Shown in pieces: positions 1 to 64,000 of a stretch of 64,000 nucleotides of DNA (positions within the stretch are counted from its first letter, which is position 1; the number at the start of each line of letters is the position of its first letter). The stretch is from Vicinamibacterales bacterium. GTDB lineage: Bacteria > Acidobacteriota > Vicinamibacteria > Vicinamibacterales > JAMQPK01. The notes under the pieces were generated by a model that made no database searches, had not been told where the DNA came from, and saw nothing but the letters and a program-made list of their open reading frames with translations. The translations under genes and the position numbers were made by a program. The stretch spans positions 1,451,855-1,515,854 of the forward strand of contig CAWHUA010000008.1 of assembly GCA_963832375.1 (NCBI GenBank), written 5' to 3'.

Positions 1-649
1 GGCGGATCACCGCGATCTCGCCGTCCTCGAGAAAGATCACGTCGCGCGTGTAGGGCAGAATCGGGGCGACATCGGACGCGACGAGGAACTCGCCATCGCC
101 CACGCCCACGACGATCGGCGGCCCCTCGCGCACGGCCACGATCTTTCCGGGATCGTTGGCCGACATGAGCACCATGCCGTAGATGCCCTGAACGGTTTGC
201 AGCGCACGGCGGACGGCGTGCTCGAGACCGTCGCCATTCGACTCGCGCTCGACCAGGTGGGCCATGACCTCGCTGTCGGTTTCGGTCGCGAAGTGATGCC
301 CCTCGCCCGTCAGCTCGCGCTTCAACTCGAGATAGTTCTCGATGATGCCGTTGTGCACCAGCACCGTGCGGCCCGAACAGTCGCGGTGCGGATGCGCGTT
401 GCCCGCGGTGGCCCTGCCGTGCGTCGCCCAGCGCGTGTGGCCGATGCCGTACTTGCCGTCGAGCGGATCCTTGTTGATGGAGTCGACGAGATGCGAGAGC
501 TTCCCCGCGCTGCGGCGCACTTCGATCGACTCGTCCTGCGCGAGCGCGATGCCCGCGGAGTCGTAACCGCGATACTCCAGGCATCGCAGTCCGTCGAGGA
601 GAACCGGAACGACAGGTTTTGGTCCTAGATATCCGATGATTCCGCACAT
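1..649 (-). CDS. glmS: Glutamine--fructose-6-phosphate aminotransferase, N-terminal part (gene runs off the window start)
   Basis: Own reverse-complement translation from ATG at 649-647: MCGIIGYLGPKPVVPVLLDGLRCLEYRGYDSAGIALA...GHTRWATHG...HPH...LVHNGIIENY. It has the N-terminal Cys2 nucleophile and class-II amidotransferase motifs. It is missing from the ORF track because it is open at the window edge. Confidence 0.9.
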   Translation of the reverse strand, partial: MCGIIGYLGPKPVVPVLLDGLRCLEYRGYDSAGIALAQDESIEVRRSAGKLSHLVDSINKDPLDGKYGIGHTRWATHGRATAGNAHPHRDCSGRTVLVHNGIIENYLELKRELTGEGHHFATETDSEVMAHLVERESNGDGLEHAVRRALQTVQGIYGMVLMSANDPGKIVAVREGPPIVVGVGDGEFLVASDVAPILPYTRDVIFLEDGEIAVIR

Positions 650-680
650 GTCAGGATCTCACCCCCGTGAGGCCACGCAT

Positions 681-1748
681 TTATCTCGGTTCCACGTTCA
701 GCCGGTTTCGTCCGGCCATCTTGGCCGCATACAGCGCCCGATCGGCGCGCGCCAGCAGCTCCTGCGCGTCCGGCTCGTCCTTGCTCAACGTCGCCAGGCC
801 GATGCTGACCGTGATTGTCATGTCCGCCGGCAATCCCAGCGCTGGATCCGGCTGCCAGTTCGCGACCCGCCTGCGAAGGCGTTCTGCCGTCTGCAGCGCG
901 TTGGTCTCGGCCCCGTGCATCACGATCACGAACTCGTCGCCGCCCATACGCGCGCACAGGTCGAAGAAACGAATCGCGCGGCGGATGACGAGCGAGACGG
1001 CCTGAAGCACGGCATCACCGGCCGCGTGGCCGAACCGGTCGTTCACCGACTTGAACAGGTCGACGTCGACGGCCAGCACGGTGATGCTCGATCCGTCGCG
1101 CGATGCGCGGGCGATTTCTTCTTCGAGCCGGGCGGCGAAATGCCGGCGGTTGAACAGCCCCGTCAGCGGATCGGTCGCCACGAGCTTGGCGAGATCGGCC
1201 TTGTCCTTGGTCAACCGGCCCGCCAGGAGCGCCAGCGTCGCCGGCGCGATGAACGCCCGCAGCCGCGCGAGATCGGAGTGGCCGAATGCCTGGCCGTCGG
1301 AGCGATCCGCCAGGTTCAGCACCGCCAGCAGCCGTCCGGCCGCAATCAGCGGGATGAGCAGGCACGATGGCGTACGGTAGCGGATCCGGCGGCGGGCGGC
1401 TGACGGTTCCTGGCTGACGTCCGCAATGATCTTCGGCAGGTGCGACGTCAACACGTCGCCCATGAGACCCTCGCCCGCCTTGACCCGCACGTCGCTGACG
1501 AGCTCTGCCAGATACCCGCGCGTCGCGCTGATGGCCATGTACCCTTCACGCTCTTCGAACAGCGCGAGCGAGGCCTGATCGGCCCTCGCGACCTGTGCCA
1601 ACGTATCGACGATGAGCTGCTCGACCTTGCCGCTGCCGCTCAGTTCGGCGAGTCTCGATGCAAACCTGTGGGAAGTGAGAAGGGTATCCTCCTGAGCATC
1701 GCGCCCATTTTGCGGTTCTCCCACACCTTGCATGTCCAGTACAGACAT
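681..1748 (-). CDS. GAF-domain diguanylate cyclase (GGDEF)
   Basis: 355-aa ORF. The C-terminal half reads DPLTGLFNRRHF...VDVDLFKSVNDRFGHAAGD...RFFDLCARMGGDEFVIVM. The GGDEF active site is intact, with an RxxD (RFFD) I-site 5 residues upstream. The N-terminal ~170 aa are GAF-like. Confidence 0.85.
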   Translation of the reverse strand: MSVLDMQGVGEPQNGRDAQEDTLLTSHRFASRLAELSGSGKVEQLIVDTLAQVARADQASLALFEEREGYMAISATRGYLAELVSDVRVKAGEGLMGDVLTSHLPKIIADVSQEPSAARRRIRYRTPSCLLIPLIAAGRLLAVLNLADRSDGQAFGHSDLARLRAFIAPATLALLAGRLTKDKADLAKLVATDPLTGLFNRRHFAARLEEEIARASRDGSSITVLAVDVDLFKSVNDRFGHAAGDAVLQAVSLVIRRAIRFFDLCARMGGDEFVIVMHGAETNALQTAERLRRRVANWQPDPALGLPADMTITVSIGLATLSKDEPDAQELLARADRALYAAKMAGRNRLNVEPR

Positions 1749-1832
1749 GTAACCTCTCCACGCGAGTCAAAAACTCCCGCCGGACCCGAACACGAGAACT
1801 TGAACTTGGACCAGGACGCGTGTGCGCCCCGT

Positions 1833-3023
1833 TTACCCCGTTCGCTCCATCGCCAGCCGATGCCGGGGCGTCATCGTTTCCACGCCCCGATCGGCACGGC
1901 GCGCGATCGCGCCGCTCTCGACACCGCGCCGCAGAACCTCGGCGATGCGCTCTGCCGCACGGCCGTCCCACAGCTGCGGCCGGCGCCCCGCTGGTGGCGC
2001 TGACGCCTTGATGCTCTCCCACGCTTCGACGATTCGTTCGGTCGACGTGCCGACGATCTTGTTGGTGCCTTCACTGACGGTGGCCGGTCGTTCGGTATTG
2101 GGCCGCAGTGTGAGGCAGGGCACGCCGAGCACGGTCGTTTCTTCCTGCACGCCACCCGAATCGGTCAGCACGACTTCGCTGCGCTCGACGAGTCCGAGGA
2201 ATTCCAGATAGCCCTGCGGCTCGACGAGGCGCAGGCGCCCCGCCTCGAGCATCGCCGCGGCGGCGTGCGACGCCGACAGCGTCTGCCGCGTACGGGGATG
2301 CATCGGGAACACGATCGCGACATCGTGCGAGATGTGATCGATGCCGAGCATGATCTGCTCGAACGTATCGGGGTCGTCGACGTTGTGCGGCCGGTGCAGT
2401 GTCAGCACCGCATAAGGGATGCTCGTCAATCCGAGCGTCGCCGGGATGCCCAGACGCCGGGCGTGCTCCCTGCAGAACAGCAGGCTGTCGATCATCACGT
2501 TGCCCACGAAGTGGATGCGTGCGGGATCGACGCCTTCGCGAACCAGGTTCGCCTGGGCCGCCGGCTCGGTCGTGAACAACCAGTCTGAAATCTGATCGGT
2601 GAGGACGCGGTTGATTTCTTCGGGCATCGACCGGTCGAAGCTGCGAAGCCCGGCCTCGACATGCGCGACCGGAATCTGAAGCTTTGCCGCGATCAGCGCG
2701 CAGGCGACCGTCGAGTTGACGTCGCCGACGACCAGCACCATGTCGGGCTTCGTCTTGAGCAGCACGTCTTCGAAGCCGGTCATCACCGCTGCCGTCTGGC
2801 GCGCGTGACTACCAGACCCGACGTGAAGATTGAAATCGGGACGCGGGATGCCGAGCTCGTCGAAGAACACGTCGGACATGCCGGCGTCGTAGTGCTGGCC
2901 CGTGTGCACCAGCGTTGTTGAGAACACGCGCGGCTCGCTGCCGAGTGCGCGCGCGATCGGAGCAATCTTGATGAAGTTCGGACGAGCTCCCGCAACCAGG
3001 ACAATGCGACAGGGTGATTCCAC
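1833..3023 (-). CDS. wecB: UDP-N-acetylglucosamine 2-epimerase (non-hydrolysing)
   Basis: 396-aa ORF with a GTG start. Motifs: IVLVAGARPNFIKIAPI...LVHTGQHYD...MSDVFF...VVGDVNSTVACALIAAKL..VAHVEAGLRSFD; typical WecB/MnaA family. Confidence 0.85.
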   Translation of the reverse strand: MESPCRIVLVAGARPNFIKIAPIARALGSEPRVFSTTLVHTGQHYDAGMSDVFFDELGIPRPDFNLHVGSGSHARQTAAVMTGFEDVLLKTKPDMVLVVGDVNSTVACALIAAKLQIPVAHVEAGLRSFDRSMPEEINRVLTDQISDWLFTTEPAAQANLVREGVDPARIHFVGNVMIDSLLFCREHARRLGIPATLGLTSIPYAVLTLHRPHNVDDPDTFEQIMLGIDHISHDVAIVFPMHPRTRQTLSASHAAAAMLEAGRLRLVEPQGYLEFLGLVERSEVVLTDSGGVQEETTVLGVPCLTLRPNTERPATVSEGTNKIVGTSTERIVEAWESIKASAPPAGRRPQLWDGRAAERIAEVLRRGVESGAIARRADRGVETMTPRHRLAMERTG

Positions 3024-3142
3024 GGTGACGGTTTAGTGCAAGCATTCGGCCATTTCTCCGGCAAGTGCCGTGACCGTGTGGTGGGGGGTATCTCTCTCGT
3101 TTGTTTTCCGGCCTGACTTCGCGATTCGTGGGGCAATGGTGC

Positions 3143-3174
3143 AAAAAACGCACGACGCCGGCGCAACGCATCGT
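3143..3174 (-). terminator. Terminator-like hairpin plus U6 on the minus strand, inside the 460-bp region upstream of wecB
   Basis: Minus-strand RNA reads ACGAUGC-guugcgccg-GCGUCGU-gcg-UUUUUU: a 7 bp stem including one G.U, a 9-nt loop, and a 3-nt spacer before the U-tract. U-tracts are rare in this GC-rich window. Confidence 0.35.
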
Positions 3175-3482
3175 CGACCGTTGGAACCGTGCCTGGCGAA
3201 GAACAAGCATAGGCTGTCACTTCTCACGTTGACTTCTTTCTCCTAGTCGGTGGAGAAAATTCGGCGCGAACGCAATCCCGATTCGGTCATCGAAACGGCA
3301 AACTAAAGTCTGCTTCTTGCGTCCCGCCGGTCTAGTCTCCCCGGGAGGCGACTACGGCCGTTTCGGTCAAACATCCATGTCATCAACGCATTAGCGGGAA
3401 TTCTGCGCCCGGCGTCGTTTTTGCTCGTGCGGCCTCGACCGCGAAAGCGGCGACAAGAGTCTTTCTCACAGAGGCCAAACTC

Positions 3483-3722
3483 ATGAAGAAACCGCCAGTC
3501 TGCTTGCTCACCCCGACCCACGCGACGGATGCACATCAGGAACTTGCCATCGCCGTAATCCGTCAGGCCGTCATCGACGCCACGAATCCCGTGGCCGAAA
3601 CCCGTGTGCGTGCGGGCGCCCGTGCGTTTCTCAACGGTTCGCCGATGCTGCGCGAATGGTGCGGAGTGGCCGGCATCGATCCACGCCTCGTGCTCGAGAG
3701 GTGCGTAGGCGAGGATCGGTAA
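3483..3722 (+). CDS. Hypothetical small protein (79 aa)
   Basis: The ORF has mostly G/C at third codon positions by my reading. No family recognised. Confidence 0.3.
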   Translation: MKKPPVCLLTPTHATDAHQELAIAVIRQAVIDATNPVAETRVRAGARAFLNGSPMLREWCGVAGIDPRLVLERCVGEDR

Positions 3723-3769
3723 CAATCGACGATCGGTCGCGCCGCCGTTCCAGTGCGGACGACCACAGG

Positions 3770-4495
3770 ATGCAGAGCGACGGGACGGTCGGACGCGTGT
3801 TGCTGGCGAGTCTGCACCAGGCGATCGGCGAAGTGCTGCCGGCGCGGCTGGAATTCTACGAGCAATGGCTCCAGCCGCCAGACCACCCCGACGAAGCCCT
3901 GGGCATCGCGCCGTTCGGGACGATGCTGAGCGCGCTGCAGCATGAGGACGACAGCCAGCACGTCATCGAGCGCGCCGGGCAATACGCCGCGATCCGGTCC
4001 TTCGAAAAGCTCAGCGCGCTGAGGCGGGCGGGCACTCGAATCCTGCCACGCCGCATTCGCGCGAGAAAGGCCGTCGGCCTCATCGTTCGGATCCTGCCCG
4101 CGTTGTACGCGGATGCTCGCATCGACGTCACGCGCCGCGGCGGCACGATCTTCATCGGCATCGAGGGTTCGCCGTTCTGTACTCCGATTGGACGTGCCGG
4201 GCGCCCGTCCTGCCACTTTTATTCGAACGCCGTCACGACCTTTCTGCAGCTCTTCAAGTTGAGCCCCGCGGTTCGAGTCAGTCGATGTCGTGAATCGGGC
4301 ACGCCGAGTTGCCTCCTTACGGTCCTGCCCTATCTGCCTCGCGGGGGCGCCGGTATCGGAACAGTGCTTCCGGGCCTGACAGACGATGTGATGGCGCCCG
4401 ATCTCGCGGCGCCTGATCTGCCGCTCGCGCTGCCGGAGCCCGAGGTCGACGTTCCAGCGGGTACTCGAAGCGCCGGCCGTACTCGAAGCGGTTGA
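3770..4495 (+). CDS. Hypothetical protein, possibly V4R-like (Cys-containing small-molecule-binding fold)
   Basis: Internal ATG at 3770 of ORF 3656..4495. The segment GSPFC...SCHFYSNAVTTFLQLF...RCRESGTPSCLLTV resembles the V4R pattern of conserved Cys residues. The tail is low-complexity. Assignment is weak. Confidence 0.35.
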   Translation: MQSDGTVGRVLLASLHQAIGEVLPARLEFYEQWLQPPDHPDEALGIAPFGTMLSALQHEDDSQHVIERAGQYAAIRSFEKLSALRRAGTRILPRRIRARKAVGLIVRILPALYADARIDVTRRGGTIFIGIEGSPFCTPIGRAGRPSCHFYSNAVTTFLQLFKLSPAVRVSRCRESGTPSCLLTVLPYLPRGGAGIGTVLPGLTDDVMAPDLAAPDLPLALPEPEVDVPAGTRSAGRTRSG

Positions 4496-4795
4496 GCCCG
4501 ACGCAGCCGTTGAAACGGAGCCGACCACCTCGCCCGCGCCAGTCGAGCGCAGGGCGATCGAGGCCCGCTGGGACGCGCTGTTCAGGCGAAAGGTCCCGGG
4601 CAAGGAGTCGAACCGGCGCGACACCGGCAGGACGCCGTCAGACCCAGGGGACGATCCCGAAGGCCCGTGGCACCGGCTCTAACCTTAACTAACGCGAAAT
4701 CTGTAACCGGCCCCGGTTAGTACGCTGTGCGGCGAACAAAAGTCTGCTTTTCAGCGACATCCCATCTTGTCTGCCCCACGGGCGACTAACCGATA

Positions 4796-6073
4796 TTGCC
4801 AGCTAACCATATTCCTTTCAATGGCTTACGAGAGACTCGCTGCGCGGTACATCGTTTGCGAAACGATTGCTGGGACAAACCACACAACTTGCCTGACACC
4901 TCGACACCACCCGTCGTCATCCTCGGCGGCTCCGTCAATGCGCTCTCGGTCGCGAGAAGCCTCGGCAGACGGGGCATCAGGATTTTTCTGTCGGCCTCCG
5001 AGGGGCGGCACGTCCAGTACTCGCGGTACTGCACGAAGGCGTTTCCGTTCGGCCGCAACATCAAGGGCTCGGATTTCTGGCGCGACCTGCTGCTCGGCCC
5101 GCGAGGCACCGAGCTGCGCGGCAGCGTCATCCTCGTCTGCAACGACGAGGCGGTTGGATTCGTCGCACGCAACCGGGCGGAGCTGTCCAGGCACTACGTG
5201 CTCGACGGCTCGGTCCCCGAACTGCAGCTGTCGATGCTCGACAAGCAGAAGACGCTCGCGCTGGCGGAATCGGTCAACGTGCACGCGCCGCGGTTCTGGC
5301 AGGTGGAAAACGCCGCGCAGCTGAACGCGATCGAAGGCGCGCTCACGTTCCCGCTCATCGTCAAGCCGCTCATCTCGCATCTGTTCCAGGCCAAGTTCGG
5401 CGGGCGGAAATATCTGACCGCGAGCACGCACACCGAAGTGCGCGCCGCGATGGAACGCGTCTGGGCGGCGGGCCTGCAGGCGATGATCTGCGAATGGATC
5501 CCCGGCCCCGATCATCGGTTGTCGAGCTACTACACCTACATCGATAAGCACGGCAGACCGGTTTTTCATTTCACCAAGAAAGTGATTCGCCGGTTTCCCA
5601 AGAACGAAGGCCTGACGTCGTACCACATGACCGACTGGGATCCGGAAGTCGCCGACGCGGGCCTGCGCTTTCTCTCGGGCATCAGGTACCGCGGGCTCGC
5701 CAACGTGGAGTTCAAGCGCGACGCTCGAGACGGACGCCTCAAGCTCGTCGAGTGCAACGCGCGGTTTACCGCGCCGCAGGAACTGTTCGTGCGATGCGGT
5801 CTCGATACGGCGTCCCTCATCTACAACGATCTGGTGGGCCTCCCGCTGCCGGAGAACTTCGACTACAAGCAGGGCGTCAGGCTGTGGTACCCGTGGCGCG
5901 ATTTCATGGCCTTCCGTCAGCTCAACCGGATGGGCGAGCTCACGTTCGGCGAATGGATCAAGAGCGTATGGCACTGGCAGGCGCTGCCCTACTTTCACCC
6001 GACCGATCCCATGCCGACGATTGTGCCCGCACTGATGGCGCTGAGAGGTCGGCTGCAGTTCGCGAGGCCGTAG
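4796..6073 (+). CDS. ATP-grasp family carboxylate-amine ligase
   Basis: 425-aa ORF. N-terminal PPVVILGGSVNALSVARSLGRRGIRIFL (pre-ATP-grasp Rossmann-like), then PLIVKP...; ICEWIPG...; ANVEFKRDARDGRLKLVECNARF, typical of the ATP-grasp Mg/ATP site. Confidence 0.7.
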   Translation: MPANHIPFNGLRETRCAVHRLRNDCWDKPHNLPDTSTPPVVILGGSVNALSVARSLGRRGIRIFLSASEGRHVQYSRYCTKAFPFGRNIKGSDFWRDLLLGPRGTELRGSVILVCNDEAVGFVARNRAELSRHYVLDGSVPELQLSMLDKQKTLALAESVNVHAPRFWQVENAAQLNAIEGALTFPLIVKPLISHLFQAKFGGRKYLTASTHTEVRAAMERVWAAGLQAMICEWIPGPDHRLSSYYTYIDKHGRPVFHFTKKVIRRFPKNEGLTSYHMTDWDPEVADAGLRFLSGIRYRGLANVEFKRDARDGRLKLVECNARFTAPQELFVRCGLDTASLIYNDLVGLPLPENFDYKQGVRLWYPWRDFMAFRQLNRMGELTFGEWIKSVWHWQALPYFHPTDPMPTIVPALMALRGRLQFARP

Positions 6074-6206
6074 GTTCGTGGGATGGTGAGGTTCGTGGGT
6101 TCGTTGAGTTCGTCAGGTTCGTGGAGTTCGTCGGGTTCGTAGAGTTCGCGAACCGACGAACCGACGAACTTTACGAACTCTACGAACCCTACGAACTTTA
6201 CGAACC
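6074..6206. repeat. GGTTCGT/ACGAACC short-tandem-repeat inverted array (locus A)
   Basis: 8 GTTCG(T/C) units at 6074, 6091, 6099, 6108, 6117, 6126, 6135 and 6144. These are followed by 7 CGAAC units at 6149, 6156, 6164, 6173, 6182, 6191 and 6200. The centre is TTCGCGAA (6145-6152). The array fills the gap between two convergent stop codons. Confidence 0.9.
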
Positions 6207-6211
6207 GGGGA

Positions 6212-7294
6212 CTACGCTGCTCGGTTGGTCCATGGTGTCGAGACGCCAAGCTCGGCGGCGGTCTCGGTGAGCGTCTTGATCAGGTAATCCGGAATCGCAA
6301 TACCCGATCGGGTCTGCTCGTCGGCGCACTTCAGCCGGGCGTCTCCGGGAAGATTCACGGACTCGAAACCATCGCGCGGTGCAACCGCCGTCAGGGCGAG
6401 GAGCAGCCCTTCCAGGCGGTCTGCGAATTCTTCGAACGGAAGGAATCGCGCGATGTCGATGGCCACGAAGAGATGGCCGCAGCGCGTGTGGCGGTTCAGG
6501 TCGCGGAAGACGGATCCGACCTCGGGGGCGACGGCCGCGCCCGTCAGCACGCCGCTGAGGATTTCGACGAGCAGGCCGAGGCAATACCCTTTCGCGCCCG
6601 CGGCGGGCAGCAGGCAGCCGCCGCCGTCGACTTCGCCGGGGTCGGTTGTCGGATTGCCGTGGCTGTCGAGCGCGATGCCTTCGGGAAGCGAACGGCCCAG
6701 GCGTCGTGCGTGGCTGACCATCGAGCCCGCCGAGGCGCCGGTCGCGAGATCGATCACGAGCGGCGGCGCGTTCCGGCGGGGACTGGAGAAGGCGAACGGG
6801 TTCGTTCCGAGCAGCCGGTGACGTCCACCGTGCGGAGCGACCTTCGGCATCGAGTTCGAGTATGAGAGACCAATCAAACCTTCATCGGCGGCCCGCGCGG
6901 CATAGTAGCCCGCCGCACCAAAGTGATTGGAGTCTTTCACCGCGGCGATGCCCACTCCTGTCTCACGCGCGAGCTGAATCGCCCGATCCATCGCCATGCG
7001 TCCGGCAATCTGACCGAAGCCATGTTTCGCGTCGAGCGTGCCCGTCGACGGCCCCGTGCGTTCCCATTGCATGCCGGCCGGTGAGCGCAGCAGTCCCAGC
7101 CGCAGCCGCTTCAGCAGAATGGGCAACAGATACAGACCCTGCGTCTGATGGCCGCGCACGTCGCACCACGCCAGCGTCTCGGCCAGCGCGTGAGCGTCTG
7201 CGGCCGGCACACCGGCCGCTATCGCGAGATCGCGGCCGAGCTGGACGAGCTCGTCGACCCGCAGTCGGACATCAACTGATTTCATTGCGGCCAT
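6212..7294 (-). CDS. Ldh_2 family (malate/L-lactate/sulfolactate-type) NAD(P)H oxidoreductase
   Basis: 360-aa ORF. Motifs: RGHQTQGLYLLPILLKRL...HGFGQIAG...SNHFGAAGYYA...GTNPFAF..P...PLVIDLATGASAG...KGYCLGLLVEILSG; typical Ldh_2 family. Confidence 0.8.
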   Translation of the reverse strand: MAAMKSVDVRLRVDELVQLGRDLAIAAGVPAADAHALAETLAWCDVRGHQTQGLYLLPILLKRLRLGLLRSPAGMQWERTGPSTGTLDAKHGFGQIAGRMAMDRAIQLARETGVGIAAVKDSNHFGAAGYYAARAADEGLIGLSYSNSMPKVAPHGGRHRLLGTNPFAFSSPRRNAPPLVIDLATGASAGSMVSHARRLGRSLPEGIALDSHGNPTTDPGEVDGGGCLLPAAGAKGYCLGLLVEILSGVLTGAAVAPEVGSVFRDLNRHTRCGHLFVAIDIARFLPFEEFADRLEGLLLALTAVAPRDGFESVNLPGDARLKCADEQTRSGIAIPDYLIKTLTETAAELGVSTPWTNRAA

Positions 7295-8427
7295 TCTCCG
7301 GGGCCGAGCAGGACATCGAGCAGCCGTTCCAGCACGGGGAACGCCTGTTCCGGCCGATCGATCAGATAGTGATGCTGAAGGCCCGGCGTCGTGTTCACTT
7401 CGTTGAACACGCCGCCGGTCTCGGCGAGCGGCCGCGAGATATCGGTCGTGATGACGTCGTGACCCGCCAGCCTGATTCTGAGCAGGCGCGCGATTTTGGC
7501 GCCGCGGCGAATCGTGTCCGGGTGCACGCGATCGCGGACGTTCGAATTCTCGGCGGCGGTGTTCTCGTTGACCGGCGCCTTAATCACGACTTTGCTGTTC
7601 ACGGCGAGCACCGACGACAGCGACAGTCCCTGCTCGTCGAGGCATCGCCGGAGCTCGACGTCCACGACGATGGGCTGCACGGCGAGCGGCGCCACGCCCT
7701 GGATGCGGCGCAGGTTCTCTTTTTTGATGAGCTGCGCCAGGGTCTGACGGCCGTCTCCGACCAGGCACGGCGGCCGGCGCTCGATGGCGTCGACGAACTC
7801 GCCATCGATATAGAGCAGCCGGTAGGACGGTCCGGCGGCCTGCTGTTCGATGAGGATCGTCTTGCTGAAGGTCGACGCCACCGCGGCGGCGCGCCGCAGA
7901 TCGCGCTTCGTGCCCACGCCGAGCGTGACGCCATGTCCGGACGCGCCCGACATGCCAGGCTTGACGACCGCGAGACCGCCCAGATTCTCGAGAAACGCTT
8001 CAGCGCGCTCCATCTGGTCGATCTTGAACTCGAGGAATCGGCCGACCGGGTGCCCGTGCTCCTGGAGCAGCCGGCTGACCAGCGGCTTGTTGCCCGCCAT
8101 CTTCAGCGTCACGGGGCCATCGAGCATGACGCGCGAGCCACTGACGAACGTTTCGCGGCCGTCGCGGGCGATGCGAGTGACGCCGTAGCCCAGGTCCTCG
8201 ATCGTGGCGCCGACGTTGGCCGCCGCCGCCGCCCACAGCCGGTCGTAGCAGGACGCTCTCAGGGACGCGAACGGTGCCAGCTCGCTCTCGTACCGGCGCT
8301 GGAGCAGGAACTGTTGAACCCGTGCCGCCATCGACGCGAGCTCGCGCCATCGACGCGAGTGTTTACGGTCGGAGACGCCGTAGGTCGCGCCAATCGGAGC
8401 GGACAATTTGCCGGTTGCGGTGGTCAT
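7282..8427 (-). CDS. Stand-alone ATP-grasp protein resembling the N-terminal/ATP-grasp part of cyanophycin synthetase (no Mur-ligase domain)
   Basis: Only the last 381 codons of the 805-aa ORF 7282..9699 look real; the start is ATG at 8427 (MTTATGKL...). Motifs: LAVVKPGMSGASGHGV, LIEQQAAGPSYRLLYIDGEF, VNENTAAENSNVRDRVHPD, RLAGHDVITTDISRPL..GGVFNEVNTTPGLQHH. It overlaps the Ldh_2 gene by 13 nt, implying an operon. Confidence 0.6.
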   Translation of the reverse strand: MTTATGKLSAPIGATYGVSDRKHSRRWRELASMAARVQQFLLQRRYESELAPFASLRASCYDRLWAAAAANVGATIEDLGYGVTRIARDGRETFVSGSRVMLDGPVTLKMAGNKPLVSRLLQEHGHPVGRFLEFKIDQMERAEAFLENLGGLAVVKPGMSGASGHGVTLGVGTKRDLRRAAAVASTFSKTILIEQQAAGPSYRLLYIDGEFVDAIERRPPCLVGDGRQTLAQLIKKENLRRIQGVAPLAVQPIVVDVELRRCLDEQGLSLSSVLAVNSKVVIKAPVNENTAAENSNVRDRVHPDTIRRGAKIARLLRIRLAGHDVITTDISRPLAETGGVFNEVNTTPGLQHHYLIDRPEQAFPVLERLLDVLLGPGEWPQ

Positions 8428-8430
8428 CGT

Positions 8431-8481
8431 CTGAATCGGGCACACCCCGGACGGACCTCGAGGTGTGGCCCGATGAATCAG
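8431..8481 (-). promoter_or_regulatory. Imperfect 16-bp hairpin in the 5' leader, ending 3 nt before the ATP-grasp start codon
   Basis: CTGA-ATCGGG-CACACC (8431-8446) pairs with GGTGTG-g-CCCGAT-gaa-TCAG (8462-8481) across a 15-nt loop. No Shine-Dalgarno is visible outside the stem. Confidence 0.3.
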
Positions 8482-8543
8482 CAAAAACGCGTCCAGCCCC
8501 GAACAGTGGCGAAACTCCCATGGTTGCGGGCGTTGTCGCGAGA

Positions 8544-8558
8544 CGAACGTCACGTTCG
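8544..8558. promoter_or_regulatory. Perfect 15-bp palindrome CGAACGT-C-ACGTTCG in a divergent promoter region (candidate operator)
   Basis: Seen directly. It is flanked by TCGCG...CGCGA and lies between the divergent ATP-grasp (8427, minus) and APH-like (8686, plus) starts. Confidence 0.3.
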
Positions 8559-8685
8559 CGCGACGGTTATCCACGACAGCCGCGACAAAAGTCTGCGTGC
8601 TGACGGCCTTCCGGGTATCGGCCTCGTCGAAATGGGGCCAAATGCGTGGAGCACGCCTTGCACACCGGCGAGGGCTGTCTGATCC

Positions 8686-9750
8686 ATGGCAGCCATCACG
8701 AACGTCCTCGCGCGGATTGCCGGACGCAGCCTGTTCCCCGGGCGAAGCGCGAACGTCTCGCTTCACACCAGGCTGGCCGCACGCGTCGTCGAGGACCTCT
8801 CGCGCCATCTCCAGCGAAGCTGCCATCTCGACGGCATTCACCTGACGCGTACGGGCAGCCTCATCGTGCGTATACACGCCGATCGATCGTACGTGGCCAA
8901 GCTTCCGTTGTACGCCACCACCGAGCCGCGGCTGCGCCGGAGCGCGGACGCGTTGACAAGGCTCGCACAAGCGGAGTGGATGACGCCGTTTCTCGCCGGC
9001 CGATGCCCGGCCATCGTGCTGTCCGGGAAAGCCTCGGGGTCCTTCTACTCGATCGAGACCGCCGTGCCCGGGCAGGATGGCGCGTCCATTCTGAAAACCG
9101 GTGGCACCGCGGACGAGATGATCTTGTCGGCGGAACGATTTCTTTCGAAGCTGCAGAAGGCCTCGGCGAATCGGCAGTCGCACGGATGGCAGGAACACCT
9201 CAGTCGTGCCGTCACACGCGTATCCGGCCTGGCCGCGCGCGCCGGGGTCGAACGCGCCTACACCACGCTGATTGCCGATCTTCGCACGCGCCTGTCCGCG
9301 CGCCCGCTTCGCGCGGTGTACTCGCACGGCAATTTCTGGCTGGGGAATGCGCTGTTCGACACGGCGAACCAGCTGACAGGCGTGATCGACTGGGACTCGG
9401 CCGACCCCTGCGCACTGCCGGCGCTGGATCTGATCTATCTCGTCGTGCGAACCCACGGGCTGGCGCGCTCGACGAGCGTGGGCGAGGGGTTCGCGGACTG
9501 GATCGCGGCCGAATCGCTTCCCTTCCTGGATCAATGCGTGGCGCGCCATTTTCACGAGCTGTCGATTCCAACCGAGCTCGTGGTGCCGCTCGCCTACTGC
9601 AGCTGGATTCAGCACCTCGACGCCCACTGCCAGTTCCGCACGCCGGCGAGCCGCAAACGACAGTGGCTCGAGAAGAACGTCCGCGTACCGCTCGAGCACT
9701 GGGAGTGTTCTCCCGGTCCCAACGTGCAGCGGTGGCAGAGGGAACGATGA
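8686..9750 (+). CDS. APH/choline-kinase-fold phosphotransferase family protein with an atypical catalytic loop
   Basis: 354-aa ORF. The catalytic-loop region reads VYSHGNFWLGNALF followed by GVIDWDSA. This is the family pattern HGDxxxxN...IDWD, but with Asn (aat, 9331-9333) where the catalytic Asp is expected. Confidence 0.65.
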   Translation: MAAITNVLARIAGRSLFPGRSANVSLHTRLAARVVEDLSRHLQRSCHLDGIHLTRTGSLIVRIHADRSYVAKLPLYATTEPRLRRSADALTRLAQAEWMTPFLAGRCPAIVLSGKASGSFYSIETAVPGQDGASILKTGGTADEMILSAERFLSKLQKASANRQSHGWQEHLSRAVTRVSGLAARAGVERAYTTLIADLRTRLSARPLRAVYSHGNFWLGNALFDTANQLTGVIDWDSADPCALPALDLIYLVVRTHGLARSTSVGEGFADWIAAESLPFLDQCVARHFHELSIPTELVVPLAYCSWIQHLDAHCQFRTPASRKRQWLEKNVRVPLEHWECSPGPNVQRWQRER

Positions 9751-9798
9751 AGACGGACCGCCTGGTTAGCCCCGTCGAGGTCGACAAGTCCGCCCCCA

Positions 9799-9816
9799 GG
9801 CAGACTTCTGTCTGCC
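9799..9816 (+). terminator. Hairpin GGCAGAC-ttct-GTCTGCC, 49 nt after the APH-like stop
   Basis: Perfect 7-bp stem, extendable to 11 bp with one mismatch (CCCAGGCAGAC/GTCTGCCCGGG). No U-tract. Confidence 0.35.
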
Positions 9817-9943
9817 CGGGTACAGACGTCTTGGCGGTTGTGCACAGACGGACCAGTGAGTTTTCGCAGGAATTCAGCGGTTTTCGGCGTGTTTCCGGTA
9901 CGTACCGCTTTGGCGTGGGTCTTGAAGTATCGGAGGCCGTCAG

Positions 9944-10703
9944 ATGACACAACCTCTTGCGTTACATGATCCGCAGGTTCGCACCATCAGCGTGCTGCTC
10001 GTCTGCAACGAGCGCGTGATAAGCGCGGCGTTGCGCGCGCTGATTGACGGCCAGGATGGGATGACGGTCGTCGGCGAGGTCGATCGCACTGGACGCTGCG
10101 ATCGACGCAATTGCCTCTGTCCATCCTGACGTGACGATCCTGGATCCAGACAATTACAAGGGCAATGGCATCGCGGATTTGCTGCGTGCCGGCATGACCA
10201 AGACGCGCATCGTGCTCTTGACCGGCTCGCCGAACGCGACGCCGATTTCAGAGGCCCTCGAGAACGGCGCCGTTGGACTGGTGCTCAAGCAGCAGCCGCC
10301 GGAAGTGCTGATCAAGGCCATCATCAAGGTGTATGCCGGTGAGGTCTGGCTCGATCGGACGGCGACCGCGAGGCTGATTGCCGAGCTGTCCACGGCACCG
10401 GCTGTCGAGCCCGCCGACCCGGATGCCGCGCGCGTGGCGCTGCTGACCAAGCGCGAACGCCAGGTCGTGATGCTCGTCGGCGAAGGCCTGAGAAATTCCC
10501 AGATCGCGGATCGTCTGTGCATTACCGAAGTGACGGTCCGCAATCATTTGACTTCCACGTTCAGAAAGCTCGAGGTGGCGAATCGATTTCAGCTGGTCAT
10601 CTACGCATTTCAGCACGGGCTGGCGACGTTGCCGTCGCGCGTGAGCTCTCCCGCGACCATGCCCGCCGGGCGCGTGCTGGGATACCAGAAAAAGACCTCC
10701 TGA
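9944..10703 (+). pseudogene. NarL/FixJ (LuxR-HTH) type response regulator with an atypical receiver, interrupted by one apparent +1 frameshift
   Basis: The N-terminus (ORF 9944..10129, ...ISVLLVCNERVISAALRALIDGQDGMTVVGEV) continues in the next frame as ...LDAAIDAIASVHPDVTILDPD... (ORF 10131..10703). The C-terminal HTH reads LTKRERQVVMLVGEGLRNSQIADRLCITEVTVRNHLTSTFRKL. The junction lies at about 10080-10095. Length is 760 nt, i.e. 759+1. Confidence 0.7.
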
Positions 10704-10733
10704 GATAGCGCCTCGAGCGACGGATGTTGACGG

Positions 10734-10757
10734 TTCGCCCGCACGCATGCGGGCGAA
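10734..10757 (+). terminator. Strong GC hairpin after the first regulator gene
   Basis: TTCGCCCGCA-cgca-TGCGGGCGAA: a perfect 10-bp stem, 31 nt after the stop at 10703. No U-tract. Confidence 0.5.
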
Positions 10758-10911
10758 GCGAGACGGGAATGGTGTGCCTCGTGGGGGCCGCGCGCCTCTT
10801 CTGATTGGCAACCGCGCAGCGGGGGGAGATGCCTGACCGCCCCCGATTGGCCGCGCGGCCCCTGTAAGTCAAGGGGCGAAGCTGTGTCCGGGCAACTGCA
10901 AGAAGTCCCAG

Positions 10912-11724
10912 ATGATATCGGAAACACCTATCTCTCCTGATTCCTTCGACCAGCCGATCCGGATCGTGCTCGTGGGCAACGAGCGCGTGACGCGGGCGGG
11001 CCTCCGTCTGCTCATCGACAGCCAGCCGGGCCTCCTCGTCGTCGCCGAAAAGGAGTGCACCGGCGATCTGGTCGCTCTGCTGGCCACGGCCGAGCCGCAG
11101 ATCGCGATCATCGATCTGGACGGCACCAGCAGTGTGGAGTTCATTCCCAACGTCCGCGAGGTGGGCCTGTTGCGCACGCGCATCATCGTGCTCACCAGCA
11201 CGCCCGAGTCCGCGGCCTGCGCGAGCGCGGTGCAGCGCGGCGCGCTGGGGATCGTCTCGAAGCAGCAGGCGCCGGAGATTCTCATCAAGGCGATCGAGCG
11301 GGTGCACGCCGGCGAGGTCTGGCTGAACCGCGCGCGGATCGCGGGCGTGCTCGGCAGCCTGCGCGCGTCGGCGTCGGCGACGGTCGCCGAGCGCCGGATC
11401 GCGCGGCCGGACAATCTGCTGCCGCGAGAGCGTCAAATCATCACGCTCGTCGGCCAGGGATTCCGCAACAACGAGATCGCGATGACGATTTTCGTGAGCG
11501 AGGCGACCGTCCGGAACTGTCTGGGATCGATCTTCAAGAAGCTTGGCGTCTCGAATCGCGTGCACTTGATGATCTTTGCGATCCAGGAAGGGTTCGTGAA
11601 TCTCCCAGCTTCCGGTATCACCCCCGTGCCCGCTTCTCCCCGTGATGTGCTTCGCCTCGCGACAAGCGCGGGGCGGGCGTTCGACGACGATCCGGCAGTG
11701 CCCATCAAAGGCCACGTCAAGTGA
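10912..11724 (+). CDS. NarL/FixJ (LuxR-HTH) type response regulator with an atypical receiver (paralogue of 9944..10703)
   Basis: 270 aa. The receiver reads IRIVLVGNERVTRAGL...QIAIIDLDG...IIVLTST...GIVSKQ, so Asp, Thr and Lys are present but the acidic pair is N-E. The HTH reads LPRERQIITLVGQGFRNNEIAMTIFVSEATVRNCLGSIFKKL. Confidence 0.8.
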   Translation: MISETPISPDSFDQPIRIVLVGNERVTRAGLRLLIDSQPGLLVVAEKECTGDLVALLATAEPQIAIIDLDGTSSVEFIPNVREVGLLRTRIIVLTSTPESAACASAVQRGALGIVSKQQAPEILIKAIERVHAGEVWLNRARIAGVLGSLRASASATVAERRIARPDNLLPRERQIITLVGQGFRNNEIAMTIFVSEATVRNCLGSIFKKLGVSNRVHLMIFAIQEGFVNLPASGITPVPASPRDVLRLATSAGRAFDDDPAVPIKGHVK

Positions 11725-11735
11725 GGACTTCAGAT

Positions 11736-12969
11736 ATGACACCAGCACACGCGACACGGGCGTCATTCCGCATCCGGCACGTGCTGCTCGCCGGGATCGT
11801 GCTGGCCGCTGCGACAACGCCCGGGGCGGCACAGAGCATTGACCCTGGTGCAAGTGAGAATCGTCAAGTCGGGCCGCTCGGTCTCACTCCGACGGTGATC
11901 TGGCAGACAGAGTACGACGACAACATCTTCCATACTGCCGCTCGCCCCATTTCGGACATCGTGTCCACCATCGGTGGAAGGACCGAGCTGCGAGGACAGT
12001 TGCGGCGCATCGGCCTGAACGGTAGCGGTTCGGCAGACTGGGTCCATTACACCAGGGTCGGCAGCGAACGAGGCGCCAATGTTGGCAGCGCGATCAGGAT
12101 GGACCTGCTGTTCAACCGCGTTGTTCCGTACCTGAGCGGCTCGTACAGCAATTCGCGACAGCGCACCAATCTGGAAATCGATACGCGCCCTCGAATGCAG
12201 CAGTCAACAGTTGGTGCCGGCACGGTTCTACGCCTCGGCAGCAAAACGGGGCTCGACTTCAGCGCCAAACGCGCAATGGTGGCGTACCAGCAGGGCGCCA
12301 TGGACCAGGGTGTCCCGGTGGCAGACGCGCTCAACAGGACGTCTGAGCACGCGAGCGCGTCGCTGAAGCAGCACGTGACGCCATTGACGCACCTGGCGAT
12401 TGCCGCCGAACTGTCTCGCGAGACATTCGACGTGTCCTCGCAGCGAGACGCAGACAGCGTCCGTCTCTCGGCGAGCTACGAGTCTGAGGGCCGCCTCAAC
12501 GGACGTGTCAGTGGCGGGATCAGAATCCTCAAGCCCCACGATTTCAGCCTGCCGGAATCGCGCGGGTATTTCGTCGCGGTCGGCACCAGCCTGACTCTCC
12601 TCGATCGTCTGCAGATCGGCCTGGTTGCGGACCGTGATATCGCGCCTTCGATCAAGTCGGCGATCGCCTACTACGAGTGACTACAGCTTTGGTGGCTCGC
12701 TCAGTTACGCGATGCGCCGTTCGCTCCGGTTGACTGCCCTGGCGGGCCGACGTGTCGCGAACTACGAAGATGGGATCAGCGCGGCACCGCCACCCCCCGG
12801 TCAAGGCGGAGTGGACGTCCAGACGTCATACGGCTCGGGTGTCAACTATCGGCTCGGAGACTCAATGGCGATCGACGTCTCAGGCACGTATACCGAACGA
12901 AGCTCGCCCGTGCGGTCGCGGCGGTTTGACGGAATGAGCATCAAAGCGGGAGTCAGTCATGTTTTCTAG
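11736..12969 (+). pseudogene. Putative outer-membrane beta-barrel protein of EPS loci (EpsL-like), interrupted by one apparent +1 frameshift
   Basis: Signal peptide MTPAHATRASFRIRHVLLAGIVLAAATTPGAAQS, then alternating beta-strand-like sequence. ORF 11721..12680 ends ...SAIAYYE* and continues in the next frame as DYSFGGSLSYAM... to the C-terminal ...GVSHVF (aromatic OMP beta-signal). The junction is at about 12675-12679. Length is 1234 nt, i.e. 1233+1. Confidence 0.55.
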
Positions 12970-13801
12970 AAGCGTGTCCGGCGCGTTCATCTCGATGGTC
13001 CTGATCCTCAGTGGCAGTCACACGCTGCCACTCTCCGCGCAAGCGCCGCAAATCGACTACGTGCTCGGCGCGCAGGACGTCTTCAAGATCACCGTCTGGG
13101 GGCAAGGCGGCGTCTCCGATCGGTTCACCGTCGAAGGCGACGGCATGTTCACGTTCCCGATTCTGGGACGTGTCACAGTCGGGGGACTGACGGTACGGCA
13201 ACTTCAAGACGAGCTCACGAAACGGTTGCGGGACGGCTATTTCAACGATCCACGGGTCAGCGTCGTCATGGAGGAATACCGCAGCCAACACGTGTTCATC
13301 GTCGGCGAAGTCAAGACTCCCGGAACCTATCCCATCTCCGGCCCGATGACGCTGATCGAGGCGCTCGCGCTGGCCGGCTCGACCACGAACAACGCCGGGA
13401 GCGTCGCGCTCATCCGCCGTCGCACCAACGGCGAGACGAGCAGCAATCCCGTAACTCAAGTCAGCGACGGCATCACGGAGATTCGGGTCGATCTGACGGC
13501 GTTTCAACAGGGCGAACTGTCGAACAATCCGGTGTTGCGGGATGGTGACACGATCGCCGTTCTGCGCGTCGCGCCGATTTACGTGTTCGGCCATGTCGGA
13601 CGGCCAGGCGAATACACGGTGGGCAAAGAAGCCACCGTTCGGCAGGTCCTCTCGCTGGCCGGTGGTGTCTCCCAACGGGGTGCGGCGGGCCGCATCAAGA
13701 TTGTTCGTCAGACGGGCGGGCGCGAGCAGGAAATCAAGGCGGAGTTGGACGACCGTGTCAAGCCTGGTGACACGATCGTCGTTCCCGAAAGGTATTTCTA
13801 A
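12959..13801 (+). CDS. Polysaccharide export protein (Wza/GumB/EpsE-like OPX: Poly_export + SLBB domains)
   Basis: 280 aa with a signal peptide. Motifs: YVLGAQDVFKITVWGQ...FTVEGDGMFTFPILGRVTVGGLTVRQLQDELTKRL..GYFNDPRVSVVMEEYRSQHVFIVGEVKTPGTY; C-terminal DGDTIVVPE. Confidence 0.85.
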   Translation: MFSRSVSGAFISMVLILSGSHTLPLSAQAPQIDYVLGAQDVFKITVWGQGGVSDRFTVEGDGMFTFPILGRVTVGGLTVRQLQDELTKRLRDGYFNDPRVSVVMEEYRSQHVFIVGEVKTPGTYPISGPMTLIEALALAGSTTNNAGSVALIRRRTNGETSSNPVTQVSDGITEIRVDLTAFQQGELSNNPVLRDGDTIAVLRVAPIYVFGHVGRPGEYTVGKEATVRQVLSLAGGVSQRGAAGRIKIVRQTGGREQEIKAELDDRVKPGDTIVVPERYF

Positions 13802-16052
13802 TGTCCAGCACAGTGCAGTCAACTCAGGAGCCAGAGGTCCCCGCGTCGGTCTCCGGGCCGGACGAGTGGCACTTCCCCGACGTGATGTCGGTGCTCTACA
13901 AGCGGCGGTGGGTCGTCCTGTCCACCTTCGTACCTGCTCGCCTCCGCCAGCACCGCGTACACGTTTTTGCTCACCCCGATCTATGAAGCACACGCTCAGC
14001 TTCTCGTCGCGGAAAAACCGAATATCGTGACGTTTCAAGGGGTCGAGAACGAGCAGGGCGACGAGCGCAGCTATCTCGAGACGCAATACAGATTGCTGCG
14101 CAGCCGCTCGCTCGCACGGCGCGTCATCAGTGAATTGGGCCTGTGGAAGGCACCAACCGTGACGCCTGCCACGCAACCGTCCGGCGTCCCGGCCCTGCTC
14201 GGCCGCTGGAGGGAATGGATCGGGATGAGAACGGCTGGCCCCCAGGCGGGCTCCGGTCCCTCGTCTGCACCTAGCGAGGCGCCGGATCCTGGCGAAAGCG
14301 CCGCCGAGTCACGTGCGATCGATGGAATGCTGTCGCAGCTGAATGTCGAGCCGGTGCGGAACACGCGGATGATCGAGGTGACATACGAGTCTTCGGATCC
14401 GCAGCTCGCGGCCAAGGTCGTGAATACCCTCACGAACGTCTACATCAACCGGCACATCGAAGCGCGCTTTCAGGCGTCGAAACAGGCGTCGGCATGGCTC
14501 GCCGAACAACTGGCTGAACAGCGCCGCAAAGTGGAAGCCAGCGAGCTGGCCGTTCAGCAATACCGCGAGCGGGAGAACAGCCTGTCGCTCGATGCCGGCC
14601 AGAACATTGTCGTGCAACGGCTCAATTCCTTGAACTCGGCCGTGACCCAGGCCAAGACAGAGCTCATCGCTGCCGAGGCGCGCTATCGTCAGCTGTCCGC
14701 GGGTCACACCAACCTCGAAACGCTCGATTCATTTCCGCCCATTCGAGCCAACACGGTCGTCCAGCAGATCAGGGCACGACTGGCGGATCTCCAGCGCGAT
14801 CGGGCGCTGCTCGCCGGCAACCTCGGCGCGAAGCACCCAGACATGGTCCGACTCGACACGGCGATCGCGGGGACTGAACGGGAGCTGACCACCGAGATTG
14901 CCAACACGGTCGAATCCGTTCGCCAGGAGTACCTGGCGGCGCTCGCACGTGAAAAGCAGCTGACCGCCGCGCTGAACTCGCAGAAAGCCAGTGCGCTTGC
15001 GCTGAATCGCCAGGGCATCGAGTATGGTGTGCTGCTCAGGGAGGTCGAAAGCAACCGCGAGATCTATCAAAGCCTGCTCCAGCGCGCCAATCAAACCGCG
15101 GTCTCGAGCGAGCTGAAAGGCAGCAACATCGAGATTGTGGATGCTGCCGAGGTCCCGCAGCGCCCGATCAGGCCCAGCACGCGCTCGAACATCATTGTTG
15201 GCTTCTTGCTGAGTGCCCTTGCAGCTCTGGCGATGGCGTTCGTTCTGGAGGCCTTCGACAGCCGGATCCAAACGCCATCCGATGTCAGGAAGATGTTGGG
15301 TCTCCCGTTCCTCGGCATGCTCCCCTACGTGTCGAGCCGCTCGCTGAAGGGACATTCACTCGTACTCAGCCGTGGTGTCCCTGCTGCCTATGCGGAAGCC
15401 TGCCGGTCGCTGCGAACCAACGTGCTCGAGACGGCGCGCACCAAGGGCACGCGTTCGCTCCTGGTCACGAGCGCGTCACCGGGCGACGGCAAGAGCGCCG
15501 TTGCCGTCAACCTGGCGGTCGCGCTCGGGAAGGGCGGAAGCCGCGTCGTGGTCATCGATGCGGACATGCGACGTCCGACGTTGCATCAATTGCTCCAGTC
15601 CGAGCAGCGTCCAGGCCTGTCAGAGGTATTGGTTGGCATCCGCAAGCCGAGCGAGACGATCGTGACGACGAAGTGGCAGAACGTCTGGCTGCTCCCGAGC
15701 GGATCGAGCCTGTCGAATCCATCCGAGTTGTTGGGGTCGCGGCGCTTCCAGGAATTTCTCGAGAAGCTCTCCGAGTCCTTTGACTGGGTCATTATCGACT
15801 CGCCGCCGGTCATGGCCGTCACCGACTCGGCGGTCATCGCCCGCCTGGCCGGTGGGGTCCTGTTCGTCGTCAACGCGCAGCGTACGCGGCGGCGCGTGGC
15901 GCAGGCCGCTCTCGATCGGCTCGAGACCGCCGGCGGCACATTCGTGGGAGCGGTGCTCAACGCCATCGAAGTCGGGCACGACTTCTACTTCAACTCCCAG
16001 GTCCTACCTCCCCTTCTACGAGGCCAACGTCTCGACGAAGCGAAGCGCCTGA
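13801..16052 (+). pseudogene. Wzc/GumC-like polysaccharide co-polymerase fused to a BY-type tyrosine kinase, with apparent +1 frameshifts near both ends
   Basis: The N-terminus (13801.., ...VMSVLYKRRWVVLSTF) continues in the next frame as YLLASASTAYTFLLTPIYEAHAQLLV.. (Wzz motif, coiled-coil region). Kinase motifs: Walker A TSASPGDGKS, A' VVVIDADMRRP, B WVIIDSPPV. As it stands, the frame reads straight into Wzm (997-aa ORF). A +1 shift at about 15995-16010 gives the tail ..SYLPFYEANVSTKRSA* with a stop at 16050-16052. Length is 2252 nt, i.e. 2250+2. Confidence 0.7.
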
Positions 16053-16129
16053 ACATGACTCGGCCTCTCACACCCGGCGCCCACGCCCCGCTCTGCCTAC
16101 CATCCGGCCCACCAGCCGCGCCTGCAAGG

Positions 16130-16960
16130 ATGTCGGAGAGCTGGACCCGCGTGATCCGCCCGAGACACGGTCTGACCGGTCTCGACACCGGCGAGTTATG
16201 GCAGTACCGGGAGCTGTTGGTGTTCTTCGTCTGGCGAAACATTCTGGTACGCTACAAGCAAACCACTATCGGTGTCGCATGGGCTGTCGTTCAGCCTGTC
16301 CTCACGATGGTCGTCTTCACCGTGATCTTTGGCAGGCTCGCGCAACTCCCCAGCGCGGGAGTCCCGTACGTCGTGCTGACATGCGCAGCCGTCATACCCT
16401 GGCAATTTTTTGCCAACGGTTTGTCGGCTGGAAGCAACTCCATCGTGGCAGCGGGGAATATCGTCCGGAAAGTGTACTTCCCACGCATCTTCATTCCGCT
16501 GAGTGATTGCCTGAGCGGCGGCCTCGACTTGAGCATTTCGTTGGGACTGCTTCTCGGCTTGATGGTGTACTACGACATTGCATTGACCTGGAGCCTGCTG
16601 CTGCTCCCGTTGTTTGCTCTCGCAGCCCTGCTCACTGCACTCGGTGCCAGTCTGTGGCTGTGTGCGTTGCACGTCAAATACCGGGACATCAAGTACGTGG
16701 TTCCGTTCCTGATTCAGGTCGGGCTCTACGTCAGCCCGGTCGGCTTCATGACGGCTGTCGTGCCCGAACAATGGCGCTTCTGGTATCACCTGAATCCACT
16801 CGCCGGCGTCATCGACGGGTTCCGCTGGGCCATCCTCGGACCGGCCTTCACACCTGACTGGTCCAGCCTTGCCCTCAGTGGCATGGTGACGTCCGGCCTG
16901 TTGGTGACTGGCCTCTTGTACTTCCGACGAACCGAACGCACGTTCGCTGACCTCATCTGA
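16130..16960 (+). CDS. wzm: ABC-2 type polysaccharide exporter permease
   Basis: Start at MSESWTRV (ATG 16130); the alternative is ATG 16055, right after the hypothetical Wzc stop. Motifs: ELWQYRELLVFFVWRNILVRYKQTTIGVAWAVVQP and six predicted TM segments. About 276 aa, typical for Wzm/TagG/KpsM. Confidence 0.8.
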   Translation: MSESWTRVIRPRHGLTGLDTGELWQYRELLVFFVWRNILVRYKQTTIGVAWAVVQPVLTMVVFTVIFGRLAQLPSAGVPYVVLTCAAVIPWQFFANGLSAGSNSIVAAGNIVRKVYFPRIFIPLSDCLSGGLDLSISLGLLLGLMVYYDIALTWSLLLLPLFALAALLTALGASLWLCALHVKYRDIKYVVPFLIQVGLYVSPVGFMTAVVPEQWRFWYHLNPLAGVIDGFRWAILGPAFTPDWSSLALSGMVTSGLLVTGLLYFRRTERTFADLI

Positions 16961-18235
16961 ATGTCTCAGACACCCGCAATTGCCATTCGTGGCCTCGGCA
17001 AGCGATACCAACTGGGTGAGACGGTTTCTTCCAACACCCTGCGCGATGCTCTCACGGCCGGCGCCAGACGACTCGTCACGCGCGCTCGCGGGACGAGCTC
17101 ACGCCCGACTGACTTCTGGGCGTTGAAGGATGTCTCGTTCGAAGTGGCGCAAGGCGAGGTCGTTGGAATCATTGGCCATAACGGAGCGGGCAAAAGCACC
17201 CTCCTGAAGATCCTGAGCGGCATCACGGAGCCTACCGAAGGAGAAATTCGGGTACGGGGCCGTATCGGCGCACTCCTTGAAGTGGGCACGGGATTCCATC
17301 AGGAACTCTCAGGGCGTGAGAACATCTTCATGAACGGGGCTATCCTGGGCATGACGCAGGCGGATATTCGTCGCAAGTTCGACGAGATCGTGGCGTTCGC
17401 AGGGGTTGAACAGTTCCTTGACACGCCGGTAAAACGCTACTCGTCCGGCATGCTGTTGAGGCTCGGCTTCGCCGTCGCGGCACACCTGGAGCCGGAAATT
17501 CTCGTCATTGACGAAGTGCTCGCGGTCGGGGACGCCGAATTTCAGCGCAAGTGCTTAGGGAAAATCGAAGACGTGTCACAGTCGGGCAGAACGATCCTGT
17601 TCGTGTCGCACAACATGGCCGCGATTGAAGCGTTGTGCGCGAGGGCATTCTGCCTGAACAAGGGACGCGTCGCCTGCCACGGTCCGGTCACCGAAGTGAT
17701 ATCGAACTACCTCGCCCAGGACCCCCACCTCTCGACCAACGGGCAGCCGACGCAAGACACCTCAGGCCGGTTTTCCTTGCGGCTCGAATCGAGCAATGCC
17801 CTGCGGCCAGGCCTGTTCCGAACCGGCGATGACATTTCGATGTGGGTGACTCTCACGTCTGAACCAGAGCCACGGTCAGACCTCGAATTGGTGGTCTCTC
17901 TCCTCTCAAGTGCCAATGAGCGCATCATGACACTTGCCAATTCATACCAGGCAGCGCGCCTGATGCGTACTACTGATAACGCCGCACAATGCGTTATCAG
18001 GAACTGCCGGCTGTCGGCCGGCACGTATCGCGTCCTTCTGAAGGTATTCGACCATCACAAGAACGTGATTGCCAGGCTCGACAAACTGCGCATCACGATC
18101 GTTGAATCGGACTGCTACGGTACCGGCAAGGTCATGCCGCCCAAATTCGGACGCATCGTGCCCGAATGCGAGTGGCGCTACCATTCGATCCCGGCTCCCG
18201 TACACATGCAGCCCGATTCTGCCGCAACAGTGTAG
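16961..18235 (+). CDS. wzt: ABC polysaccharide exporter ATPase with a C-terminal glycan-terminus-binding-type extension
   Basis: Walker A GHNGAGKST, signature YSSGMLLRLGFA, Walker B ILVIDEVLAVGD, H-loop FVSHN. An extra ~170-aa beta-rich C-terminal domain is present, as in Wzt proteins. The ATG directly abuts the wzm stop. Confidence 0.85.
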   Translation: MSQTPAIAIRGLGKRYQLGETVSSNTLRDALTAGARRLVTRARGTSSRPTDFWALKDVSFEVAQGEVVGIIGHNGAGKSTLLKILSGITEPTEGEIRVRGRIGALLEVGTGFHQELSGRENIFMNGAILGMTQADIRRKFDEIVAFAGVEQFLDTPVKRYSSGMLLRLGFAVAAHLEPEILVIDEVLAVGDAEFQRKCLGKIEDVSQSGRTILFVSHNMAAIEALCARAFCLNKGRVACHGPVTEVISNYLAQDPHLSTNGQPTQDTSGRFSLRLESSNALRPGLFRTGDDISMWVTLTSEPEPRSDLELVVSLLSSANERIMTLANSYQAARLMRTTDNAAQCVIRNCRLSAGTYRVLLKVFDHHKNVIARLDKLRITIVESDCYGTGKVMPPKFGRIVPECEWRYHSIPAPVHMQPDSAATV

Positions 18236-18265
18236 CCGGACTCCACCGATCGCCTTCCATTTGTC

Positions 18266-19228
18266 ATGACGTCGCCGCTGGTCAGCATCATCATCCCGTG
18301 CTACAACGCAGCGCCATGGGTTGGCAGGGCCATTGAAAGTGCGCTCCGACAACACCATGCCGCGACCGAGGTCATCGTCATCGACGACGGCTCGACAGAC
18401 GGGAGTCTCGGAGCGATTCAGCGGTTCGCTGGCGCGTTGCGATGGGACAGTGGTCCGCATCAAGGAGGAGGAGCCGCCCGCAACAGAGGGCTGGAACTCG
18501 CGCGGGGAGAATATGTTCAGTTTCTCGATGCCGATGATGAGCTCCTGCCGCAATGTATTGCCAGTAAGCTCGCAGCGGCGATGCAGGATCCCGATGTCTG
18601 CCCGTGCTCTGACTGGATCCGTGAAGGCTGCGACCACACCAGGTCCCATGAAGGCCCACGCCTGGAATCGCCAGATCCGGTCATTTCGGTGCTCAACGGG
18701 TCGATGGCCGTCAGCTCTCCGCTGCATCGCACGCGTGATCTCCGTCTGGTGAACGGCTTTTGTCCGACGCTTCCTTGTTGCCAGGAGCGAGACCTGCATC
18801 TCAGACTGGCCAGTGCGGGCGTGACATTCGCTCGAATCGGCGAACCCCTCTTTGTCGTTTACCGGCACTCTGGAAGCGTGAGTGACAACTACACGAGAGT
18901 GCTCCTTCAACGAGCAGACCTGCTCTCTCGTACAGCCGATCGCCTGCGTCTTTGCGGACATCTCACGAGCGAGCGCCGGCATGCCTTCGCCCGCGCTATC
19001 GCTCTCGATGCACGGCGTCTCTTTCACCGTGGGATGACCGCAGAGGCGAGACGTCACTGGCAAGCCGCTGCACGCCTTGATGTCGAAGGATTGCGTACCG
19101 CGTACAACAACACCTCCATGCGTCGTCTCTCGAGAATGGCAGGGCCAGAAATCACCGAACACACGCTGGCCCTTGTTCGAACCGCCTTTCGGTCGTTGTC
19201 CAGTCGACTCCATCAGCCCAGACGGTGA
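18266..19228 (+). CDS. Glycosyltransferase family 2
   Basis: VSIIIPCYNAAPWVGRAIESALRQ...VIVIDDGSTDGS and QFLDADDEL (DxD). Confidence 0.8.
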   Translation: MTSPLVSIIIPCYNAAPWVGRAIESALRQHHAATEVIVIDDGSTDGSLGAIQRFAGALRWDSGPHQGGGAARNRGLELARGEYVQFLDADDELLPQCIASKLAAAMQDPDVCPCSDWIREGCDHTRSHEGPRLESPDPVISVLNGSMAVSSPLHRTRDLRLVNGFCPTLPCCQERDLHLRLASAGVTFARIGEPLFVVYRHSGSVSDNYTRVLLQRADLLSRTADRLRLCGHLTSERRHAFARAIALDARRLFHRGMTAEARRHWQAAARLDVEGLRTAYNNTSMRRLSRMAGPEITEHTLALVRTAFRSLSSRLHQPRR

Positions 19229-20445
19229 ACGTCATCTACGTCACGGTTTCCGAGACACTGAGCTCAGTCGTCGAGTCGCAGTTGCTGCTGCCCGCGTCTC
19301 TGGGTCGCGCCACTGGCTCGGTCACTTGGCTGGCATTCACACCCCTGGGCCAGCTGATTCGTCCGCAATTGCGCCGCAAGGTCGTGGAGTTGAAGCGGAG
19401 GGCCGAGCGCGAGTTTGGCGTTCGCTTACACATCGTGCCGACCGCCCCCGCCCGTTACGCGACCACCCGGATGGCGCAGTGGTGGGCTCGACTCCAAATG
19501 GCCCGATTCCTCGGACGAGCGACCCCCAACATCGTTCACGCTCGAGGCAGCCTTGCGACCATCATGGTGCTGGAAGCACGCCGCCATTTGAACGCCGCCT
19601 TCCGGACGGTATTCGACTGTCGCGGTGACGCACCGGCCGAAAATGTAGCAGAGAGCGGGTCCGATCTTGCAGCGCAGGACCTGTGGTCTGTGGAGCAGCG
19701 CCGCATTTACGACCTGGCGCTTTCTCGCGAGGCCGCCGCGTGTGACGCCGACGAGATCATCGCTGTATCGACCAAAATGTTTCACGTGCTGACAACACGA
19801 CACAAGGTTCCGGCCTCGAAAGTGCGGTTGCAGCCGTGCAACGTCGATCTCACACAATTTGTCGAACCCGATCGTGACGACGCAAGACGGCGAATTGGCG
19901 TCACGAGTGAATTTGTCGTCGGCTATCTGGGATCACTCGAGTGGTATCAATTGGCGGACCATATGCTCAGGGTGTTCCGGCTGATTCAGACAGTCCGTTC
20001 CAACGCGCTTTTCGTTGCCATCACCAATCACCCTGATCGCATGCGTTCGGCGCTGGTCGGCGCGGGCATTCACGAATCTGCGTTCCGAGTGCTTTGTGTA
20101 CACCGGCGTGACGTGCCCGGAATACTGCCCGCATTGGATGTCGGACTGCTGCTCCGCCGCTCTGACGCACTCAATGCGGTGGCGTGCCCGGTCAAATTTG
20201 CGGAGTACCTCGCATCTGGCGTGCCGGTGGTCATCACACCCGGCGTTGGTGACTGCTCCGACATCGTTGCGACGGAAACACTTGGTGCCTGCGTCTCGCT
20301 GGAACGTGATGACGCCGAGCTGCTCGGGGCCCTCGCTCCTGTCCTTCAGACGACGCAGGGTGAGGCGGCCGCGTTGGCGAGGCGATGTCGTCAATATGCA
20401 GCGGAACACCTTTCGTGGCAGTCATATCTGCGGATCACGGCCTGA
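19225..20445 (+). CDS. GT-B fold glycosyltransferase (GT4-like)
   Basis: 406 aa. The GTG start overlaps the previous stop (GTGA). The C-terminal half reads ...VACPVKFAEYLASGVPVVITPGVGD. The family call is weaker than for its neighbours. Confidence 0.55.
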   Translation: MNVIYVTVSETLSSVVESQLLLPASLGRATGSVTWLAFTPLGQLIRPQLRRKVVELKRRAEREFGVRLHIVPTAPARYATTRMAQWWARLQMARFLGRATPNIVHARGSLATIMVLEARRHLNAAFRTVFDCRGDAPAENVAESGSDLAAQDLWSVEQRRIYDLALSREAAACDADEIIAVSTKMFHVLTTRHKVPASKVRLQPCNVDLTQFVEPDRDDARRRIGVTSEFVVGYLGSLEWYQLADHMLRVFRLIQTVRSNALFVAITNHPDRMRSALVGAGIHESAFRVLCVHRRDVPGILPALDVGLLLRRSDALNAVACPVKFAEYLASGVPVVITPGVGDCSDIVATETLGACVSLERDDAELLGALAPVLQTTQGEAAALARRCRQYAAEHLSWQSYLRITA

Positions 20446-20483
20446 GCCATGCCTCCCTCAACAGCCGGTCGCGGCTGCCCTTC

Positions 20484-21602
20484 ATGGTGAAGGTCGCAGC
20501 CTATACGTCGCCGCTGAGGATGGATCCAACGCCGACCGGCGTCGGCCAGCATATCCATGGGATGTTCTCGGCCTTGCAGCAGCGCGACGACGTCCTCTTC
20601 AGCCTCATTTCGCCCCGCGGAACCAGGCACGACGCAGACGGTCTCATTGCGTCGCATGCCCGTTCGCGGCTCGTGCCGCTGCCCCTTCCCGACCGCCTGC
20701 TGCGCATGACGACCACCTGGGCTTCGCTCGTGAACGTCGACCCCTGGCTACAGGATGAGGACTGGGTGTACGCCCCGGTTGAGCAGCCGGTCACGACGCG
20801 CCGGCGGCTCGCCGTGACGGTTCACGATCTCTACCCGTTCGAACCGACAGTGGCGGGCATCCCAGACAAGAGAACGGCGGGCATCAGCTGGCGCCGAAGG
20901 CTGAAGCGCATTCTTGAACGCGCGAACGTAATTGCGACTGTATCGGATTTTACGCGGTCGCGAATGCTCGACCTCTTCGACGTTCGTCATCCCGAGCGAA
21001 TTGTCGTGGTGGGAAACGGCGGGTCTGAGGGCTTCGACGGCACGGTACGGCCTGATGATGAGCGCGTTCTCGCACGTTATGGTCTCAAACCTGGTTTCAT
21101 CCTTTTCCCGGCGAGCCTTACTTGGAAGAAAGGCGGAGACCTGCTGTTGCGGGTCGCCATGGAGGCACGCGCTCAGGGGATGTCGCTGGAGTTTGCCGTT
21201 ACCGGCCGGCGGCACGACGCCGACCTGCTGACCCGCATGCGGCAGCTCGACGATGGTGCGGGCCTTCCGGTTACGCTGCTCGGATATGTCGCAAAGCATG
21301 AGCTCGCGGCAATGTACCGACGTGCAGCGGCGACGCTCGTCCTTTCACGTTACGAAGGATTCGGAATTCCCGTCGTTGAGGCCCTGGCCAGCGGCTGCCC
21401 CCTTTTCATCAGCAAGCACGCGGCACTCATGGAGGTGGCGGCCGGGCAGGGCATCCTCGTCGACGACGATCCCGGTTGCATCCTGACGGCGCTCGTCAAC
21501 CACCGGCCTCCGGCCGCGTCGTGCAGTCGACCGAACTGGGCGGCCTCCAGCCATCACACGTGGGCCAACAGCGCAGCCAAGCTGGTGAGTGCTCTTCAGT
21601 GA
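20484..21602 (+). CDS. Glycosyltransferase family 4
   Basis: Start at MVKVAAYTSPL (internal Met of ORF 20385..21602, after the upstream stop at 20445). EX7E region: SRYEGFGIPVVEALASGCPLFIS. Confidence 0.75.
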   Translation: MVKVAAYTSPLRMDPTPTGVGQHIHGMFSALQQRDDVLFSLISPRGTRHDADGLIASHARSRLVPLPLPDRLLRMTTTWASLVNVDPWLQDEDWVYAPVEQPVTTRRRLAVTVHDLYPFEPTVAGIPDKRTAGISWRRRLKRILERANVIATVSDFTRSRMLDLFDVRHPERIVVVGNGGSEGFDGTVRPDDERVLARYGLKPGFILFPASLTWKKGGDLLLRVAMEARAQGMSLEFAVTGRRHDADLLTRMRQLDDGAGLPVTLLGYVAKHELAAMYRRAAATLVLSRYEGFGIPVVEALASGCPLFISKHAALMEVAAGQGILVDDDPGCILTALVNHRPPAASCSRPNWAASSHHTWANSAAKLVSALQ

Positions 21603-21631
21603 CAAGCGGGCGTGATCTTCATGCGGTTGCG

Positions 21632-22777
21632 ATGCTCCAGACGCAACGGCCTATCCGAGTGTTGCACGTCATCAATGGACTCTTTTCAGGCGGTGGACAC
21701 CGCTCCACCGCAATCCTGGCGGATGAATCTCGACGATTCCCCTCTCTCCATACCTGCCTCTGCACGCTGGGACACCAGGGAACGCCCTCGTCGGCGGCTG
21801 CCGGACAGCTCACGATTCCATACAACGGGCGCTACAACCGTGCTTCGGTCCTCTTCACGACCGCACGACGGCTACGAAAGCTGCTCGACTCGCAGAATAT
21901 CGACATCGTGCACACGCATGGTGTCGACGCTGATCTGATCGGGGCGCTCGCGACGGTTCGTCAATCGACGCGGCACGTCAGTCACCTCAGAATCATGCCG
22001 CCGAGTACTCGACACGCCTCCTGGCGAAGAGCCATACGACGCCGACTATTTCAGATGGTGACTCGTTGGAAGGGCACGTGGTTCATCGCGGTATCCGACG
22101 CCGTGCGTCGGGAGATGTGCGCGTACTACGACCTGCCGGCGGATCGGGTGATCACCGTGAGGAACGGCATTGACGTGGACGACTTTGCTGACGAGAGCGG
22201 TTCGACACCGCGCTCGCCCCAGACCGGCAGCCGTGGAAGCTTCGTCATTGGAACGGCAGCACGGCTTGTGCCGGGGAAAGGCCTCGAAGGCCTGCTCGAC
22301 GCGATCGCCCAGCTTCACGCACAAGGCGTTCGCTGCGAACTCAGGGTGGCGGGCGATGGCAGCTTGCGGTCGCCGCTGGCGCACTTGAGTGAACGATTGA
22401 ATGTGGCCGCGTCGGTGACCTTCCTGGGGCACGTGCACGACATGCGGGACTTCTATCGACGGTTGGACATGTTTGTGCTCCCATCGTCTTCTGAGGGTCT
22501 GCCACTGTCTCTCCTTGAAGCCATGGCGGCAGGTGTCCCGGTTGTCGCAAGCCATGTGGGCGGTATTCCGGAGGTCATTGTCGACGGTGTCCATGGATTG
22601 CTCGTCGAGCCGGACAATCCGTCTGCGCTGATAGCGGCGATGAAGAGACTCGCGACCGATCCTGGCCTGCGTCATGAACTTGCGTGCGCTGCGGCGGCAC
22701 GCGTGGCGTCGGAGTTTACGGCTGCCCGCGTGGCTCGAGAGGTTACGCGTGTCTACGAGGCGATCCTGTCTCAATGA
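21632..22777 (+). CDS. Glycosyltransferase family 4
   Basis: Start at MLQTQRPIRVLHVINGLFSGGGH (ATG 21632). Motif: PSSSEGLPLSLLEAMAAGVPVVASHVGGIPEVI. Confidence 0.8.
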   Translation: MLQTQRPIRVLHVINGLFSGGGHRSTAILADESRRFPSLHTCLCTLGHQGTPSSAAAGQLTIPYNGRYNRASVLFTTARRLRKLLDSQNIDIVHTHGVDADLIGALATVRQSTRHVSHLRIMPPSTRHASWRRAIRRRLFQMVTRWKGTWFIAVSDAVRREMCAYYDLPADRVITVRNGIDVDDFADESGSTPRSPQTGSRGSFVIGTAARLVPGKGLEGLLDAIAQLHAQGVRCELRVAGDGSLRSPLAHLSERLNVAASVTFLGHVHDMRDFYRRLDMFVLPSSSEGLPLSLLEAMAAGVPVVASHVGGIPEVIVDGVHGLLVEPDNPSALIAAMKRLATDPGLRHELACAAAARVASEFTAARVAREVTRVYEAILSQ

Positions 22778-22784
22778 TCCCCAG

Positions 22785-23858
22785 ATGATGGTCTCCGCGC
22801 ATCACTCGCCTCAACGGCCTGAATCGGGTTGGCTTGATCCAGCCGAAACCAGGCACTTGGTGTCTGTGATCGTTCCGACCTACAACCGGCGGGCGGTCAT
22901 CCTGGACACGCTGGAGAGCGTCCGTTCTCAGTGCTACAGACCGATCGAGCTCATCGTCGTTGATGACGGCTCGACCGACGACACGGCGTCGCTGGTTCGA
23001 CCATGGCTGGAATCGCAGGACTCGAACGATTTCCGCGCCACATTTATCGCGCTTTCTCATCAGGGCGTCAGTGCCGCACGGAATGCCGGCCTCGTTCGCT
23101 CAAAGGGTCAGTTCATTCAGTTTCTGGACAGTGATGACGTCATGCATCCACGCGCGCTGACCGAGTGCGTGGCACAATTTCATTCTGACGACATCGATAC
23201 CGTCGTCTTTCGACATCGGATATTCCGCAGCATTGACGATATCCGGCACGAGCTCGCCACCGTTCCAAGTCCGAATCCATTCTCGCGCGATCCCGAAAGG
23301 CGTCCCTTCTTTACACGGATGGGCTGGGATCTATGGATGGCCCTCTATCGCAGGTCGCTGGTGGTCAAGGCCGGGCCGTTTCAGGCGGACATTTTGAAGG
23401 GTGAGACATATCGCAGCACCGTTCGGCTGAAACTCTGCTCCACAGGACGGCACTACGTTCCCTTGACGCTCATGTACTACCGTCGCGGGACCACGAATGC
23501 GCTGACGTCCGTGGGGCCGGTGCTGGGTTTACCGCAAGCGGCCAAGGTCGTTCAGGCGGTGCACGACTCCCTATCCGAGTTCCATGTTGACGACCCGCTG
23601 GAATGGAGGGCGCTCGCGCGACGGGCGCTGATTGCGTACGTCAGATGTGTTCAGTACGGTGTCACGACCGGTCGCCACGACTCGCTGCGTATCGCGCGAC
23701 GTGCGGCTGCACGCTGGAGCCCTCTCGCAGGCGTGCCGCTGAGTCTTCCCGAATGGGTCCTCAGCTCAATCTTCCGCTTTCTGACGGCTGTCAGGAATGC
23801 AGCGCGGCGCCGGCAGGCGTGGGTTGTCACGAGAGTATCCAGTCGATCATGTTCCTGA
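22785..23858 (+). CDS. Glycosyltransferase family 2
   Basis: VSVIVPTYNRRAVILDTLESVRSQCYRPIELIVVDDGSTDDT and QFLDSDDVM. Confidence 0.8.
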   Translation: MMVSAHHSPQRPESGWLDPAETRHLVSVIVPTYNRRAVILDTLESVRSQCYRPIELIVVDDGSTDDTASLVRPWLESQDSNDFRATFIALSHQGVSAARNAGLVRSKGQFIQFLDSDDVMHPRALTECVAQFHSDDIDTVVFRHRIFRSIDDIRHELATVPSPNPFSRDPERRPFFTRMGWDLWMALYRRSLVVKAGPFQADILKGETYRSTVRLKLCSTGRHYVPLTLMYYRRGTTNALTSVGPVLGLPQAAKVVQAVHDSLSEFHVDDPLEWRALARRALIAYVRCVQYGVTTGRHDSLRIARRAAARWSPLAGVPLSLPEWVLSSIFRFLTAVRNAARRRQAWVVTRVSSRSCS

Positions 23859-25237
23859 CACTTCTGGCGCTGACCGGGCTCGTTCTAGCCACTGGAACGG
23901 TCGTGGCCTACCGCAGGACGGCGGATATTCTGCACCCGATGCTGTTTCTTGGGCCGCTCTTCTTGTACAGCACGGTCCTGGAACCGTGGTTGGTTCGTGA
24001 TGGTCTGGGCCCATACTTCCCGCATCCAGAAGATCTGAATCTTGTCCTCCTGCTTCACCTCCTGGCCATCGCCGCATTGGTGATTGGAATTCTCAGCAGG
24101 CCCGGGCGGCGGGTTCAGGCAAGTGCGCCGCTGGGGGAGAGCTCCCGCGCCAGGCTCAGTCTCGTGGCCGCTGCACTGGCGATTGTCGGACTGACGGCGT
24201 ATGTCTGGGGCATTGTGAACGCCGGCGGATTCTTCGCCGCATTCTCTCAGGTGAAAGGTGGCGGCAGTACCGGTTTCGGATACATCAACGAAGCGATGAA
24301 CCTCGGATTGGCGGCCGCCGCGATGTCGTCAATCATTCAATATCGACGCGGATGGACGGGTTGGACGCTGCTGCTGCTCGTCTCGGGCCTTTTGCCGAAC
24401 CTGATCCAGGGCACGTTCGGCGGTCGCCGTGGCCCCCTCTTCCTGGGGCTGGCCACGCTCCTGATCGCGTGGGTCGTGACCCGACGCCGCACTCCCAGCC
24501 TGGCCACGGCAGGCGTTGCGCTTGCCGCAATTCTGACAGCCATGGTGTTTGTCGCATCCCAACGTCAGCATCTTCATCTGGGTGCCTCGGAGCAGGCAAT
24601 CAGATGGGACGACTTCCTGAACAGCTTGATGCAGGAGAAAGTGGACGAAGGCAACAACTTCGTGTACGGCGCGGGCTTCGTGCTGACGACGCAGAAAGCT
24701 GACCGTTTCACCTGGGGACGCGAACTCATCATCAACTTGTTCGTCCGACCGGTGCCTCGGCAGCTCTGGCCGACCAAGTACCAAGATACCGGGGCGATTT
24801 GGATCACTTCCAATCACCCTGGGATTGGACACCTCACCGAAAGTGAGTGGCGGTCGGCCGTCGGCTGGGTTCCTCTGCAAGGTTCTTCCGCAATGTGCAT
24901 CTCAGACCTGTTCGGAGAGTTCGGATGGGGTGCCATCGCAGTGATGTATCTCATCGGCCGGGGGTTCGCTGAGCTCCGATTCCGCAGGCAGACCCGGCAG
25001 GGTGTGTGGAACCTGCTCTACCTCGAAGCATTGATGCTCTCTATTTACCTGGCGACTCAAAGCTTCTCTGCTTTTTACCATCGATATCTCATCCTTGCGT
25101 GTCCAACGCTCATTGTGTGGCAGGTGTTTGTCGGTCAACACTCGGTGTCCACGCGCACGGCGCTGGCGCAGCGATATCGTCGTTCGGCCGCCAACGGCGG
25201 ACTCAATCGGGAAAGGCTGGGTAAGGCTCTTGGATAA
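23849..25237 (+). CDS. Polytopic membrane protein, O-antigen polymerase (Wzy) / ligase-like
   Basis: Start at MFLTLLALTGLVLA (ATG 23849, 10-nt overlap with the upstream gene). About 10-12 hydrophobic segments and a large loop with ...FVRPVPRQLWPTKY.., reminiscent of repeat-unit polymerases. I cannot separate Wzy from WaaL-type by eye. Confidence 0.5.
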   Translation: MFLTLLALTGLVLATGTVVAYRRTADILHPMLFLGPLFLYSTVLEPWLVRDGLGPYFPHPEDLNLVLLLHLLAIAALVIGILSRPGRRVQASAPLGESSRARLSLVAAALAIVGLTAYVWGIVNAGGFFAAFSQVKGGGSTGFGYINEAMNLGLAAAAMSSIIQYRRGWTGWTLLLLVSGLLPNLIQGTFGGRRGPLFLGLATLLIAWVVTRRRTPSLATAGVALAAILTAMVFVASQRQHLHLGASEQAIRWDDFLNSLMQEKVDEGNNFVYGAGFVLTTQKADRFTWGRELIINLFVRPVPRQLWPTKYQDTGAIWITSNHPGIGHLTESEWRSAVGWVPLQGSSAMCISDLFGEFGWGAIAVMYLIGRGFAELRFRRQTRQGVWNLLYLEALMLSIYLATQSFSAFYHRYLILACPTLIVWQVFVGQHSVSTRTALAQRYRRSAANGGLNRERLGKALG

Positions 25238-25244
25238 GGTCGCT

Positions 25245-26510
25245 GTGAGCGGTTGCGGGTCGCGCAGTCCCCGTGTCCTGGTTGCGCAGATCGGCTCCCG
25301 CCGCCGCTATGCTGTTCCGCGTGGTCTCGCACACGCGGGCTGCCTTCATTCGCTGATCACCGATGCGTGCGGTGCCGTGGAACCGTGGCGATACCTGCAA
25401 TCGGTCTTGCCACCGAGCCTGCGACCGCAGTCACTGCAGGCCGTGTTCGAGCGACGCATAGAAGACGTCTCGGCCGACCGGATTAAAGGCTGCCTGCCAT
25501 TCGTCCTCGCCACAACCATCGGTCACCATCGGGCTCGCACGCGGGAATCGAAAGCGAGTTTCTGGGCGCGCCAGAATGAGCAATTTGGAAGGGCCGTCGC
25601 CAGCGCCGACTGGGGCACCGCCGACACCGTGTACGCATTCAACGGCGCCGCACTTGAGATATTCGAACGCGCTCATCGAAGTGGTCTTCGCTGCATCCTC
25701 GATCAGACATCCGCGCCCTGGCGCCACAATACGCGGCTTTTGCTCCAGGAACAGGAGAAATGGCCGCGCTGGGAGGAGCATCCGGCCGACGTGGACTCGA
25801 CCGGGCAGATGATTCGGCGAGAAGAGGCAGAGTGGAAGCTCGCTGACCAGATCATTTGCGGCTCACCCTTTGTCGTTGAAGCTATTCGCAATGCCAGCGG
25901 CCCTGTTGAGAAATGCCGTGTCGTGACCTACCCCATCCCGGAACACTCAGCCCGGCGGGAACCGAACCCGATTTGCAGTGCGCGCGCGCTTCGCGTCTTG
26001 TTTGTCGGCACCCTGCAGCTCCGCAAGGGCATTCAGTACGTCTTTGAATCGGCGCGGCATCTTGCCGGCGAACGTTTCGAGTTCCGCGCAGTGGGACCGA
26101 GTGCTCTCACGCAGTCTGCGGAACGCGCCCTCGCGACCTTCGTCGATGTGCGTGGGCAGGTGGGGCGCAACGATGTCTGGCGACACTATCAGTGGGCGGA
26201 TGTGTTCTTCCTGCCAACGTTGTCGGAAGGCAGCGCCAACGTCTGCTGGGAAGCGTTGTCAACGGGAACTTACGTCCTCACGTCGAGCGCTGCGGGCCTT
26301 ACGGAAGCTGATGCGGACATCTGTCCCGGTGATCCCGAGGTGATGGTCGATCGCTTGAGGCGTCTGCGCGATCTCACCGCGCGACCAAAGGGCCGGCATG
26401 GCCGTTTCGCGAGGGTCCGTTCCGTGAAGGACTATGGGGTCGACTTACGGCAGGTGCTGTGCAGGTCGTCACGACTGGCATCCTCACCGCATCTCACAGA
26501 CATACCATGA
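25245..26510 (+). CDS. GT-B fold glycosyltransferase (GT4-like)
   Basis: Probable GTG start at 25245, after the upstream stop at 25237. Motifs: RVLFVGTLQLRKGIQY... and LPTLSEGSANVCWEALSTGTYVLTS (EX7E). Confidence 0.55.
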   Translation: MSGCGSRSPRVLVAQIGSRRRYAVPRGLAHAGCLHSLITDACGAVEPWRYLQSVLPPSLRPQSLQAVFERRIEDVSADRIKGCLPFVLATTIGHHRARTRESKASFWARQNEQFGRAVASADWGTADTVYAFNGAALEIFERAHRSGLRCILDQTSAPWRHNTRLLLQEQEKWPRWEEHPADVDSTGQMIRREEAEWKLADQIICGSPFVVEAIRNASGPVEKCRVVTYPIPEHSARREPNPICSARALRVLFVGTLQLRKGIQYVFESARHLAGERFEFRAVGPSALTQSAERALATFVDVRGQVGRNDVWRHYQWADVFFLPTLSEGSANVCWEALSTGTYVLTSSAAGLTEADADICPGDPEVMVDRLRRLRDLTARPKGRHGRFARVRSVKDYGVDLRQVLCRSSRLASSPHLTDIP

Positions 26511-27223
26511 CTCTTCGCAGCGCAATAACCGCATGGCGTCGCCGGGCGTTGCCAATCTCGCTCGGATCGTTACAGGCGGTCAAGTGTGCCTCGTATTCAC
26601 AGTTTGGCGAGGATGCGATCCTCAGAGGCATTCTGGGCGACCGCTACCCTGCAGGTCTCTATATCGATGTGGGGTGCTTTCATCCAGTCAAATGGTCAAA
26701 TACCTATGCCCTGTACCTGCAGCAATGGCGGGGCATCTGCATTGACCCGAACCAGGACTTTGCAGCGCTGTGGCGAGGCATTCGACCACGTGACGAGTAC
26801 GTGAGCATTGGTATCTCCGACGCCGAGCTCACCCTCGGTTATGTCACCAATGTTATGGCCCCTCAAGAGAATCATCTCAGGATAGATACTCCGTCCTCCC
26901 GCGATGTTGAAGAGACGACACCCGTTGCCGTTCGACGACTCGACGCCGTCTTGCGCGAGCGATTGCGCCCAGGCACCACCCTCGACGTCATGTCCATCGA
27001 CTGTGAAGGTCACGACCTGAGGGTTCTGCGCTCCAACGATTTCTCGGCGTTCCGGCCGCGAGTCCTCATCGTCGAAGACAAGGCTCCACTCGCCCAGTCA
27101 GACATATCGGCCTTCTGCGAAACCCAAGGCTATCGGCTTGCCGGCATGTGCGGGCCATCGAGAGTGTTCGTCGATCGTGCGTGGAAACGACGTTCGAAAC
27201 ACAGAACTGACAATCAGAAGTAG
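26507..27223 (+). CDS. FkbM-family SAM-dependent methyltransferase
   Basis: ATG 26507 overlaps the upstream stop (ATGA). Motifs: YSQFGEDAILRGIL......LYIDVGCFHPVKWSNTYALY..GWRGICIDPN; C-terminal MSIDCEGHDLRVL. Confidence 0.75.
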   Translation: MTLRSAITAWRRRALPISLGSLQAVKCASYSQFGEDAILRGILGDRYPAGLYIDVGCFHPVKWSNTYALYLQQWRGICIDPNQDFAALWRGIRPRDEYVSIGISDAELTLGYVTNVMAPQENHLRIDTPSSRDVEETTPVAVRRLDAVLRERLRPGTTLDVMSIDCEGHDLRVLRSNDFSAFRPRVLIVEDKAPLAQSDISAFCETQGYRLAGMCGPSRVFVDRAWKRRSKHRTDNQK

Positions 27224-27233
27224 TCAAGAGCAG

Positions 27234-28160
27234 ATGTCCCCTTCGCCACTCGTTTCCGTGATCGTGCCCACGTACAACCGGGCCTCGGTGATAGGTGAGG
27301 CAATAGACAGCATCCTTTCGCAGTCGTACCGTCCGGTCGAGATTGTCGTGATTGATGACGGCTCCTCTGACGACACGGCATCACGGGTACGACGGTACGG
27401 GCATCCCGTCAAGTACGTGTATCAACGAAATCGTGGACCGGCCGCAGCCCGCAACTGTGGCATCCAGTACGCCGCCGGCGACTTTATCGCCTTTTGCGAT
27501 TCCGACGACGTATGGAACCCGGGAAAGCTCGAACGGGAGATGGAGATATTCTCGTCATATCCCGACGTGGACGCGCTCGCGTCCGACAGCGAAATCTGGC
27601 GCAACGGCCAGCTCGCGATTCGCTCGCGATTTGCTCAGCGCGGCATCGTCTTCCCCAGCGACGAACCTGTGTCGGTTCGTGCTTTCGGCCCGACCTGGCT
27701 GAGTGACAGCCTGTTCAGCACGTGCTGTCTGACACTTCGCCGGCGTGCGATTGACAGGCTCAACCCTGGACCATTCAATCCGACTCTCCGGGCGTATGAG
27801 GACTGGGATCTGGAACTTCGCTTGTACAGCCGCTGCAACGTGCTCTTTGTTCCCAGCATCTTCGCTCAAGTGCGACGCAGCCCGGACAGCACCCGTCCCG
27901 ACGTCGAACGGGCGAACTGGGCCAGATACCGTGCCTTGGATTGCTTCGTTCATTCCGGCGAGTTGCCGGCGCAATTCCAGGAACAGGCGAGCGCAGTCCG
28001 GGCTGAACTGGCGCGCAGGGTGGCAAGGACGACAACGAGTTGGCGCCGGGTATGGCGCCTCCCTGCGATGGTGCAGCAGGGCTCGAACGGCAATTTCCGT
28101 CGCGCACTTCGCCTCGTGTTTCACTCGTTCCAACGACGGGCGGCCGTCTCCGGCCAATGA
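27234..28160 (+). CDS. Glycosyltransferase family 2
   Basis: VSVIVPTYNRASVIGEAIDSILSQSYRPVEIVVIDDGSSDDT and AFCDSDDVW. Confidence 0.8.
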   Translation: MSPSPLVSVIVPTYNRASVIGEAIDSILSQSYRPVEIVVIDDGSSDDTASRVRRYGHPVKYVYQRNRGPAAARNCGIQYAAGDFIAFCDSDDVWNPGKLEREMEIFSSYPDVDALASDSEIWRNGQLAIRSRFAQRGIVFPSDEPVSVRAFGPTWLSDSLFSTCCLTLRRRAIDRLNPGPFNPTLRAYEDWDLELRLYSRCNVLFVPSIFAQVRRSPDSTRPDVERANWARYRALDCFVHSGELPAQFQEQASAVRAELARRVARTTTSWRRVWRLPAMVQQGSNGNFRRALRLVFHSFQRRAAVSGQ

Positions 28161-28176
28161 CGACACAGCGCGCACG

Positions 28177-29211
28177 ATGACGCTCTTGATCACCGCCTCT
28201 ACAGACTTCTTCAGCTCCAGCCGCAAGCTCGCGAACCGCCTGCTGGAAATGGGAATACCTGTCGTCTTGGCAACTGACTGCCCGGAACGCGACCGACTCG
28301 GAATCAACGGTCTCGACACCATCTATGCCCCTTCCTGGAGCCTGCCAAGGGCCCATCGCTTTGCGCACTTTGCGCGAATGCTGCTGCGCATGATGCGCCG
28401 GCCCGCAACGGCCGTGCGCCTGGCTCGCAATCTGTCGAGCGACGAAGGGACATGGAAAGCCAGGCTGCGCCGTGCGTACGAGCTCCTGCCCTTTGTCGGT
28501 GTGACGGCCAGTGCAGCTCGCATTGAGGGCACCGCCCTCGTCCCGTCCGCTCGGTTGCGTACCGTCCTCAAGTGTCCGATTGTCACGGGCTCGACTATCC
28601 GTCCTGGAATCGACACCGACCTGTATGGGCCTCCCCAGGGTGCGACAAGCGCACACCCCGAGGTTCTTCGAGTCATAGCCAAAGGCGGCCTTGGATGGCA
28701 GCGAGGTCTTGAGTATCTGCTCGCCGCGGTTCGGCGCCTCGTGGACCAGGGCATGAAGATTCGGGTCGAGATCATCGATGACGGCTCCACACTCCGCGAC
28801 AGACAGCGGCTCCTCTACACACTCCGTGACATGTCCTTGACCGACGCCGTGAGCGTCATCACGTGTGGTCCAGACGAGGCGGCAGCACGACTCAGACACG
28901 CGGACGTGTTTGTCGACCCGAGCGTGACGGCACCGCATGCGCACATCGTGCTGCAGGCCATGTCATGCGGCCTGCCGGTTGTGGCCACCGCACTCTCCGG
29001 CCGGGATATGTGCGTCACGGACCACGTCGAGGCGATCCTCGTGCCGATTCGCCAACCTGAGGCTATTGCCCAGCGCTTGCGACAGCTCGCCACGAACGTG
29101 CACCTCAGACAGTGCATGGGCATGGCGGGTCGGGCGAGAGTGTTGAGAGACTTCACCATCGAGCGCCAGGCGGCAGAACTGGGCGCGATGTACTTCGAGG
29201 CGACACGTTGA
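28177..29211 (+). CDS. GT-B fold glycosyltransferase (GT4-like, degenerate motif)
   Basis: Start at MTLLITAST (ATG 28177). C-terminal VDPSVTAPHAHIVLQAMSCGLPVVATALSG. Confidence 0.6.
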   Translation: MTLLITASTDFFSSSRKLANRLLEMGIPVVLATDCPERDRLGINGLDTIYAPSWSLPRAHRFAHFARMLLRMMRRPATAVRLARNLSSDEGTWKARLRRAYELLPFVGVTASAARIEGTALVPSARLRTVLKCPIVTGSTIRPGIDTDLYGPPQGATSAHPEVLRVIAKGGLGWQRGLEYLLAAVRRLVDQGMKIRVEIIDDGSTLRDRQRLLYTLRDMSLTDAVSVITCGPDEAAARLRHADVFVDPSVTAPHAHIVLQAMSCGLPVVATALSGRDMCVTDHVEAILVPIRQPEAIAQRLRQLATNVHLRQCMGMAGRARVLRDFTIERQAAELGAMYFEATR

Positions 29212-30428
29212 GAGTCGTGCTGAACGTGTCGGTCTTTCCTCAGACTGCCGAGACGTTTATCGTCACGAAGTTTGTCGGGCTTCTGAAACAAGGCGCCGAC
29301 ATGCATATCGTGTGCGACCGCATCAATTCAGCGGAGCACCATCGCTTTCCGCAATTGACCTCTTCCCCTGGCGTGCGTCAGCGAGTCAGGCCACTACCCC
29401 GAAAGACAAGCCGGGTAGTTGGATTCCTGACCCTGCCCTGGGTGCTTCTCCGAACGTTTGTCAAGAACCCGTCAGGAACATGGCGGTACCTGTCGAGAGG
29501 CTGGAAGCGTTTCGGGACGGAGATCCTGTTCAAGCTGCATCGCGATTCGGTATTCATCGAGCTGCGACCGGACATCATCCACTTCGAGTTCACATCGATT
29601 GCGATGATCCGCGCGTACCTCGGCGATCTGCTCGACACGAAGATTGTGGCAAGCTGCCGGGGTTCCGATATCAATGTCGTCGGACTCGAGAGACCAGACT
29701 ACTACGACGAACTCTGGAAGTCGGCCGACGCCGTTCACTTCGTTGGCCGATACCTTCGTGACCAGGCTGAACGGCGTGGTTTCACACCTACGCAGCTCCA
29801 TGAAGTCATCACACCTGCGGTTGACGCAGACTACTTCGCACCTGAACAGTTACGTCAGGCTCAATCCGGTGACCGTCGACTGCGTGTTCTCAGCGTCGGG
29901 CGTCTGGTCTGGCAGAAAGGTTATGAGATCGCCCTCGAAGCGATCAAGCTTGCCCGCGATTCTGGCTGCGATATCGAGTTTCGCATAGTGGGCGATGGAC
30001 CCGATCGAGAGGCTATCGAGTTTTGTTGTCACCAGTTGGGCCTTGCTGATTGCGTCACGATGCTTGGGTCTCTCAGCCGAGACCACGTTCGTCGTGAGAT
30101 GACAGAGGCTGATGTCTTCGTGCAGGCCTCGGTTTGCGAGGGACTGGCCAACTGCGTCATGGAAGCCCAAGCAATGGAGCTGCCGATCGTCACGTCGGAC
30201 GCGGGGGGGCTTCCCGAAGTCGTCGAGGCTGGCGTGACAGGCTTCGTGGTGCCGCGTCGTGACCCGCTGTCAATCGCCGAAAAACTCGTGACGCTCGCGT
30301 CACTTCCGCAGTTGCGTATCGAAATGGGCCGCGCCGGCCGAAGACGGATTCTCGCACGCTTCCAGGTGGCGCAACAAATCGACGCCTTTGCCTTGCTTTA
30401 TTCAAGGCTCGCTCGTGTTGTGGGTTAG
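29208..30428 (+). CDS. Glycosyltransferase family 4
   Basis: Probable TTG/GTG start at 29208-29217, overlapping the upstream stop. Motif: VQASVCEGLANCVMEAQAMELPIVTSDAGGLPEVV. Confidence 0.75.
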   Translation: MRVVLNVSVFPQTAETFIVTKFVGLLKQGADMHIVCDRINSAEHHRFPQLTSSPGVRQRVRPLPRKTSRVVGFLTLPWVLLRTFVKNPSGTWRYLSRGWKRFGTEILFKLHRDSVFIELRPDIIHFEFTSIAMIRAYLGDLLDTKIVASCRGSDINVVGLERPDYYDELWKSADAVHFVGRYLRDQAERRGFTPTQLHEVITPAVDADYFAPEQLRQAQSGDRRLRVLSVGRLVWQKGYEIALEAIKLARDSGCDIEFRIVGDGPDREAIEFCCHQLGLADCVTMLGSLSRDHVRREMTEADVFVQASVCEGLANCVMEAQAMELPIVTSDAGGLPEVVEAGVTGFVVPRRDPLSIAEKLVTLASLPQLRIEMGRAGRRRILARFQVAQQIDAFALLYSRLARVVG

Positions 30429-30453
30429 CGACCGTGTCTGGAGCAAACGTCCC

Positions 30454-31362
30454 ATGATCGAATCTCGTACGACATCCTCATTCACGGTCGGCGCGTGTGT
30501 CGATCGGGCAGGAGTGGGAGGCCTCGAGGTCCTGGTGCGCTCGCTGATTTCCGCACACGCTCCAGAAACCCGTTTCGAGATCCATGTGCTCCATGACCAC
30601 ATCCCGGAGCGAACTCGAAGCAGATTGTCAGAGATCGTTCATGGGAGCGGCGCCGGTCGGATGAATTGGACGCTGTTTGACCCGGAGCGTTTCTTCAAAG
30701 GCCGAATCGTACATGGCCTCATGTCTTATGCCCGCTTCTTTCTTCCAGAGATTGTTGGCGTTGACCGCTTGCTCTATCTCGACACTGACCTGGTCGTTCT
30801 CAGGAGTGTGGAGGATTTCACCGATATCGAGCTGACGGAAGGCATCGCCGCGATGCAGGAAAAGACATTTGGACGGTCAAACTGCAAGCACTTCTTCGCC
30901 CGCGTCGGTGCTAATCCGGATGTGCCCTATTTCAACACCGGAGTGCTGGTGATCGATTGCAAGAGATGGGTCTCCGAGCGGACACGTTCCCATCTCATTG
31001 AGACGGCCGAGAAGGTCGGATGGGATCTGCCATCCGGAGACCAGACGTTGCTGAACCTCCATTGTCAGGGACGCTTTAACCGTCTTTCGAGTGGCTGGAA
31101 TCGTCTGGCCTATGCGGGCGCCGCTCCGCTGGGTGACTTCGACGAGACGACAAGGATTGTGCATTTCATCGGTCGCCCTAAGCCATGGGAGTGGGGGGGC
31201 TGGGTGAATCGCCAGCATGCCCTGTACAAGGCGCTGGCTGAACGACGCGAGCTGCTTCCGTGCCAACCGGAGCTCGAGTGCTGGCCTGACGGCATTCGAC
31301 GAATCGCTCGATACGGCTCCAGCTACATCAAATGTGCTACACGCCGCCTCAAGTTTGGCTGA
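30454..31362 (+). CDS. Glycosyltransferase family 8 (retaining hexosyltransferase)
   Basis: Start at MIESRTTS (ATG 30454). Motifs: LLYLDTDLVVL (DxD), YFNTGVLVIDCKRW, SGDQTLLN, IVHFIGRPKPW. Confidence 0.75.
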   Translation: MIESRTTSSFTVGACVDRAGVGGLEVLVRSLISAHAPETRFEIHVLHDHIPERTRSRLSEIVHGSGAGRMNWTLFDPERFFKGRIVHGLMSYARFFLPEIVGVDRLLYLDTDLVVLRSVEDFTDIELTEGIAAMQEKTFGRSNCKHFFARVGANPDVPYFNTGVLVIDCKRWVSERTRSHLIETAEKVGWDLPSGDQTLLNLHCQGRFNRLSSGWNRLAYAGAAPLGDFDETTRIVHFIGRPKPWEWGGWVNRQHALYKALAERRELLPCQPELECWPDGIRRIARYGSSYIKCATRRLKFG

Positions 31363-31375
31363 CCTGACAGTTCCG

Positions 31376-32551
31376 GTGAGCGCACAACATCCTGCCGGCA
31401 CCTCGCATCCCGTGGTTGTGGCCATCTGGCAGCGCTTCGGGGCGTACCACCTCGCGCGCCTCCGTGGCGCGGCTGAGGTACTCGGATCGGGCTGGCGCGT
31501 CGTCGGTGTTGAGGTCGCCGAGCAGGATGAATACCGCTGGAGTCTTGCCGCCGATCCTCGCGTCAGTCGCGTGACTCTGTTTCCCGGCCGGAACTACGTT
31601 GAACTTTCCCCGAAGATCATTCGGCAGGCAGTCACCGCCGCACTGGACCGCCTGCAACCGTCGGCAGTGTGTATCAACGGATGGGCCGTGCCGGAAGCCG
31701 TGGCCGCACTTCGATGGTGCCGCTCGAACCGCCGGCGCGCCATCCTGATGTCCGAGACGTTCGACTCGTCCAACAACCCCTTGAAGCTCTGCATCAAGCG
31801 GTGGCGCGTACGTCAATTCGATGCCGCGATCGTGGGCGGCCGGGTCCACGCCGGCTATCTCGAGACCCTCGGCTTCCCTCGGGACAAAGTCGAGCTCGGC
31901 TACGACGTTGTCGACAATCAGCATTTCAGTGCGCCCGGGCCCTCTGCGGCAAGTGCGTCTCATGTGTCCAATAGGCGGTACTTCCTCGCGAACACACGCT
32001 TCCTCGAACGGAAGGGCATCGACGCCTTGCTGCGCGCCTACGCCCGATACCGGGCTCTCGAAGCGCAGCGGCCCGGCTCGGCCGCGCCCTGGCACCTGGT
32101 GGTAAGTGGCAGCGGCACGATGGAGAGATCGTGGAAGGCGTTGGCCGACGATCTTGGCGTCGCCGACACCGTGTGCTGGCCCGGCTTTCTCCAGTATCAC
32201 GAGCTGCCGTCTTTGTATGGGTCGGCGGGAGTCTTCGTTCACCCCGCCCATCGCGAGCCCTGGGGGCTGGTTGTGAACGAAGCCGCCGCCGCAGGGCTGC
32301 CGCTCATCGTCGGACGGCGGGTAGGCGCCGCGTGTGAGCTCGTGCGCGATGGCGAAAACGGTTTTCTCATCAATCCCAATGACGTGAGTGCCCTTGCGAA
32401 CCTGCTCGATCGAGTGACGCAAATGACGGATGCCCAGCGCGCGGCGATGGGTGCGATCTCTCAGCGACTGGTCTCGCAATTCGGCCCTGACCGCTTCGGA
32501 CAGGCAGTCCGGCGATGCGTCGCCGGCCCTGCGCCACAACGGTCGTCATAA
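31376..32551 (+). CDS. Glycosyltransferase family 4
   Basis: Probable GTG start at 31376. Motif: VHPAHREPWGLVVNEAAAAGLPLIVGRRVG. Confidence 0.7.
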   Translation: MSAQHPAGTSHPVVVAIWQRFGAYHLARLRGAAEVLGSGWRVVGVEVAEQDEYRWSLAADPRVSRVTLFPGRNYVELSPKIIRQAVTAALDRLQPSAVCINGWAVPEAVAALRWCRSNRRRAILMSETFDSSNNPLKLCIKRWRVRQFDAAIVGGRVHAGYLETLGFPRDKVELGYDVVDNQHFSAPGPSAASASHVSNRRYFLANTRFLERKGIDALLRAYARYRALEAQRPGSAAPWHLVVSGSGTMERSWKALADDLGVADTVCWPGFLQYHELPSLYGSAGVFVHPAHREPWGLVVNEAAAAGLPLIVGRRVGAACELVRDGENGFLINPNDVSALANLLDRVTQMTDAQRAAMGAISQRLVSQFGPDRFGQAVRRCVAGPAPQRSS

Positions 32552-33705
32552 TGCGCATTCTCCACGTTATTCGAGGGCTCGCGAACTCATCGGGTACGAC
32601 GCACATTGTCGGACCGCTCGCAGAAGCCCAGGCACGACAGGGGCACTCTGTACGCGTGCTTTACGTTGAGAAGCCGGGACAACAGCCGGTCGTTCCGAAC
32701 CCGGCCCTCGTGCGGTCGGACGGTTTCCCGATGACTGTTGCATCCACGCACTTCGGGTGGTCGCAACCCTTCGCCAGAGCCCTTCGAGGCGCCGTGCGCG
32801 AAGCGGACGTCGTGCACATCCACGCGATCTGGAACTTTCCAACGTGGGCGGCCATGCGTGAAGCACATCGGGCAGGTGTGCCCTACGTCGTCGCGCCGCA
32901 GGGTTCGCTCGAGGATTGGGCGCTCGCCCGGCACCGGCTCTTCAAGAGTGTCTACGCCACGCTTGCCGAGCAGCCCTACTACCACCGGGCCTCAGCGATG
33001 CAGGCGTTGACCACGACCGAAGTCGAGCAGTGCCGACGCTTTGGGATCAAGGCGCCGGCGCGAATTCTGCCGAACGGGGTCGACTTGTCCATCGTGGATC
33101 GATTCGCCCGTTCCGTTGATATCCGGAGTGAGCTGTCGCTCCCGGAGAACTCCGTGCAAGTCCTGTTTCTGAGCCGGCTGTTTGCCAAGAAAGGGCTCGA
33201 TATCCTCATCCCCGCGTTTGCGAGGCTCGCCGCCGAGCAACCTGACGTGTACCTGCTCGTCGCAGGACATGACGCCGGCAGCGGCTATCGCGCATCACTC
33301 GAGAAGCTGGCGCGGCGCCTCGGCATTGCACATCGGATGCGCTTCCTGGGCGAGGTTGCCGGCCGCAGAAAGTTTGAACTGCTGTCGTCAGTCGACATCT
33401 TCGCGCTGACGTCGTACTCGGAGGGCCTTCCTATCGCAGTCCTCGAGGCGATGGCTTGCCGCCGCCCGGTGATCATCACGCCGAACTGCAACATACCCGA
33501 AGTCGCGCAGAACGGCGCCGGCTGGGTCGTCGACGCCACTCTCGGCGACGTGCTCGTCGGTCTCAGGGCCGCTGTCGCCAGCGGGCGGCAGCGGCTCGCA
33601 CGCGGGGAACACGCGCGTCGTCTTGTCGAAGCGAACTTCACGTGGGACCGCATCGCGCGCAAGAGCGTCGATCTCTACGGATTACATGACACCGCGTTCA
33701 ACTAA
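32551..33705 (+). CDS. Glycosyltransferase family 4
   Basis: Start at MRILHVIRGLANSSGTTH (the ATG shares one nt with the upstream TAA). Motif: ALTSYSEGLPIAVLEAMACRRPVIITP. Confidence 0.8.
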   Translation: MRILHVIRGLANSSGTTHIVGPLAEAQARQGHSVRVLYVEKPGQQPVVPNPALVRSDGFPMTVASTHFGWSQPFARALRGAVREADVVHIHAIWNFPTWAAMREAHRAGVPYVVAPQGSLEDWALARHRLFKSVYATLAEQPYYHRASAMQALTTTEVEQCRRFGIKAPARILPNGVDLSIVDRFARSVDIRSELSLPENSVQVLFLSRLFAKKGLDILIPAFARLAAEQPDVYLLVAGHDAGSGYRASLEKLARRLGIAHRMRFLGEVAGRRKFELLSSVDIFALTSYSEGLPIAVLEAMACRRPVIITPNCNIPEVAQNGAGWVVDATLGDVLVGLRAAVASGRQRLARGEHARRLVEANFTWDRIARKSVDLYGLHDTAFN

Positions 33706-34573
33706 CGTGCCCACAGACATCATTCCGGCATCGGTCATCGTTCTCACGCACAACGAGGCCGATAACATCGCGCCGTGTCTGTCGCTGTTGTCGGGCTTCG
33801 GCGAAATCATCGTCGTCGACTCCGGCAGCACCGACGGCACCCTCGACAGGCTGCGCGAAGACTTCCCGCATGTCCGGGTGCTCCATCACCCGTTTGAGGA
33901 CTTCGGGCGCCAGCGGAACTGGGCGCTCGACCATGGGCATCCACAATACGAATGGGTGCTGTTTCTTGATGCCGACGAACGATGCACTCGCGAATGCGCC
34001 GATGCCATTGCCGCCGCGATCTCCAGCCCGGACAGTCACGTGGGTTTCTTCCTGTGTTACCGCAATCTGTTCCTCGGTCGCTGGATCAAGCACTGCACCA
34101 TGTATCCGACATGGCAGCTCCGGTTGCTGAAGCGAGGTCGCGTTCGGTATCAGAAAGAGGGACACGGCCAGCGCGAAGTGATGAGCGGCAGCGCGGGATA
34201 CATCCACACACCGTACGACCACCTGGGGTTCAGCAAGGGCATCGCCAACTGGATCGCGCGACACAACGAATATTCCAGCAACGAGATCGAGCTGATTACG
34301 CGACTGGCCGGCAGCTCGTTCAGCATTTCCACGTTGTTCACGAGAGACCCGGTGGCGCGCCGGCGGGCCCTGAAACAACTGGCGGCACGCGCTCCGCTGC
34401 GGCCCCTCGCGAGGTTCTTGTACCTGTACATCGTGCGTCGCGGATTTCTCGACGGGCGGCCCGGCCTGTTGTTCTGCCTGTTGCGTGTCGCCCATGAGCT
34501 CCACATCGTCGTGAAGCTCGCGGAGGCCGACGTGACGATCGCCCCGAACCGACCCCAGCGTCGCGCCGCGTGA
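33686..34573 (+). CDS. Glycosyltransferase family 2
   Basis: Start at MTPRSTNV (ATG 33686, 20-nt overlap with the upstream gene). Motifs: ASVIVLTHNEADNIAPCL......IIVVDSGSTDGT and LFLDADE. Confidence 0.75.
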   Translation: MTPRSTNVPTDIIPASVIVLTHNEADNIAPCLSLLSGFGEIIVVDSGSTDGTLDRLREDFPHVRVLHHPFEDFGRQRNWALDHGHPQYEWVLFLDADERCTRECADAIAAAISSPDSHVGFFLCYRNLFLGRWIKHCTMYPTWQLRLLKRGRVRYQKEGHGQREVMSGSAGYIHTPYDHLGFSKGIANWIARHNEYSSNEIELITRLAGSSFSISTLFTRDPVARRRALKQLAARAPLRPLARFLYLYIVRRGFLDGRPGLLFCLLRVAHELHIVVKLAEADVTIAPNRPQRRAA

Positions 34574-34607
34574 GCGCGATGCCCTTGCAGGACGGACCAC
34601 TAGACTA

Positions 34608-36782
34608 ATGAAGCAACTCACGTATTCGCCGGCGAATGGCCGGATCGCGCTCCTGGACGTGCCGCCGCCCCAACTTCGCGGGCTCGGCGTGCTGGTCGAA
34701 ACGGTCGCGTCGGTCATCTCCCCTGGCACCGAGCGCACGTCCATCGAATTCGGACGCTCGTCGCTCGTCGGCAAGGCACGAAGCCGGCCGGATCTCGTCC
34801 GGCAGGTCATCGAAAAGACCCGTCGTGACGGGATTGTGGAATCGACCCGCGTGGCGTTCGGGCGTCTCGATCGGCCGAGCGGGCCTGGCTACGCCTGCTC
34901 AGGAACGGTAAGGGCTGTCGCAGGCGGCCTGTCCGAATTTCGTGTCGGCGATCATGTCGCGTGCGCCGGCGGCGGCTATGCGACGCATGCGCAGGTGAAC
35001 TACGTCCCGAAGAATCTGGCCGTCTTGATTCCCCGCCGCGCCAACGGCGAATTGATCGGCTTCGACGAAGCGGCGTTCGCCACACTCGGCGCCATCGCCC
35101 TGCATGGCACACGCCTCGCGCTGCCCCAGCTGGGCGATCGCGCCGTTGTCATCGGCCTTGGCGTCATTGGGCTGCTCGCGGCCCAGATACTTCGCGCGCA
35201 CGGCTGCCGTGTCCTTGGCATCGATCTCGACATGCAGCGATGCGAAGTGGCTGCCCGGCTGGGAGTCGATGAAGTCGCGACGCCGTCAGAAGCACGGGCG
35301 TGCTGTGATGCGTGGAGTCGAGGCGCAGGTGCGGACCTCGTGCTGATCACCGCCGCATCCGAAGGCAGCGCACCGGCTGTTCTGGCGACCGAGCTTGCCC
35401 GCGACCGCGGCCGGATCGTCGCGGTCGGGGCGACGGGCCTCGACCTGCCCAGGCGGACGTGTTACCTGAAGGAGCTCTCTGTCGTCGTCTCGAGAAGCTA
35501 TGGACCCGGCAGATACGATCCCAATTTTGAGGAACGCGGCCAGGACTATCCCGCGGCATTCGTGCGTTGGACCGAGCGCGAGAACATGCGCGCCTTCCTG
35601 GATCTCGTCGCCCGTGGAACCGTCGACGTGCGATCGCTCATCTCATACCGGTTTTCGATCGATGAGGCCGAGGCCGCATACCGCCTGCTGAACACAAGCG
35701 ACGCGCTGGGCATTGTGCTGGAGTATCCCGATCTGGCGCACCGCCCGACCCAGGCGTCCCAGGTCCGGCTGCGTCAGCCCGAGGCGCCCCTGGGACTCCA
35801 GGGCAAAGCGGTCCTGAGCTTCGTCGGCGCCGGCACGTTCGCCCGCGACGTCCTGTTGCCCGCCGTGAAGAAATGTCCGGATGTGCACTTGCGCACCGTC
35901 ATCACGGCCAGCGGACTCTCCGCCCGTTCGGCCGGCGACAAGTTCGGCTTCGAGCTCTGCAGCACCTCTGAAAACGATGCGTGGCACGATTCGGCCAGCA
36001 ACGCCGTCGTGATTGCGACCCGGCACGATCTGCACGCGTCGTATGTCGCACGCGCCCTGCGCGCGGGAAAAGCCGTGTTCGTTGAAAAGCCACTTGCGCT
36101 GAACGAAGCGGATCTTTCACTCGTGGAGGCGGCGCATGCAGACTCCCGCGCGGCTCAGGGTGCCCCCTTCGTCTTCGTGGGATTCAATCGACGCTTCGCG
36201 CCGCTGGCCGCACAGGTTCGCGCACATTTCACGCATGTGAACGGCCCGATTAACGTGCTGTATCGCATCAATGCCGGCCGGCTTCCGGCAGGCAGCTGGC
36301 AGGCCGGCGACGAAGGCGGCGGCCGGATTCTCGGCGAGGTCTGCCACTTCGTCGACCTCTGCGCCTTTCTTTCCCGGTCGACGGTTCGTGAGGTCACGGC
36401 CACGAGGTCGAGCTCGTGCGATGACGACGTCATGGTCGTGCTGAGAATGGATAACGGCTCCATCGCCACGATCGCCTACATGGCGGAAGGCGACAGGGCC
36501 CTGCCGAAGGAGCGCCTGGAAGTCTTCGGCGGCGGGAAGGCGGCGGTCATCGACGATTTCCGGACCGGCTGGATATCCACCGATGGACGGCGGCGGCGGC
36601 TGGGCGGCTTCCTCGGCCTCCAGGACAAAGGGCATCGCCTCGAAATGACGGCGTTCGTCACGGCCGTGCAGCGGAGAGGTGAGAGTCCGATTCCGTTCGA
36701 AGAAAGCGTGAACGTGACACGCGCAACGTTTGCCATTCTGAAGTCGCTCGAGCTCGGCACACCTGTTTCAGTTCGCGGCTGA
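34608..36782 (+). CDS. Bi-domain oxidoreductase (Zn-type alcohol-dehydrogenase-like domain fused to a Gfo/Idh/MocA domain)
   Basis: 724 aa. The N-terminal half is MDR-like (VASVISPGTE..., GDHVACAGGGYATHA, VIGLGVIGLLAAQIL). The C-terminal half reads LSFVGAGTFARDVLLPAV...VVIATRHDLHASYVARALRAGKAVFVEKPLAL. Confidence 0.8.
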   Translation: MKQLTYSPANGRIALLDVPPPQLRGLGVLVETVASVISPGTERTSIEFGRSSLVGKARSRPDLVRQVIEKTRRDGIVESTRVAFGRLDRPSGPGYACSGTVRAVAGGLSEFRVGDHVACAGGGYATHAQVNYVPKNLAVLIPRRANGELIGFDEAAFATLGAIALHGTRLALPQLGDRAVVIGLGVIGLLAAQILRAHGCRVLGIDLDMQRCEVAARLGVDEVATPSEARACCDAWSRGAGADLVLITAASEGSAPAVLATELARDRGRIVAVGATGLDLPRRTCYLKELSVVVSRSYGPGRYDPNFEERGQDYPAAFVRWTERENMRAFLDLVARGTVDVRSLISYRFSIDEAEAAYRLLNTSDALGIVLEYPDLAHRPTQASQVRLRQPEAPLGLQGKAVLSFVGAGTFARDVLLPAVKKCPDVHLRTVITASGLSARSAGDKFGFELCSTSENDAWHDSASNAVVIATRHDLHASYVARALRAGKAVFVEKPLALNEADLSLVEAAHADSRAAQGAPFVFVGFNRRFAPLAAQVRAHFTHVNGPINVLYRINAGRLPAGSWQAGDEGGGRILGEVCHFVDLCAFLSRSTVREVTATRSSSCDDDVMVVLRMDNGSIATIAYMAEGDRALPKERLEVFGGGKAAVIDDFRTGWISTDGRRRRLGGFLGLQDKGHRLEMTAFVTAVQRRGESPIPFEESVNVTRATFAILKSLELGTPVSVRG

Positions 36783-36799
36783 CCCCCTTTTTCTCACTC

Positions 36800-37795
36800 A
36801 TGTCTGTTGCCCCGTCGCGCACGCCCGCAAGCGGGCGTCTGGCGTATCTCGCTCGCATTGCGCGTGTCTACGCCAATCGATCGAATGGCCCGCTCTCTTT
36901 CTGGTACGAGCAGCCGCAGCTCCATCCCGGCGGCTTCGCCGGCGACCCGTACTTCATGCGCTTTCAGGGCAAGGCCGCCTATCGCGGCCCGTTCGACGCT
37001 GAAGGCGTGCCCCTGTTGAACTACCAGGGCACGATCGGGTTGCAGCACAACCCGATCGCCATCGCGCAGTACGGTCTGGCGCGCTTCAACCAGTGGTGCG
37101 AGACCTCGGCAGGAGACGACCAGGCTGCCTGGTTACGCGCCGCCAACTGGCTCGAGCGCCAGCTGACTCCCAACGCCTTCGGCGTGCCCGTCTGGATGCA
37201 CCACTTCGACTGGCCGTACCGTCAGCTCCTGAGAGCCCCGTGGTACTCCGGTCTGGCGCAGGGCACGGGTCTCTCGCTTCTGGTCCGGGCAGCGAAGGCG
37301 ACCAACGACAGGCGCTTTTCAGCAGCCGCGCATCGGGCATTCGAAGCGCTCAGGCTGGACGTGGCGCAGGGTGGCGTGCTCGTGACCGACGACCGCGGAC
37401 ACACGTGGATCGAGGAGTATCTCGTCGATCCTCCAAGCCACATCCTGAATGGATTCATCTGGGCGCTCTGGGGCGTTCACGACTACGCACGCTGGAGCGG
37501 CTCGCAGGCCGCAAAACAACTCTTTGACGCCTGCGTCATTACGATCGAGAGCAATCTGGCGAGGTACGACACAGGCCGGTGGTCACTCTACGAGCTGCCG
37601 GCCGGCGGCCCGCAGATGCTGGCCAGCAGGTACTACCACGAGCTTCACATCGTCCAGCTTCGTGTCCTCCAGCAACTCACAGGCATACACACGTTCGGCA
37701 CGGTGTCGGACCGCTGGCAGAGCTATCTGGAGGATCGGGTGAAGCGTGCGCGTGCGTTCATGACGAAGGCTGCCTTCAAGCTGTTCAACTACTGA
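36800..37795 (+). CDS. D-glucuronyl C5-epimerase C-terminal-domain-like protein
   Basis: 331 aa. Motifs: NPIAIAQYGLARFNQW, APWYSGLAQGTGLSLLVRA, HILNGFIWALWGVHDY, YHELHIVQLRVL. As I recall the family, these match the conserved blocks of heparan-sulfate GlcA C5-epimerase (PWxSGMAQG, LNGFxYSLxGLYD, YHxxHIxQL). Confidence 0.7.
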   Translation: MSVAPSRTPASGRLAYLARIARVYANRSNGPLSFWYEQPQLHPGGFAGDPYFMRFQGKAAYRGPFDAEGVPLLNYQGTIGLQHNPIAIAQYGLARFNQWCETSAGDDQAAWLRAANWLERQLTPNAFGVPVWMHHFDWPYRQLLRAPWYSGLAQGTGLSLLVRAAKATNDRRFSAAAHRAFEALRLDVAQGGVLVTDDRGHTWIEEYLVDPPSHILNGFIWALWGVHDYARWSGSQAAKQLFDACVITIESNLARYDTGRWSLYELPAGGPQMLASRYYHELHIVQLRVLQQLTGIHTFGTVSDRWQSYLEDRVKRARAFMTKAAFKLFNY

Positions 37796-37805
37796 GCTCC
37801 CGGAC

Positions 37806-39098
37806 ATGCGCATTCTTTTCTTCTCGCACTACTTCCCGCCGGAGGTGAACGCGCCGGCCAACCGCACCTACGAGCACTGCCGCGCGTGGGTGGCGGCCGG
37901 CCACGACGTGCATGTTGTGACGTGCGTGCCGAGTCATCCGATCGGCAGGGCCTACCCCACTCATCGCGTGAAATGGTACCAACGCGAGGAAGTGGATGGC
38001 ATTCACGTTCATCGAGTCTGGACCTATCTCGCGCCGAATCGCGGTGTGCTGCGCCGAACGCTGAACTATCTCTCGTTTGTCCCCACATCCGTGTTGCGCG
38101 CACTGTCGCTGGGCCGATTCGACGTCATCGTTGGCACGTCCCCTCAGTTCTTCTGCGCCGTCGCCGCCTGGGCCGCCGCCGCTGTGCGGCGCACGCCCTG
38201 GATCTTCGAGCTGCGCGACCTCTGGCCCGAGTCGATTGGAGCGGTGGGAGCGATACGAACCAGCCTGGTGCTGCGCCTGCTGGAGCGAATCGAGCTGCGA
38301 ATGTATCGAAGCGCCGCAAGGGTTGTGTGCCTGACACGCGCCTTCATGGCCAATCTCGAGCGCCGGGGCATCGAGACCTCGAAGCTCGATTACGTACCCA
38401 ACGGCATCGCTCCGTCGTTCTGGAGCGGCGGATCGCGGCAGGCGGGTCGCGACCTGCTGGGCGTCGCCGCCGACGAGATTGCGGTCAGCTACATCGGAAC
38501 CGTCGGCATGGCTCACGGTCTCGCGACCGTTCTCGAAGCGGCGCAGTCGCTGGCCACCTCTCACCCGTGGATTCGCTTCTACGTGGTCGGAGATGGAGCC
38601 GAGCTTCCGGAACTGAAAGAACGTGCGGCGTCCAGTGGCCTGACAAACGTGATCTTCACGGGGCTTCGTCCGCGCGACGAAATCCCCGGCATCATGGCGG
38701 CGACCGACATCGCCCTCGTCACGCTGAAGCCCTCCGATACCTTCAAAGCCGTGCTTCCGTCGAAGCTGTTCGAGGCCATGGCCGCACGCAGGCCAGTCGT
38801 GCTCGCGGTGGACGGCGAAGCGAAACAGATTCTGGAACAGGCCTCGGGGGGCGTGTGTGTGCAGCCCGGGAACGCTGTCGCCCTGGCAAACGCGGTCGTC
38901 ACGCTGGCCGCAAGCGCAGAGCTGCGAACGCAACTCGGAACATCGGGTGCGAACTACGTCGCCCATGAATTCAATCGGTCGGCGTGGGCAAATCGTTTCG
39001 TCCAGATTCTCCGTAACGTCACAGCGCCCCGCAGCAGTGAGGCAGGAGTCTTCCTCGACGAGGCTCGTTCGCGCCTGGCGGATATCCCAAAGAGATGA
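37806..39098 (+). CDS. Glycosyltransferase family 4 (WcaI/WbuB-like)
   Basis: MRILFFSHYFPPEVNAPANRTYEHCRAWVAAGHDVHVVT...; C-terminal VTLKPSDTFKAVLPSKLFEAMAARRPVVLAVDGE. Confidence 0.8.
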   Translation: MRILFFSHYFPPEVNAPANRTYEHCRAWVAAGHDVHVVTCVPSHPIGRAYPTHRVKWYQREEVDGIHVHRVWTYLAPNRGVLRRTLNYLSFVPTSVLRALSLGRFDVIVGTSPQFFCAVAAWAAAAVRRTPWIFELRDLWPESIGAVGAIRTSLVLRLLERIELRMYRSAARVVCLTRAFMANLERRGIETSKLDYVPNGIAPSFWSGGSRQAGRDLLGVAADEIAVSYIGTVGMAHGLATVLEAAQSLATSHPWIRFYVVGDGAELPELKERAASSGLTNVIFTGLRPRDEIPGIMAATDIALVTLKPSDTFKAVLPSKLFEAMAARRPVVLAVDGEAKQILEQASGGVCVQPGNAVALANAVVTLAASAELRTQLGTSGANYVAHEFNRSAWANRFVQILRNVTAPRSSEAGVFLDEARSRLADIPKR

Positions 39099-40855
39099 GC
39101 GCCCTTATGCTTCCGTACTTTCTCGCGTTGACTCTGGCGTGCCTGGTCTCGCTTTGTCTGACACCACTCGTGCGATCGGGAGCTCGATGGGCGTGCGTGC
39201 TCGATGTGCCCGACGGGAAGAGAAAGCGCCACGCACAGCCTGTCCCGAAACTCGGCGGTATTGCCATCTTCGTCTCCTTCTACTCGTGCGCCTGGCTCAC
39301 GCTCGGGCTCGTCGACTGGGCACACGCACACGAGGCTTCCCAACTGATATCGGCCCTCTTCCTGCCGTCGCTCGTGATCCTGGCCCTCGGCGTCGCGGAT
39401 GACCTGTCGCCCACGGGCCCGTGGGTCAAAATCGGGGTCCAGCTCGTTGCCGGCGTCTTGATCTTCTATCGATTGGACCTCGGCGTCACCGGCATCGCCG
39501 GCACCGGTGCGGGTTCGACGCTGAGCTTCCTCGGCCTGCCGGTGACTCTGCTGTGGGTCGTGCTGGTCACCAATGCCTTCAACATCGTCGATGGAATTGA
39601 CGGTCTCGCGGCGGGCGTTGGATTCATCGCCGCGGTCAGCCTTGTACTCGTCTCGCTGGCGACGGGCAATCTCGCGCTGGCGTTCGTGGCCATCCCGCTC
39701 GCCGGCGCCGTACTCGGGTTCCTCCGGTACAACTTCAATCCGGCCTCGGTATTCCTCGGCGATTCGGGCAGTCTCCTGCTGGGCTTCAAGTTTGCCGCGC
39801 TTTCTCTCGTGGCCTCGACGAGCAGTTCGACCCCGCTGGTCCCGCTTGCATCGCTCCTGATTCTCGCGCTCCCGCTGACCGAAGCCGCCACATCGGTCAT
39901 CCGCCGATTTCTCGCGGGACGGTCAATCCTCCAGCCGGACATCCATCATATTCACCATCAGCTGATGCGTCAGGGCCTCGAGCCTCGCCGGGCCGCGACG
40001 GTCTTGTACGGCTGGGCTGCCGCGTTCGGCCTGGCCGCGCTGGTCGTTGTTTACAGCGGGCCCGCTGGTGTGGTGATCGTCGGGCTCTCGTGCGTGGCGA
40101 TCACAGGTATCGGCATTCAGCGGCTTGGATACGTGGAATTTGCCGAGATCATGGGGCTGCTCGATCGCTGCCGGCAACAGCGGCGTATCATTCAGGACAA
40201 CATCATCAGCCGCAGACTTGCCGACGATTTGCGCAGAGCCACCTCGGTGGCTGACGCGTGGTCTCTCCTGCAGGCGGCGGCACAAGCGCTCGGCTTCTCC
40301 CATATCGAGCTGAGGAGACGTACTCACCGCGATGAGGGCGCAGATCGCCAGGGAATGGTCCGCTACGCCCAGCAGCTCTGTTCGGTGTCGCGTGCGGCCG
40401 GTGCCGAAACGAAGTTCGCGGTCGCATTGAACGGCGCCAACGACGTGTTGGGAGAGGTGGTGTTCAGACGCTCGACGGCGGCGCCACCGTTTCATTCATT
40501 CGCGGTCCTGGTTGGCGATGTCAGCAGCGGGCTGTCTCACGTCCTCGAAAACTGCGCGACTGCTCCGGCAGTCGTGGCCGCGCGAGAAAACAACGAGTAT
40601 GAGATCGACGCCGAGCGTCGTGCTCCTCAACGGCAGGTAGTCGCCTGCGGTTCCTGTGGGTCGTTCGATCTCCACCGCACGCGTACCTCGTCGTTCGCCG
40701 AACGGCTTCGGAAGAGCATCACGAACAAGAGACCCCATGCGTGCGGCGCGTGCGGCTGGCGTGCATGGATGCTGCCCTTCATCGATGAGCCGGCACATGC
40801 GGCCGGCACGCCGGGCGCACAGCCCGACTTCCAGGCGCTGGATCGCGCCGTGTGA
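39095..40855 (+). CDS. WecA/MraY-family polyprenyl-phosphate HexNAc-1-phosphate transferase with a ~250-aa C-terminal cytoplasmic extension ending in a 4-Cys ribbon
   Basis: ATG overlaps the upstream stop (ATGA). Motifs: TNAFNIVDGIDGLAAG, FLGDSGSLLLGF and about 10 TM segments in aa 1-330. A soluble region follows, ending CGSCGS-x26-CGACGW. Confidence 0.8.
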   Translation: MSALMLPYFLALTLACLVSLCLTPLVRSGARWACVLDVPDGKRKRHAQPVPKLGGIAIFVSFYSCAWLTLGLVDWAHAHEASQLISALFLPSLVILALGVADDLSPTGPWVKIGVQLVAGVLIFYRLDLGVTGIAGTGAGSTLSFLGLPVTLLWVVLVTNAFNIVDGIDGLAAGVGFIAAVSLVLVSLATGNLALAFVAIPLAGAVLGFLRYNFNPASVFLGDSGSLLLGFKFAALSLVASTSSSTPLVPLASLLILALPLTEAATSVIRRFLAGRSILQPDIHHIHHQLMRQGLEPRRAATVLYGWAAAFGLAALVVVYSGPAGVVIVGLSCVAITGIGIQRLGYVEFAEIMGLLDRCRQQRRIIQDNIISRRLADDLRRATSVADAWSLLQAAAQALGFSHIELRRRTHRDEGADRQGMVRYAQQLCSVSRAAGAETKFAVALNGANDVLGEVVFRRSTAAPPFHSFAVLVGDVSSGLSHVLENCATAPAVVAARENNEYEIDAERRAPQRQVVACGSCGSFDLHRTRTSSFAERLRKSITNKRPHACGACGWRAWMLPFIDEPAHAAGTPGAQPDFQALDRAV

Positions 40856-40895
40856 CAGTTGCGCCGTCCGGCATAAGTCACCCGCGACCCCACTG

Positions 40896-41783
40896 ATGTT
40901 TCCCCACGACATTTCGCTTCGGGATCTCACATTGCCGCCCGGCGATCGACACTCGGCCGTGATCGTCAGTGGATCGAGCCTGAGACATGCTCAGTTCGGC
41001 TACAAGCTGCAAGAACGATTTCCGGGATTGCTGAAGAAGTGGTGGGTCGTTGAGAGATCAGGGAATATCGGCGCCGCCGACACGGCGCTGACGTCCGCTG
41101 GTCCAATGCGCCGTCGCCGGTTCCGTGCTCTGGCAAGGAACCTACGGGACAAAGCGTTCAGGCACTGGAGGCAGCGTGCCGACGGCAGCACGCGCGCCGA
41201 GCTCAGGATGTTCGAATGTGACGTGACGAGGCTGAAAGCCGCAGCTGAAGTCCATCCGATTCCCACGGACGGTGTGATTTCCGAGCAGCTGGTTGAAGAA
41301 GCTCGTGCACTGAGTCCGTATTTTCTGTTCTTGCTGGACGGACCGTTGCTGGAACCGCGCCTGTTCAAGGTCGTCCGCGGACTCGTCATCAACCAGCATG
41401 CCGGATGGTTGCCCGAGTACAAAGGAGGCAGCAGCCACCAACATGCGCTCTACCGCCGCGACGTAACACGTGTCGCAAACGCCGTGCATCTCGTCGAGCT
41501 GGGCTCGGACTCAGGAGCCATTCTCAGGCGCTCGACCGCGACACTCCACCCGGATGACGATGAAGAGGACTGTTTCATGGCGGCGGTCGCTCTCGGAACC
41601 GAGCTGGCTCTCGAGGTGGTCGGTGAGGCCTTGAGAGCGGACTCAGTATCGGTCTTCGAACCACGCCCTGCCGGACACACCTATCTGGCTGCAGACTGGA
41701 CAACAAGGAAACGCCAGGCGGTCCGGCGCGATTTTGCCAGCGGCTGGCTGGCCGACGCCATCGAGGCACAGCGAGACTGGTGA
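40896..41783 (+). CDS. Formyltransferase-domain (Fmt/PurN/ArnA N-terminal-like) protein
   Basis: Start at MFPHDISL (ATG 40896). Motifs: LVINQHAGWLPEYKGGSS (the family pattern N-x-H..LP.Y.G) and VHLVELGSDSGAIL (catalytic Asp region). Confidence 0.55.
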   Translation: MFPHDISLRDLTLPPGDRHSAVIVSGSSLRHAQFGYKLQERFPGLLKKWWVVERSGNIGAADTALTSAGPMRRRRFRALARNLRDKAFRHWRQRADGSTRAELRMFECDVTRLKAAAEVHPIPTDGVISEQLVEEARALSPYFLFLLDGPLLEPRLFKVVRGLVINQHAGWLPEYKGGSSHQHALYRRDVTRVANAVHLVELGSDSGAILRRSTATLHPDDDEEDCFMAAVALGTELALEVVGEALRADSVSVFEPRPAGHTYLAADWTTRKRQAVRRDFASGWLADAIEAQRDW

Positions 41784-41786
41784 ACC

Positions 41787-42644
41787 ATGAGGCCAGGACT
41801 TCATATCCTCAACTATCACAACATCTCGTGGGAAAACTCGCTGCTCACGCAGGGGCTGCTCGGCAACCATCGGCCGGACATTTTTCGCGAGCAGCTTGGA
41901 TTCTACAGCCGGCACGGGGATCTGATCTCAACCGACGAGGCCTTGAGCCGGCTGCGGAACGGCACGGCATTCAAGAAGCCCACCTTTTGCTTGTGGTTCG
42001 ACGATGGGTTCGCCGGTGTCAGAACACACGCCTTTCCCGCGTGCAAAGAGTTGGGGATCACCGCTGCGATAGCGGTCAACTCTCGATTCGTACTGCGGCA
42101 GGAGATGTTCTACGTCGCGAAGCTCTCGTTCCTGGCGGCGATCGACGGCCTCCGGCTCGTGCGCGACCAAATCGGCCGAGACTGCCCGGAGATCCCCCTC
42201 AAGATGCGTAGTTGGATCAAGCGGAACTTCCGCTCGGACTTCGTCCCTTTGATTGACGACGTCTACAACCAATGCACAACGGCGCAGTTTCGGGCGGATG
42301 CCTTTCGCATTTACGACACCGCCGAAGGCATACGATCGCTCTCCAACGCGGGTTGGCTCATCTCGAACCACACAGCCGCTCACTATCCCCTGAGCGAGCG
42401 ACGCAGTTGGACTGAGATCAAGGCGCACTACGACGAGTGTGCGCCTCTGGTCGCGCAGTTGAAGGGAAACAGCCGTCTCTTGGTGACGCCATTCAGCTTT
42501 CTGCCCGATGTCTTCGCTGAGCACCTGAAGCGGCACGGCCTTGTGGTGCAGGTCGAGAACCGGATCAACACGCCCGAGACGTTCCAATCGGGCGTCATTT
42601 ACCGCCACGATCCCGGGTACCGCCGCGTCCCCGCGATTGACTGA
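41787..42644 (+). CDS. Polysaccharide deacetylase (CE4-like)
   Basis: 285 aa. Motifs: ILNYHNI, FCLWFDDGFAGV (DD motif), LISNHTAAHYPL (His pair). Confidence 0.65.
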   Translation: MRPGLHILNYHNISWENSLLTQGLLGNHRPDIFREQLGFYSRHGDLISTDEALSRLRNGTAFKKPTFCLWFDDGFAGVRTHAFPACKELGITAAIAVNSRFVLRQEMFYVAKLSFLAAIDGLRLVRDQIGRDCPEIPLKMRSWIKRNFRSDFVPLIDDVYNQCTTAQFRADAFRIYDTAEGIRSLSNAGWLISNHTAAHYPLSERRSWTEIKAHYDECAPLVAQLKGNSRLLVTPFSFLPDVFAEHLKRHGLVVQVENRINTPETFQSGVIYRHDPGYRRVPAID

Positions 42645-42694
42645 AGCAGAGCGAGATCGGCTCACACGTCGAGCGAACCACAGGGAGACTCTCG

Positions 42695-43795
42695 ATGCCA
42701 GCACGACATGAATTCATCAAATATCGTCCTGAATACAAGGAACAACTGTGCCGTCTGCAGCAACCGTTGTGGGGCCCCCATTCCGACTTGAACTCGGCCT
42801 ATTTCGAATGGAAATATGAGCGGAATCCGATCATCGACGAGCCCCTCGTATATTTGGCGCTCGCGGACGGGGACGTTGTCGGAATGCGCGGCATGATGGG
42901 CGCGCTCTGGGAGGGAGGGGACGGCTCGTCTGCAGAGATCCCGATTGCCGGAGACCTCGTGGTGCATCCCGATCATCAGACGAAGGGGATTGTGCGGCAA
43001 TTGATGGAGTACGCGCTGCATGATGCAGGCACGCGAGGCTACCGCTATGTTCTGAACTTGAGTGGGAACCGCTATACACAGCTCACCTCGCTGCGAATGG
43101 GCTGGCGAATGGTCGGCGATTGCGAAGAAGCGCGCTGGTGCTGGCGACCGGGACCGATTGGCAGGTATCTCGCGCCGCACCTGCGCTCGCTGTCGCGGAA
43201 ATTGAGCGAACACAAAGGGCACCCGTTCGCGCTGCTTGACAAGCTGTTCCGACCGGGCAGTTCGCACATCTCGATGACCGATGTGGCCCGACCGAGTGAG
43301 ATGGCCGCGTTGGTCGCACAGATTCCATGGGATGGGCGACTTCGCCAGCGGCGTGATGACAACTACTTCACATGGCGGTTCCAGAATCCCAGGTCCGCCT
43401 ACCGGTTCGTGTTCTATGACGCGGGGAACTTGCGCGGCTACCTGGCGCTCGAGGCTCGACGGCGAAGCTCAACCGTCTCGGTGCGCATCGCTGACTGGGA
43501 GTCGACGGACGACCAGGTCGCAAGCGAGCTTCTCCAGCCGCTAACGAGGTCAGGCGGCATGCTGCGATATACCGCGTGGACCGCATCCCTCGAATCCAGC
43601 CGGGTTGCGCGCCTCAAAGCTGCGGGTTTTGAGCCTGTGGAGTCTGCGGACGTCAAAGAGCCCGGGAAAGGCAGAGCCGTGCTCGTGCGCGGGCTTCAAC
43701 CAGCGGACGCCGGGTCTTCGTGGACCCTCTTCAATCGCCGCGTCGACGAGTTGTCGAGCTGGGATCTGCGGCCCATCTACTCCGACGCCGGATAA
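42695..43795 (+). CDS. GNAT-family acyltransferase (two-lobed, FemAB/GNAT-like)
   Basis: 366 aa. Acetyl-CoA-site-like segment IAGDLVVHPDHQTKGIVRQLMEYAL. A Shine-Dalgarno GGGAGA lies upstream. Confidence 0.5.
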   Translation: MPARHEFIKYRPEYKEQLCRLQQPLWGPHSDLNSAYFEWKYERNPIIDEPLVYLALADGDVVGMRGMMGALWEGGDGSSAEIPIAGDLVVHPDHQTKGIVRQLMEYALHDAGTRGYRYVLNLSGNRYTQLTSLRMGWRMVGDCEEARWCWRPGPIGRYLAPHLRSLSRKLSEHKGHPFALLDKLFRPGSSHISMTDVARPSEMAALVAQIPWDGRLRQRRDDNYFTWRFQNPRSAYRFVFYDAGNLRGYLALEARRRSSTVSVRIADWESTDDQVASELLQPLTRSGGMLRYTAWTASLESSRVARLKAAGFEPVESADVKEPGKGRAVLVRGLQPADAGSSWTLFNRRVDELSSWDLRPIYSDAG

Positions 43796-43812
43796 GCACT
43801 CTTTGAGTGTTT
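43796..43812 (+). terminator. Small hairpin CACTC-ttt-GAGTG followed by TTTC, directly after the last gene of the locus
   Basis: Seen directly, 1 nt after the TAA at 43793-43795. The stem is short, so the call is weak. Confidence 0.25.
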
Positions 43813-43842
43813 CAATCGCCAACCGCAGGTTGGGACGAAACC

Positions 43843-44979
43843 CTATCTCACCTTCACGTATTTCCTCAGTATCCTCGGCCTCGGCTCGCCGCCGAACACG
43901 TTGCCGTGCTTGTCCACGGTCACGAACTCCGGTCCACTGCCGGTGAGCGTCCTGGGATCGCCGCCGTTGTCCAGGATAAAGGCCGTCACCCATCCGGTCT
44001 TCGCATCCCCAATCCGAATCCCCTGCTCGAAGCCGGGATTGGTCACGTTGTCCGACTCCGAATCGGCCACGTAGATCTGATCCTTATCGTCGAACGCGAT
44101 GCCGCTCGGCGTGCCGAACTGCAGCCACGTCGAGAGGTGCTTCCCTTCCTGATCGAAAATCTGAATCCGGTTGTTGCCGCGGTCGGCCACGAACACGCGG
44201 CCGCGCGAGTCGATCGCGATGCCGTGCAGCGTCCGGAACTCGCCAGGGGCGTAGCCCGTCTTCCCCCACGCCTTGATGAACTTGCCATCCTTCGAAAACT
44301 TCACCACGCGGTTGTTCTCGTTCGTGCCATGCCCGTCGGCCACGAAGATGTCGCCGTTGGCGGCCACGGCGACCGCGCTCGGTGAGATGAAATGGCGCTC
44401 GTCGCTGCCCGCCACGCCCGCTTCGCCCAGCCGCATCAGGACCTTGCCGTCGGGACTGAACTTCACGACCTGATGCCCGAACTTCCCGCCCGCCTTCGCC
44501 GCGATCGCGACGATGTCCTGCGTGGCGGCGTCAGTGGCCCAGACGTTGCCTTCCTTGTCGACGTGAAGCCCGTGCGGCCAGATGAACATGCCCGCGCCAA
44601 AGCTCTTCGCGACGTTCCCCTTCGCGTCGAACTTATAAATCGTATCGATGTTCTTGATGCGTCCGTTGGCGTCGAGACAATCCATGCCGAATCGGCCGCC
44701 GTTGGCCACGGTCACCGGGTTGGTCTCGTCGCACCTGATGAACGCCCAGATGCTTTCGCCGTCGATGTCCACGTGCATCGACGCCGGCGGCCCCATTTCC
44801 CGCCCGCCCGGTAGCCTCGCCCAGTCTCCGCCAGGCACCATCAACCCGCCGCCATCCGCCAGCCCCTTCACCGGACGATAGGGATTCGGCAGCCCGCTCT
44901 GCGCGAGCGGCCTGACGCCCGCCACGAACAGCCCGATGACGCACGACATTGTGAGTGAAGCGAGGTGATGTGTCTTCAT
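43843..44979 (-). CDS. Secreted NHL-repeat beta-propeller protein (peptidyl-alpha-hydroxyglycine lyase-like)
   Basis: Start at MKTHHLASLTMSCVIGLFVAG (ATG top at 44979), with a signal peptide. Repeated blades: GNVWATD, GDIFVADGHGTNENNRVVKFSKDGKF, GRVFVADRGNNRIQIFDQEGK, DQIYVADSESD. Confidence 0.75.
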   Translation of the reverse strand: MKTHHLASLTMSCVIGLFVAGVRPLAQSGLPNPYRPVKGLADGGGLMVPGGDWARLPGGREMGPPASMHVDIDGESIWAFIRCDETNPVTVANGGRFGMDCLDANGRIKNIDTIYKFDAKGNVAKSFGAGMFIWPHGLHVDKEGNVWATDAATQDIVAIAAKAGGKFGHQVVKFSPDGKVLMRLGEAGVAGSDERHFISPSAVAVAANGDIFVADGHGTNENNRVVKFSKDGKFIKAWGKTGYAPGEFRTLHGIAIDSRGRVFVADRGNNRIQIFDQEGKHLSTWLQFGTPSGIAFDDKDQIYVADSESDNVTNPGFEQGIRIGDAKTGWVTAFILDNGGDPRTLTGSGPEFVTVDKHGNVFGGEPRPRILRKYVKVR

Positions 44980-45169
44980 GGCTGGGTATCCTACCGCAGG
45001 CCGGACCCCCATGGGATCGGCCTCAAATGACAAAGTCTGCCTGGCGGATGACTTCCTGACACGCGATCGGATCGATCGCCCAAAAGGTGAATTGACTTCC
45101 GGCCACGCACCATGTGAACGTAATCCGGCGACGATCCGTACCTTCGTCAGCACACACGAGGCCAACCTG

Positions 45170-48100
45170 ATGTTTCGCTGGAGACTCTTTCTCGCGGCTC
45201 TTGCTCTGCTTCTGACCTCGTCGACGACCACACGTACGGCCGATCAAACGCTGATCGCCCCTGGCTCGTCATGGAAATACAACGACGTCGGCACCAATCT
45301 CGGCACGGCGTGGAAAGAACCGGGATACATCGACACAAGCTGGGCTTCCGGCAACGCGCAGCTGGGCTACGGCGACGGTGATGAGTCCACCGTGATTTCC
45401 TACGGGAGCAGCTCGAGCAACAAGCGCATCACCTACTACTTCCGGCAGACGTTCCCGGTGGTCGACCCTTCCGCCTTGAGTGCGCTGAGTGCGCGATACG
45501 TTCGCGACGACGGCGCGGTGATCTACCTCAACGGAGTCGAAGTGATCCGCTCCAACATGCCGACCGGCACCATCACGTACACGACGCTCGCGCCGACGGC
45601 CATCGCGAACACCGACGAGAGCGCATGGATCGAGGCGCCGATTGATCCGTCCTTGCTCGTCCCGGGCGTGAACGTGGTGGCGGTGGAGATTCATCAGCAG
45701 TCGGCCACGAGTTCCGATGTGAGCTTCAATTTCGAGCTCCGGGCGACGGAGAATCGCCCGGCCGCGCCGTCGGTCACGCTCATCTCGCCGGCCAACCCCG
45801 GGGTGACGAACACATCGGCGGTCACCTTCGCCGCCTCGGTATCGGCCCCGGCCGGGCTGTTCAGCGCCACCTTATATATAGGTGGGCCGCCCCAGACGGC
45901 GGTATTTACGGGACCTGCTCAGGGTACAGGACGCACAAATCTCCGCGGATACGCCGACGACGCCCAACGGCAGCGCCATATCGATCAATATCGATGGCCT
46001 CACACCGCATGCGCATGGACTGATGAAATTCCCGACGCTCATCGGCAGCGCACCAGGACACGTGCCGGCAGGTTCCGTCGTTTCGTCCGCGGTGTTGCAG
46101 GTGAACTGCACTGATTTCGGCAACCCTTTGCGGCTCTTCCGCCTGACTCAGGACTGGGTCGAAGACCAGGCGACGTGGAACCAGCGGTCGAATGGCCTGG
46201 CGTGGGGTTCCCCTGGAGCCGATGGCGCAGCCTCGAACGCAGGTGTCGAGTCGATCGGCGACTGCACGACCACCGGCGTGCGGCTCTTCGACCTCACGCG
46301 ACTGGTGCAGGAGTGGAGCAACGGCGCGCCGAACTTCGGCATGGTGCTCATCGACTCGGGTGCGGACGGCGTCGACCTCGACAGCAGCGAGTCGGCCAAT
46401 TCTCCGGTCCTGACCGTCACGTTCAAGGCGAGTCAGACACCGGTCGACACTGAGTACCCCTCGGGCCTCAGCGCCGACGTCACCTTCTCAAGCGATGTCG
46501 CCCTTGGGGGGACGTACTTCTGGAACGTCCAGGTGACCGACGCCATCGGTCAGCAGAGCTGGGCGCCGGTTGACTTCGAGCTCGTCGCCAACGCAAACGC
46601 TCCCGACGAGCCGGTGCTGCTCTCGCCCGCGAATGAGTCGGTCAATGTCGACGTCTCGGCGACGTTCTCGGCGACGGTGAGCGATTCGGGCACCGAGCCG
46701 CTCGACGTCACCCTGTCGATGCGGCGCGCGGCGGCGCCGGAGTTCACGATCATCGCGATGCCCGATACGCAGTTCTACTCCGAGTCGTATCCGGCGATCT
46801 TCACATCGCAGACGCAGTGGATCATCGACAACAAGGACGCGCGGAACATCGTCTTCGTGACGCACGAAGGCGACATCGTCAACCAGAACACCACTATTCA
46901 ATGGCAACGCGCCAACACCAGCATGAGCATGCTCGATGGCGTGGTGCCGTACGGTATGGGTCCCGGCAATCACGATCTGCCGACGACGATGTTCAATCAG
47001 AACTTCCCGTATACGCGGTATCAGAGCCAGGAGTGGTACCGCGGCCACTACCCGACTACGACGAACGACAACAACTTTCAGGTGATCTCTGCCGGCGGCA
47101 TGAAGCTCCTTTTCGTTCATCTGGTGTACTGCCCGCCAGCCGACGCTGTCGCCTGGGCCGATTCCGTCTACAAGGCCCATCCGGACCACATCGGATTCAT
47201 GACGACGCACGCCTATCTGAACGAGTCGGCGCAGCGCTCGACACACGGCTGCACGAACACGCAGTACTTGTGGGACAACCTGGCGGTGCCGAATCCGAAT
47301 CTGCACTTCATGCTGAGCGGACACGTGCACGACGAGTCCCGCCGGGTTGATATGGCCAACGGCCATCCGGTGTTTCAGATGCTCGCCGACTATCAGGGGC
47401 GCGCACAGGGAGGCGAGGGCTGGCTGCGAATCCTGCGGTTCGTGCCCGCGGAGAACAAGGTTTACGTGCAGACGTACTCGCCATGGTTCAATCGTTTCGA
47501 AACCGACGCCAACAGCGAGTTCACCCTGGATTTCCCGATGGGTGGCGCGTTCGAGACCGTTCAAACCTTGACGGCGGACAACGACGGCACCGTGTTCTTC
47601 GCGCCCACCACGCTCGAGCACGACACCAGGTACGAGTGGAAGGTCACGGTCACCAACGCGAGCGGCACGAGCCGGACGAGCCAGACCCGATCGTTCACGA
47701 CCGCGCTCGACTCCAACATCAACAGGCCACCGGTCGCGGCCAGCCAGGCGCTCAGCGTCCAGGAGGATCGAAGTCTGGCCGTCACGCTCGGCGCATTGGA
47801 TCCCGATGGGGACCCGCTCACCTACTCGATCGTGACCAGTCCGACACACGGCACGTTCACCGGTACGGCGCCGGCACTGACCTATCTGCCCGCCACGAAC
47901 TACAGCGGTACGGACACCTTCACGTTCCGTGCGAATGATGGTGAGGCCAACAGCAACACGGCCACGGTGACGATTGCCGTCCAGTCCGTCAACGACCCAC
48001 CGGTCGCGAACGCGAATGCGTACACGGTGCAGGGAGGGTCGACGCTGACGGTCGCCACGCCGGGCGTGCTCGGCAACGACAGCGACGTCGAAGGCAGTTC

Positions 48101-48827
48101 GCTGACCGCATCTGTGGCAACCGGCGTGGGTCACGGCACCTTGTTGCTCGCAGCCAACGGCTCGTTCACCTATACGCCGACAGCGGGCTATTCGGGTCCA
48201 GACTCGTTTACCTATCGCGCGAGCGACGGGACGCCGTCGGCACCGGCGACGGTCTCGATCACGGTGCAGCCCGCACCGCCCGCGCCGCCACTGACCGTTT
48301 TCACGGCGAACTTCAACTCCAACGAGAACAGCTTCTCGTACCTCGACAACACGTTCAGAGGCACGACGCAGTCGAGTTACGCCAGCGGGTCGCGCGTGTC
48401 GTCGGGCGGATTCAGCGGCGGAGCGCTGCGGGTGCGGGTTGGCGGCGAAAACAGCAACACGATCAACGGGATGTCGGGCGGCTGGCGCCGGACGTTCACG
48501 CTCAGCTCGGCCAGGGCGGTCGTGCTGTCGTTTCGCTACAACCTCGATCAGGGGCCGGACTACGAAAGCGACGAGTTCAGCCAGGTGATGGCCAGCGTCG
48601 ACGGCGCGCTCGTGGGCAACTCCCCTGCCGACTACATCGCGCAGGTCACCGGGAACGGAAACGGTGGAAGCTCGGTGACCACCGGCTGGCAGCTGTTCCA
48701 GAAATCGCTGGGCACCCTGTCGGCGGGCACGCACACGGTGATTCTCGGCGGGTACAACAACAAGAAGAACAGCAGCTCGGAACGCACGACGATCCTCATC
48801 GACGACGTCATCGTCACGGCGCCATAA
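45170..48827 (+). pseudogene. Large secreted multidomain protein (~1218 aa: N-terminal sugar-binding-like module, DNRLRE-type domain, calcineurin-like metallophosphoesterase, cadherin/Ig-like repeats, C-terminal beta-sandwich), with one apparent +1 frameshift
   Basis: Signal peptide MFRWRLFLAALALLLTSS. WKYNDVGTNLGTAWKEPGYIDTSWASGNAQLGYGDGDE...DDGAVIYLNGVEV. The frame break is at the GGG run 45922-45924 (..FTGPAQ | VQDAQISADTP..). DNRLRE-like: SAVLQVNC...LRLFRLTQDWVEDQATWN. Phosphoesterase: FTIIAMPDTQFY...VTHEGDIV...GPGNHD...LSGHVHDE. Ig-like: two copies of ..DPDGDPLTYSIV...GTDTFTFRANDG. Length is 3658 nt, i.e. 3657+1. Confidence 0.7.
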
Positions 48828-48835
48828 GATGCGGT

Positions 48836-48957
48836 AGGTTCGTCAGGTTCGTCAGGTTCGTCGGTTCGTCGGGTTCGTGAGGTTCGTCGGGCGCAGCCCG
48901 AACTACACGAACTACACGAACTACACGAACTACACGAACCCACGAACTTTACGAACC
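48836..48957. repeat. GGTTCGT/ACGAACC short-tandem-repeat inverted array (locus B)
   Basis: 6 GTTCGT units at 48838, 48847, 48856, 48864, 48873 and 48882. The central stem-loop is TCGGGC-gca-GCCCGA (48887-48901). Then 7 CGAAC units at 48899, 48907, 48916, 48925, 48934, 48942 and 48951, including four exact ACGAACTAC copies. It lies between convergent stops at 48825-48827 and 48960-48962. Confidence 0.9.
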
Positions 48958-48959
48958 AT

Positions 48960-50138
48960 TCAAACGCCCATCTGCTTCGCGATGAACGGAATCCCCCGCT
49001 TGCCCCAGAACTGGTGGTCCTCGGGAAACACTTCCTGTTCCACCAGGTCGGGCACGCCGAACACGCTGTAGATCTTCTTCACTTCCTCGAAGCTTGCGAT
49101 GCTCGCCCGAATCGGGAAGATGTTGTCCTTCTCGCCGGATTCGACGAACAACGGCCTGGGCGCGATGAGGCCCGCGATGTCGTGCATCTCGGCCCAGTTC
49201 AGAATGCCCGGTACGTAGTTGTCGATGCAGTGCGCGAGGCTGCCGATGCTGTCGCGAAACGTGTTCAGATAGCCGCTGACAAGCGCCACGCGGATGCGCG
49301 GGTCGAGCGCCGCCGAAAACACCGTCACGGTTCCGCCGCCTGAGATGCCCATGCAGCCGATGTGGCTCGAGTCGATCTCGGAACGCGTCGAAAGGTAGTC
49401 GATCGTCCGCATCACGTCCCACACCCGCCAGCCGACCATCGTCTCGCCGACGAGCAGCGCACCGCCCGCCGCCGGATCGCAGGCTTTGCGCCCCAGCCCC
49501 TGGCGTGCGTTGATGGGATCGCGGCGGCAGCCGAAGCCCATCGGCTCGATGGCCAGCGCAGCCATGCCCGCTTCAACAACCTGAATCGCGAAATCGTGCT
49601 GATAGCCGGCTTTGTCGCTGCGGTCGGCGCCCTGTTCGTCGATGCCGACGATGTCATCCACGCCGCGGCCGTGGCCGGGGACGCAGATCATCACGGGTGC
49701 CGGGCGGGGCGCATTCACTGGGAGGAGCAGATACGCGAGCACGCTGACGCCAGGCCGGCTGTCGAATACGATCTTTTCGCGGCTGTAACCCGGGAACGCG
49801 CGCGTCTCGAGCGTCACGGGACGAAGGGGCTGGCGTTCGGATGGAAAGCCGCCAATGAGCGCGGTCAGCTTCGATCCCAGCGTCCTCTGCCACTCCTCTG
49901 CCTCGGTGCGCGTTCGCGACTGGAAACGCAAACGCCGTGGCGCGACGGCGTAGCGGTCGTGCGTGTAGACCACAGGGTCGAACCGGCGATCGTCTACACC
50001 TGTGGTCACGCCGGTGAGGGGACCAATGTAACCCGGTGGTGTCGACGCTTGCGAAGACTGCGCCTGCAGACGCACGGTCGTCGACGCCGTCGCCGCGGCG
50101 GTCAGCCTGACGAGATCGCGACGCGACAAGTTAGCCAT
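48960..50138 (-). CDS. Tat-exported alpha/beta hydrolase (acetyl-esterase/dienelactone-hydrolase-like)
   Basis: 392 aa. Twin-arginine leader MANLSRRDLVRLTAAATAS, nucleophile elbow GCMGISGGG, and later HCIDNY. Confidence 0.7.
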   Translation of the reverse strand: MANLSRRDLVRLTAAATASTTVRLQAQSSQASTPPGYIGPLTGVTTGVDDRRFDPVVYTHDRYAVAPRRLRFQSRTRTEAEEWQRTLGSKLTALIGGFPSERQPLRPVTLETRAFPGYSREKIVFDSRPGVSVLAYLLLPVNAPRPAPVMICVPGHGRGVDDIVGIDEQGADRSDKAGYQHDFAIQVVEAGMAALAIEPMGFGCRRDPINARQGLGRKACDPAAGGALLVGETMVGWRVWDVMRTIDYLSTRSEIDSSHIGCMGISGGGTVTVFSAALDPRIRVALVSGYLNTFRDSIGSLAHCIDNYVPGILNWAEMHDIAGLIAPRPLFVESGEKDNIFPIRASIASFEEVKKIYSVFGVPDLVEQEVFPEDHQFWGKRGIPFIAKQMGV

Positions 50139-50233
50139 GCGGAGACTTTACTCTCACAAGAGATTGGGAGATCAGGAGTTTTGTATTTTTACCCCAAGTC
50201 TCCCAGTCTTTTCATCTCCTGTTCTAACTCAGG

Positions 50234-51089
50234 CTATTTCTTGACGATGACCACCTCGAGGTATTCGCCCGGGACCACCATCGTGCCATCGCCACTGATG
50301 TTGAATGCCTGAATCAGATCGAGCAGGTCGCGCTCGAGCCGCGACTGCGCGTCTGCCGGCAGGCTCGCAAACGCCTTGTGGACAGGTCCGTACCAGGTCC
50401 TGAACACGTCGATCCAGTGCTCGGGCGATCGATAGCGGAACACGAAGTCGCGACGAGTCGTGCGGATGTCGGCCGCCGACGCGCGGAAGAGCTGCTCGAG
50501 GTGTTCCTCCGTCCCCCATCGCGATGCGGGCGTCAGGCCTGCGGGCGGCGGCACGTGGCGGCCGATGACGCCGAACACCCGGCCGACGAATCCCTGCGGC
50601 GTCCAGTTAGCCAGGCCGATGCGACCGTTCGGGCGGCAGACGCGCACCAGCTCGGCAGCCGCCCGCACGTGGCTGGGCGTGAACATGACGCCGAACGACG
50701 ACAGGACGACATCGAATGCGCCGTCGGGAAACGGCATGGCTTCCGCGTCGGCCTCCTGAAACCGGATTGCCAGCCGATCGGCTTCGGCTCGACGCTGGCC
50801 GTGCGCGAGCAGGTCGGGCGCGTAGTCAGTTGATGTGACTTCCGCCCATCGGCGGGCGGCCGCCAGCGACGAGTTGCCGTTGCCCGCCGCCACGTCGAGC
50901 ACCTTCGAGCCCGATCGCAGATCGACCGCCTCGCAGAGGGACTCGCCGACAATCTGCAGCGTCGTGCCGATGACCCCGTAGTCGCCCTGATGCCCAGGTG
51001 GCGCGCTGGCGCTCCTTGATGGCGTCCAGATCTGGCGCCGGCGGCGCGGGCGCCACGGGCCTTACCGCTGTGCTTTCAAACGCGTTCAT
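50234..51089 (-). pseudogene. Class I SAM-dependent methyltransferase with one apparent +1 frameshift
   Basis: Start at MNAFEST (top 51089, Shine-Dalgarno AAGGAG). The sequence ..KERQRATWASG continues in the next frame as DYGVIGTTLQIVGESLCEAVDLRSGSKVLDVAAGNGN (motif I), and ...FDVVLSSFGVMF follows. The break is at the CCC run 50985-50987. Length is 856 nt, i.e. 855+1. Confidence 0.7.
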
Positions 51090-51319
51090 CTTCGTCACTC
51101 CTTGGACGACCGTGTCGATCGACCATCCTGGAGTGTAGCGAGCGGCCCGCGCCGCGTGAATGACCGCGCGTCCGATCCATTTTGCCGATCGTCCGAAAAA
51201 AAGGGGTCGGGAGGGGTTTCGCCTCAAACACCTGACGAAACCCCTCCCGACCCCGTCCTTCCGCCGGGCGCGGTATCGCGACTTCGGTGGCGCAGGGCTT
51301 TAGCCCTGCCCGTGGCGCG

Positions 51320-51829
51320 TCAGGCCCCGATGCGGGCAAGCTCCATGGCGACGTCTTCCAGCCTGTCATAGCTCAACGCGGCGCCCTTTTCCATACCCGA
51401 CTTCATCACGGTGTCGCGCACCTCGCGCGACGGATAGGTGCACGACGCGGTGAGCCGGGTCTTGCCGCGCTCTTCGGTGAACACGGCGGTGACGACCGAT
51501 TCGGCGTCGGGAAACGGCGCGTAGATCTCGGTGAAGACCAGACGGGTGGGCGGCGCGATCTCGCGATACTCGCCATAGAAGACGACGTCGCCCATCGGGC
51601 CGCGCCCGACGAAGCGCCAGGCCCCGCCCGGTCGGAGATCGATCTCGCACACCGGCACGGAATACCGCTCGTCGAGCAGGCCCCACCAGCGCCGGACGTG
51701 TTCCGGCCTGGTCATGGCGTCGAAGACCAGACCCCTGGGGGCGTCGAACAGGCGCGTGATGACGATCTCTCGGTCCGCTGGCGTGGTGACCTTAAACGTG
51801 TCGGTGTTTGCGGCGCGGCTGACGACCAT
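51320..51829 (-). CDS. SRPBCC/AHSA1-family protein
   Basis: 169 aa. Motifs: REIVITRLFDAPRGLVFDAMTRPEHVRRWWG...GGAWRF...YREIAPPTRLVFTE. Shine-Dalgarno GGAGA. A typical partner of ArsR-family genes. Confidence 0.8.
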   Translation of the reverse strand: MVVSRAANTDTFKVTTPADREIVITRLFDAPRGLVFDAMTRPEHVRRWWGLLDERYSVPVCEIDLRPGGAWRFVGRGPMGDVVFYGEYREIAPPTRLVFTEIYAPFPDAESVVTAVFTEERGKTRLTASCTYPSREVRDTVMKSGMEKGAALSYDRLEDVAMELARIGA

Positions 51830-52178
51830 GGCGTTTCTCCTTTTTTTTTAGTTCGTGCAGGTACTCGTCGAGACGATCGAGGCGTGCTTCCCAGAGGCGC
51901 CGGTAGCGCTCGGCCCAGTCGGAGACGTCTTTCAAGCGGGCCGCTTCGAGGCGGCACGGGCGCCACTGTGCGGCGCGGCCGCGGGCGATGAGGCCGGCGC
52001 GTTCGAGGACGCGGAGGTGCTTGGAGACGGCCGGCAGGCTCATGTCGAAGGGCTCGGCCAGCTCGGTGACCGAGCATTCGCCCGAGGCGAGCCGTGCCAG
52101 GATAGCGCGGCGGGTCGGGTCGGCGAGCGCCGCGAAGGTCGCGCTGAGCGGATCGGCCGGGCTGTTGTATTGAACCAT
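51792..52178 (-). CDS. ArsR/SmtB-family transcriptional regulator
   Basis: Start at MVQYNSPADPLSATFAALADPTRRAILARLASGECSVTELAEPFDMSLPAVSKHLRVLERAGLI (ATG top at 52178). The Lys-rich tail overlaps the downstream gene by 38 nt. Confidence 0.8.
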   Translation of the reverse strand: MVQYNSPADPLSATFAALADPTRRAILARLASGECSVTELAEPFDMSLPAVSKHLRVLERAGLIARGRAAQWRPCRLEAARLKDVSDWAERYRRLWEARLDRLDEYLHELKKKEKRHGRQPRRKHRHV

Positions 52179-52181
52179 TAA

Positions 52182-52191
52182 GTTAATTAAC
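52182..52191. promoter_or_regulatory. Palindrome GTTAATTAAC within an AT-rich island (52179-52210) abutting the ArsR start codon; candidate operator/promoter
   Basis: Seen directly. TAAGTTAA is also directly repeated (52179-52186 and 52195-52202). There is no room for a Shine-Dalgarno, so the mRNA may be leaderless. Confidence 0.35.
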
Positions 52192-52263
52192 CTATAAGTT
52201 AAATACAACAGACGCCGGGGCGCCGTCAAGCGGTTTGTCGCGGTCGCGCCCGCAGCCGGTGGT

Positions 52264-52330
52264 CCGAACCCCACGAACCTTACGAACCTACGAACCCACG
52301 AACCTACGAACCTACGAACCTACGAACCCA
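52264..52330. repeat. Single-armed CGAACC tandem array (locus C; GGTTCG(T) in the sense of the upstream minus-strand gene)
   Basis: 8 CGAACC units at 52265, 52274, 52283, 52291, 52299, 52307, 52315 and 52323, with a period of 9 then 8 nt. The last units encode the final ..VGS* of the minus-strand gene. No complementary arm lies nearby. Confidence 0.9.
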
Positions 52331-55300
52331 CGGCCGCCCTCATCTCCGCCATCTTCATCACCCCGACGTAGTCGATCTTGCCCGTGCCCAGCAGCGGCAC
52401 CGCCTCGACCTTGACGATCGCGCGCGGGACGAAAATCTCGGGCAGCCCCGCTTCGCGCGCGCCGGCGGCGAGCGCCGGACGTGCGGCCTCCTCGCAATCG
52501 GTCACGAGGACGAGCTGCTCGCCACGCTTCTGATCGGCCATCGCCACGACAGCATGAATGGCGTCCGGCCACAGCTTCGCGATGAAATCCTCGACCGCTC
52601 CGAGCGGCACCATCTCGCCGGCCACCTTGGCGAACCGTTTCGCACGGCCGCGAATGGTGACAAACCCCTCGGCGTCGAACTCGACGATGTCGCCCGTGTC
52701 GTACCAGCCACCCGCGGGAGGCTCGAGCACGCCCGGTCGTTCGGCCCTCAGGTACCCGAGCATCACGTTCGGACCGTGCACGAACAGGCGCCCGCCTTCG
52801 GCAATGCCTTCCACGCGCTCGAGTCGATGGTCGATTCCCGGAAGCACGCGTCCGACCGTGCCGGACTTGAAGTGCATCGGTGTGTTGACGGCAATTGCCG
52901 GCGCTGTTTCAGTTGCGCCGTAGCCCTCGAGGATACGAATACCGAACTTTTCGAACCAGACACGCCGCGTCTCGGCCTTCACGCGCTCGGCGCCGGCAAA
53001 CACGTAGCGCACCGAATAGAAGTCGTAGTTGTCGGCCACGCGTGCGTAGCCCGCGAGAAATGTATCGGTGCCGAAGAGAATCGTGGCGTTCATCCCGTAG
53101 GCAAATTCCGGAATCGTCCGATAGTGCAGCGGCGACGGATAGAGGAACGTCCGGACGCCCGCGAGAAGTGGCAGTAACAGCCCGCCGGTGAGGCCGAAGC
53201 TGTGAAACACCGGAAGCGCGTTGAGCACGACGTCCTTCGGGTTGACGTCGACGACCGACGCCAGCTGATACCGGTTCGACAGCAGATTGCGATGGCTCAG
53301 CACCACGCCTTTGGGCGTGCCTTCCGATCCCGATGTGAACAGCACCACTGCTGGATCGTGCGCGCGCTCGGGCCGATGCCGCGGACCGTTGACGAGCGAT
53401 CGAATCAGCGCGCCGATTCTGGTGGCGACGCCAATCCCGGCACGCACGTCCTCGAGATAGACGATGGTGGCTTGCCCGGCCAGCGCGGAAACGAGCGGCT
53501 CCAGCTTCGCCTTCTCGACAAAGCGCCTGGACGTGAGAATCAGGGACACTTCCGCCCCCTGGCACGCCGCTTTCACGGACGCCGATCCGGCGGAGAAATT
53601 CAACATCGCGGGCACGCGACCGGTGGCCTGGAGCGCAAAAAACGTGACGAGCGCGCCGCGGGACGTCGGCAGCAGCACACCGACCCGCTCGGACGACCTT
53701 CGTCCGTCTGGCAATGGCCGACCCAAGCGCGTAGCTCGCGGTGATGAGCCCGCGGTAGCTCAACGGTTGTTGATCGATGTCGTCGGCGACCAGATGCGCG
53801 CCGCCGTGCTGACGCCGCGCCTCGAGCAGCGCGTCGAACAGCGTCGTATCGACGGGAGCGGCCGCGAAGGTGGACTTCACCATTTCGTCGCCAAGCGCGC
53901 GGCGCAGCGCCACGCGCCGTGCCCGGCCTGGAAGCCCTTCCGGGGTCGTCAGCCTGGTCGGGGGAAGCACACGAATGTGAATCCTCGGAAACAGGCGGCG
54001 GCGCACCTTCCCGGCCAGCCGTGAGAACGGCGTGAACTCCACGCCATCGATGCGCACCGGCACCAGCGCGGCGCCCGTCCGCTCGGCAATCACCGCGGGG
54101 CCTTCGTACACCTTCATCAGCGAGCCCGTCGTGGTGATGCGCCCTTCGGGAAAAATCACGCACGACGCGCCCCGCTCGACCGCGCGAATCATCGAGCGGA
54201 TCGACAGCGGGTTGGTGGGATCGACCGGCAGCGCGTTCACGAGCAACAGGAACGGCTTCGCCCACCACTTCTTCGCGATCTGGGTGTCGACCGCGAAAAT
54301 GGGATCGCCCGGCAGGAATGCGCCGAGCAGCAGCCCGTCGAGGAACGACGCGTGGTTCGCCGCAATGACGGCTTTCGGCAGAGCGGATCGTGACGTGCTC
54401 GACCCCTTCAACCCGGACCCGGTACACGAGGCGAAGCGCCAGGCGCATCGCGCTTCTCACCAGTTCGCGGCGGAGGATCCATGCGGCGGCCATCGCGACG
54501 GGAATCGTGGCGAGCCCGCACAGCGCAAAGATCGTGTTCATCGTCATACCGCGCGCCGACAGCGCAGCGCCAGCGAGGGCGGCCACTGTCATCGCCAGCG
54601 CGTTGACGATGTTGTTGGCGGCAATGATACGGGCACGATAGCGGGGTTCGCTTTCGTGCTGCAACAGCGCATACAGCGGCACGCAGAACAGGCCTCCGGC
54701 TATCGCCACCCCGATCAGATCGCCGAGCACGCGCCAGCTTCCAGGCGTGTTGAGAAACGCCGTGACGTCCGCGAGATGCGGCGCCGGCCACACGTCCGCT
54801 ACCTGCCTGATGAAGATCGACGGCAAACAGCCCCATCATCAATCCGGCCAGCGGCACGTGGCGGGCGCTGACTTCACCGTTCAAGAGCCGTTCGGCCAGC
54901 ATCGATCCGGCGCCAACGCCGATGGCGAAGAGCGCAAGCATGAGCGTCACGACCTGCTCGTTCGCAACCAGCACGTCCTTTGCGAGCACCGGCAGGCCCG
55001 AGACAACCACGAAGCCGAACAGCCAGAATTACGAGATGGCGAGGATCGGCAGCAACAAGGCCGGCCGGCTCGTCGCATGGCGCATGACGGCAATCGAGTC
55101 GTGGAACAGGTGCGGTCTTGCGGTCAGATTTTCGGAATCAGGCAACGCCACCGGGATCTGACGCGACGCGAGCCAGCCGGCGACGGCGGCGCCGATACCG
55201 CATGCCGCCACGATCGCCGGACCATTCTCGATGAGGACGAAGCTGCCACCCACGATCGTGCCCAGGAGAATCGCCAGGAATGTACCCGCCTCGATGAGCG

Positions 55301-55742
55301 CGTTGCCGGCCACGAGCTCGTCCTCGCGAAGATGCTGCGGGAGCAACGCGTACTTGATCGGCCCGAAGACGGTCGAGTGCGTGCCGAGACAGAACAGCGA
55401 CGCGAGCAGCAGCGGGATGCTGTGTTGCCACAGTCCCCAGGCGCCAATCATCATGATCGCGATCTCGGCCACCTTGACCCAGCGTGCGATGGCGGCCTTG
55501 TCGACGCGATCGGCCAGCGTGCCCGATGCGCCCGAAAACAGAAAGAAGGGCGCGATGAACAAGCCGCCCGCAATCATCGTGACGGACGCAGCATCCTGGC
55601 CGGTCTCGGCGGCCAGCCGATAGGTCACCATGATGCCAAGCGCGCTCTTCAGGAGGTTGTCGTTGAACGCCCCGAGAAACTGCGTCACGAACAGCGGCGC
55701 GAATCTCCGCGACGTCAACAGCTCGAACGATCGCGATGTCAT
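52320..55742 (-). pseudogene. Tri-domain lysophospholipid transporter (MFS, LplT-like) - PlsC acyltransferase - acyl-ACP/CoA synthetase (Aas-like) gene, disrupted by one in-frame TAA and three +1 frameshifts
   Basis: Four ORF pieces on the minus strand read consecutively. MFS: SRRFAPLFVTQFLGAFNDNLLK...ILAIS-TAA-FWLFGFVVVSG. Then ..GLMMGL | PSIFIRQVADVW. Acyltransferase: LVYRVRVEGVEHV | ..AVIAANHASFLDG...FPEGRITTTG. AMP-binding: ..ASYALG | RPLPDG..VLFTSGSEGTPKGVVLSHRNL...GYGATE...WYDTGD..GRAKRF. Length is 3423 nt, i.e. 3420+3. Confidence 0.8.
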
Positions 55743-55840
55743 ACCTGCCTCCTGTCACGGCGCGACTGAAGTCGCGCCCTACCGTCTGCCCTGTCCGACT
55801 GAAGTCGGGCCCTGCCGTTTTCCGCGACTGACGTCGCGCC

Positions 55841-56416
55841 TTAAACCGTCGTAATGGCGGCCCATGCCGCGGCAATCAGACGCTCACAGATCGCATTCAT
55901 GTCCGAGGGCAACCGCCCGTAGGCGGCAAACTGCACGGGCTCGAGCACGACGCCGAAGACGAACGCGGTCGCAAGGTCGGGTTCCTGTTTCGGAATCTCT
56001 CCGGACGCGATGCCGCGCTCGATGACGGCGCGCATCACGGACACCGACGTGGGCGTCGTCTCAGCCAGCCGTCCCAGCTGCCCATGCTGGGTGAACACGA
56101 GAAACCGGAACAGGATCGGGTTCTCGTCGTGTGCCTGGCAGAACCCGCGAATCATCGCGGCGACTTTCTCGCGCGTGCCCGACTCGGCCGCGGCCAGCGT
56201 GCCGAGCCGGCCGGCGAACTCGGTGTAGTTGTGCTCGAACAACTGCCAGACGAGCTCGTCTTTCCCCGTGAAGTGCCGGTAGAGCGCCCCCTCTGACAAC
56301 CCGACGGCCTGCGCGATGTCGCGCACCGTCGTTTCCGCCACGCCCTTCTCGACGAAGAGCTGCATGGCGGCGGTTTCGATTCGATCTCTTGTATCGGTGT
56401 ATGGGTGGCGCGGCAT
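55841..56416 (-). CDS. TetR-family transcriptional regulator
   Basis: 191 aa. N-terminal HTH: RDRIETAAMQLFVEKGVAETTVRDIAQAVGLSEGALYRHFTGKDEL. Confidence 0.85.
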   Translation of the reverse strand: MPRHPYTDTRDRIETAAMQLFVEKGVAETTVRDIAQAVGLSEGALYRHFTGKDELVWQLFEHNYTEFAGRLGTLAAAESGTREKVAAMIRGFCQAHDENPILFRFLVFTQHGQLGRLAETTPTSVSVMRAVIERGIASGEIPKQEPDLATAFVFGVVLEPVQFAAYGRLPSDMNAICERLIAAAWAAITTV

Positions 56417-56418
56417 AT

Positions 56419-56438
56419 GTGAGTAAATGATTACTCAC
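56419..56438. promoter_or_regulatory. Candidate TetR operator: perfect inverted repeat GTGAGTAA-atga-TTACTCAC
   Basis: Seen directly, 3 nt upstream of the tetR start codon. It sits in the 95-bp AT-rich divergent region shared with the DinB-family gene. Confidence 0.55.
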
Positions 56439-56511
56439 CTACCTTGTGATGTCAAGACCTTGCTTATCTTGCTTTACAAGTCCTTATATATCAGTTATTT
56501 ATACGAGCAAT

Positions 56512-57099
56512 ATGCGCAAAGCGATTGGATGCCTCGTTTTGTTGATGCAGTTCAGCGCGGGCATGGCTGTCGCCGCGCCCCTCACCAACCAGGAACGTCA
56601 GCGGTTGATCGCTCATCTCGACATGACCGCAAGCTGGCTAACCGACGAGGTGTCGGGCCTCTCGCCAGACCAGCTCGCGTTTCGTCCTGCGCCAGGCGCG
56701 TGGACGATCCTGGAAGTGCTCGATCATCTCGTCGTCGTCGGGCCGATTTACTGGCAGGATTTGCAGAACGCCCTGAAAACGGCAGGCGGGCGCAAGTCGC
56801 CGTCGACCGACAGCGACATTCTCTGGTACGGCATCGACCGGACCAATCGCGAGAAAGCCATCCCGTCTGAAGTGCCGAAAGGATTGCGCGATCTTCGGAG
56901 CGGACTCGACGCGCATCGCAAGCTTCATGCGCGGTTGGTGGAATACATCAGGTCTACCAAAGACGATCTCCGGGGCCACATCGTCGAACGACAGAGCTGC
57001 GATGCGTACCAATGGGCGCTGCTCATTTCCACACACGAGCAGCGGCATATTCTCCAGGTTCGCGAGATCAAGGCGGATCCAGCCTTCCCGAAGAAGTAG
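56512..57099 (+). CDS. Secreted DinB-family (DinB_2) protein
   Basis: Start at MRKAIGCLVLLMQFSAGMAVAAP (signal peptide). Motifs: WTILEVLDHLVVV...HEQRHILQVREI (His triad pattern). Confidence 0.7.
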   Translation: MRKAIGCLVLLMQFSAGMAVAAPLTNQERQRLIAHLDMTASWLTDEVSGLSPDQLAFRPAPGAWTILEVLDHLVVVGPIYWQDLQNALKTAGGRKSPSTDSDILWYGIDRTNREKAIPSEVPKGLRDLRSGLDAHRKLHARLVEYIRSTKDDLRGHIVERQSCDAYQWALLISTHEQRHILQVREIKADPAFPKK

Positions 57100-57100
57100 G

Positions 57101-58459
57101 ATGGCGGAGGCACCGATCATGTCCTGTCCATCCAGGCGCGCGTTCTTGACGACTTTCGGCGCGGCCGCGATGGGTCCTGCCCTCCTCGGCCGACACGCAT
57201 CTGCGCAGAACATGCCGGCTCGTGTCGATGCCACGATCCTGCGGCAGCGCATTGAAGCACTCAGCATGTTCGGCCGATCGCCCGGCGGGACGTTCGCCGA
57301 TGGGGTCAGCCGCGTCGCGTACTCTGACGCCGATGTCGCCGGTCGCCGGTACCTGATCGGTTTGATGCGTGCAGCCGGTCTTGAACCACGTGTCGACCAG
57401 GCAGGGAATATCTTCGGACGGCGCGCGGGTTCCGACTCGTCCCTGCCGTCAATTCTCTTTGGCTCACACATCGATTCGGTTCCAAGTGGCGGCAACTTCG
57501 ACGGCGACCTTGGATCGTTGGCCGCGTTGGGTGTCATCGAGGCACTGACGGCCGCACGTCTTCGCACGCGACACTCACTGGAGATGGTCGTATGGGCGGC
57601 CGAAGAAGGCGTGGCATTCAACCTGGGATTGGGTGGCAGCCGCATTGTGGCCGGTGACGTGAAGTCCATCGACATGGACCAGGTGTGGGAGGGTGTGACC
57701 CGTGCCGACGCCATCAGGAAAATCGGCGGCGATCCCGGCCGCATCGCAGACGCCATCAGACCGCGCGGCGCTCACCATTGCTATCTCGAGCTGCACATCG
57801 AGCAGGGTGGCTCGCTCGAACGTCAGGCCATCCCCATTGGCGTGGTCGAGGGCATCGTCGCGATCGATCGCCATCAGGTGACGGTTACCGGCGTGGCCAA
57901 TCACGCAGGCACGACGCCGATGGCCGAGCGGCAGGATGCGCTCCTCGCCGCCTCGCATCTGACGATCGCCGTGCGCGACGTGGTCGCCTCTGAACCGGGG
58001 CGACAGGTGGGCACTGTCGGGCGGATCGAGGTGACTCCCAATGCGCAGAACGTGATTCCCGGCGTCGTGCGCCTCACGATCGAACTGCGCGATCTCTCGC
58101 CCGACAAACTGACGCGGCTCGCAGACCGGATCCGCCTGCGCGCGGCAGACATCGCGCGAGAGACGAAGACCGCGATTGAGTTCACGTCGAGCAATCACAA
58201 CACACCAGCGAATGCGGCTTTGGAGGTGCAGCGGGCGATCGAACGGAGCGCCGGACAGCTCGGCCTCGCGAGCCAGCGGATGCCGAGCGGCGCCGGGCAC
58301 GACGCGCAGATGATGGCGCAGCTCTCGCCGATGGGCATGATTTTCGTGCCGAGCGTGAAGGGTATCAGCCACTCGCCGCACGAGCTGACGAGCTGGGACG
58401 ACTGCGCTCGAGGAGCGGACGTCCTGCTCGGCACGGTGTTGGAGATGGATAACGCGTAG
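57101..58459 (+). CDS. M20-family amidohydrolase (allantoate amidohydrolase / N-carbamoyl-L-amino-acid hydrolase type) with a Tat-like leader
   Basis: Start at MAEAPIMSCPSRRAFLTTFGAAA. Motifs: GNIFGRRAG...ILFGSHIDSVPSGGNFDGDLGSLAALGVIEAL...VVWAAEEG...SGAGHDAQ. Confidence 0.75.
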   Translation: MAEAPIMSCPSRRAFLTTFGAAAMGPALLGRHASAQNMPARVDATILRQRIEALSMFGRSPGGTFADGVSRVAYSDADVAGRRYLIGLMRAAGLEPRVDQAGNIFGRRAGSDSSLPSILFGSHIDSVPSGGNFDGDLGSLAALGVIEALTAARLRTRHSLEMVVWAAEEGVAFNLGLGGSRIVAGDVKSIDMDQVWEGVTRADAIRKIGGDPGRIADAIRPRGAHHCYLELHIEQGGSLERQAIPIGVVEGIVAIDRHQVTVTGVANHAGTTPMAERQDALLAASHLTIAVRDVVASEPGRQVGTVGRIEVTPNAQNVIPGVVRLTIELRDLSPDKLTRLADRIRLRAADIARETKTAIEFTSSNHNTPANAALEVQRAIERSAGQLGLASQRMPSGAGHDAQMMAQLSPMGMIFVPSVKGISHSPHELTSWDDCARGADVLLGTVLEMDNA

Positions 58460-61181
58460 CTACTTCTTCAGGTCAGCCGTCCAATTGAGAATCACGGTTA
58501 GCGCAGGGCGTGTCGGCTGATCGACGACGGTGTTGACGAGGAAGCGCTGGCCATTCATCGCGACGGCGTAATCCGTCGGATAGGGATTGATCGGCTCAGG
58601 CATTTGAACGTCGAACAACGCGCGCGGCGCGCCGTTGGAGAACGTGGAGCCTTCGGTCGCGACGGGCACCACCATCAGCTTCCTGTCCGCTGAGATGTAA
58701 AAGAGCTCCGTCCCGTCGCGTCGCCACTCCGGCTGCATGCCGCCGGCCACTGATATTAGGCGCTGGTCACTCCCGACCGGGAACGGACGAACGTAGACCT
58801 CGAAATTACCCGATTCATCGGAGGCATAGGCGAGCCACCGGCCGTTCGGCGCGAAGCGGGCCTGTACTTCGTTGGCCGGCGAATGAAGGAAGGAAATCCT
58901 CTTCGCGTCGCCGGAAAGCGGCGCGATGCCGACGTCGTAGCCGCTCGGCGATGATTGAGTGTAGCTGAGAAACTTGCCATCGCTTGACGTGTCGTTTGGG
59001 TATTGCGCGGTGCTGTCGACATCTTCACCGCCGGCAAGAAACTCGTCCGGCCCGCTGCCGAGCTTTCGAAAAATCCTGGTCACAGCAGTGCGAGAAGCCC
59101 CAAAGAAAATCGCGTTGCCATCAGGTGACCACGCAGGAAACCAGTCGGTCATCAGATCGAATGTCTGGCGTTGTTCATTCCGCAACGACAGTTCGATCAC
59201 CTGGATGTCGTTCTGCCCGGTTTCGGGATCCCACTTCGTGACGACGACACGCTTTTCGTCGGAGGACAGCCGCGGCGAACGATACACCGCCGGACGGATC
59301 GCCGACCCTGCGTCTGCGCCGTCGCGACTGCGCCATTGAAGACTGGTGGTCGTCGCCACACTCGGTCCGTAGGCAAGCGCACCGGCCCGTGATACGGTCA
59401 CGGCGATATAGCCAAACGTCGCGCTGAAGTAGCCGATGCGATCGGCGACTTGCACGGCTTGGCCGCGCGTCTGGAGCGCCCGATCGTCGAACGCCTGGGC
59501 AAACAAGATCCCGTTGCGCACGAACAGCAGGTAGCCGGACGTGTAGAGACCACCGCCTGTGCTGGCGACGACACGCGTGACTTCAGCGGAGTCGAGTGAG
59601 CCGACATAGATGCCCTGATGTTCGGGCTTGAAACTGGTCTGGTAGAAGAGATAGCGGCGGCCATCTGGCAAGAACTGCGGCCAGTAGTGGCCCGTGGCGC
59701 CCTGTTCGCGATGGAACGTCGCTGCGGGTCGAACGACGCCGCCGGCCCTGTCGGTGATCTGCGACAGGGGAGTTCTCGTCGCTCCGGTGAAGACGATGGT
59801 ACCGTCAGGGCTCCACGCTCCGCCCCGGCCGCCCGACGCATCGCAGAGCACTTCTGCCGCGCCGCCCATGATGTCGACCTTCTTGAGTTTCCCGCCGGCG
59901 AAAAACCCAAGAAATCGGCTGTCGGGCGACCAGAACGGAAACGACGCACCTTCCGTACCGGCCAGCGGCCGAGCCTGCACGCTATTCAGCGGGCGCACCC
60001 AGAGTTGAGAAACACTCTGATTGGAGGCGGCGACAAATGCCAGATGCCGCCCGTCTGGCGAAAGCGCAAGCTGCGCGGCCGACGCCACCGGTGCCGGGCT
60101 CAACAGCACATCCGGCGGCGGTGTGACTTCAAATCGAACGGAGGCGGCCGGCGCTGTCGGGACCGTCGTGTAGCGCCAGGCGATCGCACCAGTCGCGAAC
60201 ACAACGAGCGCCGCAGCCAGTAGCGCCGCGATCTTGACGATGCGTCGCGGTCGCGCCGCCTGCATTCCCGCGACGGCGTGCGTTCCCGCCGCAACCCCCG
60301 ACGGTGCGTCGGCAGCCCAACGCAGCGCGCTCGCCAGGTCAGCCGCGCTCTGCCACCGATCGTCTGCTCTCTTTGCCAGACACTTTCGCACAATCGCATC
60401 GACGAGCACCGGCGCAAGCGGTTGCAGCGTGGTGACCGGCGTCGGCTCCCGCTCGAGGATGGCCGCAATAAGGCTCGCGTGCGTCTTGCCCTCGAACGCT
60501 TTCTGTCCCGTGAGCATCTCGTGAAGGACGCAACCAAACGCGAAGATATCCGTGCGCGCGTCGGCTTCGACGCCTTCGATCTGCTCGGGCGCCATGTATT
60601 GGAACGTTCCGAGGATCATGCCGCGCGCCGTCAGGGTCTGCGGCGCAGCCGTCGGCAGTATCGACACGCCGCCGGCCGTCGACAGCGGGGACTGCCGTTT
60701 TCGCGAGGCCGAAATCGAGCAGCTTCGCGCCCGATTTGGTCAGCACGACGTTCGCCGGTTTGAGATCGCGATGTACGACCCCCGCACGATGCGCGGCCGT
60801 CAACGCGTCGGCAATCTGGATCGCGATCGTCAGCGCCTCCGCGCGCGGCAGGCCGGGACCCTTGGATTCGGCTCGCGCCATGCGATCCGCGAGCGTCTCG
60901 CCTTCGAGGAACTCCATGACGAGAAACGCCGTGCCCGCGTGCTCGCCGACGTCGTAGAGCGTGCAGATGTGCGGATGCGTGAGCTGCGAGATGACTCGCG
61001 CCTCGCGGTCGAAGCGCTCGCGAAATTGCGCGTCATCGGCGACCGCACTTGGCAGGACCTTGATCGCCACCGTGCGATCGAGGCGCGTGTCGCGGGCTTT
61101 GTAGACCTCGCCCATGCCGCCCGCGCCAAGCGCGCTGAGGACTTCATACGGACCGAGCCGGGCGCCGGGAGAGAGTGCCAG
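58460..61181 (-). pseudogene. Ser/Thr protein kinase fused to a TM segment and TolB-like beta-propeller, with one apparent +1 frameshift in the activation segment and no canonical start codon
   Basis: Kinase: LGAGGMGEVYKARD...VAIKVL...HRDLKPANVVL...DFGLAK, then the break at about 60668-60680, then ..GTFQYMAPEQ...DIFAFGCVLHEML. The propeller reads ...WSPDG... repeatedly and ends ILNWTADLKK. Upstream of the Gly-loop the frame is open to a TAA with no ATG/GTG/TTG; a CTG at 61181-61179 lies 5 nt after GGAGG. Length is 2722 nt, i.e. 2721+1. Confidence 0.75.
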
Positions 61182-61322
61182 TCGTGCCTCCTCGGTTGGG
61201 TTCTGTGACGGGGCGCAGTCTATCAGTTCCCTGTCAGCCCATCGCCAGCCGCTCTCGCTTCTCGCGACGCCACATTGACACGTTTACGTATCTGTGCCAA
61301 TGTGGGCCAGAGGTGGAGGTTC

Positions 61323-61580
61323 ATGCCTGATTCCCAACCGCGTCGAGCGCGCCTGAGCATCGATGTTCCACGCGAAGCACGGCGCCGCATACACATTGCG
61401 GCGGCGAAACGCGACCAATCGATTCGGGACTATGTGTGGGAGGCCGTCGAGGCACGTCTGAAACACGATCTGGCCGACGAGTTGTCGGCCGCCGATCTGG
61501 TTGCACTCAGCGAACGCGCCGATCCGGTCCTGGCCGATCTCTGGCACAATCCCAAGGACGCGGCGTATGACAAGCTGTAG
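61323..61580 (+). CDS. Ribbon-helix-helix (CopG/Arc-like) antitoxin
   Basis: Start at MPDSQPRRARLSIDVPREARRRIHIAAAKRDQSIRDYVWEAVEARL (ATG 61323). 85 aa. Overlaps the toxin gene by 14 nt. Confidence 0.6.
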   Translation: MPDSQPRRARLSIDVPREARRRIHIAAAKRDQSIRDYVWEAVEARLKHDLADELSAADLVALSERADPVLADLWHNPKDAAYDKL

Positions 61581-61905
61581 TCGCGGCGATGTCGTGCTCG
61601 TCAAGTTTGTGTTTGCCGACGAAAAAGGCATCAAGCAGCGACCTGGTCTCATCGTCAGCACCGACAAGTATCAACAGGGTCGGCGGGAGACGATCCTCGC
61701 GGCCATCACCAGCAACATCGGCCGGCTCCTGGTGGGAGACTACAAGATCAAGGCGTGGCGCGAATCCGGCCTTCTGTACCCGTCGATCGTCACAGGCATC
61801 GTCAGAACCATCAAACACGACATGATCGCCAGCAAGATGGGCGAGTTGCCTCCATCAGAGCTTCACGCCGTGGAGGACAAGCTTCGGGAGATTCTGGCGC
61901 TCTGA
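61567..61905 (+). CDS. MazF/PemK-family toxin (endoribonuclease fold)
   Basis: Start at MTSCSRGDVVLVKFVFADEKGIKQRPGLIVSTD...ILAAITSN (ATG 61567). 112 aa. The typical PemK N-terminal pattern RGD-hydrophobic...RPxxVxS is present. Confidence 0.75.
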   Translation: MTSCSRGDVVLVKFVFADEKGIKQRPGLIVSTDKYQQGRRETILAAITSNIGRLLVGDYKIKAWRESGLLYPSIVTGIVRTIKHDMIASKMGELPPSELHAVEDKLREILAL

Positions 61906-61918
61906 CCGAGGAGGGCGA

Positions 61919-63736
61919 ATGTTCAAGCAGTTATTCCTGGGCGGATTCGCGGTGGCTGCCGCTCTCGCGCTCACCACCACGATCTCGCCACATGCCCAGC
62001 AGCCTGTGGCCTCAGCCGGTCAGCAGCCCGTCGCGCCGGTGCCGGGTGGCGGCCAGAGCGGCGAGCTACTCGCGCCCCTGCCGATGCCGGAAATACTGAA
62101 ACAGTACCAGCCGGTCTCAACGGAGCGCCTCAAGAATCCCGTTGATGGCGAGTGGCCCATGATCCGCCGCACGTATGACGGCTGGGGATACAGTCCGCTG
62201 AGCCAGATCGACAGCGGGAATGTCGGACGGCTGGTTCCGGTATGGGGGCTCTCCACGGGCGTCACCAACGGTCATGAAAGCGCGCCGCTCGTGGTGAACG
62301 GTGTGATGTTCGTCTCAACCCCTGGCAACCAGGTGCTCGCGATCAACGCTCGAACCGGAACGTTGCTCTGGCGCTATCGCCGTCCGCTTCCGAACCCGGT
62401 CGTCCTGAATCATCCAACCAGCCGCGGGGTCGCGATCTACAACGACAAGGTGTACTTCGCGGCAGGTGAGGCCGTGCTCGTGGCCCTCGATGCGAAAACG
62501 GGCGAAGAGGCCTGGACGACTCGCGTGGCCGATAACGCGAGCGGGTACTACATGTCGCTGGCGCCGCTCGTCGCAGACGGCAAAGTCCTGATCGGCACGT
62601 CCGGTGGCGACCTCGGCATCCGTGGTTTCGTGGCGGCCTTCGACGCCGAGACCGGCAAGGAGCGGTGGAGGACGTTCATGGTGCCCGCGCCAGGGGAACC
62701 GGGCAGTGAAACCTGGCCGAATGGCGACCAGTGGAAGAGGGGCGGCGCGTCGATATGGGTGACGGCCAACTACGATCAGGCAACGAATCTTTCGTTCTGG
62801 GGGACGAGCAACGGCGGACCGTGGATGGGCGACCAGCGTCCCGGCGACAACTTGTATGTCGCGTCAACAGTGGCCATCGATGTCGCCACCGGTCAGATCA
62901 AAGGCCACATGCAGTACAGCCCAAACGAGTCGTGGGACTGGGATGAGGTTTCTCCTCCGATCCTCGTCGACTTCGAGCGCAATGGACGCACGATCAAGGG
63001 ACTCATCAACGTGGCACGCAACGGCTACCTGTATTTTCTCGAGCGCACCGCCGGAAAGATCAACTTCGTCGATGGCGGTCCGTACGTCCGGCAGAACGTG
63101 TTCAGATCGCTCGACCCCAAGAGCGGCCGACCCGATGTCGATCCAGAGAAGAAGCCTGGTACCGGAAAGCTTGCCGATTTCTGTCCGTCCCTCTGGGGCG
63201 GCAAGAACTGGCCCCCCATCGCGTTCAATCCGAAGACGCGAATGATTTATGTCCCCGCCAATGAAAACCTGTGCGCCACGTACATCGGCCGCGAGGTGGA
63301 ATACGTGCCCGGCCGCAGCTACACCGGCACAACCGTCACGATGTATCAGTACCCGGGGTCGAAGCACATCGGCGAGGTGCAGGCGTGGAATGTGGACACC
63401 GGCAAGCGCGCGTGGACACATACGTTCGCCAAATCGGCGAACTGGGGACCGATCCTGACGACGGCCGGCGGGCTCGTGTTCTCGGGCGGGACCAACGATC
63501 GCCTGTTCCGCGCCTTCGATGCGAAGAGCGGCCGGGTGTTGTGGGAGCACCCCACCACCTCGGGCATCATCGGTGTCCCGATCTCGTTCTCGATTGATGG
63601 CCGGCAATACATTGCGGTTCAGTCGGGCTTCGGCATCGACGCGCGGGCGATGCAGGCGCGTCTGAATCGGTTGAATCCGGGTGAGTATCCTGAAGTGCCT
63701 GAGGGCGGATCGGTCTGGGTCTTTGCACTCAGGTAG
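61919..63736 (+). CDS. PQQ-dependent dehydrogenase (eight-bladed quinoprotein alcohol dehydrogenase family), periplasmic
   Basis: 605 aa with signal peptide MFKQLFLGGFAVAAALA. Motifs: DGWGYSPLSQI, GHESAPLVVNGVMFV, W-motif repeats, SWDWDE (62933-62947), AGGLVFSGGTNDRLFRAFDAKSGRVLWE. Confidence 0.85.
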   Translation: MFKQLFLGGFAVAAALALTTTISPHAQQPVASAGQQPVAPVPGGGQSGELLAPLPMPEILKQYQPVSTERLKNPVDGEWPMIRRTYDGWGYSPLSQIDSGNVGRLVPVWGLSTGVTNGHESAPLVVNGVMFVSTPGNQVLAINARTGTLLWRYRRPLPNPVVLNHPTSRGVAIYNDKVYFAAGEAVLVALDAKTGEEAWTTRVADNASGYYMSLAPLVADGKVLIGTSGGDLGIRGFVAAFDAETGKERWRTFMVPAPGEPGSETWPNGDQWKRGGASIWVTANYDQATNLSFWGTSNGGPWMGDQRPGDNLYVASTVAIDVATGQIKGHMQYSPNESWDWDEVSPPILVDFERNGRTIKGLINVARNGYLYFLERTAGKINFVDGGPYVRQNVFRSLDPKSGRPDVDPEKKPGTGKLADFCPSLWGGKNWPPIAFNPKTRMIYVPANENLCATYIGREVEYVPGRSYTGTTVTMYQYPGSKHIGEVQAWNVDTGKRAWTHTFAKSANWGPILTTAGGLVFSGGTNDRLFRAFDAKSGRVLWEHPTTSGIIGVPISFSIDGRQYIAVQSGFGIDARAMQARLNRLNPGEYPEVPEGGSVWVFALR

Positions 63737-63748
63737 AGAGCGAGACGC

Positions 63749-64000
63749 TCACTTCCTCAGGAGCGCCGTCCAGTTGAGGATGATGTTGATGGGCGACGGA
63801 GCGTCTTCGATCCGCGTGTTGACGAGGAATCGCTGACCATTCGCGGTGACCGCGTAATTCGATCGGTACGGATTGCCGGTCAGCGGCACGCGTGTGTCGA
63901 AGAGCGCTTTCGGCACACCGTAGTCGAAGGCGTTACCGGCAGGAATCACGACGCTCATCAGCTTGTTGTCGGATGCCAGGTAGAAGAGCTCGTTGCCATC
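63749..64000 (-). CDS. C-terminal end of a second TolB-like beta-propeller protein (kinase-type tail); the gene continues beyond the window end
   Basis: ...NELFYLASDNKLMSVVIPAGNAFDYGVPKALFDTRVPLTGNPYRSNYAVTANGQRFLVNTRIEDAPSPINIILNWTALLRK*, paralogous to the tail of 58460..61181. Confidence 0.6.
   Translation of the reverse strand, partial: DGNELFYLASDNKLMSVVIPAGNAFDYGVPKALFDTRVPLTGNPYRSNYAVTANGQRFLVNTRIEDAPSPINIILNWTALLRK

Follow-up and report, generated by a model that had tools for sequence, protein, structure and literature searches.

In the 64-kb window (the whole stretch of DNA that was analysed), the gap between an unannotated plus-strand ORF and a convergent gene for an Ldh_2 family dehydrogenase is occupied by an array of very short repeats, here termed locus A (Table 1). 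The left arm contains GTTCGT at 6074, 6091, 6099, 6108, 6117, 6126 and 6135 and GTTCGC at 6144, and the right arm contains seven copies of CGAAC, at 6149, 6157, 6165, 6174, 6183, 6192 and 6201. This arrangement, reported in an initial annotation of the region, was reproduced by direct reading of the sequence and by a hexamer search. The arms abut core-to-core (GTTCG directly followed by CGAAC, GGTTCGAACC), with TTCGCGAA at the centre (6145-6152). As had also been described, the first GGTTCGT, at 6073, begins on the G of the TAG codon (6071-6073) that closes ORF 4796-6073, and the array ends at 6206, 5 nt short of the Ldh_2 stop codon at 6212-6214; the array thus constitutes the entire 138-nt gap between the two genes. 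The outer flanks are GGGGA and CCGTA, neither of which is a T or A run. The product of the upstream ORF had been labelled as an ATP-grasp protein, a designation that is not supported, as there is no Pfam match at E<=1e-3. Orthologues of this ORF in relatives are likewise without Pfam annotation. An exact look-up of the Ldh_2 protein of the window returned no record.

Table 1. Array arms and neighbouring genes in the window, and the content of the orthologous Ldh_2 junction in relatives
Feature	Position	Strand	Identity to window Ldh_2	Description
Gene upstream of locus A left arm	4796..6073	+		425-codon ORF, GC3 0.83, stop TAG 6071-6073
Locus A left arm	6073..6148	+		8 units: GGTTCGT at 6073, one decayed, then seven at 6091-6148
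Locus A right arm	6149..6206	-		7 units reading GTTCGT on the minus strand
Ldh_2 family dehydrogenase gene	6212..7294	-		Pfam Ldh_2, E=2.7e-102; stop 6212-6214 faces locus A right arm
Gene before locus B left arm	stop TAA 48825-48827	+		981 codons, Big_9/cadherin-domain
Locus B left arm	48836..48888	+		6 units; onset 10 nt past TAA 48825-48827
Locus B right arm	48899..48957	-		7 units; ends 2 nt before stop 48960-48962
Abhydrolase_7 gene facing locus B right arm	48960-50138	-		stop 48960-48962
Locus C	52265..52330	-		single arm, 8 units, between two co-directional minus-strand genes
Ldh_2 junction, L119-121			94%	homologous two-arm array; other unit numbers and spacers, several decayed units
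Ldh_2 junction, L326			83%	empty, genes abut
Ldh_2 junction, L123			about 79%	empty, genes abut
Ldh_2 junction, L122 and L124			about 79%	GTAG-type REP hairpins
Ldh_2 junction, L327	11095-11128		79%	canonical bidirectional terminator (TAAAAAAGGCTCCGGGAGCCTTTTTT): A-tract, GC stem, T-tract
Ldh_2 junction, L328	11092-11212		in 79% orthologue cluster	canonical bidirectional terminator

The same unit had been noted at two further places in the window, and both recurrences are real: 48836-48957 comprises two arms (locus B) and 52265-52330 a single arm (locus C). The window contains five arms at these three loci, and in each arm GGTTCGT reads in the sense of the gene that ends beside it, at -8 to +10 nt from the stop codon. 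Locus B lies between convergent genes and fills the whole 132-nt gap, its arms enclosing a small CGGGC-GCA-GCCCG hairpin. The neighbours of locus C are an AMP-binding, Aas-like gene and an ArsR-family regulator, as judged by Pfam. The AMP-binding gene ends in AAVGS, and its last two codons and TAG stop (52320-52322) lie within the array (GTG GGT TCG TAG). Homologues of this protein end in LAAAS at about equal length. This indicates that no more than the final codons are replaced by the array, which provides the stop. An AT-rich quasi-palindrome at 52179-52215 (ttaagttaattaacctataagttaa), just upstream of the ArsR-family gene and between that gene and the array, is probably the operator of the regulator.

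A search of the window with a three-unit pattern gave 21 matches, against none in 100 shuffles. When one mismatch per core was allowed, a single further run was found at 17366-17400, within a predicted ORF (20 shuffles gave none); it was considered as a decayed array and was judged to be a chance near-match. The hexamer is not enriched outside the arrays, with 83 copies in the window in total, 34 of them in arrays, compared with 43.6 expected. Tandem Repeats Finder reported periods of 8-9 for the arms and higher-order periods of 18, 24 and 26. The other convergent junctions of the window have gaps of 0-47 nt and carry no such element. At 55759-55840, between two co-directional minus-strand genes, three GTAG-type REP hairpins (GGCGCGACTGAAGTCGCGCCCTAC and two variants) are clustered, and REPs of this type also fill the Ldh_2 junction in the relative L122 (at 11109).

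Locus A is predicted to fold with an energy of -93.5 kcal/mol as RNA (z=-8.7) and -52.3 kcal/mol as DNA (z=-8.6), and locus B with -70.6 kcal/mol as RNA (z=-8.8); both strands of the two-arm loci fold. The single arm of locus C (-40.0 kcal/mol as RNA, z=+1.5) folds no better than its own shuffles. Locus A had been described as a beaded hairpin lacking a U-tract. The hairpin and the lack of a U-tract were both borne out, since neither side has a T or A tract and a terminator scan of 5800-6500 gave no site, but 'beaded' understates the pairing, as the RNA arms pair almost continuously by means of G-U pairs. A test of whether G-U pairing consistently favours folding of the RNA of one strand was negative. 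Permutation of the spacers within arms, or shuffling of their bases, did not weaken the hairpin (z mostly between -1.4 and +0.7). As the MFE is unchanged by either treatment, the energy of the hairpin comes from the cores alone, and co-adaptation of the spacers for pairing was rejected.

The repeat unit and its distribution

Locus A belongs, as a single copy, to a dispersed family of non-coding repeats that occurs in a subgroup of the Vicinamibacterales (Acidobacteriota). The family is lineage-restricted, hypervariable and anchored at stop codons, and usually has two head-to-head arms. Its unit was characterized from 244 units pooled from 35 arms among the matches listed; GTTCG itself was the search core by which units were found, and conservation was scored outside it. 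The unit is R-GTTCGT-V-R(R), with a period of 9 in 71% and of 8 in 25%, and an oligomer of it can be written as (GGUUCGUNN)8. The base preceding the core is a purine in 98% of units (G 74%, A 24%) and the base following GTTCG is T in 86%; the next position is shared equally by A, C and G, with purines after it. Spacers after GTTCG measure 4 nt in 71% of units and 3 nt in a further 25%, so that 96% have 3-4 nt. Arms contain 4-12 units, and sense arms have a G+T content of 75% and a GC skew of +0.43. CGTAG and CGTCG each occur after only 18% of the cores. A link of the unit to the GTAG/CGTC tags of REPs was dropped as unsupported, as was a likeness of GGTTCG to the tRNA T-arm.

Neighbouring spacers are identical in 40 of 174 cases, compared with 27.5 +/- 3.6 in within-arm shuffles, an excess that points to local duplication of units by slippage. 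Local runs are present, for example TGTA four times in one arm of locus B and TAG four times in locus C; as each arm has its own runs, the arms evolve independently. Comparison of loci revealed no conserved flanks, terminal inverted repeats or shared spacer series, and the boundaries of the array differ at every locus.

Arrays of the same kind, with an invariant core, heterogeneous 3-4-nt spacers, mixed 8/9 periods and often a facing arm, were found at at least eight loci in at least six Vicinamibacterales MAGs in a scan of one genome per species, which also detected weaker relatives in other Acidobacteriota. A four-unit scan of metagenomes added at least about 15 soil contigs of 60-66% GC. 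The loci from the genome and metagenome scans are a sample of the array loci and not a total. Matches were sorted by spacer heterogeneity and GC content from unrelated perfect 9-bp repeats, and all of the viral matches listed are perfect 9-bp tandem repeats of this unrelated kind. On this basis, among the matches listed, the family appears to be confined to Vicinamibacterales MAGs and soil contigs of 60-66% GC, with no viral contigs. Perfect 9-bp tandem repeats containing GTTCGT occur in many unrelated bacteria and viruses (L125-L325), many of them inside long open reading frames. Such repeats represent something different, and their abundance overwhelms simple pattern searches. In Caulobacteraceae/Phenylobacterium, three GTTCGTGTG units face three inverted copies (L020 7225-7437, L029 6908-7004, L039 6219-6335, L048 1048-1126), the facing copies being 30-200 bp apart and mostly in the opposite (divergent) order. 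These copies look like another type of conserved site, one without relation to the arrays of the Vicinamibacterales.

The initial annotation did not recognize the array as a member of any described family, and the searches agree with this. Rfam gave no match at gathering scores in the whole window. At E<=10, the region 5950-6350 matched only sub-threshold models of miRNA-precursor hairpins, such as MIR2084 (34.8 bits, with 100 needed). The double-unit string was not found in the literature searched, in which single-unit strings matched only primer noise, and a search of the literature on Vicinamibacter intergenic repeats found nothing relevant. Neither Rfam nor the literature searched contained a description that combines a very short core, free spacers, head-to-head arms, stop-codon anchoring and a dispersed family.

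Genes in relatives were called crudely, by ORF length and GC3, with key cases checked by Pfam. Nearly all of the approximately 28 loci among the matches listed adjoin a stop codon, and about 25 gene-end-adjacent arms, again among the matches listed, have their first unit at -17 to +22 nt relative to the stop. Where the flanking genes are co-directional, the array keeps to within 18 nt of the upstream stop, while 14-572 nt are left free downstream; multiplying the odds of the individual loci gives a rough probability of about 1e-7 that random placement would produce such proximity. A single one of the approximately 28 listed loci, a small array, is situated between divergent starts. Every one of the 12 independent two-arm loci among the matches listed has its GTTCG arm ahead of its CGAAC arm, and none has the reverse; this order is one fact viewed from both sides of a palindrome. 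Single arms, in which no hairpin is possible, make up about half of the loci and are about as common as paired arms. Among the matches listed, about eight are in the sense orientation after a stop and four are antisense (L036, L197, L193 and L147). The proposal that each gene end reads as a stop codon followed by GGUUCGU repeats holds for all five arms of the window and describes a strong tendency in the relatives, but fails there as a law, with about 4 of 12 single arms being antisense.

A stop codon is present in 45% of sense arm-frames compared with 19% of antisense arm-frames. The arrays are not, as a rule, multi-frame stop arrays, and this idea was rejected, since all three frames are closed in only 4 of 35 sense arms. 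Stops supplied by the array were found at locus C, in L119 (ending SGS) and in L194 (ending GVRRVR); in L194, the DNA_alkylation domain is complete before the array-encoded tail. At 9508-10219, L194 also has two arms 560 nt apart, a plus arm of 10 units and a minus arm of 8; a 23S_rRNA_IVP (four-helix-bundle) gene lies in between, and each arm comes after the stop of a different flanking gene. Among the few genes flanked by arrays that were examined with Pfam, the only other was an unannotated ORF (L034); a mobilizing gene flanked by arrays was looked for and none was recognized. In L193 (14-826, minus strand), the ORF of an ABC transporter ATPase reads through an antisense array and acquires an (NPT)n-type C-terminal tail that ends in NLTNPTNLTNPTNPTNPTNPTNPTNQ or ANLTNPTNLTNPTNPTNPTNPTNPTNQ before the stop, and the start codon of the next gene lies a few bases past this tail.

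Orthologous junctions and comparison with known repeats

The Ldh_2 junction was compared in seven relatives whose orthologues have conserved synteny (Table 1). The Ldh_2 orthologue cluster includes a protein on contig CAVXIR010000007 of a Vicinamibacterales MAG, where synteny is also conserved, and a homologue of the AMP-binding protein of locus C is named Vicinamibacterales by NCBI; both place the window in this order. The locus A array is absent from all of these junctions at <=84% identity. The presence of U-tract terminators at this junction in L327 and L328 indicates that the lineage does use them, and the genome of L328 has arrays elsewhere (L037). No arrays were found in 105 kb of syntenic DNA of the relatives, compared with three loci in the 64-kb window. 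The array of locus C is absent from a homologue of 94% identity, where the gene neighbourhood differs. Together, the comparisons at Ldh_2 and locus C suggest that the arrays are young, are quickly reshaped and are interchangeable with terminators or REPs in the same slot.

In the description of Di Nocera et al. (2013, PMC3733652), a REP unit carries an unpaired tag, GTAG or CGTC, and is an imperfect palindrome of 20-40 bp with a stem of 5-13 bp and a loop of 2-20. The arrays resemble REP/BIME/REPIN elements in being extragenic and high-copy, in lying after gene ends and between convergent genes, in the predominance of head-to-head dimers that form large hairpins, and in gain and loss between close relatives; roles in termination and mRNA stabilization have been proposed for the REP elements (PMC3733652). 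As with REPs, the arrays are multi-copy and head-to-head after gene ends, at three loci in 64 kb and at about 28 in relatives (among the matches listed). Unlike REPs, their unit is 8-9 bp and not self-complementary, pairing occurs only between whole arms, the number of copies per arm is variable (4-12), and no sequence of the whole element is conserved. The array was not accepted as a REP in the structural sense, as the unit contains no internal stem and a single arm does not fold. Genuine GTAG-REPs coexist with the arrays in the window (55759-55840) and hold the Ldh_2 junction in L122 and L124. REPs have been reported to act as combined terminators and stabilizers, and to accompany higher expression of both convergent genes.

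Classification as a MITE, a conserved element bounded by terminal inverted repeats and a target-site duplication, was also rejected, as there is no conserved flank or shared spacer series and the boundaries differ per locus, and so was classification as a CRISPR array, the repeat core being 6-7 bp and the spacers 2-5 nt rather than repeats of 23-50 bp with unique spacers of similar length. The arrays do fall within the definition of a minisatellite or VNTR, in which the number of head-to-tail units varies among related genomes: at 94% protein identity, the junction arrays of L119-121 have other unit counts, spacers and decayed units than that of the window.

The STRR heptamer arrays of heterocystous cyanobacteria are intergenic tandem repeats with a very short unit, dispersed and confined to one lineage, and in these respects the present arrays are similar. 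The STRR differ in being exact 7-mers of another sequence in another phylum, and we know of no STRR with a core-plus-free-spacer design, obligatory head-to-head arms or stop-codon anchoring. The MIRU of mycobacteria are oriented tandem repeats at gene junctions, with ends that overlap the flanking stop and start codons and a copy number that varies between strains. The arrays share the orientation, the position at gene junctions, the overlap with gene ends and the variable copy number, but MIRU units are long (46-101 bp), contain small ORFs and do not occur in inverted arms. TRAP binds (G/U)AG repeats with 2-3-nt spacers, and omega/ParG-type repressors bind arrays of direct and inverted 7-8-bp boxes. 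These sites are like the arrays in their short conserved core, 6-11 repeats and short free spacers and, for the omega/ParG boxes, the combination of direct and inverted copies. Unlike the arrays, each is a lone regulatory site or a plasmid centromere whose protein partner is known, and they do not form a dispersed gene-end family. Liang et al., in 2015, reportedly found ribosome stalling where a REP lies no more than about 15 nt from a stop codon.

Possible origin and function

We tentatively favour the view that the arrays are a REP/BIME-like 3'-end hairpin element which grows by unit slippage, an explanation that falls somewhat short of an even chance. Each convergent transcript would carry a G/U-rich arm directly after its stop codon and then the complement of that arm, and a hairpin with an energy of roughly -70 to -94 kcal/mol could form from either strand. 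Such a hairpin may halt 3' exonucleases and hinder transcription from running on into the antisense strand of the facing gene. Arrays would expand and shrink by duplication and loss of units, with quick gain and loss of whole arrays. Selection would favour the sense orientation beside a gene end, since sense arms supply stops (TAG, TGA or TAA follows about a third of cores), while antisense arms are mostly open and are translated as a tail. Turnover of both units and arrays is evident from the sequence comparisons, and the spread of the arrays is probably largely selfish. This interpretation is supported by the canonical bidirectional terminators and GTAG-REP hairpins at the same Ldh_2 junction in relatives, and by the non-random nature of the arrays, the stable two-arm folds, the filling of whole gaps and the anchoring at stops. 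Counting against it, about half of the loci are single arms that have perfect cores and are unable to fold, so the hairpin cannot be what keeps the cores intact. The lack of a U-tract, the spacers untuned for pairing, the other convergent junctions of the window without the element and the four antisense single arms also count against it.

The position between convergent genes and the strong hairpin would also suit a canonical intrinsic (Rho-independent) bidirectional terminator. This is very improbable, given the absence of a T or A tract on both sides and of any terminator-like site in the scan, a stem of about 60 pairs compared with 5-14, the existence of single-arm copies, and the different appearance of the A-tract/stem/T-tract form at the same junction in relatives; by definition, a structure with no U-tract after a short GC-rich stem-loop is not of this class, and the identification was rejected. 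The cores of single arms, which are as perfect as those of paired arms, are more readily accommodated if the arrays are functionless selfish or neutral minisatellites, in which intact GTTCGT cores promote replication slippage and the hairpin is a by-product. Units with a mutated core would stop being copied, so that cores remain uniform while spacers drift, and position and orientation would be filtered by what the genes tolerate. The separate local duplications of each arm (the TGTA and TAG runs), the lack of spacer co-adaptation between arms and of conserved flanks and terminal inverted repeats, the absence of the arrays of loci A and C in relatives, which reflects rapid gain and loss, and the array-free 105 kb are all consistent with this. 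It is nevertheless an unlikely explanation, albeit one with a real claim to consideration, as it does not account for the same core at many non-orthologous loci in several genomes, for siting within about 20 nt of a stop despite hundreds of free bases, or for constant 3-4 nt spacers in 96% of units.

The regularity of the unit could also reflect a multivalent binding platform, analogous to the TRAP and omega/ParG sites, in which a putative oligomeric protein recognizes the GGUUCGU (RNA) or GTTCGT (DNA) core once per unit. Such recognition, which might serve termination, RNA stability or nucleoid organization, among others, from stop codons or 3' UTRs, is rather improbable. The constraint on the bases around the core (T after it in 86%, R before it in 98%, the next position free among A, C and G), the narrow 8-9-nt spacing in 96% of units, the 4-12 units per arm, the persistence of perfect cores in arms that are unable to pair, and the asymmetry of the sense strand in G+T content and GC skew argue for a platform of this kind. 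Set against these, no candidate protein was identified, a binder of double-stranded DNA loses helical phasing where periods of 8 and 9 bp are mixed, antisense single arms exist, the motif is not enriched outside the arrays, and the arrays are dispensable at orthologous sites. It is highly doubtful that the arrays were written by templated addition of repeats to 3' ends at breaks just downstream of stop codons. A telomerase-like activity (a reverse transcriptase or primase-polymerase slipping on a short template) would add GGTTCGT and 1-3 variable bases; extension of both 3' ends of one break, followed by joining, would place the GTTCG arm first and make the reverse order impossible, and would also give core-to-core arm junctions and irregular spacers. 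A one-sided event would leave a single sense arm.

The arrays would represent a structurally distinct class of bacterial extragenic repeats, forming long hairpins of a very short core and free spacers at stop codons, in an order of soil bacteria that is abundant and barely cultured. If the 3'-end role suggested by the REP/BIME-like explanation is correct, they would be a third way of ending or protecting transcripts at the same junction, beside canonical terminators and REPs, and the three solutions would be interchangeable over short evolutionary distances. The arrays also bear on gene annotation, as they overwrite the last codons of genes and supply stop codons, and antisense arrays can create spurious or real C-terminal repeat tails.

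In several contigs the arrays adjoin or enclose a GC-rich REP-like or terminator-like hairpin (L104 1529-1600, L036 7530-7560, L035 5480-5505 and L227 1155-1180), an example being GTAGGGCGGGTCT...AGACCCGCC in L104. It may be that the hairpins were there first and that arms arose alongside them. The arrays would serve as hypervariable strain markers for the Vicinamibacterales. In 4 of 10 short-read contigs checked, they lie at the contig end or within 100 nt of it.

Follow-up and report, generated by a model that had tools for sequence, protein, structure and literature searches.

The genome of a soil acidobacterium contains a gene cluster for a polysaccharide in which a Wzy-type membrane enzyme, a capsule-style export machine and an ABC exporter are combined in the absence of Wzx. 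The cluster lies in a window of 64 kb, by which we mean the whole stretch of DNA that was analysed. The pairing of the Wzy-type protein, here called WzyL, with an ABC exporter recurs in at least seven bacterial phyla, and because of this recurrence the mixed architecture appears to be a hitherto undescribed form of the textbook pathways and not a random assortment of parts. We tentatively propose, with somewhat less than even confidence, that Wzm/Wzt replaces Wzx and that WzyL acts on the exported Und-PP-linked glycan, more probably as a polymerase than as a ligase; this proposal is built on sequence comparison and gene context.

Gene content of the locus

The locus is one co-directional string on the + strand, extending from about 11.7 to 40.9 kb and encoding a beta-barrel, a short OPX protein, a PCP-2a tyrosine kinase, Wzm, Wzt, 14 glycosyltransferases (GTs), WzyL and a WecA-type initiator. 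Its features and the genes directly upstream are:

~9929-10703 and 10912-11724, +, two LuxR/GerE-type response regulators (Pfam GerE, Response_reg)
11721..12969, +, outer-membrane beta-barrel of the BBP2_2 family, short-OPX partner (PF10082, E 2.9e-7; TIGR03016, weak)
12959..13801, +, short OPX, 280 aa, Poly_export plus two SLBB domains (Pfam; EpsE model TIGR03028, 5e-46)
13801..16052, +, PCP-2a with BY-kinase domain and Tyr-containing tail (Pfam Wzz, GNVR, AAA_31; TIGR01005, TIGR01007 and Wzc models)
16055..16960, +, Wzm, ABC-2 permease (PF01061, 2e-17; NF050109 Wzm/RfbD)
16961..18235, +, Wzt, ABC ATPase (PF00005; NF050108)
18266..23858, +, five GTs (GT2a, GT4a, GT4b, GT4c, GT2b; Pfam), with maximal ORFs at 18266-19228, 19225-20445, 20385-21602, 21476-22777 and 22674-23858
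23849..25237, +, WzyL, predicted polytopic protein of the Wzy/WaaL superfamily, 462 aa (family models of relatives, AF2, PDB match)
within 25095..34573, +, eight GTs (GT4d, GT2c, GT4e, GT4f, GT8, GT4g, GT4h, GT2d; Pfam, NCBIfam)
26459-27223, +, FkbM-family methyltransferase (Pfam)
34608-36782, +, bi-domain ADH_zinc_N/GFO_IDH_MocA oxidoreductase (Pfam, NCBIfam)
36800-37795, +, glucuronyl C5-epimerase-like protein (Pfam, NCBIfam)
37806-39098, +, WcaI-like GT4 (Pfam, NCBIfam)
39095..40855, +, WecA-type polyprenyl-phosphate HexNAc-1-P transferase, 586 aa (PF00953, 3.7e-36; TIGR02380, 2.9e-40)

The gene junctions are tight: the OPX stop overlaps the PCP ATG, wzm abuts wzt and GT2b overlaps WzyL, and no terminator-like sites were found between the locus genes. 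The first-pass annotation had described a packed, co-directional locus with barrel, OPX, PCP (Walker A/A'/B), Wzm, Wzt and Wzy-like genes, and Pfam and NCBIfam place all of these on the + strand, at the positions given there or close to them; its end at 25237 was set too early, as the string does not stop before 40.9 kb. Hydropathy and Pfam scans, both run on all sizeable ORFs of the 64 kb window, revealed only four polytopic proteins, namely the three already listed for the locus (Wzm, the Wzy-like protein and WecA) and an MFS fragment at 55 kb. The earlier observation that the locus lacks a MOP/Wzx protein can be extended by the same scans to the whole window. The window also contains no second transporter beside Wzm/Wzt, and Pfam detected neither a Bac_transf/PHPT initiating enzyme nor a Capsule_synth (KpsS/KpsC-type) match among its ORFs.

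The OPX protein is of the class-3 or D1D2D2 type and has no TM segment in the hydropathy scan, so that it lacks the C-terminal membrane helix. With no more than 280 aa, D1 and D2 domains, no C-terminal helix and an adjoining barrel gene, it has the features by which short-OPX/beta-barrel composite translocons are recognised (PMC9601211). It shares with the systems described so far (EpsY/EpsX, WzaB/WzpB; PMC9601211, PMC9603273, PMC12819527) a 280-aa OPX without the D4 helix, and its gene (Poly_export plus two SLBB) likewise adjoins those of a BBP2_2 beta-barrel and a PCP. This correspondence to an already described translocon had escaped the first-pass annotation. The PCP shows a Wzz/GNVR periplasmic region between two TM segments, a P-loop kinase (Walker A PGDGKS, Walker A' VVVIDADMRRP, Walker B DWVIIDSPP) and a Tyr-rich tail, as in PCP-2a proteins; with the KpsE-type PCP-3 model TIGR01010 it reaches no more than 19.7 bits (3.8e-4), where the cut-off is 437.

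Wzm, an ABC-2 permease, adjoins a Wzt/TagH/RfbE-type ATPase, the genes abutting at 16960/16961, and is 72% identical to the stand-alone Wzm genes of two related loci (L001 and L008). Wzt carries a C-terminal extension of ~170 aa and aligns over its full length with the Wzt of L008; the extension gave no direct Pfam match in the window protein, while the C-terminus of the L008 protein matches PF14524 (Wzt_C) at 1.4e-11, as do all ten syntenic Wzt orthologues tested (seven above the gathering score). On this comparison, the extension is probably homologous to the Wzt_C carbohydrate-binding domain. Wzt proteins with PF14524 are confined to cap-dependent systems. Permeases 51-58% identical to the window's Wzm occur commonly in loci without WzyL, and since none of 25 such loci contains WzyL, the transporter is not visibly specialised. 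The WecA-type protein, with at least nine TM segments and a C-terminal extension of ~250 aa without family assignment, is the sole initiating enzyme in the window; the substrate would thus be Und-PP-linked, as Wzy needs.

The textbook premise from which the locus had been called unusual, that Wzm/Wzt systems need neither Wzy nor a BY-kinase co-polymerase, is only half right. An OPX beside an ABC exporter is not odd in itself, because ABC-dependent capsule pathways normally use a PCP and an OPX (KpsE/KpsD; PMC9601211). The unusual part is that a PCP-2a tyrosine kinase and a Wzy-type protein sit together with Wzm/Wzt. In a survey of short-OPX/barrel couples, only 14 of 453 were assigned to ABC pathways, and none was described together with a Wzy-type gene (PMC9601211).

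WzyL and its relatives

The AF2 model of WzyL (pLDDT 89.9) contains ~11 TM helices and an extracytoplasmic loop of ~110 aa (residues 239-350), with the topology deduced from the positive-inside rule. This predicted topology corresponds to that of Wzy proteins, which are polytopic with 10-14 TM segments and a large periplasmic loop with conserved basic residues. The proposal that 23849..25237 encodes a polymerase- or ligase-related protein is supported by the family search, which places WzyL in the Wzy/WaaL superfamily. The HMM check suggested for separating these two functions gave a divided answer: WzyL lies nearer to Wzy models than to Wzy_C, but the window protein itself stays below all thresholds. 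It has no Pfam match at E<=1, reaches 5.6e-5 and 22.3 bits with TIGR04370 (cut-off 40) and is under threshold for every curated model. Among 40 relatives, PF14296 is matched by four (best 3.8e-12) and Wzy_C (PF04932) weakly by three (best 1.2e-3), and O-antigen_lig by one at 0.014; by sequence, WzyL is therefore nearest to the Wzy polymerase models PF14296 and TIGR04370. The sole meaningful PDB match of the model is WaaL (7tpg), with a weak TM score of 0.37-0.41.

The family is small and well conserved; a search of 1.84 billion proteins yielded 254 representatives (E<=1e-30). Its 24 invariant columns include R194, R239, R300, K310 and R412, as well as the motifs GGRRGP and RPxPxQxWPxKY. A conserved WaaL-type catalytic His was not found: the family has no invariant His, and none of those in loop 239-350 reaches 90% conservation. 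Only H29 is well conserved.

The comparison across relatives that had been recommended was carried out, and it uncovered a conserved cross-phylum gene cluster that the first-pass annotation had not noticed. The order Wzm-Wzt-GTs-WzyL-GTs-oxidoreductase, or more fully [WecA]-Wzm-Wzt-GT2a-GT4a..WzyL-GT4g-GT4h-GT2d-oxidoreductase-GT4i, is conserved across 58 related loci from Acidobacteriota, Planctomycetota, Verrucomicrobiota/Kiritimatiellia, Lentisphaerota, Pseudomonadota (Alpha- and Gammaproteobacteria) and other phyla. Orthologues of GT2a, GT4a and GT4b come after Wzt in many of these loci and GT4g-GT4h-GT2d after WzyL in most; of 34 loci whose flank measures 9 kb or more, 15 have the oxidoreductase downstream of WzyL. 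WecA orthologues adjoin Wzm in L013 and L022 and sit elsewhere in L031, L037 and L052. Upstream sequence of 9 kb or more was available for 34 loci; 13 of these have Wzm/Wzt upstream of WzyL, at a distance of 4.1-8.2 kb in every case, and since this distance is near the edge of the flank, their true share is probably higher. A MOP flippase was detected near WzyL in two of 56 family loci versus all three marginal non-family loci, and the latter show that the method is able to detect MOPs.

In Acidobacteriota and Myxococcales, the WzyL family is repeatedly linked to PCP-2a and OPX in varied gene orders (the window, L001, L025, L041, L055 and L059); L041, for example, reads OPX-PCP-2a-GT4-WzyL-...-Wzm-...-Wzt on one strand. 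Most WzyL loci outside these two groups have no PCP/OPX within 10 kb. The response-regulator pair precedes the barrel-OPX-PCP cassette in L003 and L004 as well. L004, from a sister genome, is 84-96% identical to the window up to 11.7 kb (88-94% for the response regulators), but its barrel, OPX and PCP are only 47-65% identical, and beyond them the two loci have unrelated content. Given this divergence from the barrel gene onward, the export cassette and the biosynthetic region are exchanged as one unit.

A candidate pathway and its competitors

The gene content, the family assignments, the synteny and the absence of a nearby Wzx point to the following route, in which each functional step is conditional, above all the choice of polymerase over ligase for WzyL. 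The ~11.7-40.9 kb string would be one replaceable polysaccharide locus serving a single pathway. The WecA-type enzyme would start the glycan on undecaprenyl phosphate, and the 14 cytoplasmic GTs, together with the methyltransferase, the oxidoreductase and the epimerase-like protein, would build a large, defined Und-PP-linked glycan. Wzm/Wzt, with a probable Wzt_C-type glycan-binding domain on Wzt, would carry it over the inner membrane instead of Wzx. At the periplasmic face, WzyL would use the Und-PP-linked glycan, most likely by joining exported blocks into a longer chain, and passage across periplasm and outer membrane would be the task of the PCP-2a tyrosine kinase, short OPX and beta-barrel. 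Of the three options raised earlier, the context evidence leans towards a single pathway that is nearer to Wzm/Wzt flipping units for Wzy than to an ABC-dependent O-antigen pathway sharing its locus with capsule-type export; a flippase encoded elsewhere is weakened as an option by the 54 of 56 related loci that have no MOP nearby either.

H. pylori Wzk provides a precedent for an ABC flippase that supplies a Wzy-dependent O antigen: with it, a wzx mutant of E. coli regains O16 (PMC2841628). Wzk and C. jejuni PglK share with the proposed route that an ABC protein flips an Und-PP-linked glycan for an enzyme of the Wzy/WaaL superfamily (PMC2841628). Both are fused TMD-NBD half-transporters, however, unlike the window's Wzm/Wzt, and H. 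pylori has no Wzy, PCP or OPX. The ABC-before-Wzy precedent is thus a PglK/Wzk-type transporter and not Wzm/Wzt, which counts against replacement of Wzx. Further points on this side are that the absence of PCP/OPX near most WzyL loci fits a ligase or transferase role as well, that a Wzx could be encoded outside the window, that the barrel and PCP genes are frameshifted, that the transporter lacks visible specialisation and that the only structural match, a weak one, is the ligase WaaL. A Wzt with a cap-binding domain and an FkbM methyltransferase are typical of chains finished in the cytoplasm, a further point against the route.

A possible, though as a whole rather unlikely, alternative is an ordinary ABC-dependent O-antigen-like pathway with a WecA start, cytoplasmic completion and capping, and export by Wzm/Wzt. 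WzyL would then be the ligase or transferase taking the completed glycan off Und-PP and placing it on, for example, lipid A-core, protein or another polymer, and OPX, PCP and barrel would either export that product or belong to another polymer. As this explanation would have it, the WzyL model matches no PDB structure other than WaaL, but the relatives match Wzy polymerase models better (PF14296 at 3.8e-12 versus Wzy_C at 1e-3), and the large loop lacks a His conserved at the >=90% level. An ABC-exported Und-PP-linked glycan needs some transferase to free the lipid carrier, and transferases of the WaaL/Wzy_C type are known from ABC systems for S-layer glycans and O antigens. Nonetheless, a separate Wzy_C gene is already present in the L041 and L059 loci, the family is too rare (254 representatives) to be the general ligase of these phyla, and the tight co-inheritance of WzyL with particular GT orthologues would be expected for a substrate-specific enzyme but not for a general ligase. 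The Wzt_C domains on the Wzt orthologues and the FkbM methyltransferase resemble capped O-polysaccharides, and WzyL loci of the PVC phyla mostly have no PCP/OPX nearby; 14 single GTs, on the other hand, are easier to reconcile with a large defined unit than with a processive homopolymer. The capped systems themselves (E. coli O8/O9a; P. aeruginosa CPA) share with the window the WecA-type start, adjacent Wzm and Wzt, a C-terminus of Wzt that in the window is probably of the Wzt_C type, and a methyltransferase in the locus. Unlike the window, they have no Wzy-type gene, PCP-2a or OPX and use few multidomain or processive GTs, and their ligase is WaaL, of the Wzy_C family, usually encoded elsewhere.

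It is unlikely that a canonical Wzx/Wzy pathway uses a Wzx from elsewhere in the genome while Wzm/Wzt exports a second glycan made by some of the GTs of the same locus. The window covers only 64 kb of a ~1.6 Mb contig, and the 14 GTs form two conserved groups flanking WzyL that could build two products; in L001, PCP and Wzm are separated by an additional ABC half-transporter resembling MsbA/PglK, and dual-chain loci are known in Gram-positive bacteria. Against two glycans stand the single initiating transferase, with neither Bac_transf/PHPT nor a second transporter in the window, and the rarity of MOPs near WzyL (2/56) across several phyla. wzx is normally located with wzy and the GTs. Canonical Wzx/Wzy capsule and EPS systems (E. 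coli group 1 Wza-Wzc-Wzy; Myxococcus EPS/BPS) have in common with the window the PCP-2a with BY-kinase and Tyr tail, the OPX, a polytopic protein of the Wzy superfamily, the Und-PP-linked start and many single-addition GTs. In contrast to them, the window and 54 of the 56 related loci have no Wzx/MOP, and in the window Wzm/Wzt directly follow the PCP gene and no Wzb phosphatase was seen.

Group 2 capsule systems (KpsMT-KpsE-KpsD) similarly combine an ABC exporter, a PCP and an OPX that span the whole envelope. The window differs from them by its PCP-2a with kinase in place of the PCP-3 KpsE, by the absence of KpsS/KpsC genes and by a WecA start on Und-P instead of a lyso-PG-Kdo linker.

Frameshifts in the barrel and PCP genes

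The barrel gene is present as two ORFs (11721-12680 and 12625-12969) with a frameshift near 12674-12682, as seen from collinear tblastn HSPs in frames 3 and 1; its homologue in L003 has 410 aa. The PCP gene is broken by 1-nt insertions at ~13932-13936 and 16000-16001, located by three-frame reading and by comparison with 119 homologues, and the deposited 997-aa ORF (13967-16960) reads PCP and Wzm as one protein. This "fusion" is an artefact of the 1-nt insertions. None of the 119 PCP homologues (700-830 aa) contains ABC2_membrane, and their tails ('...YLPFYGDY..KRTA') match the +1 frame of the window. Once the frame is restored, a normal kinase tail (HDFYFNSQ/SYLPFYEANVSTKRSA) becomes readable, with TGA at 16050-16052, 2 nt before the wzm ATG (4 nt from the first base of the stop). 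Neither the frameshifts nor the false fusion ORF had been noted before.

The first response regulator is frameshifted near 10087-10116. As unrelated upstream genes are also hit, the frameshifts are probably assembly errors. A decaying export cassette, in which barrel and PCP are pseudogenes, only the ABC part functions and the mixed architecture is a relic, is very improbable: three frameshifts do fall within 4.3 kb of barrel and PCP genes, with none detected from 16 to 41 kb, but two unrelated upstream genes are frameshifted too (~4460 and ~10100), the closest genomes are long-read MAGs ('contig_N' records), which makes assembly indels the likelier cause, the affected genes are free of in-frame stop codons and align with intact homologues along their whole length at 47-68% identity, and the same architecture is intact in L001 and L041.

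Gene content of the locus

Genes were called from third-codon-position GC and ORF length, and were then scanned with Pfam and NCBIfam. All genes between 10.1 and 40.9 kb lie on the + strand, and the locus runs to at least 40.9 kb, much further than the end assigned in the first-pass annotation. The G+C content of the window is ~63%, with a lower value of ~60% from 16 to 32 kb.

Features of the polysaccharide locus
First genes of the 10.1-40.9 kb string, ahead of the barrel, +: two LuxR-type regulators
Starts at 11721, +: BBP2_2 beta-barrel
12959-13801, +: OPX (outer-membrane export protein), 280 aa, Poly_export and two SLBB domains
Between OPX and Wzm, +: PCP (co-polymerase), with Wzz, GNVR and BY-kinase domain
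ATG at 16055, directly before Wzt, +: Wzm, ABC2_membrane
16961-18235, +: Wzt
Between Wzt and WzyL, +: five glycosyltransferases
23849-25237, +: WzyL, polytopic, no Pfam match
3' of WzyL, +: eight further glycosyltransferases and an FkbM methyltransferase
34608-37795, +: bi-domain ADH/GFO oxidoreductase, then glucuronyl-C5-epimerase-like protein
Between the C5-epimerase-like and WecA-type genes, +: WcaI-like GT4
39095-40855, +: WecA-type transferase, 586 aa

Among all sizeable ORFs of the 64 kb, a hydropathy scan identified four polytopic proteins, namely Wzm, the Wzy-like protein WzyL, WecA and, at 55 kb, an MFS fragment; no ORF of the window matched Polysacc_synt, MurJ or MatE. Therefore, the earlier observation that OPX, a PCP-kinase and a Wzy-like protein are mixed with Wzm/Wzt in the absence of Wzx is correct.

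The short OPX and the beta-barrel correspond to the composite translocon known from Myxococcus, and 14 of 453 short-OPX/barrel couples have been assigned to ABC pathways (PMC9601211). ABC capsule systems normally employ PCP and OPX (PMC9601211), and so the accompanying premise on ABC systems was inaccurate in this part. A Kps-type capsule locus is ruled out by a negligible KpsE match, the lack of KpsS and KpsC, and the WecA start.

The ~250 C-terminal residues of the WecA-type transferase have no family match. GT4h (32515-33705), which is among the glycosyltransferases conserved beside WzyL, is a full-length match to the cyanobacterial hormogonium-polysaccharide transferase HpsP (1.6e-58, below the model cut-off); WzyL homologues are also found in the cyanobacterial MAGs L036, L039 and L047. 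The locus is flanked by a GAF-GGDEF diguanylate cyclase (681-1748), a polysaccharide deacetylase (41787-42644) and a 981-aa cadherin/Big_9 surface protein (45882-48827), which may be regulatory or matrix partners.

Conserved gene order and locus exchange

Scanning genomes with the WzyL alignment retrieved 59 loci from many phyla, and the window proteins were mapped onto all fetched loci. This comparison across relatives, which the first-pass annotation had proposed, revealed a recurrent order: [WecA]-Wzm-Wzt-GT2a-GT4a-...-WzyL-GT4g-GT4h-GT2d-oxidoreductase-(C5-epimerase-like)-GT4i, with glycosyltransferases named by family. It is present in Vicinamibacterales (L001, L008), Phycisphaera (L020), Tepidisphaeraceae (L030), Kiritimatiellia (L013), Lentisphaerota (L022), Verrucomicrobiota (L017), Bryobacterales (L037, L049) and Alphaproteobacteria (L032, L056). 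Upstream sequence of at least 9 kb was available for 34 family loci; 13 of them contain Wzm, and 12 of these 13 Wzt as well. The end of Wzt was always 4.1-8.2 kb upstream of WzyL, which is close to where the 10-kb flanks end, and a number of further loci start at GT2a, the gene normally next after Wzt. A search for other polytopic proteins, followed by Pfam and phmmer, detected just two loci with a flippase of the MOP (Wzx) superfamily near WzyL, L045 and L054, and a 473-aa candidate in L058 is unassigned; three marginal non-family loci (L061-L063) served as an internal positive control, and all three contained MOP matches. The Wzt_C domain was present in 10/10 syntenic Wzt orthologues tested. 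The C-terminus of the window Wzt is a divergent Wzt_C homologue, and a homologue search with this fragment gave no match.

An ADH_zinc_N/GFO_IDH_MocA oxidoreductase accompanies WzyL across phyla (15 of 34 loci with full downstream flank), often together with a glucuronyl-C5-epimerase-like gene. This pairing may point to an unusual sugar that is conserved, perhaps an epimer of a uronic acid. The architecture is conserved rather than accidental. Since the cluster is also found in the cultured strains Bythopirellula polymerisocia Pla144 and Syntrophobacter fumaroxidans MPOB, the question of its function is testable. In one Verrucomicrobiia locus, an exosortase gene of the EpsH family (L046:10505-11457) is located ~9 kb downstream of WzyL. 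A PEP-CTERM/exosortase link was rejected, because only this locus and weak sub-threshold glycosyltransferase matches pointed to it and the window contains no exosortase.

PCP and OPX occur near WzyL in the window, in L001, in L025 (Myxococcales) and in L041, L055 and L059 (other Acidobacteriota). In L041, which belongs to a different Acidobacteriota class, the order on one strand is Wzy_C, OPX (332 aa), PCP-2a (748 aa), GT4, WzyL, acyltransferase, Wzm, epimerase, Wzt, methyltransferase and GT2; that these parts recur here, but rearranged, argues for functional coupling. The order in L001 is PCP, an MsbA-like ABC protein, Wzm and Wzt. This 610-aa MsbA/PglK-like half-transporter (L001:926-2758; ABC_tran, with ABC_membrane weak) lies between the PCP-2a gene and Wzm, has no counterpart in the window, and could be a second flippase for lipid-linked glycans.

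As a control in the opposite direction, metagenomes were scanned for loci around the window Wzm, which yielded 80 loci with Wzm proteins of 51-58% identity. WzyL was found in 0/80, including 0/25 with at least 9 kb downstream. Therefore, the window Wzm/Wzt is an ordinary exporter type, a specialised Wzm clade is ruled out, and only a small fraction of Wzm/Wzt loci are WzyL clusters. A PCP-2a-like gene was present, mostly on the opposite strand, in 5 of 20 Wzm-centred loci with long upstream flanks. In environmental genomes, PCP-2a beside Wzm/Wzt is not as exotic as textbooks imply. The PCP-2a-like genes of L087, L097, L105, L106, L109 and L139 (720-778 aa), which are unrelated metagenome contigs, lie up to ~6 kb upstream of Wzm/Wzt, again mostly on the opposite strand; four of these six contain Walker A, and some have Tyr-rich tails.

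The closest relatives of the window are Vicinamibacterales (Acidobacteriota) MAGs. Proteins of the sister genome L004 are 84-96% identical over 3.7-11.7 kb, regulators included, but only 47-65% identical for barrel, OPX and PCP; thus, the breakpoint coincides with the beginning of the barrel gene. Unrelated genes follow the L004 PCP, for an acetyltransferase, a deacetylase, GT4s, PglD/DegT and an enzyme of the Bac_transf type. A second genome, L003, resembles L004 in layout, and the replaced biosynthetic regions are L003:12314-21855 and L004:12222-21136. Both carry an unassigned polytopic protein (421-424 aa, 9-10 TM segments), and neither contains MOP or Wzm/Wzt within 10 kb. Both share the regulators of the window and have a barrel-OPX-PCP cassette, and the difference is a serotype-like locus replacement. 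Export cassette and biosynthetic genes are swapped as a single unit, in the manner of capsule loci, which argues against two unrelated loci merely juxtaposed.

WzyL and the assembly pathway

A word-indexed search identified 65 WzyL homologues at E<=1e-3, and a few of them, Sfum_3342 included, carry the annotation 'oligosaccharide repeat unit polymerase' or 'O-antigen polymerase'. The family is small, because a profile search of 1.84 billion proteins returned only 254 cluster representatives at E<=1e-30. An alignment of 40 sequences has 24 invariant columns, including the motifs GGRRGP and RPxPxQxWPxKY as well as R239, K310 and R412. The window WzyL scored below threshold for every curated model (TIGR04370, 22 bits vs a cut-off of 40); PF14296 (O-ag_pol_Wzy) was matched by 4/40 relatives (best 3.8e-12) and Wzy_C weakly by 3/40. 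AF2 modelled the protein with confidence (pLDDT 89.9); the model shows ~11 TM helices, of which TM8 and TM9 are joined by a loop of 110 residues, and the ligase WaaL (7tpg; E 0.026, TM 0.37-0.41) is its sole meaningful counterpart in the PDB. Profile searches found no relatives among PDB sequences, and an exact-sequence look-up of WzyL gave no match. Model scores, relatives' matches and fold together place WzyL in the Wzy/WaaL superfamily, as a divergent member closer in sequence to polymerase models. The HMM analysis proposed in the first-pass annotation upheld the superfamily; sequence and fold alone do not separate polymerase from ligase. The idea that WzyL is a GtrC-like GT-C enzyme, supplied by GT2d with an Und-P-sugar, is unsupported, because GT2d is unlike GtrB/ArnC-type synthases and the WzyL fold resembles WaaL, not ArnT or PglB. 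A contig binned as Candidatus Paceibacterota (L006, JBBDHZ010000205.1) encodes a WzyL 50% identical to that of the window, followed by GT4g-GT4h-GT2d, and is probably mis-binned from an acidobacterium.

Polysaccharide loci are usually classed by marker genes as Wzx/Wzy-dependent, ABC-dependent or synthase-dependent, and the textbook rule pairs Wzy with Wzx and ABC exporters with cytoplasmic polymerisation. In many phyla, Wzm/Wzt loci of the kind described here include a conserved, syntenic gene of the Wzy family that is repeatedly coupled to PCP-2a and OPX. No paper on the conservation of such a gene in Wzm/Wzt loci without Wzx came up in literature searches. We tentatively favour a single pathway, at somewhat below even chances, and infer each of its functional steps. 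Wzm/Wzt, in place of Wzx, would move a large Und-PP-linked glycan, on which WzyL would act in the periplasm, and in Acidobacteriota the product would be exported by PCP-2a, short OPX and barrel. If so, marker-based classification mis-assigns WzyL loci, an ABC exporter can feed a periplasmic Wzy-type enzyme, and PCP-2a kinases are not limited to Wzx-dependent systems.

For WzyL, a polymerase is preferred to a ligase because of the sequence affinity and rarity of the family, its tight co-inheritance with specific glycosyltransferase orthologues, the many single glycosyltransferases, the recurrent PCP-2a linkage, and the fact that L041 and L059 have a Wzy_C gene of their own, which in L041 argues that WzyL is not simply a ligase. 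The structural match to WaaL, a Wzt of the cap type and the lack of PCP in most PVC loci point to a ligase, which we consider possible with a probability well short of even. Distinctly less probable is that Wzx is encoded elsewhere and that one locus makes two products.

The single pathway can be extended to a fourth assembly logic in at least seven phyla, in which Wzm/Wzt is the dedicated flippase of a Wzy-dependent pathway; as a whole, we regard this as rather doubtful. A dozen or more glycosyltransferases would build large Und-PP-linked blocks. An ABC exporter that has a glycan-binding domain would transport these blocks, and a distinct Wzy family would polymerise them; in Acidobacteriota and Myxococcales, they would then pass to PCP-2a, short OPX and beta-barrel. 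This would break the textbook rule. There is a precedent for an ABC flippase that supplies a Wzy-dependent O antigen: Wzk of Helicobacter pylori restores O16 in an Escherichia coli wzx mutant (PMC2841628), but Wzk is a PglK-type transporter, unlike the window's Wzm/Wzt. The locus is a variation on known assembly systems, and its potentially rule-breaking reading is testable.

The apparent PCP-Wzm fusion and frameshifts

A 997-aa ORF (13967-16960) contains GNVR, the kinase domain and ABC2_membrane in a single frame and stands as such in the database (P0066 in our homologue list). The other 119 PCP homologues listed are 693-829 aa long, and none contains ABC2_membrane. Their C-termini read '...DHYYNSRYYLPFYGDYLTDKRTA'; in the window, the ORF frame gives 'HDFYFNSQ' and, past an extra G at 16000-16001, the +1 frame gives 'SYLPFYEANVSTKRSA*'. 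This regains the conserved tail and a stop codon at 16050-16052, with the wzm ATG next, at 16055. A genuine fusion is thereby ruled out; the deposited protein is an indel artefact and a database error, not to be read as a novel domain architecture.

The PCP N-terminus ('MSSTVQ...RRWVVLSTFV') lies in a different frame, 5' of a shift near 13932-13936, and the barrel gene is likewise split near 12674-12682. Two unrelated upstream genes are also frameshifted, near 4460 and 10100, according to tblastn with sister-genome proteins. This amounts to five single-base frameshifts vs the sister genomes within ~12 kb (4460; 10087-10116; 12674-12682; 13932-13936; 16000-16001), and none was detected between 16 and 41 kb. 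None of the sites is a long homopolymer; several adjoin a TAC trinucleotide. Since unrelated upstream genes are affected and the nearest genomes are long-read MAGs (records named 'contig_N'), assembly indels are the likeliest cause, and decay of the export cassette by pseudogenisation of the barrel and PCP genes is very improbable. Domain models were matched only in part by an MFS transporter (55029-55742), a Ser/Thr kinase (58460-60667) and an AMP-binding enzyme (52320-53726), the gene calls of which are probably shortened by further indels.
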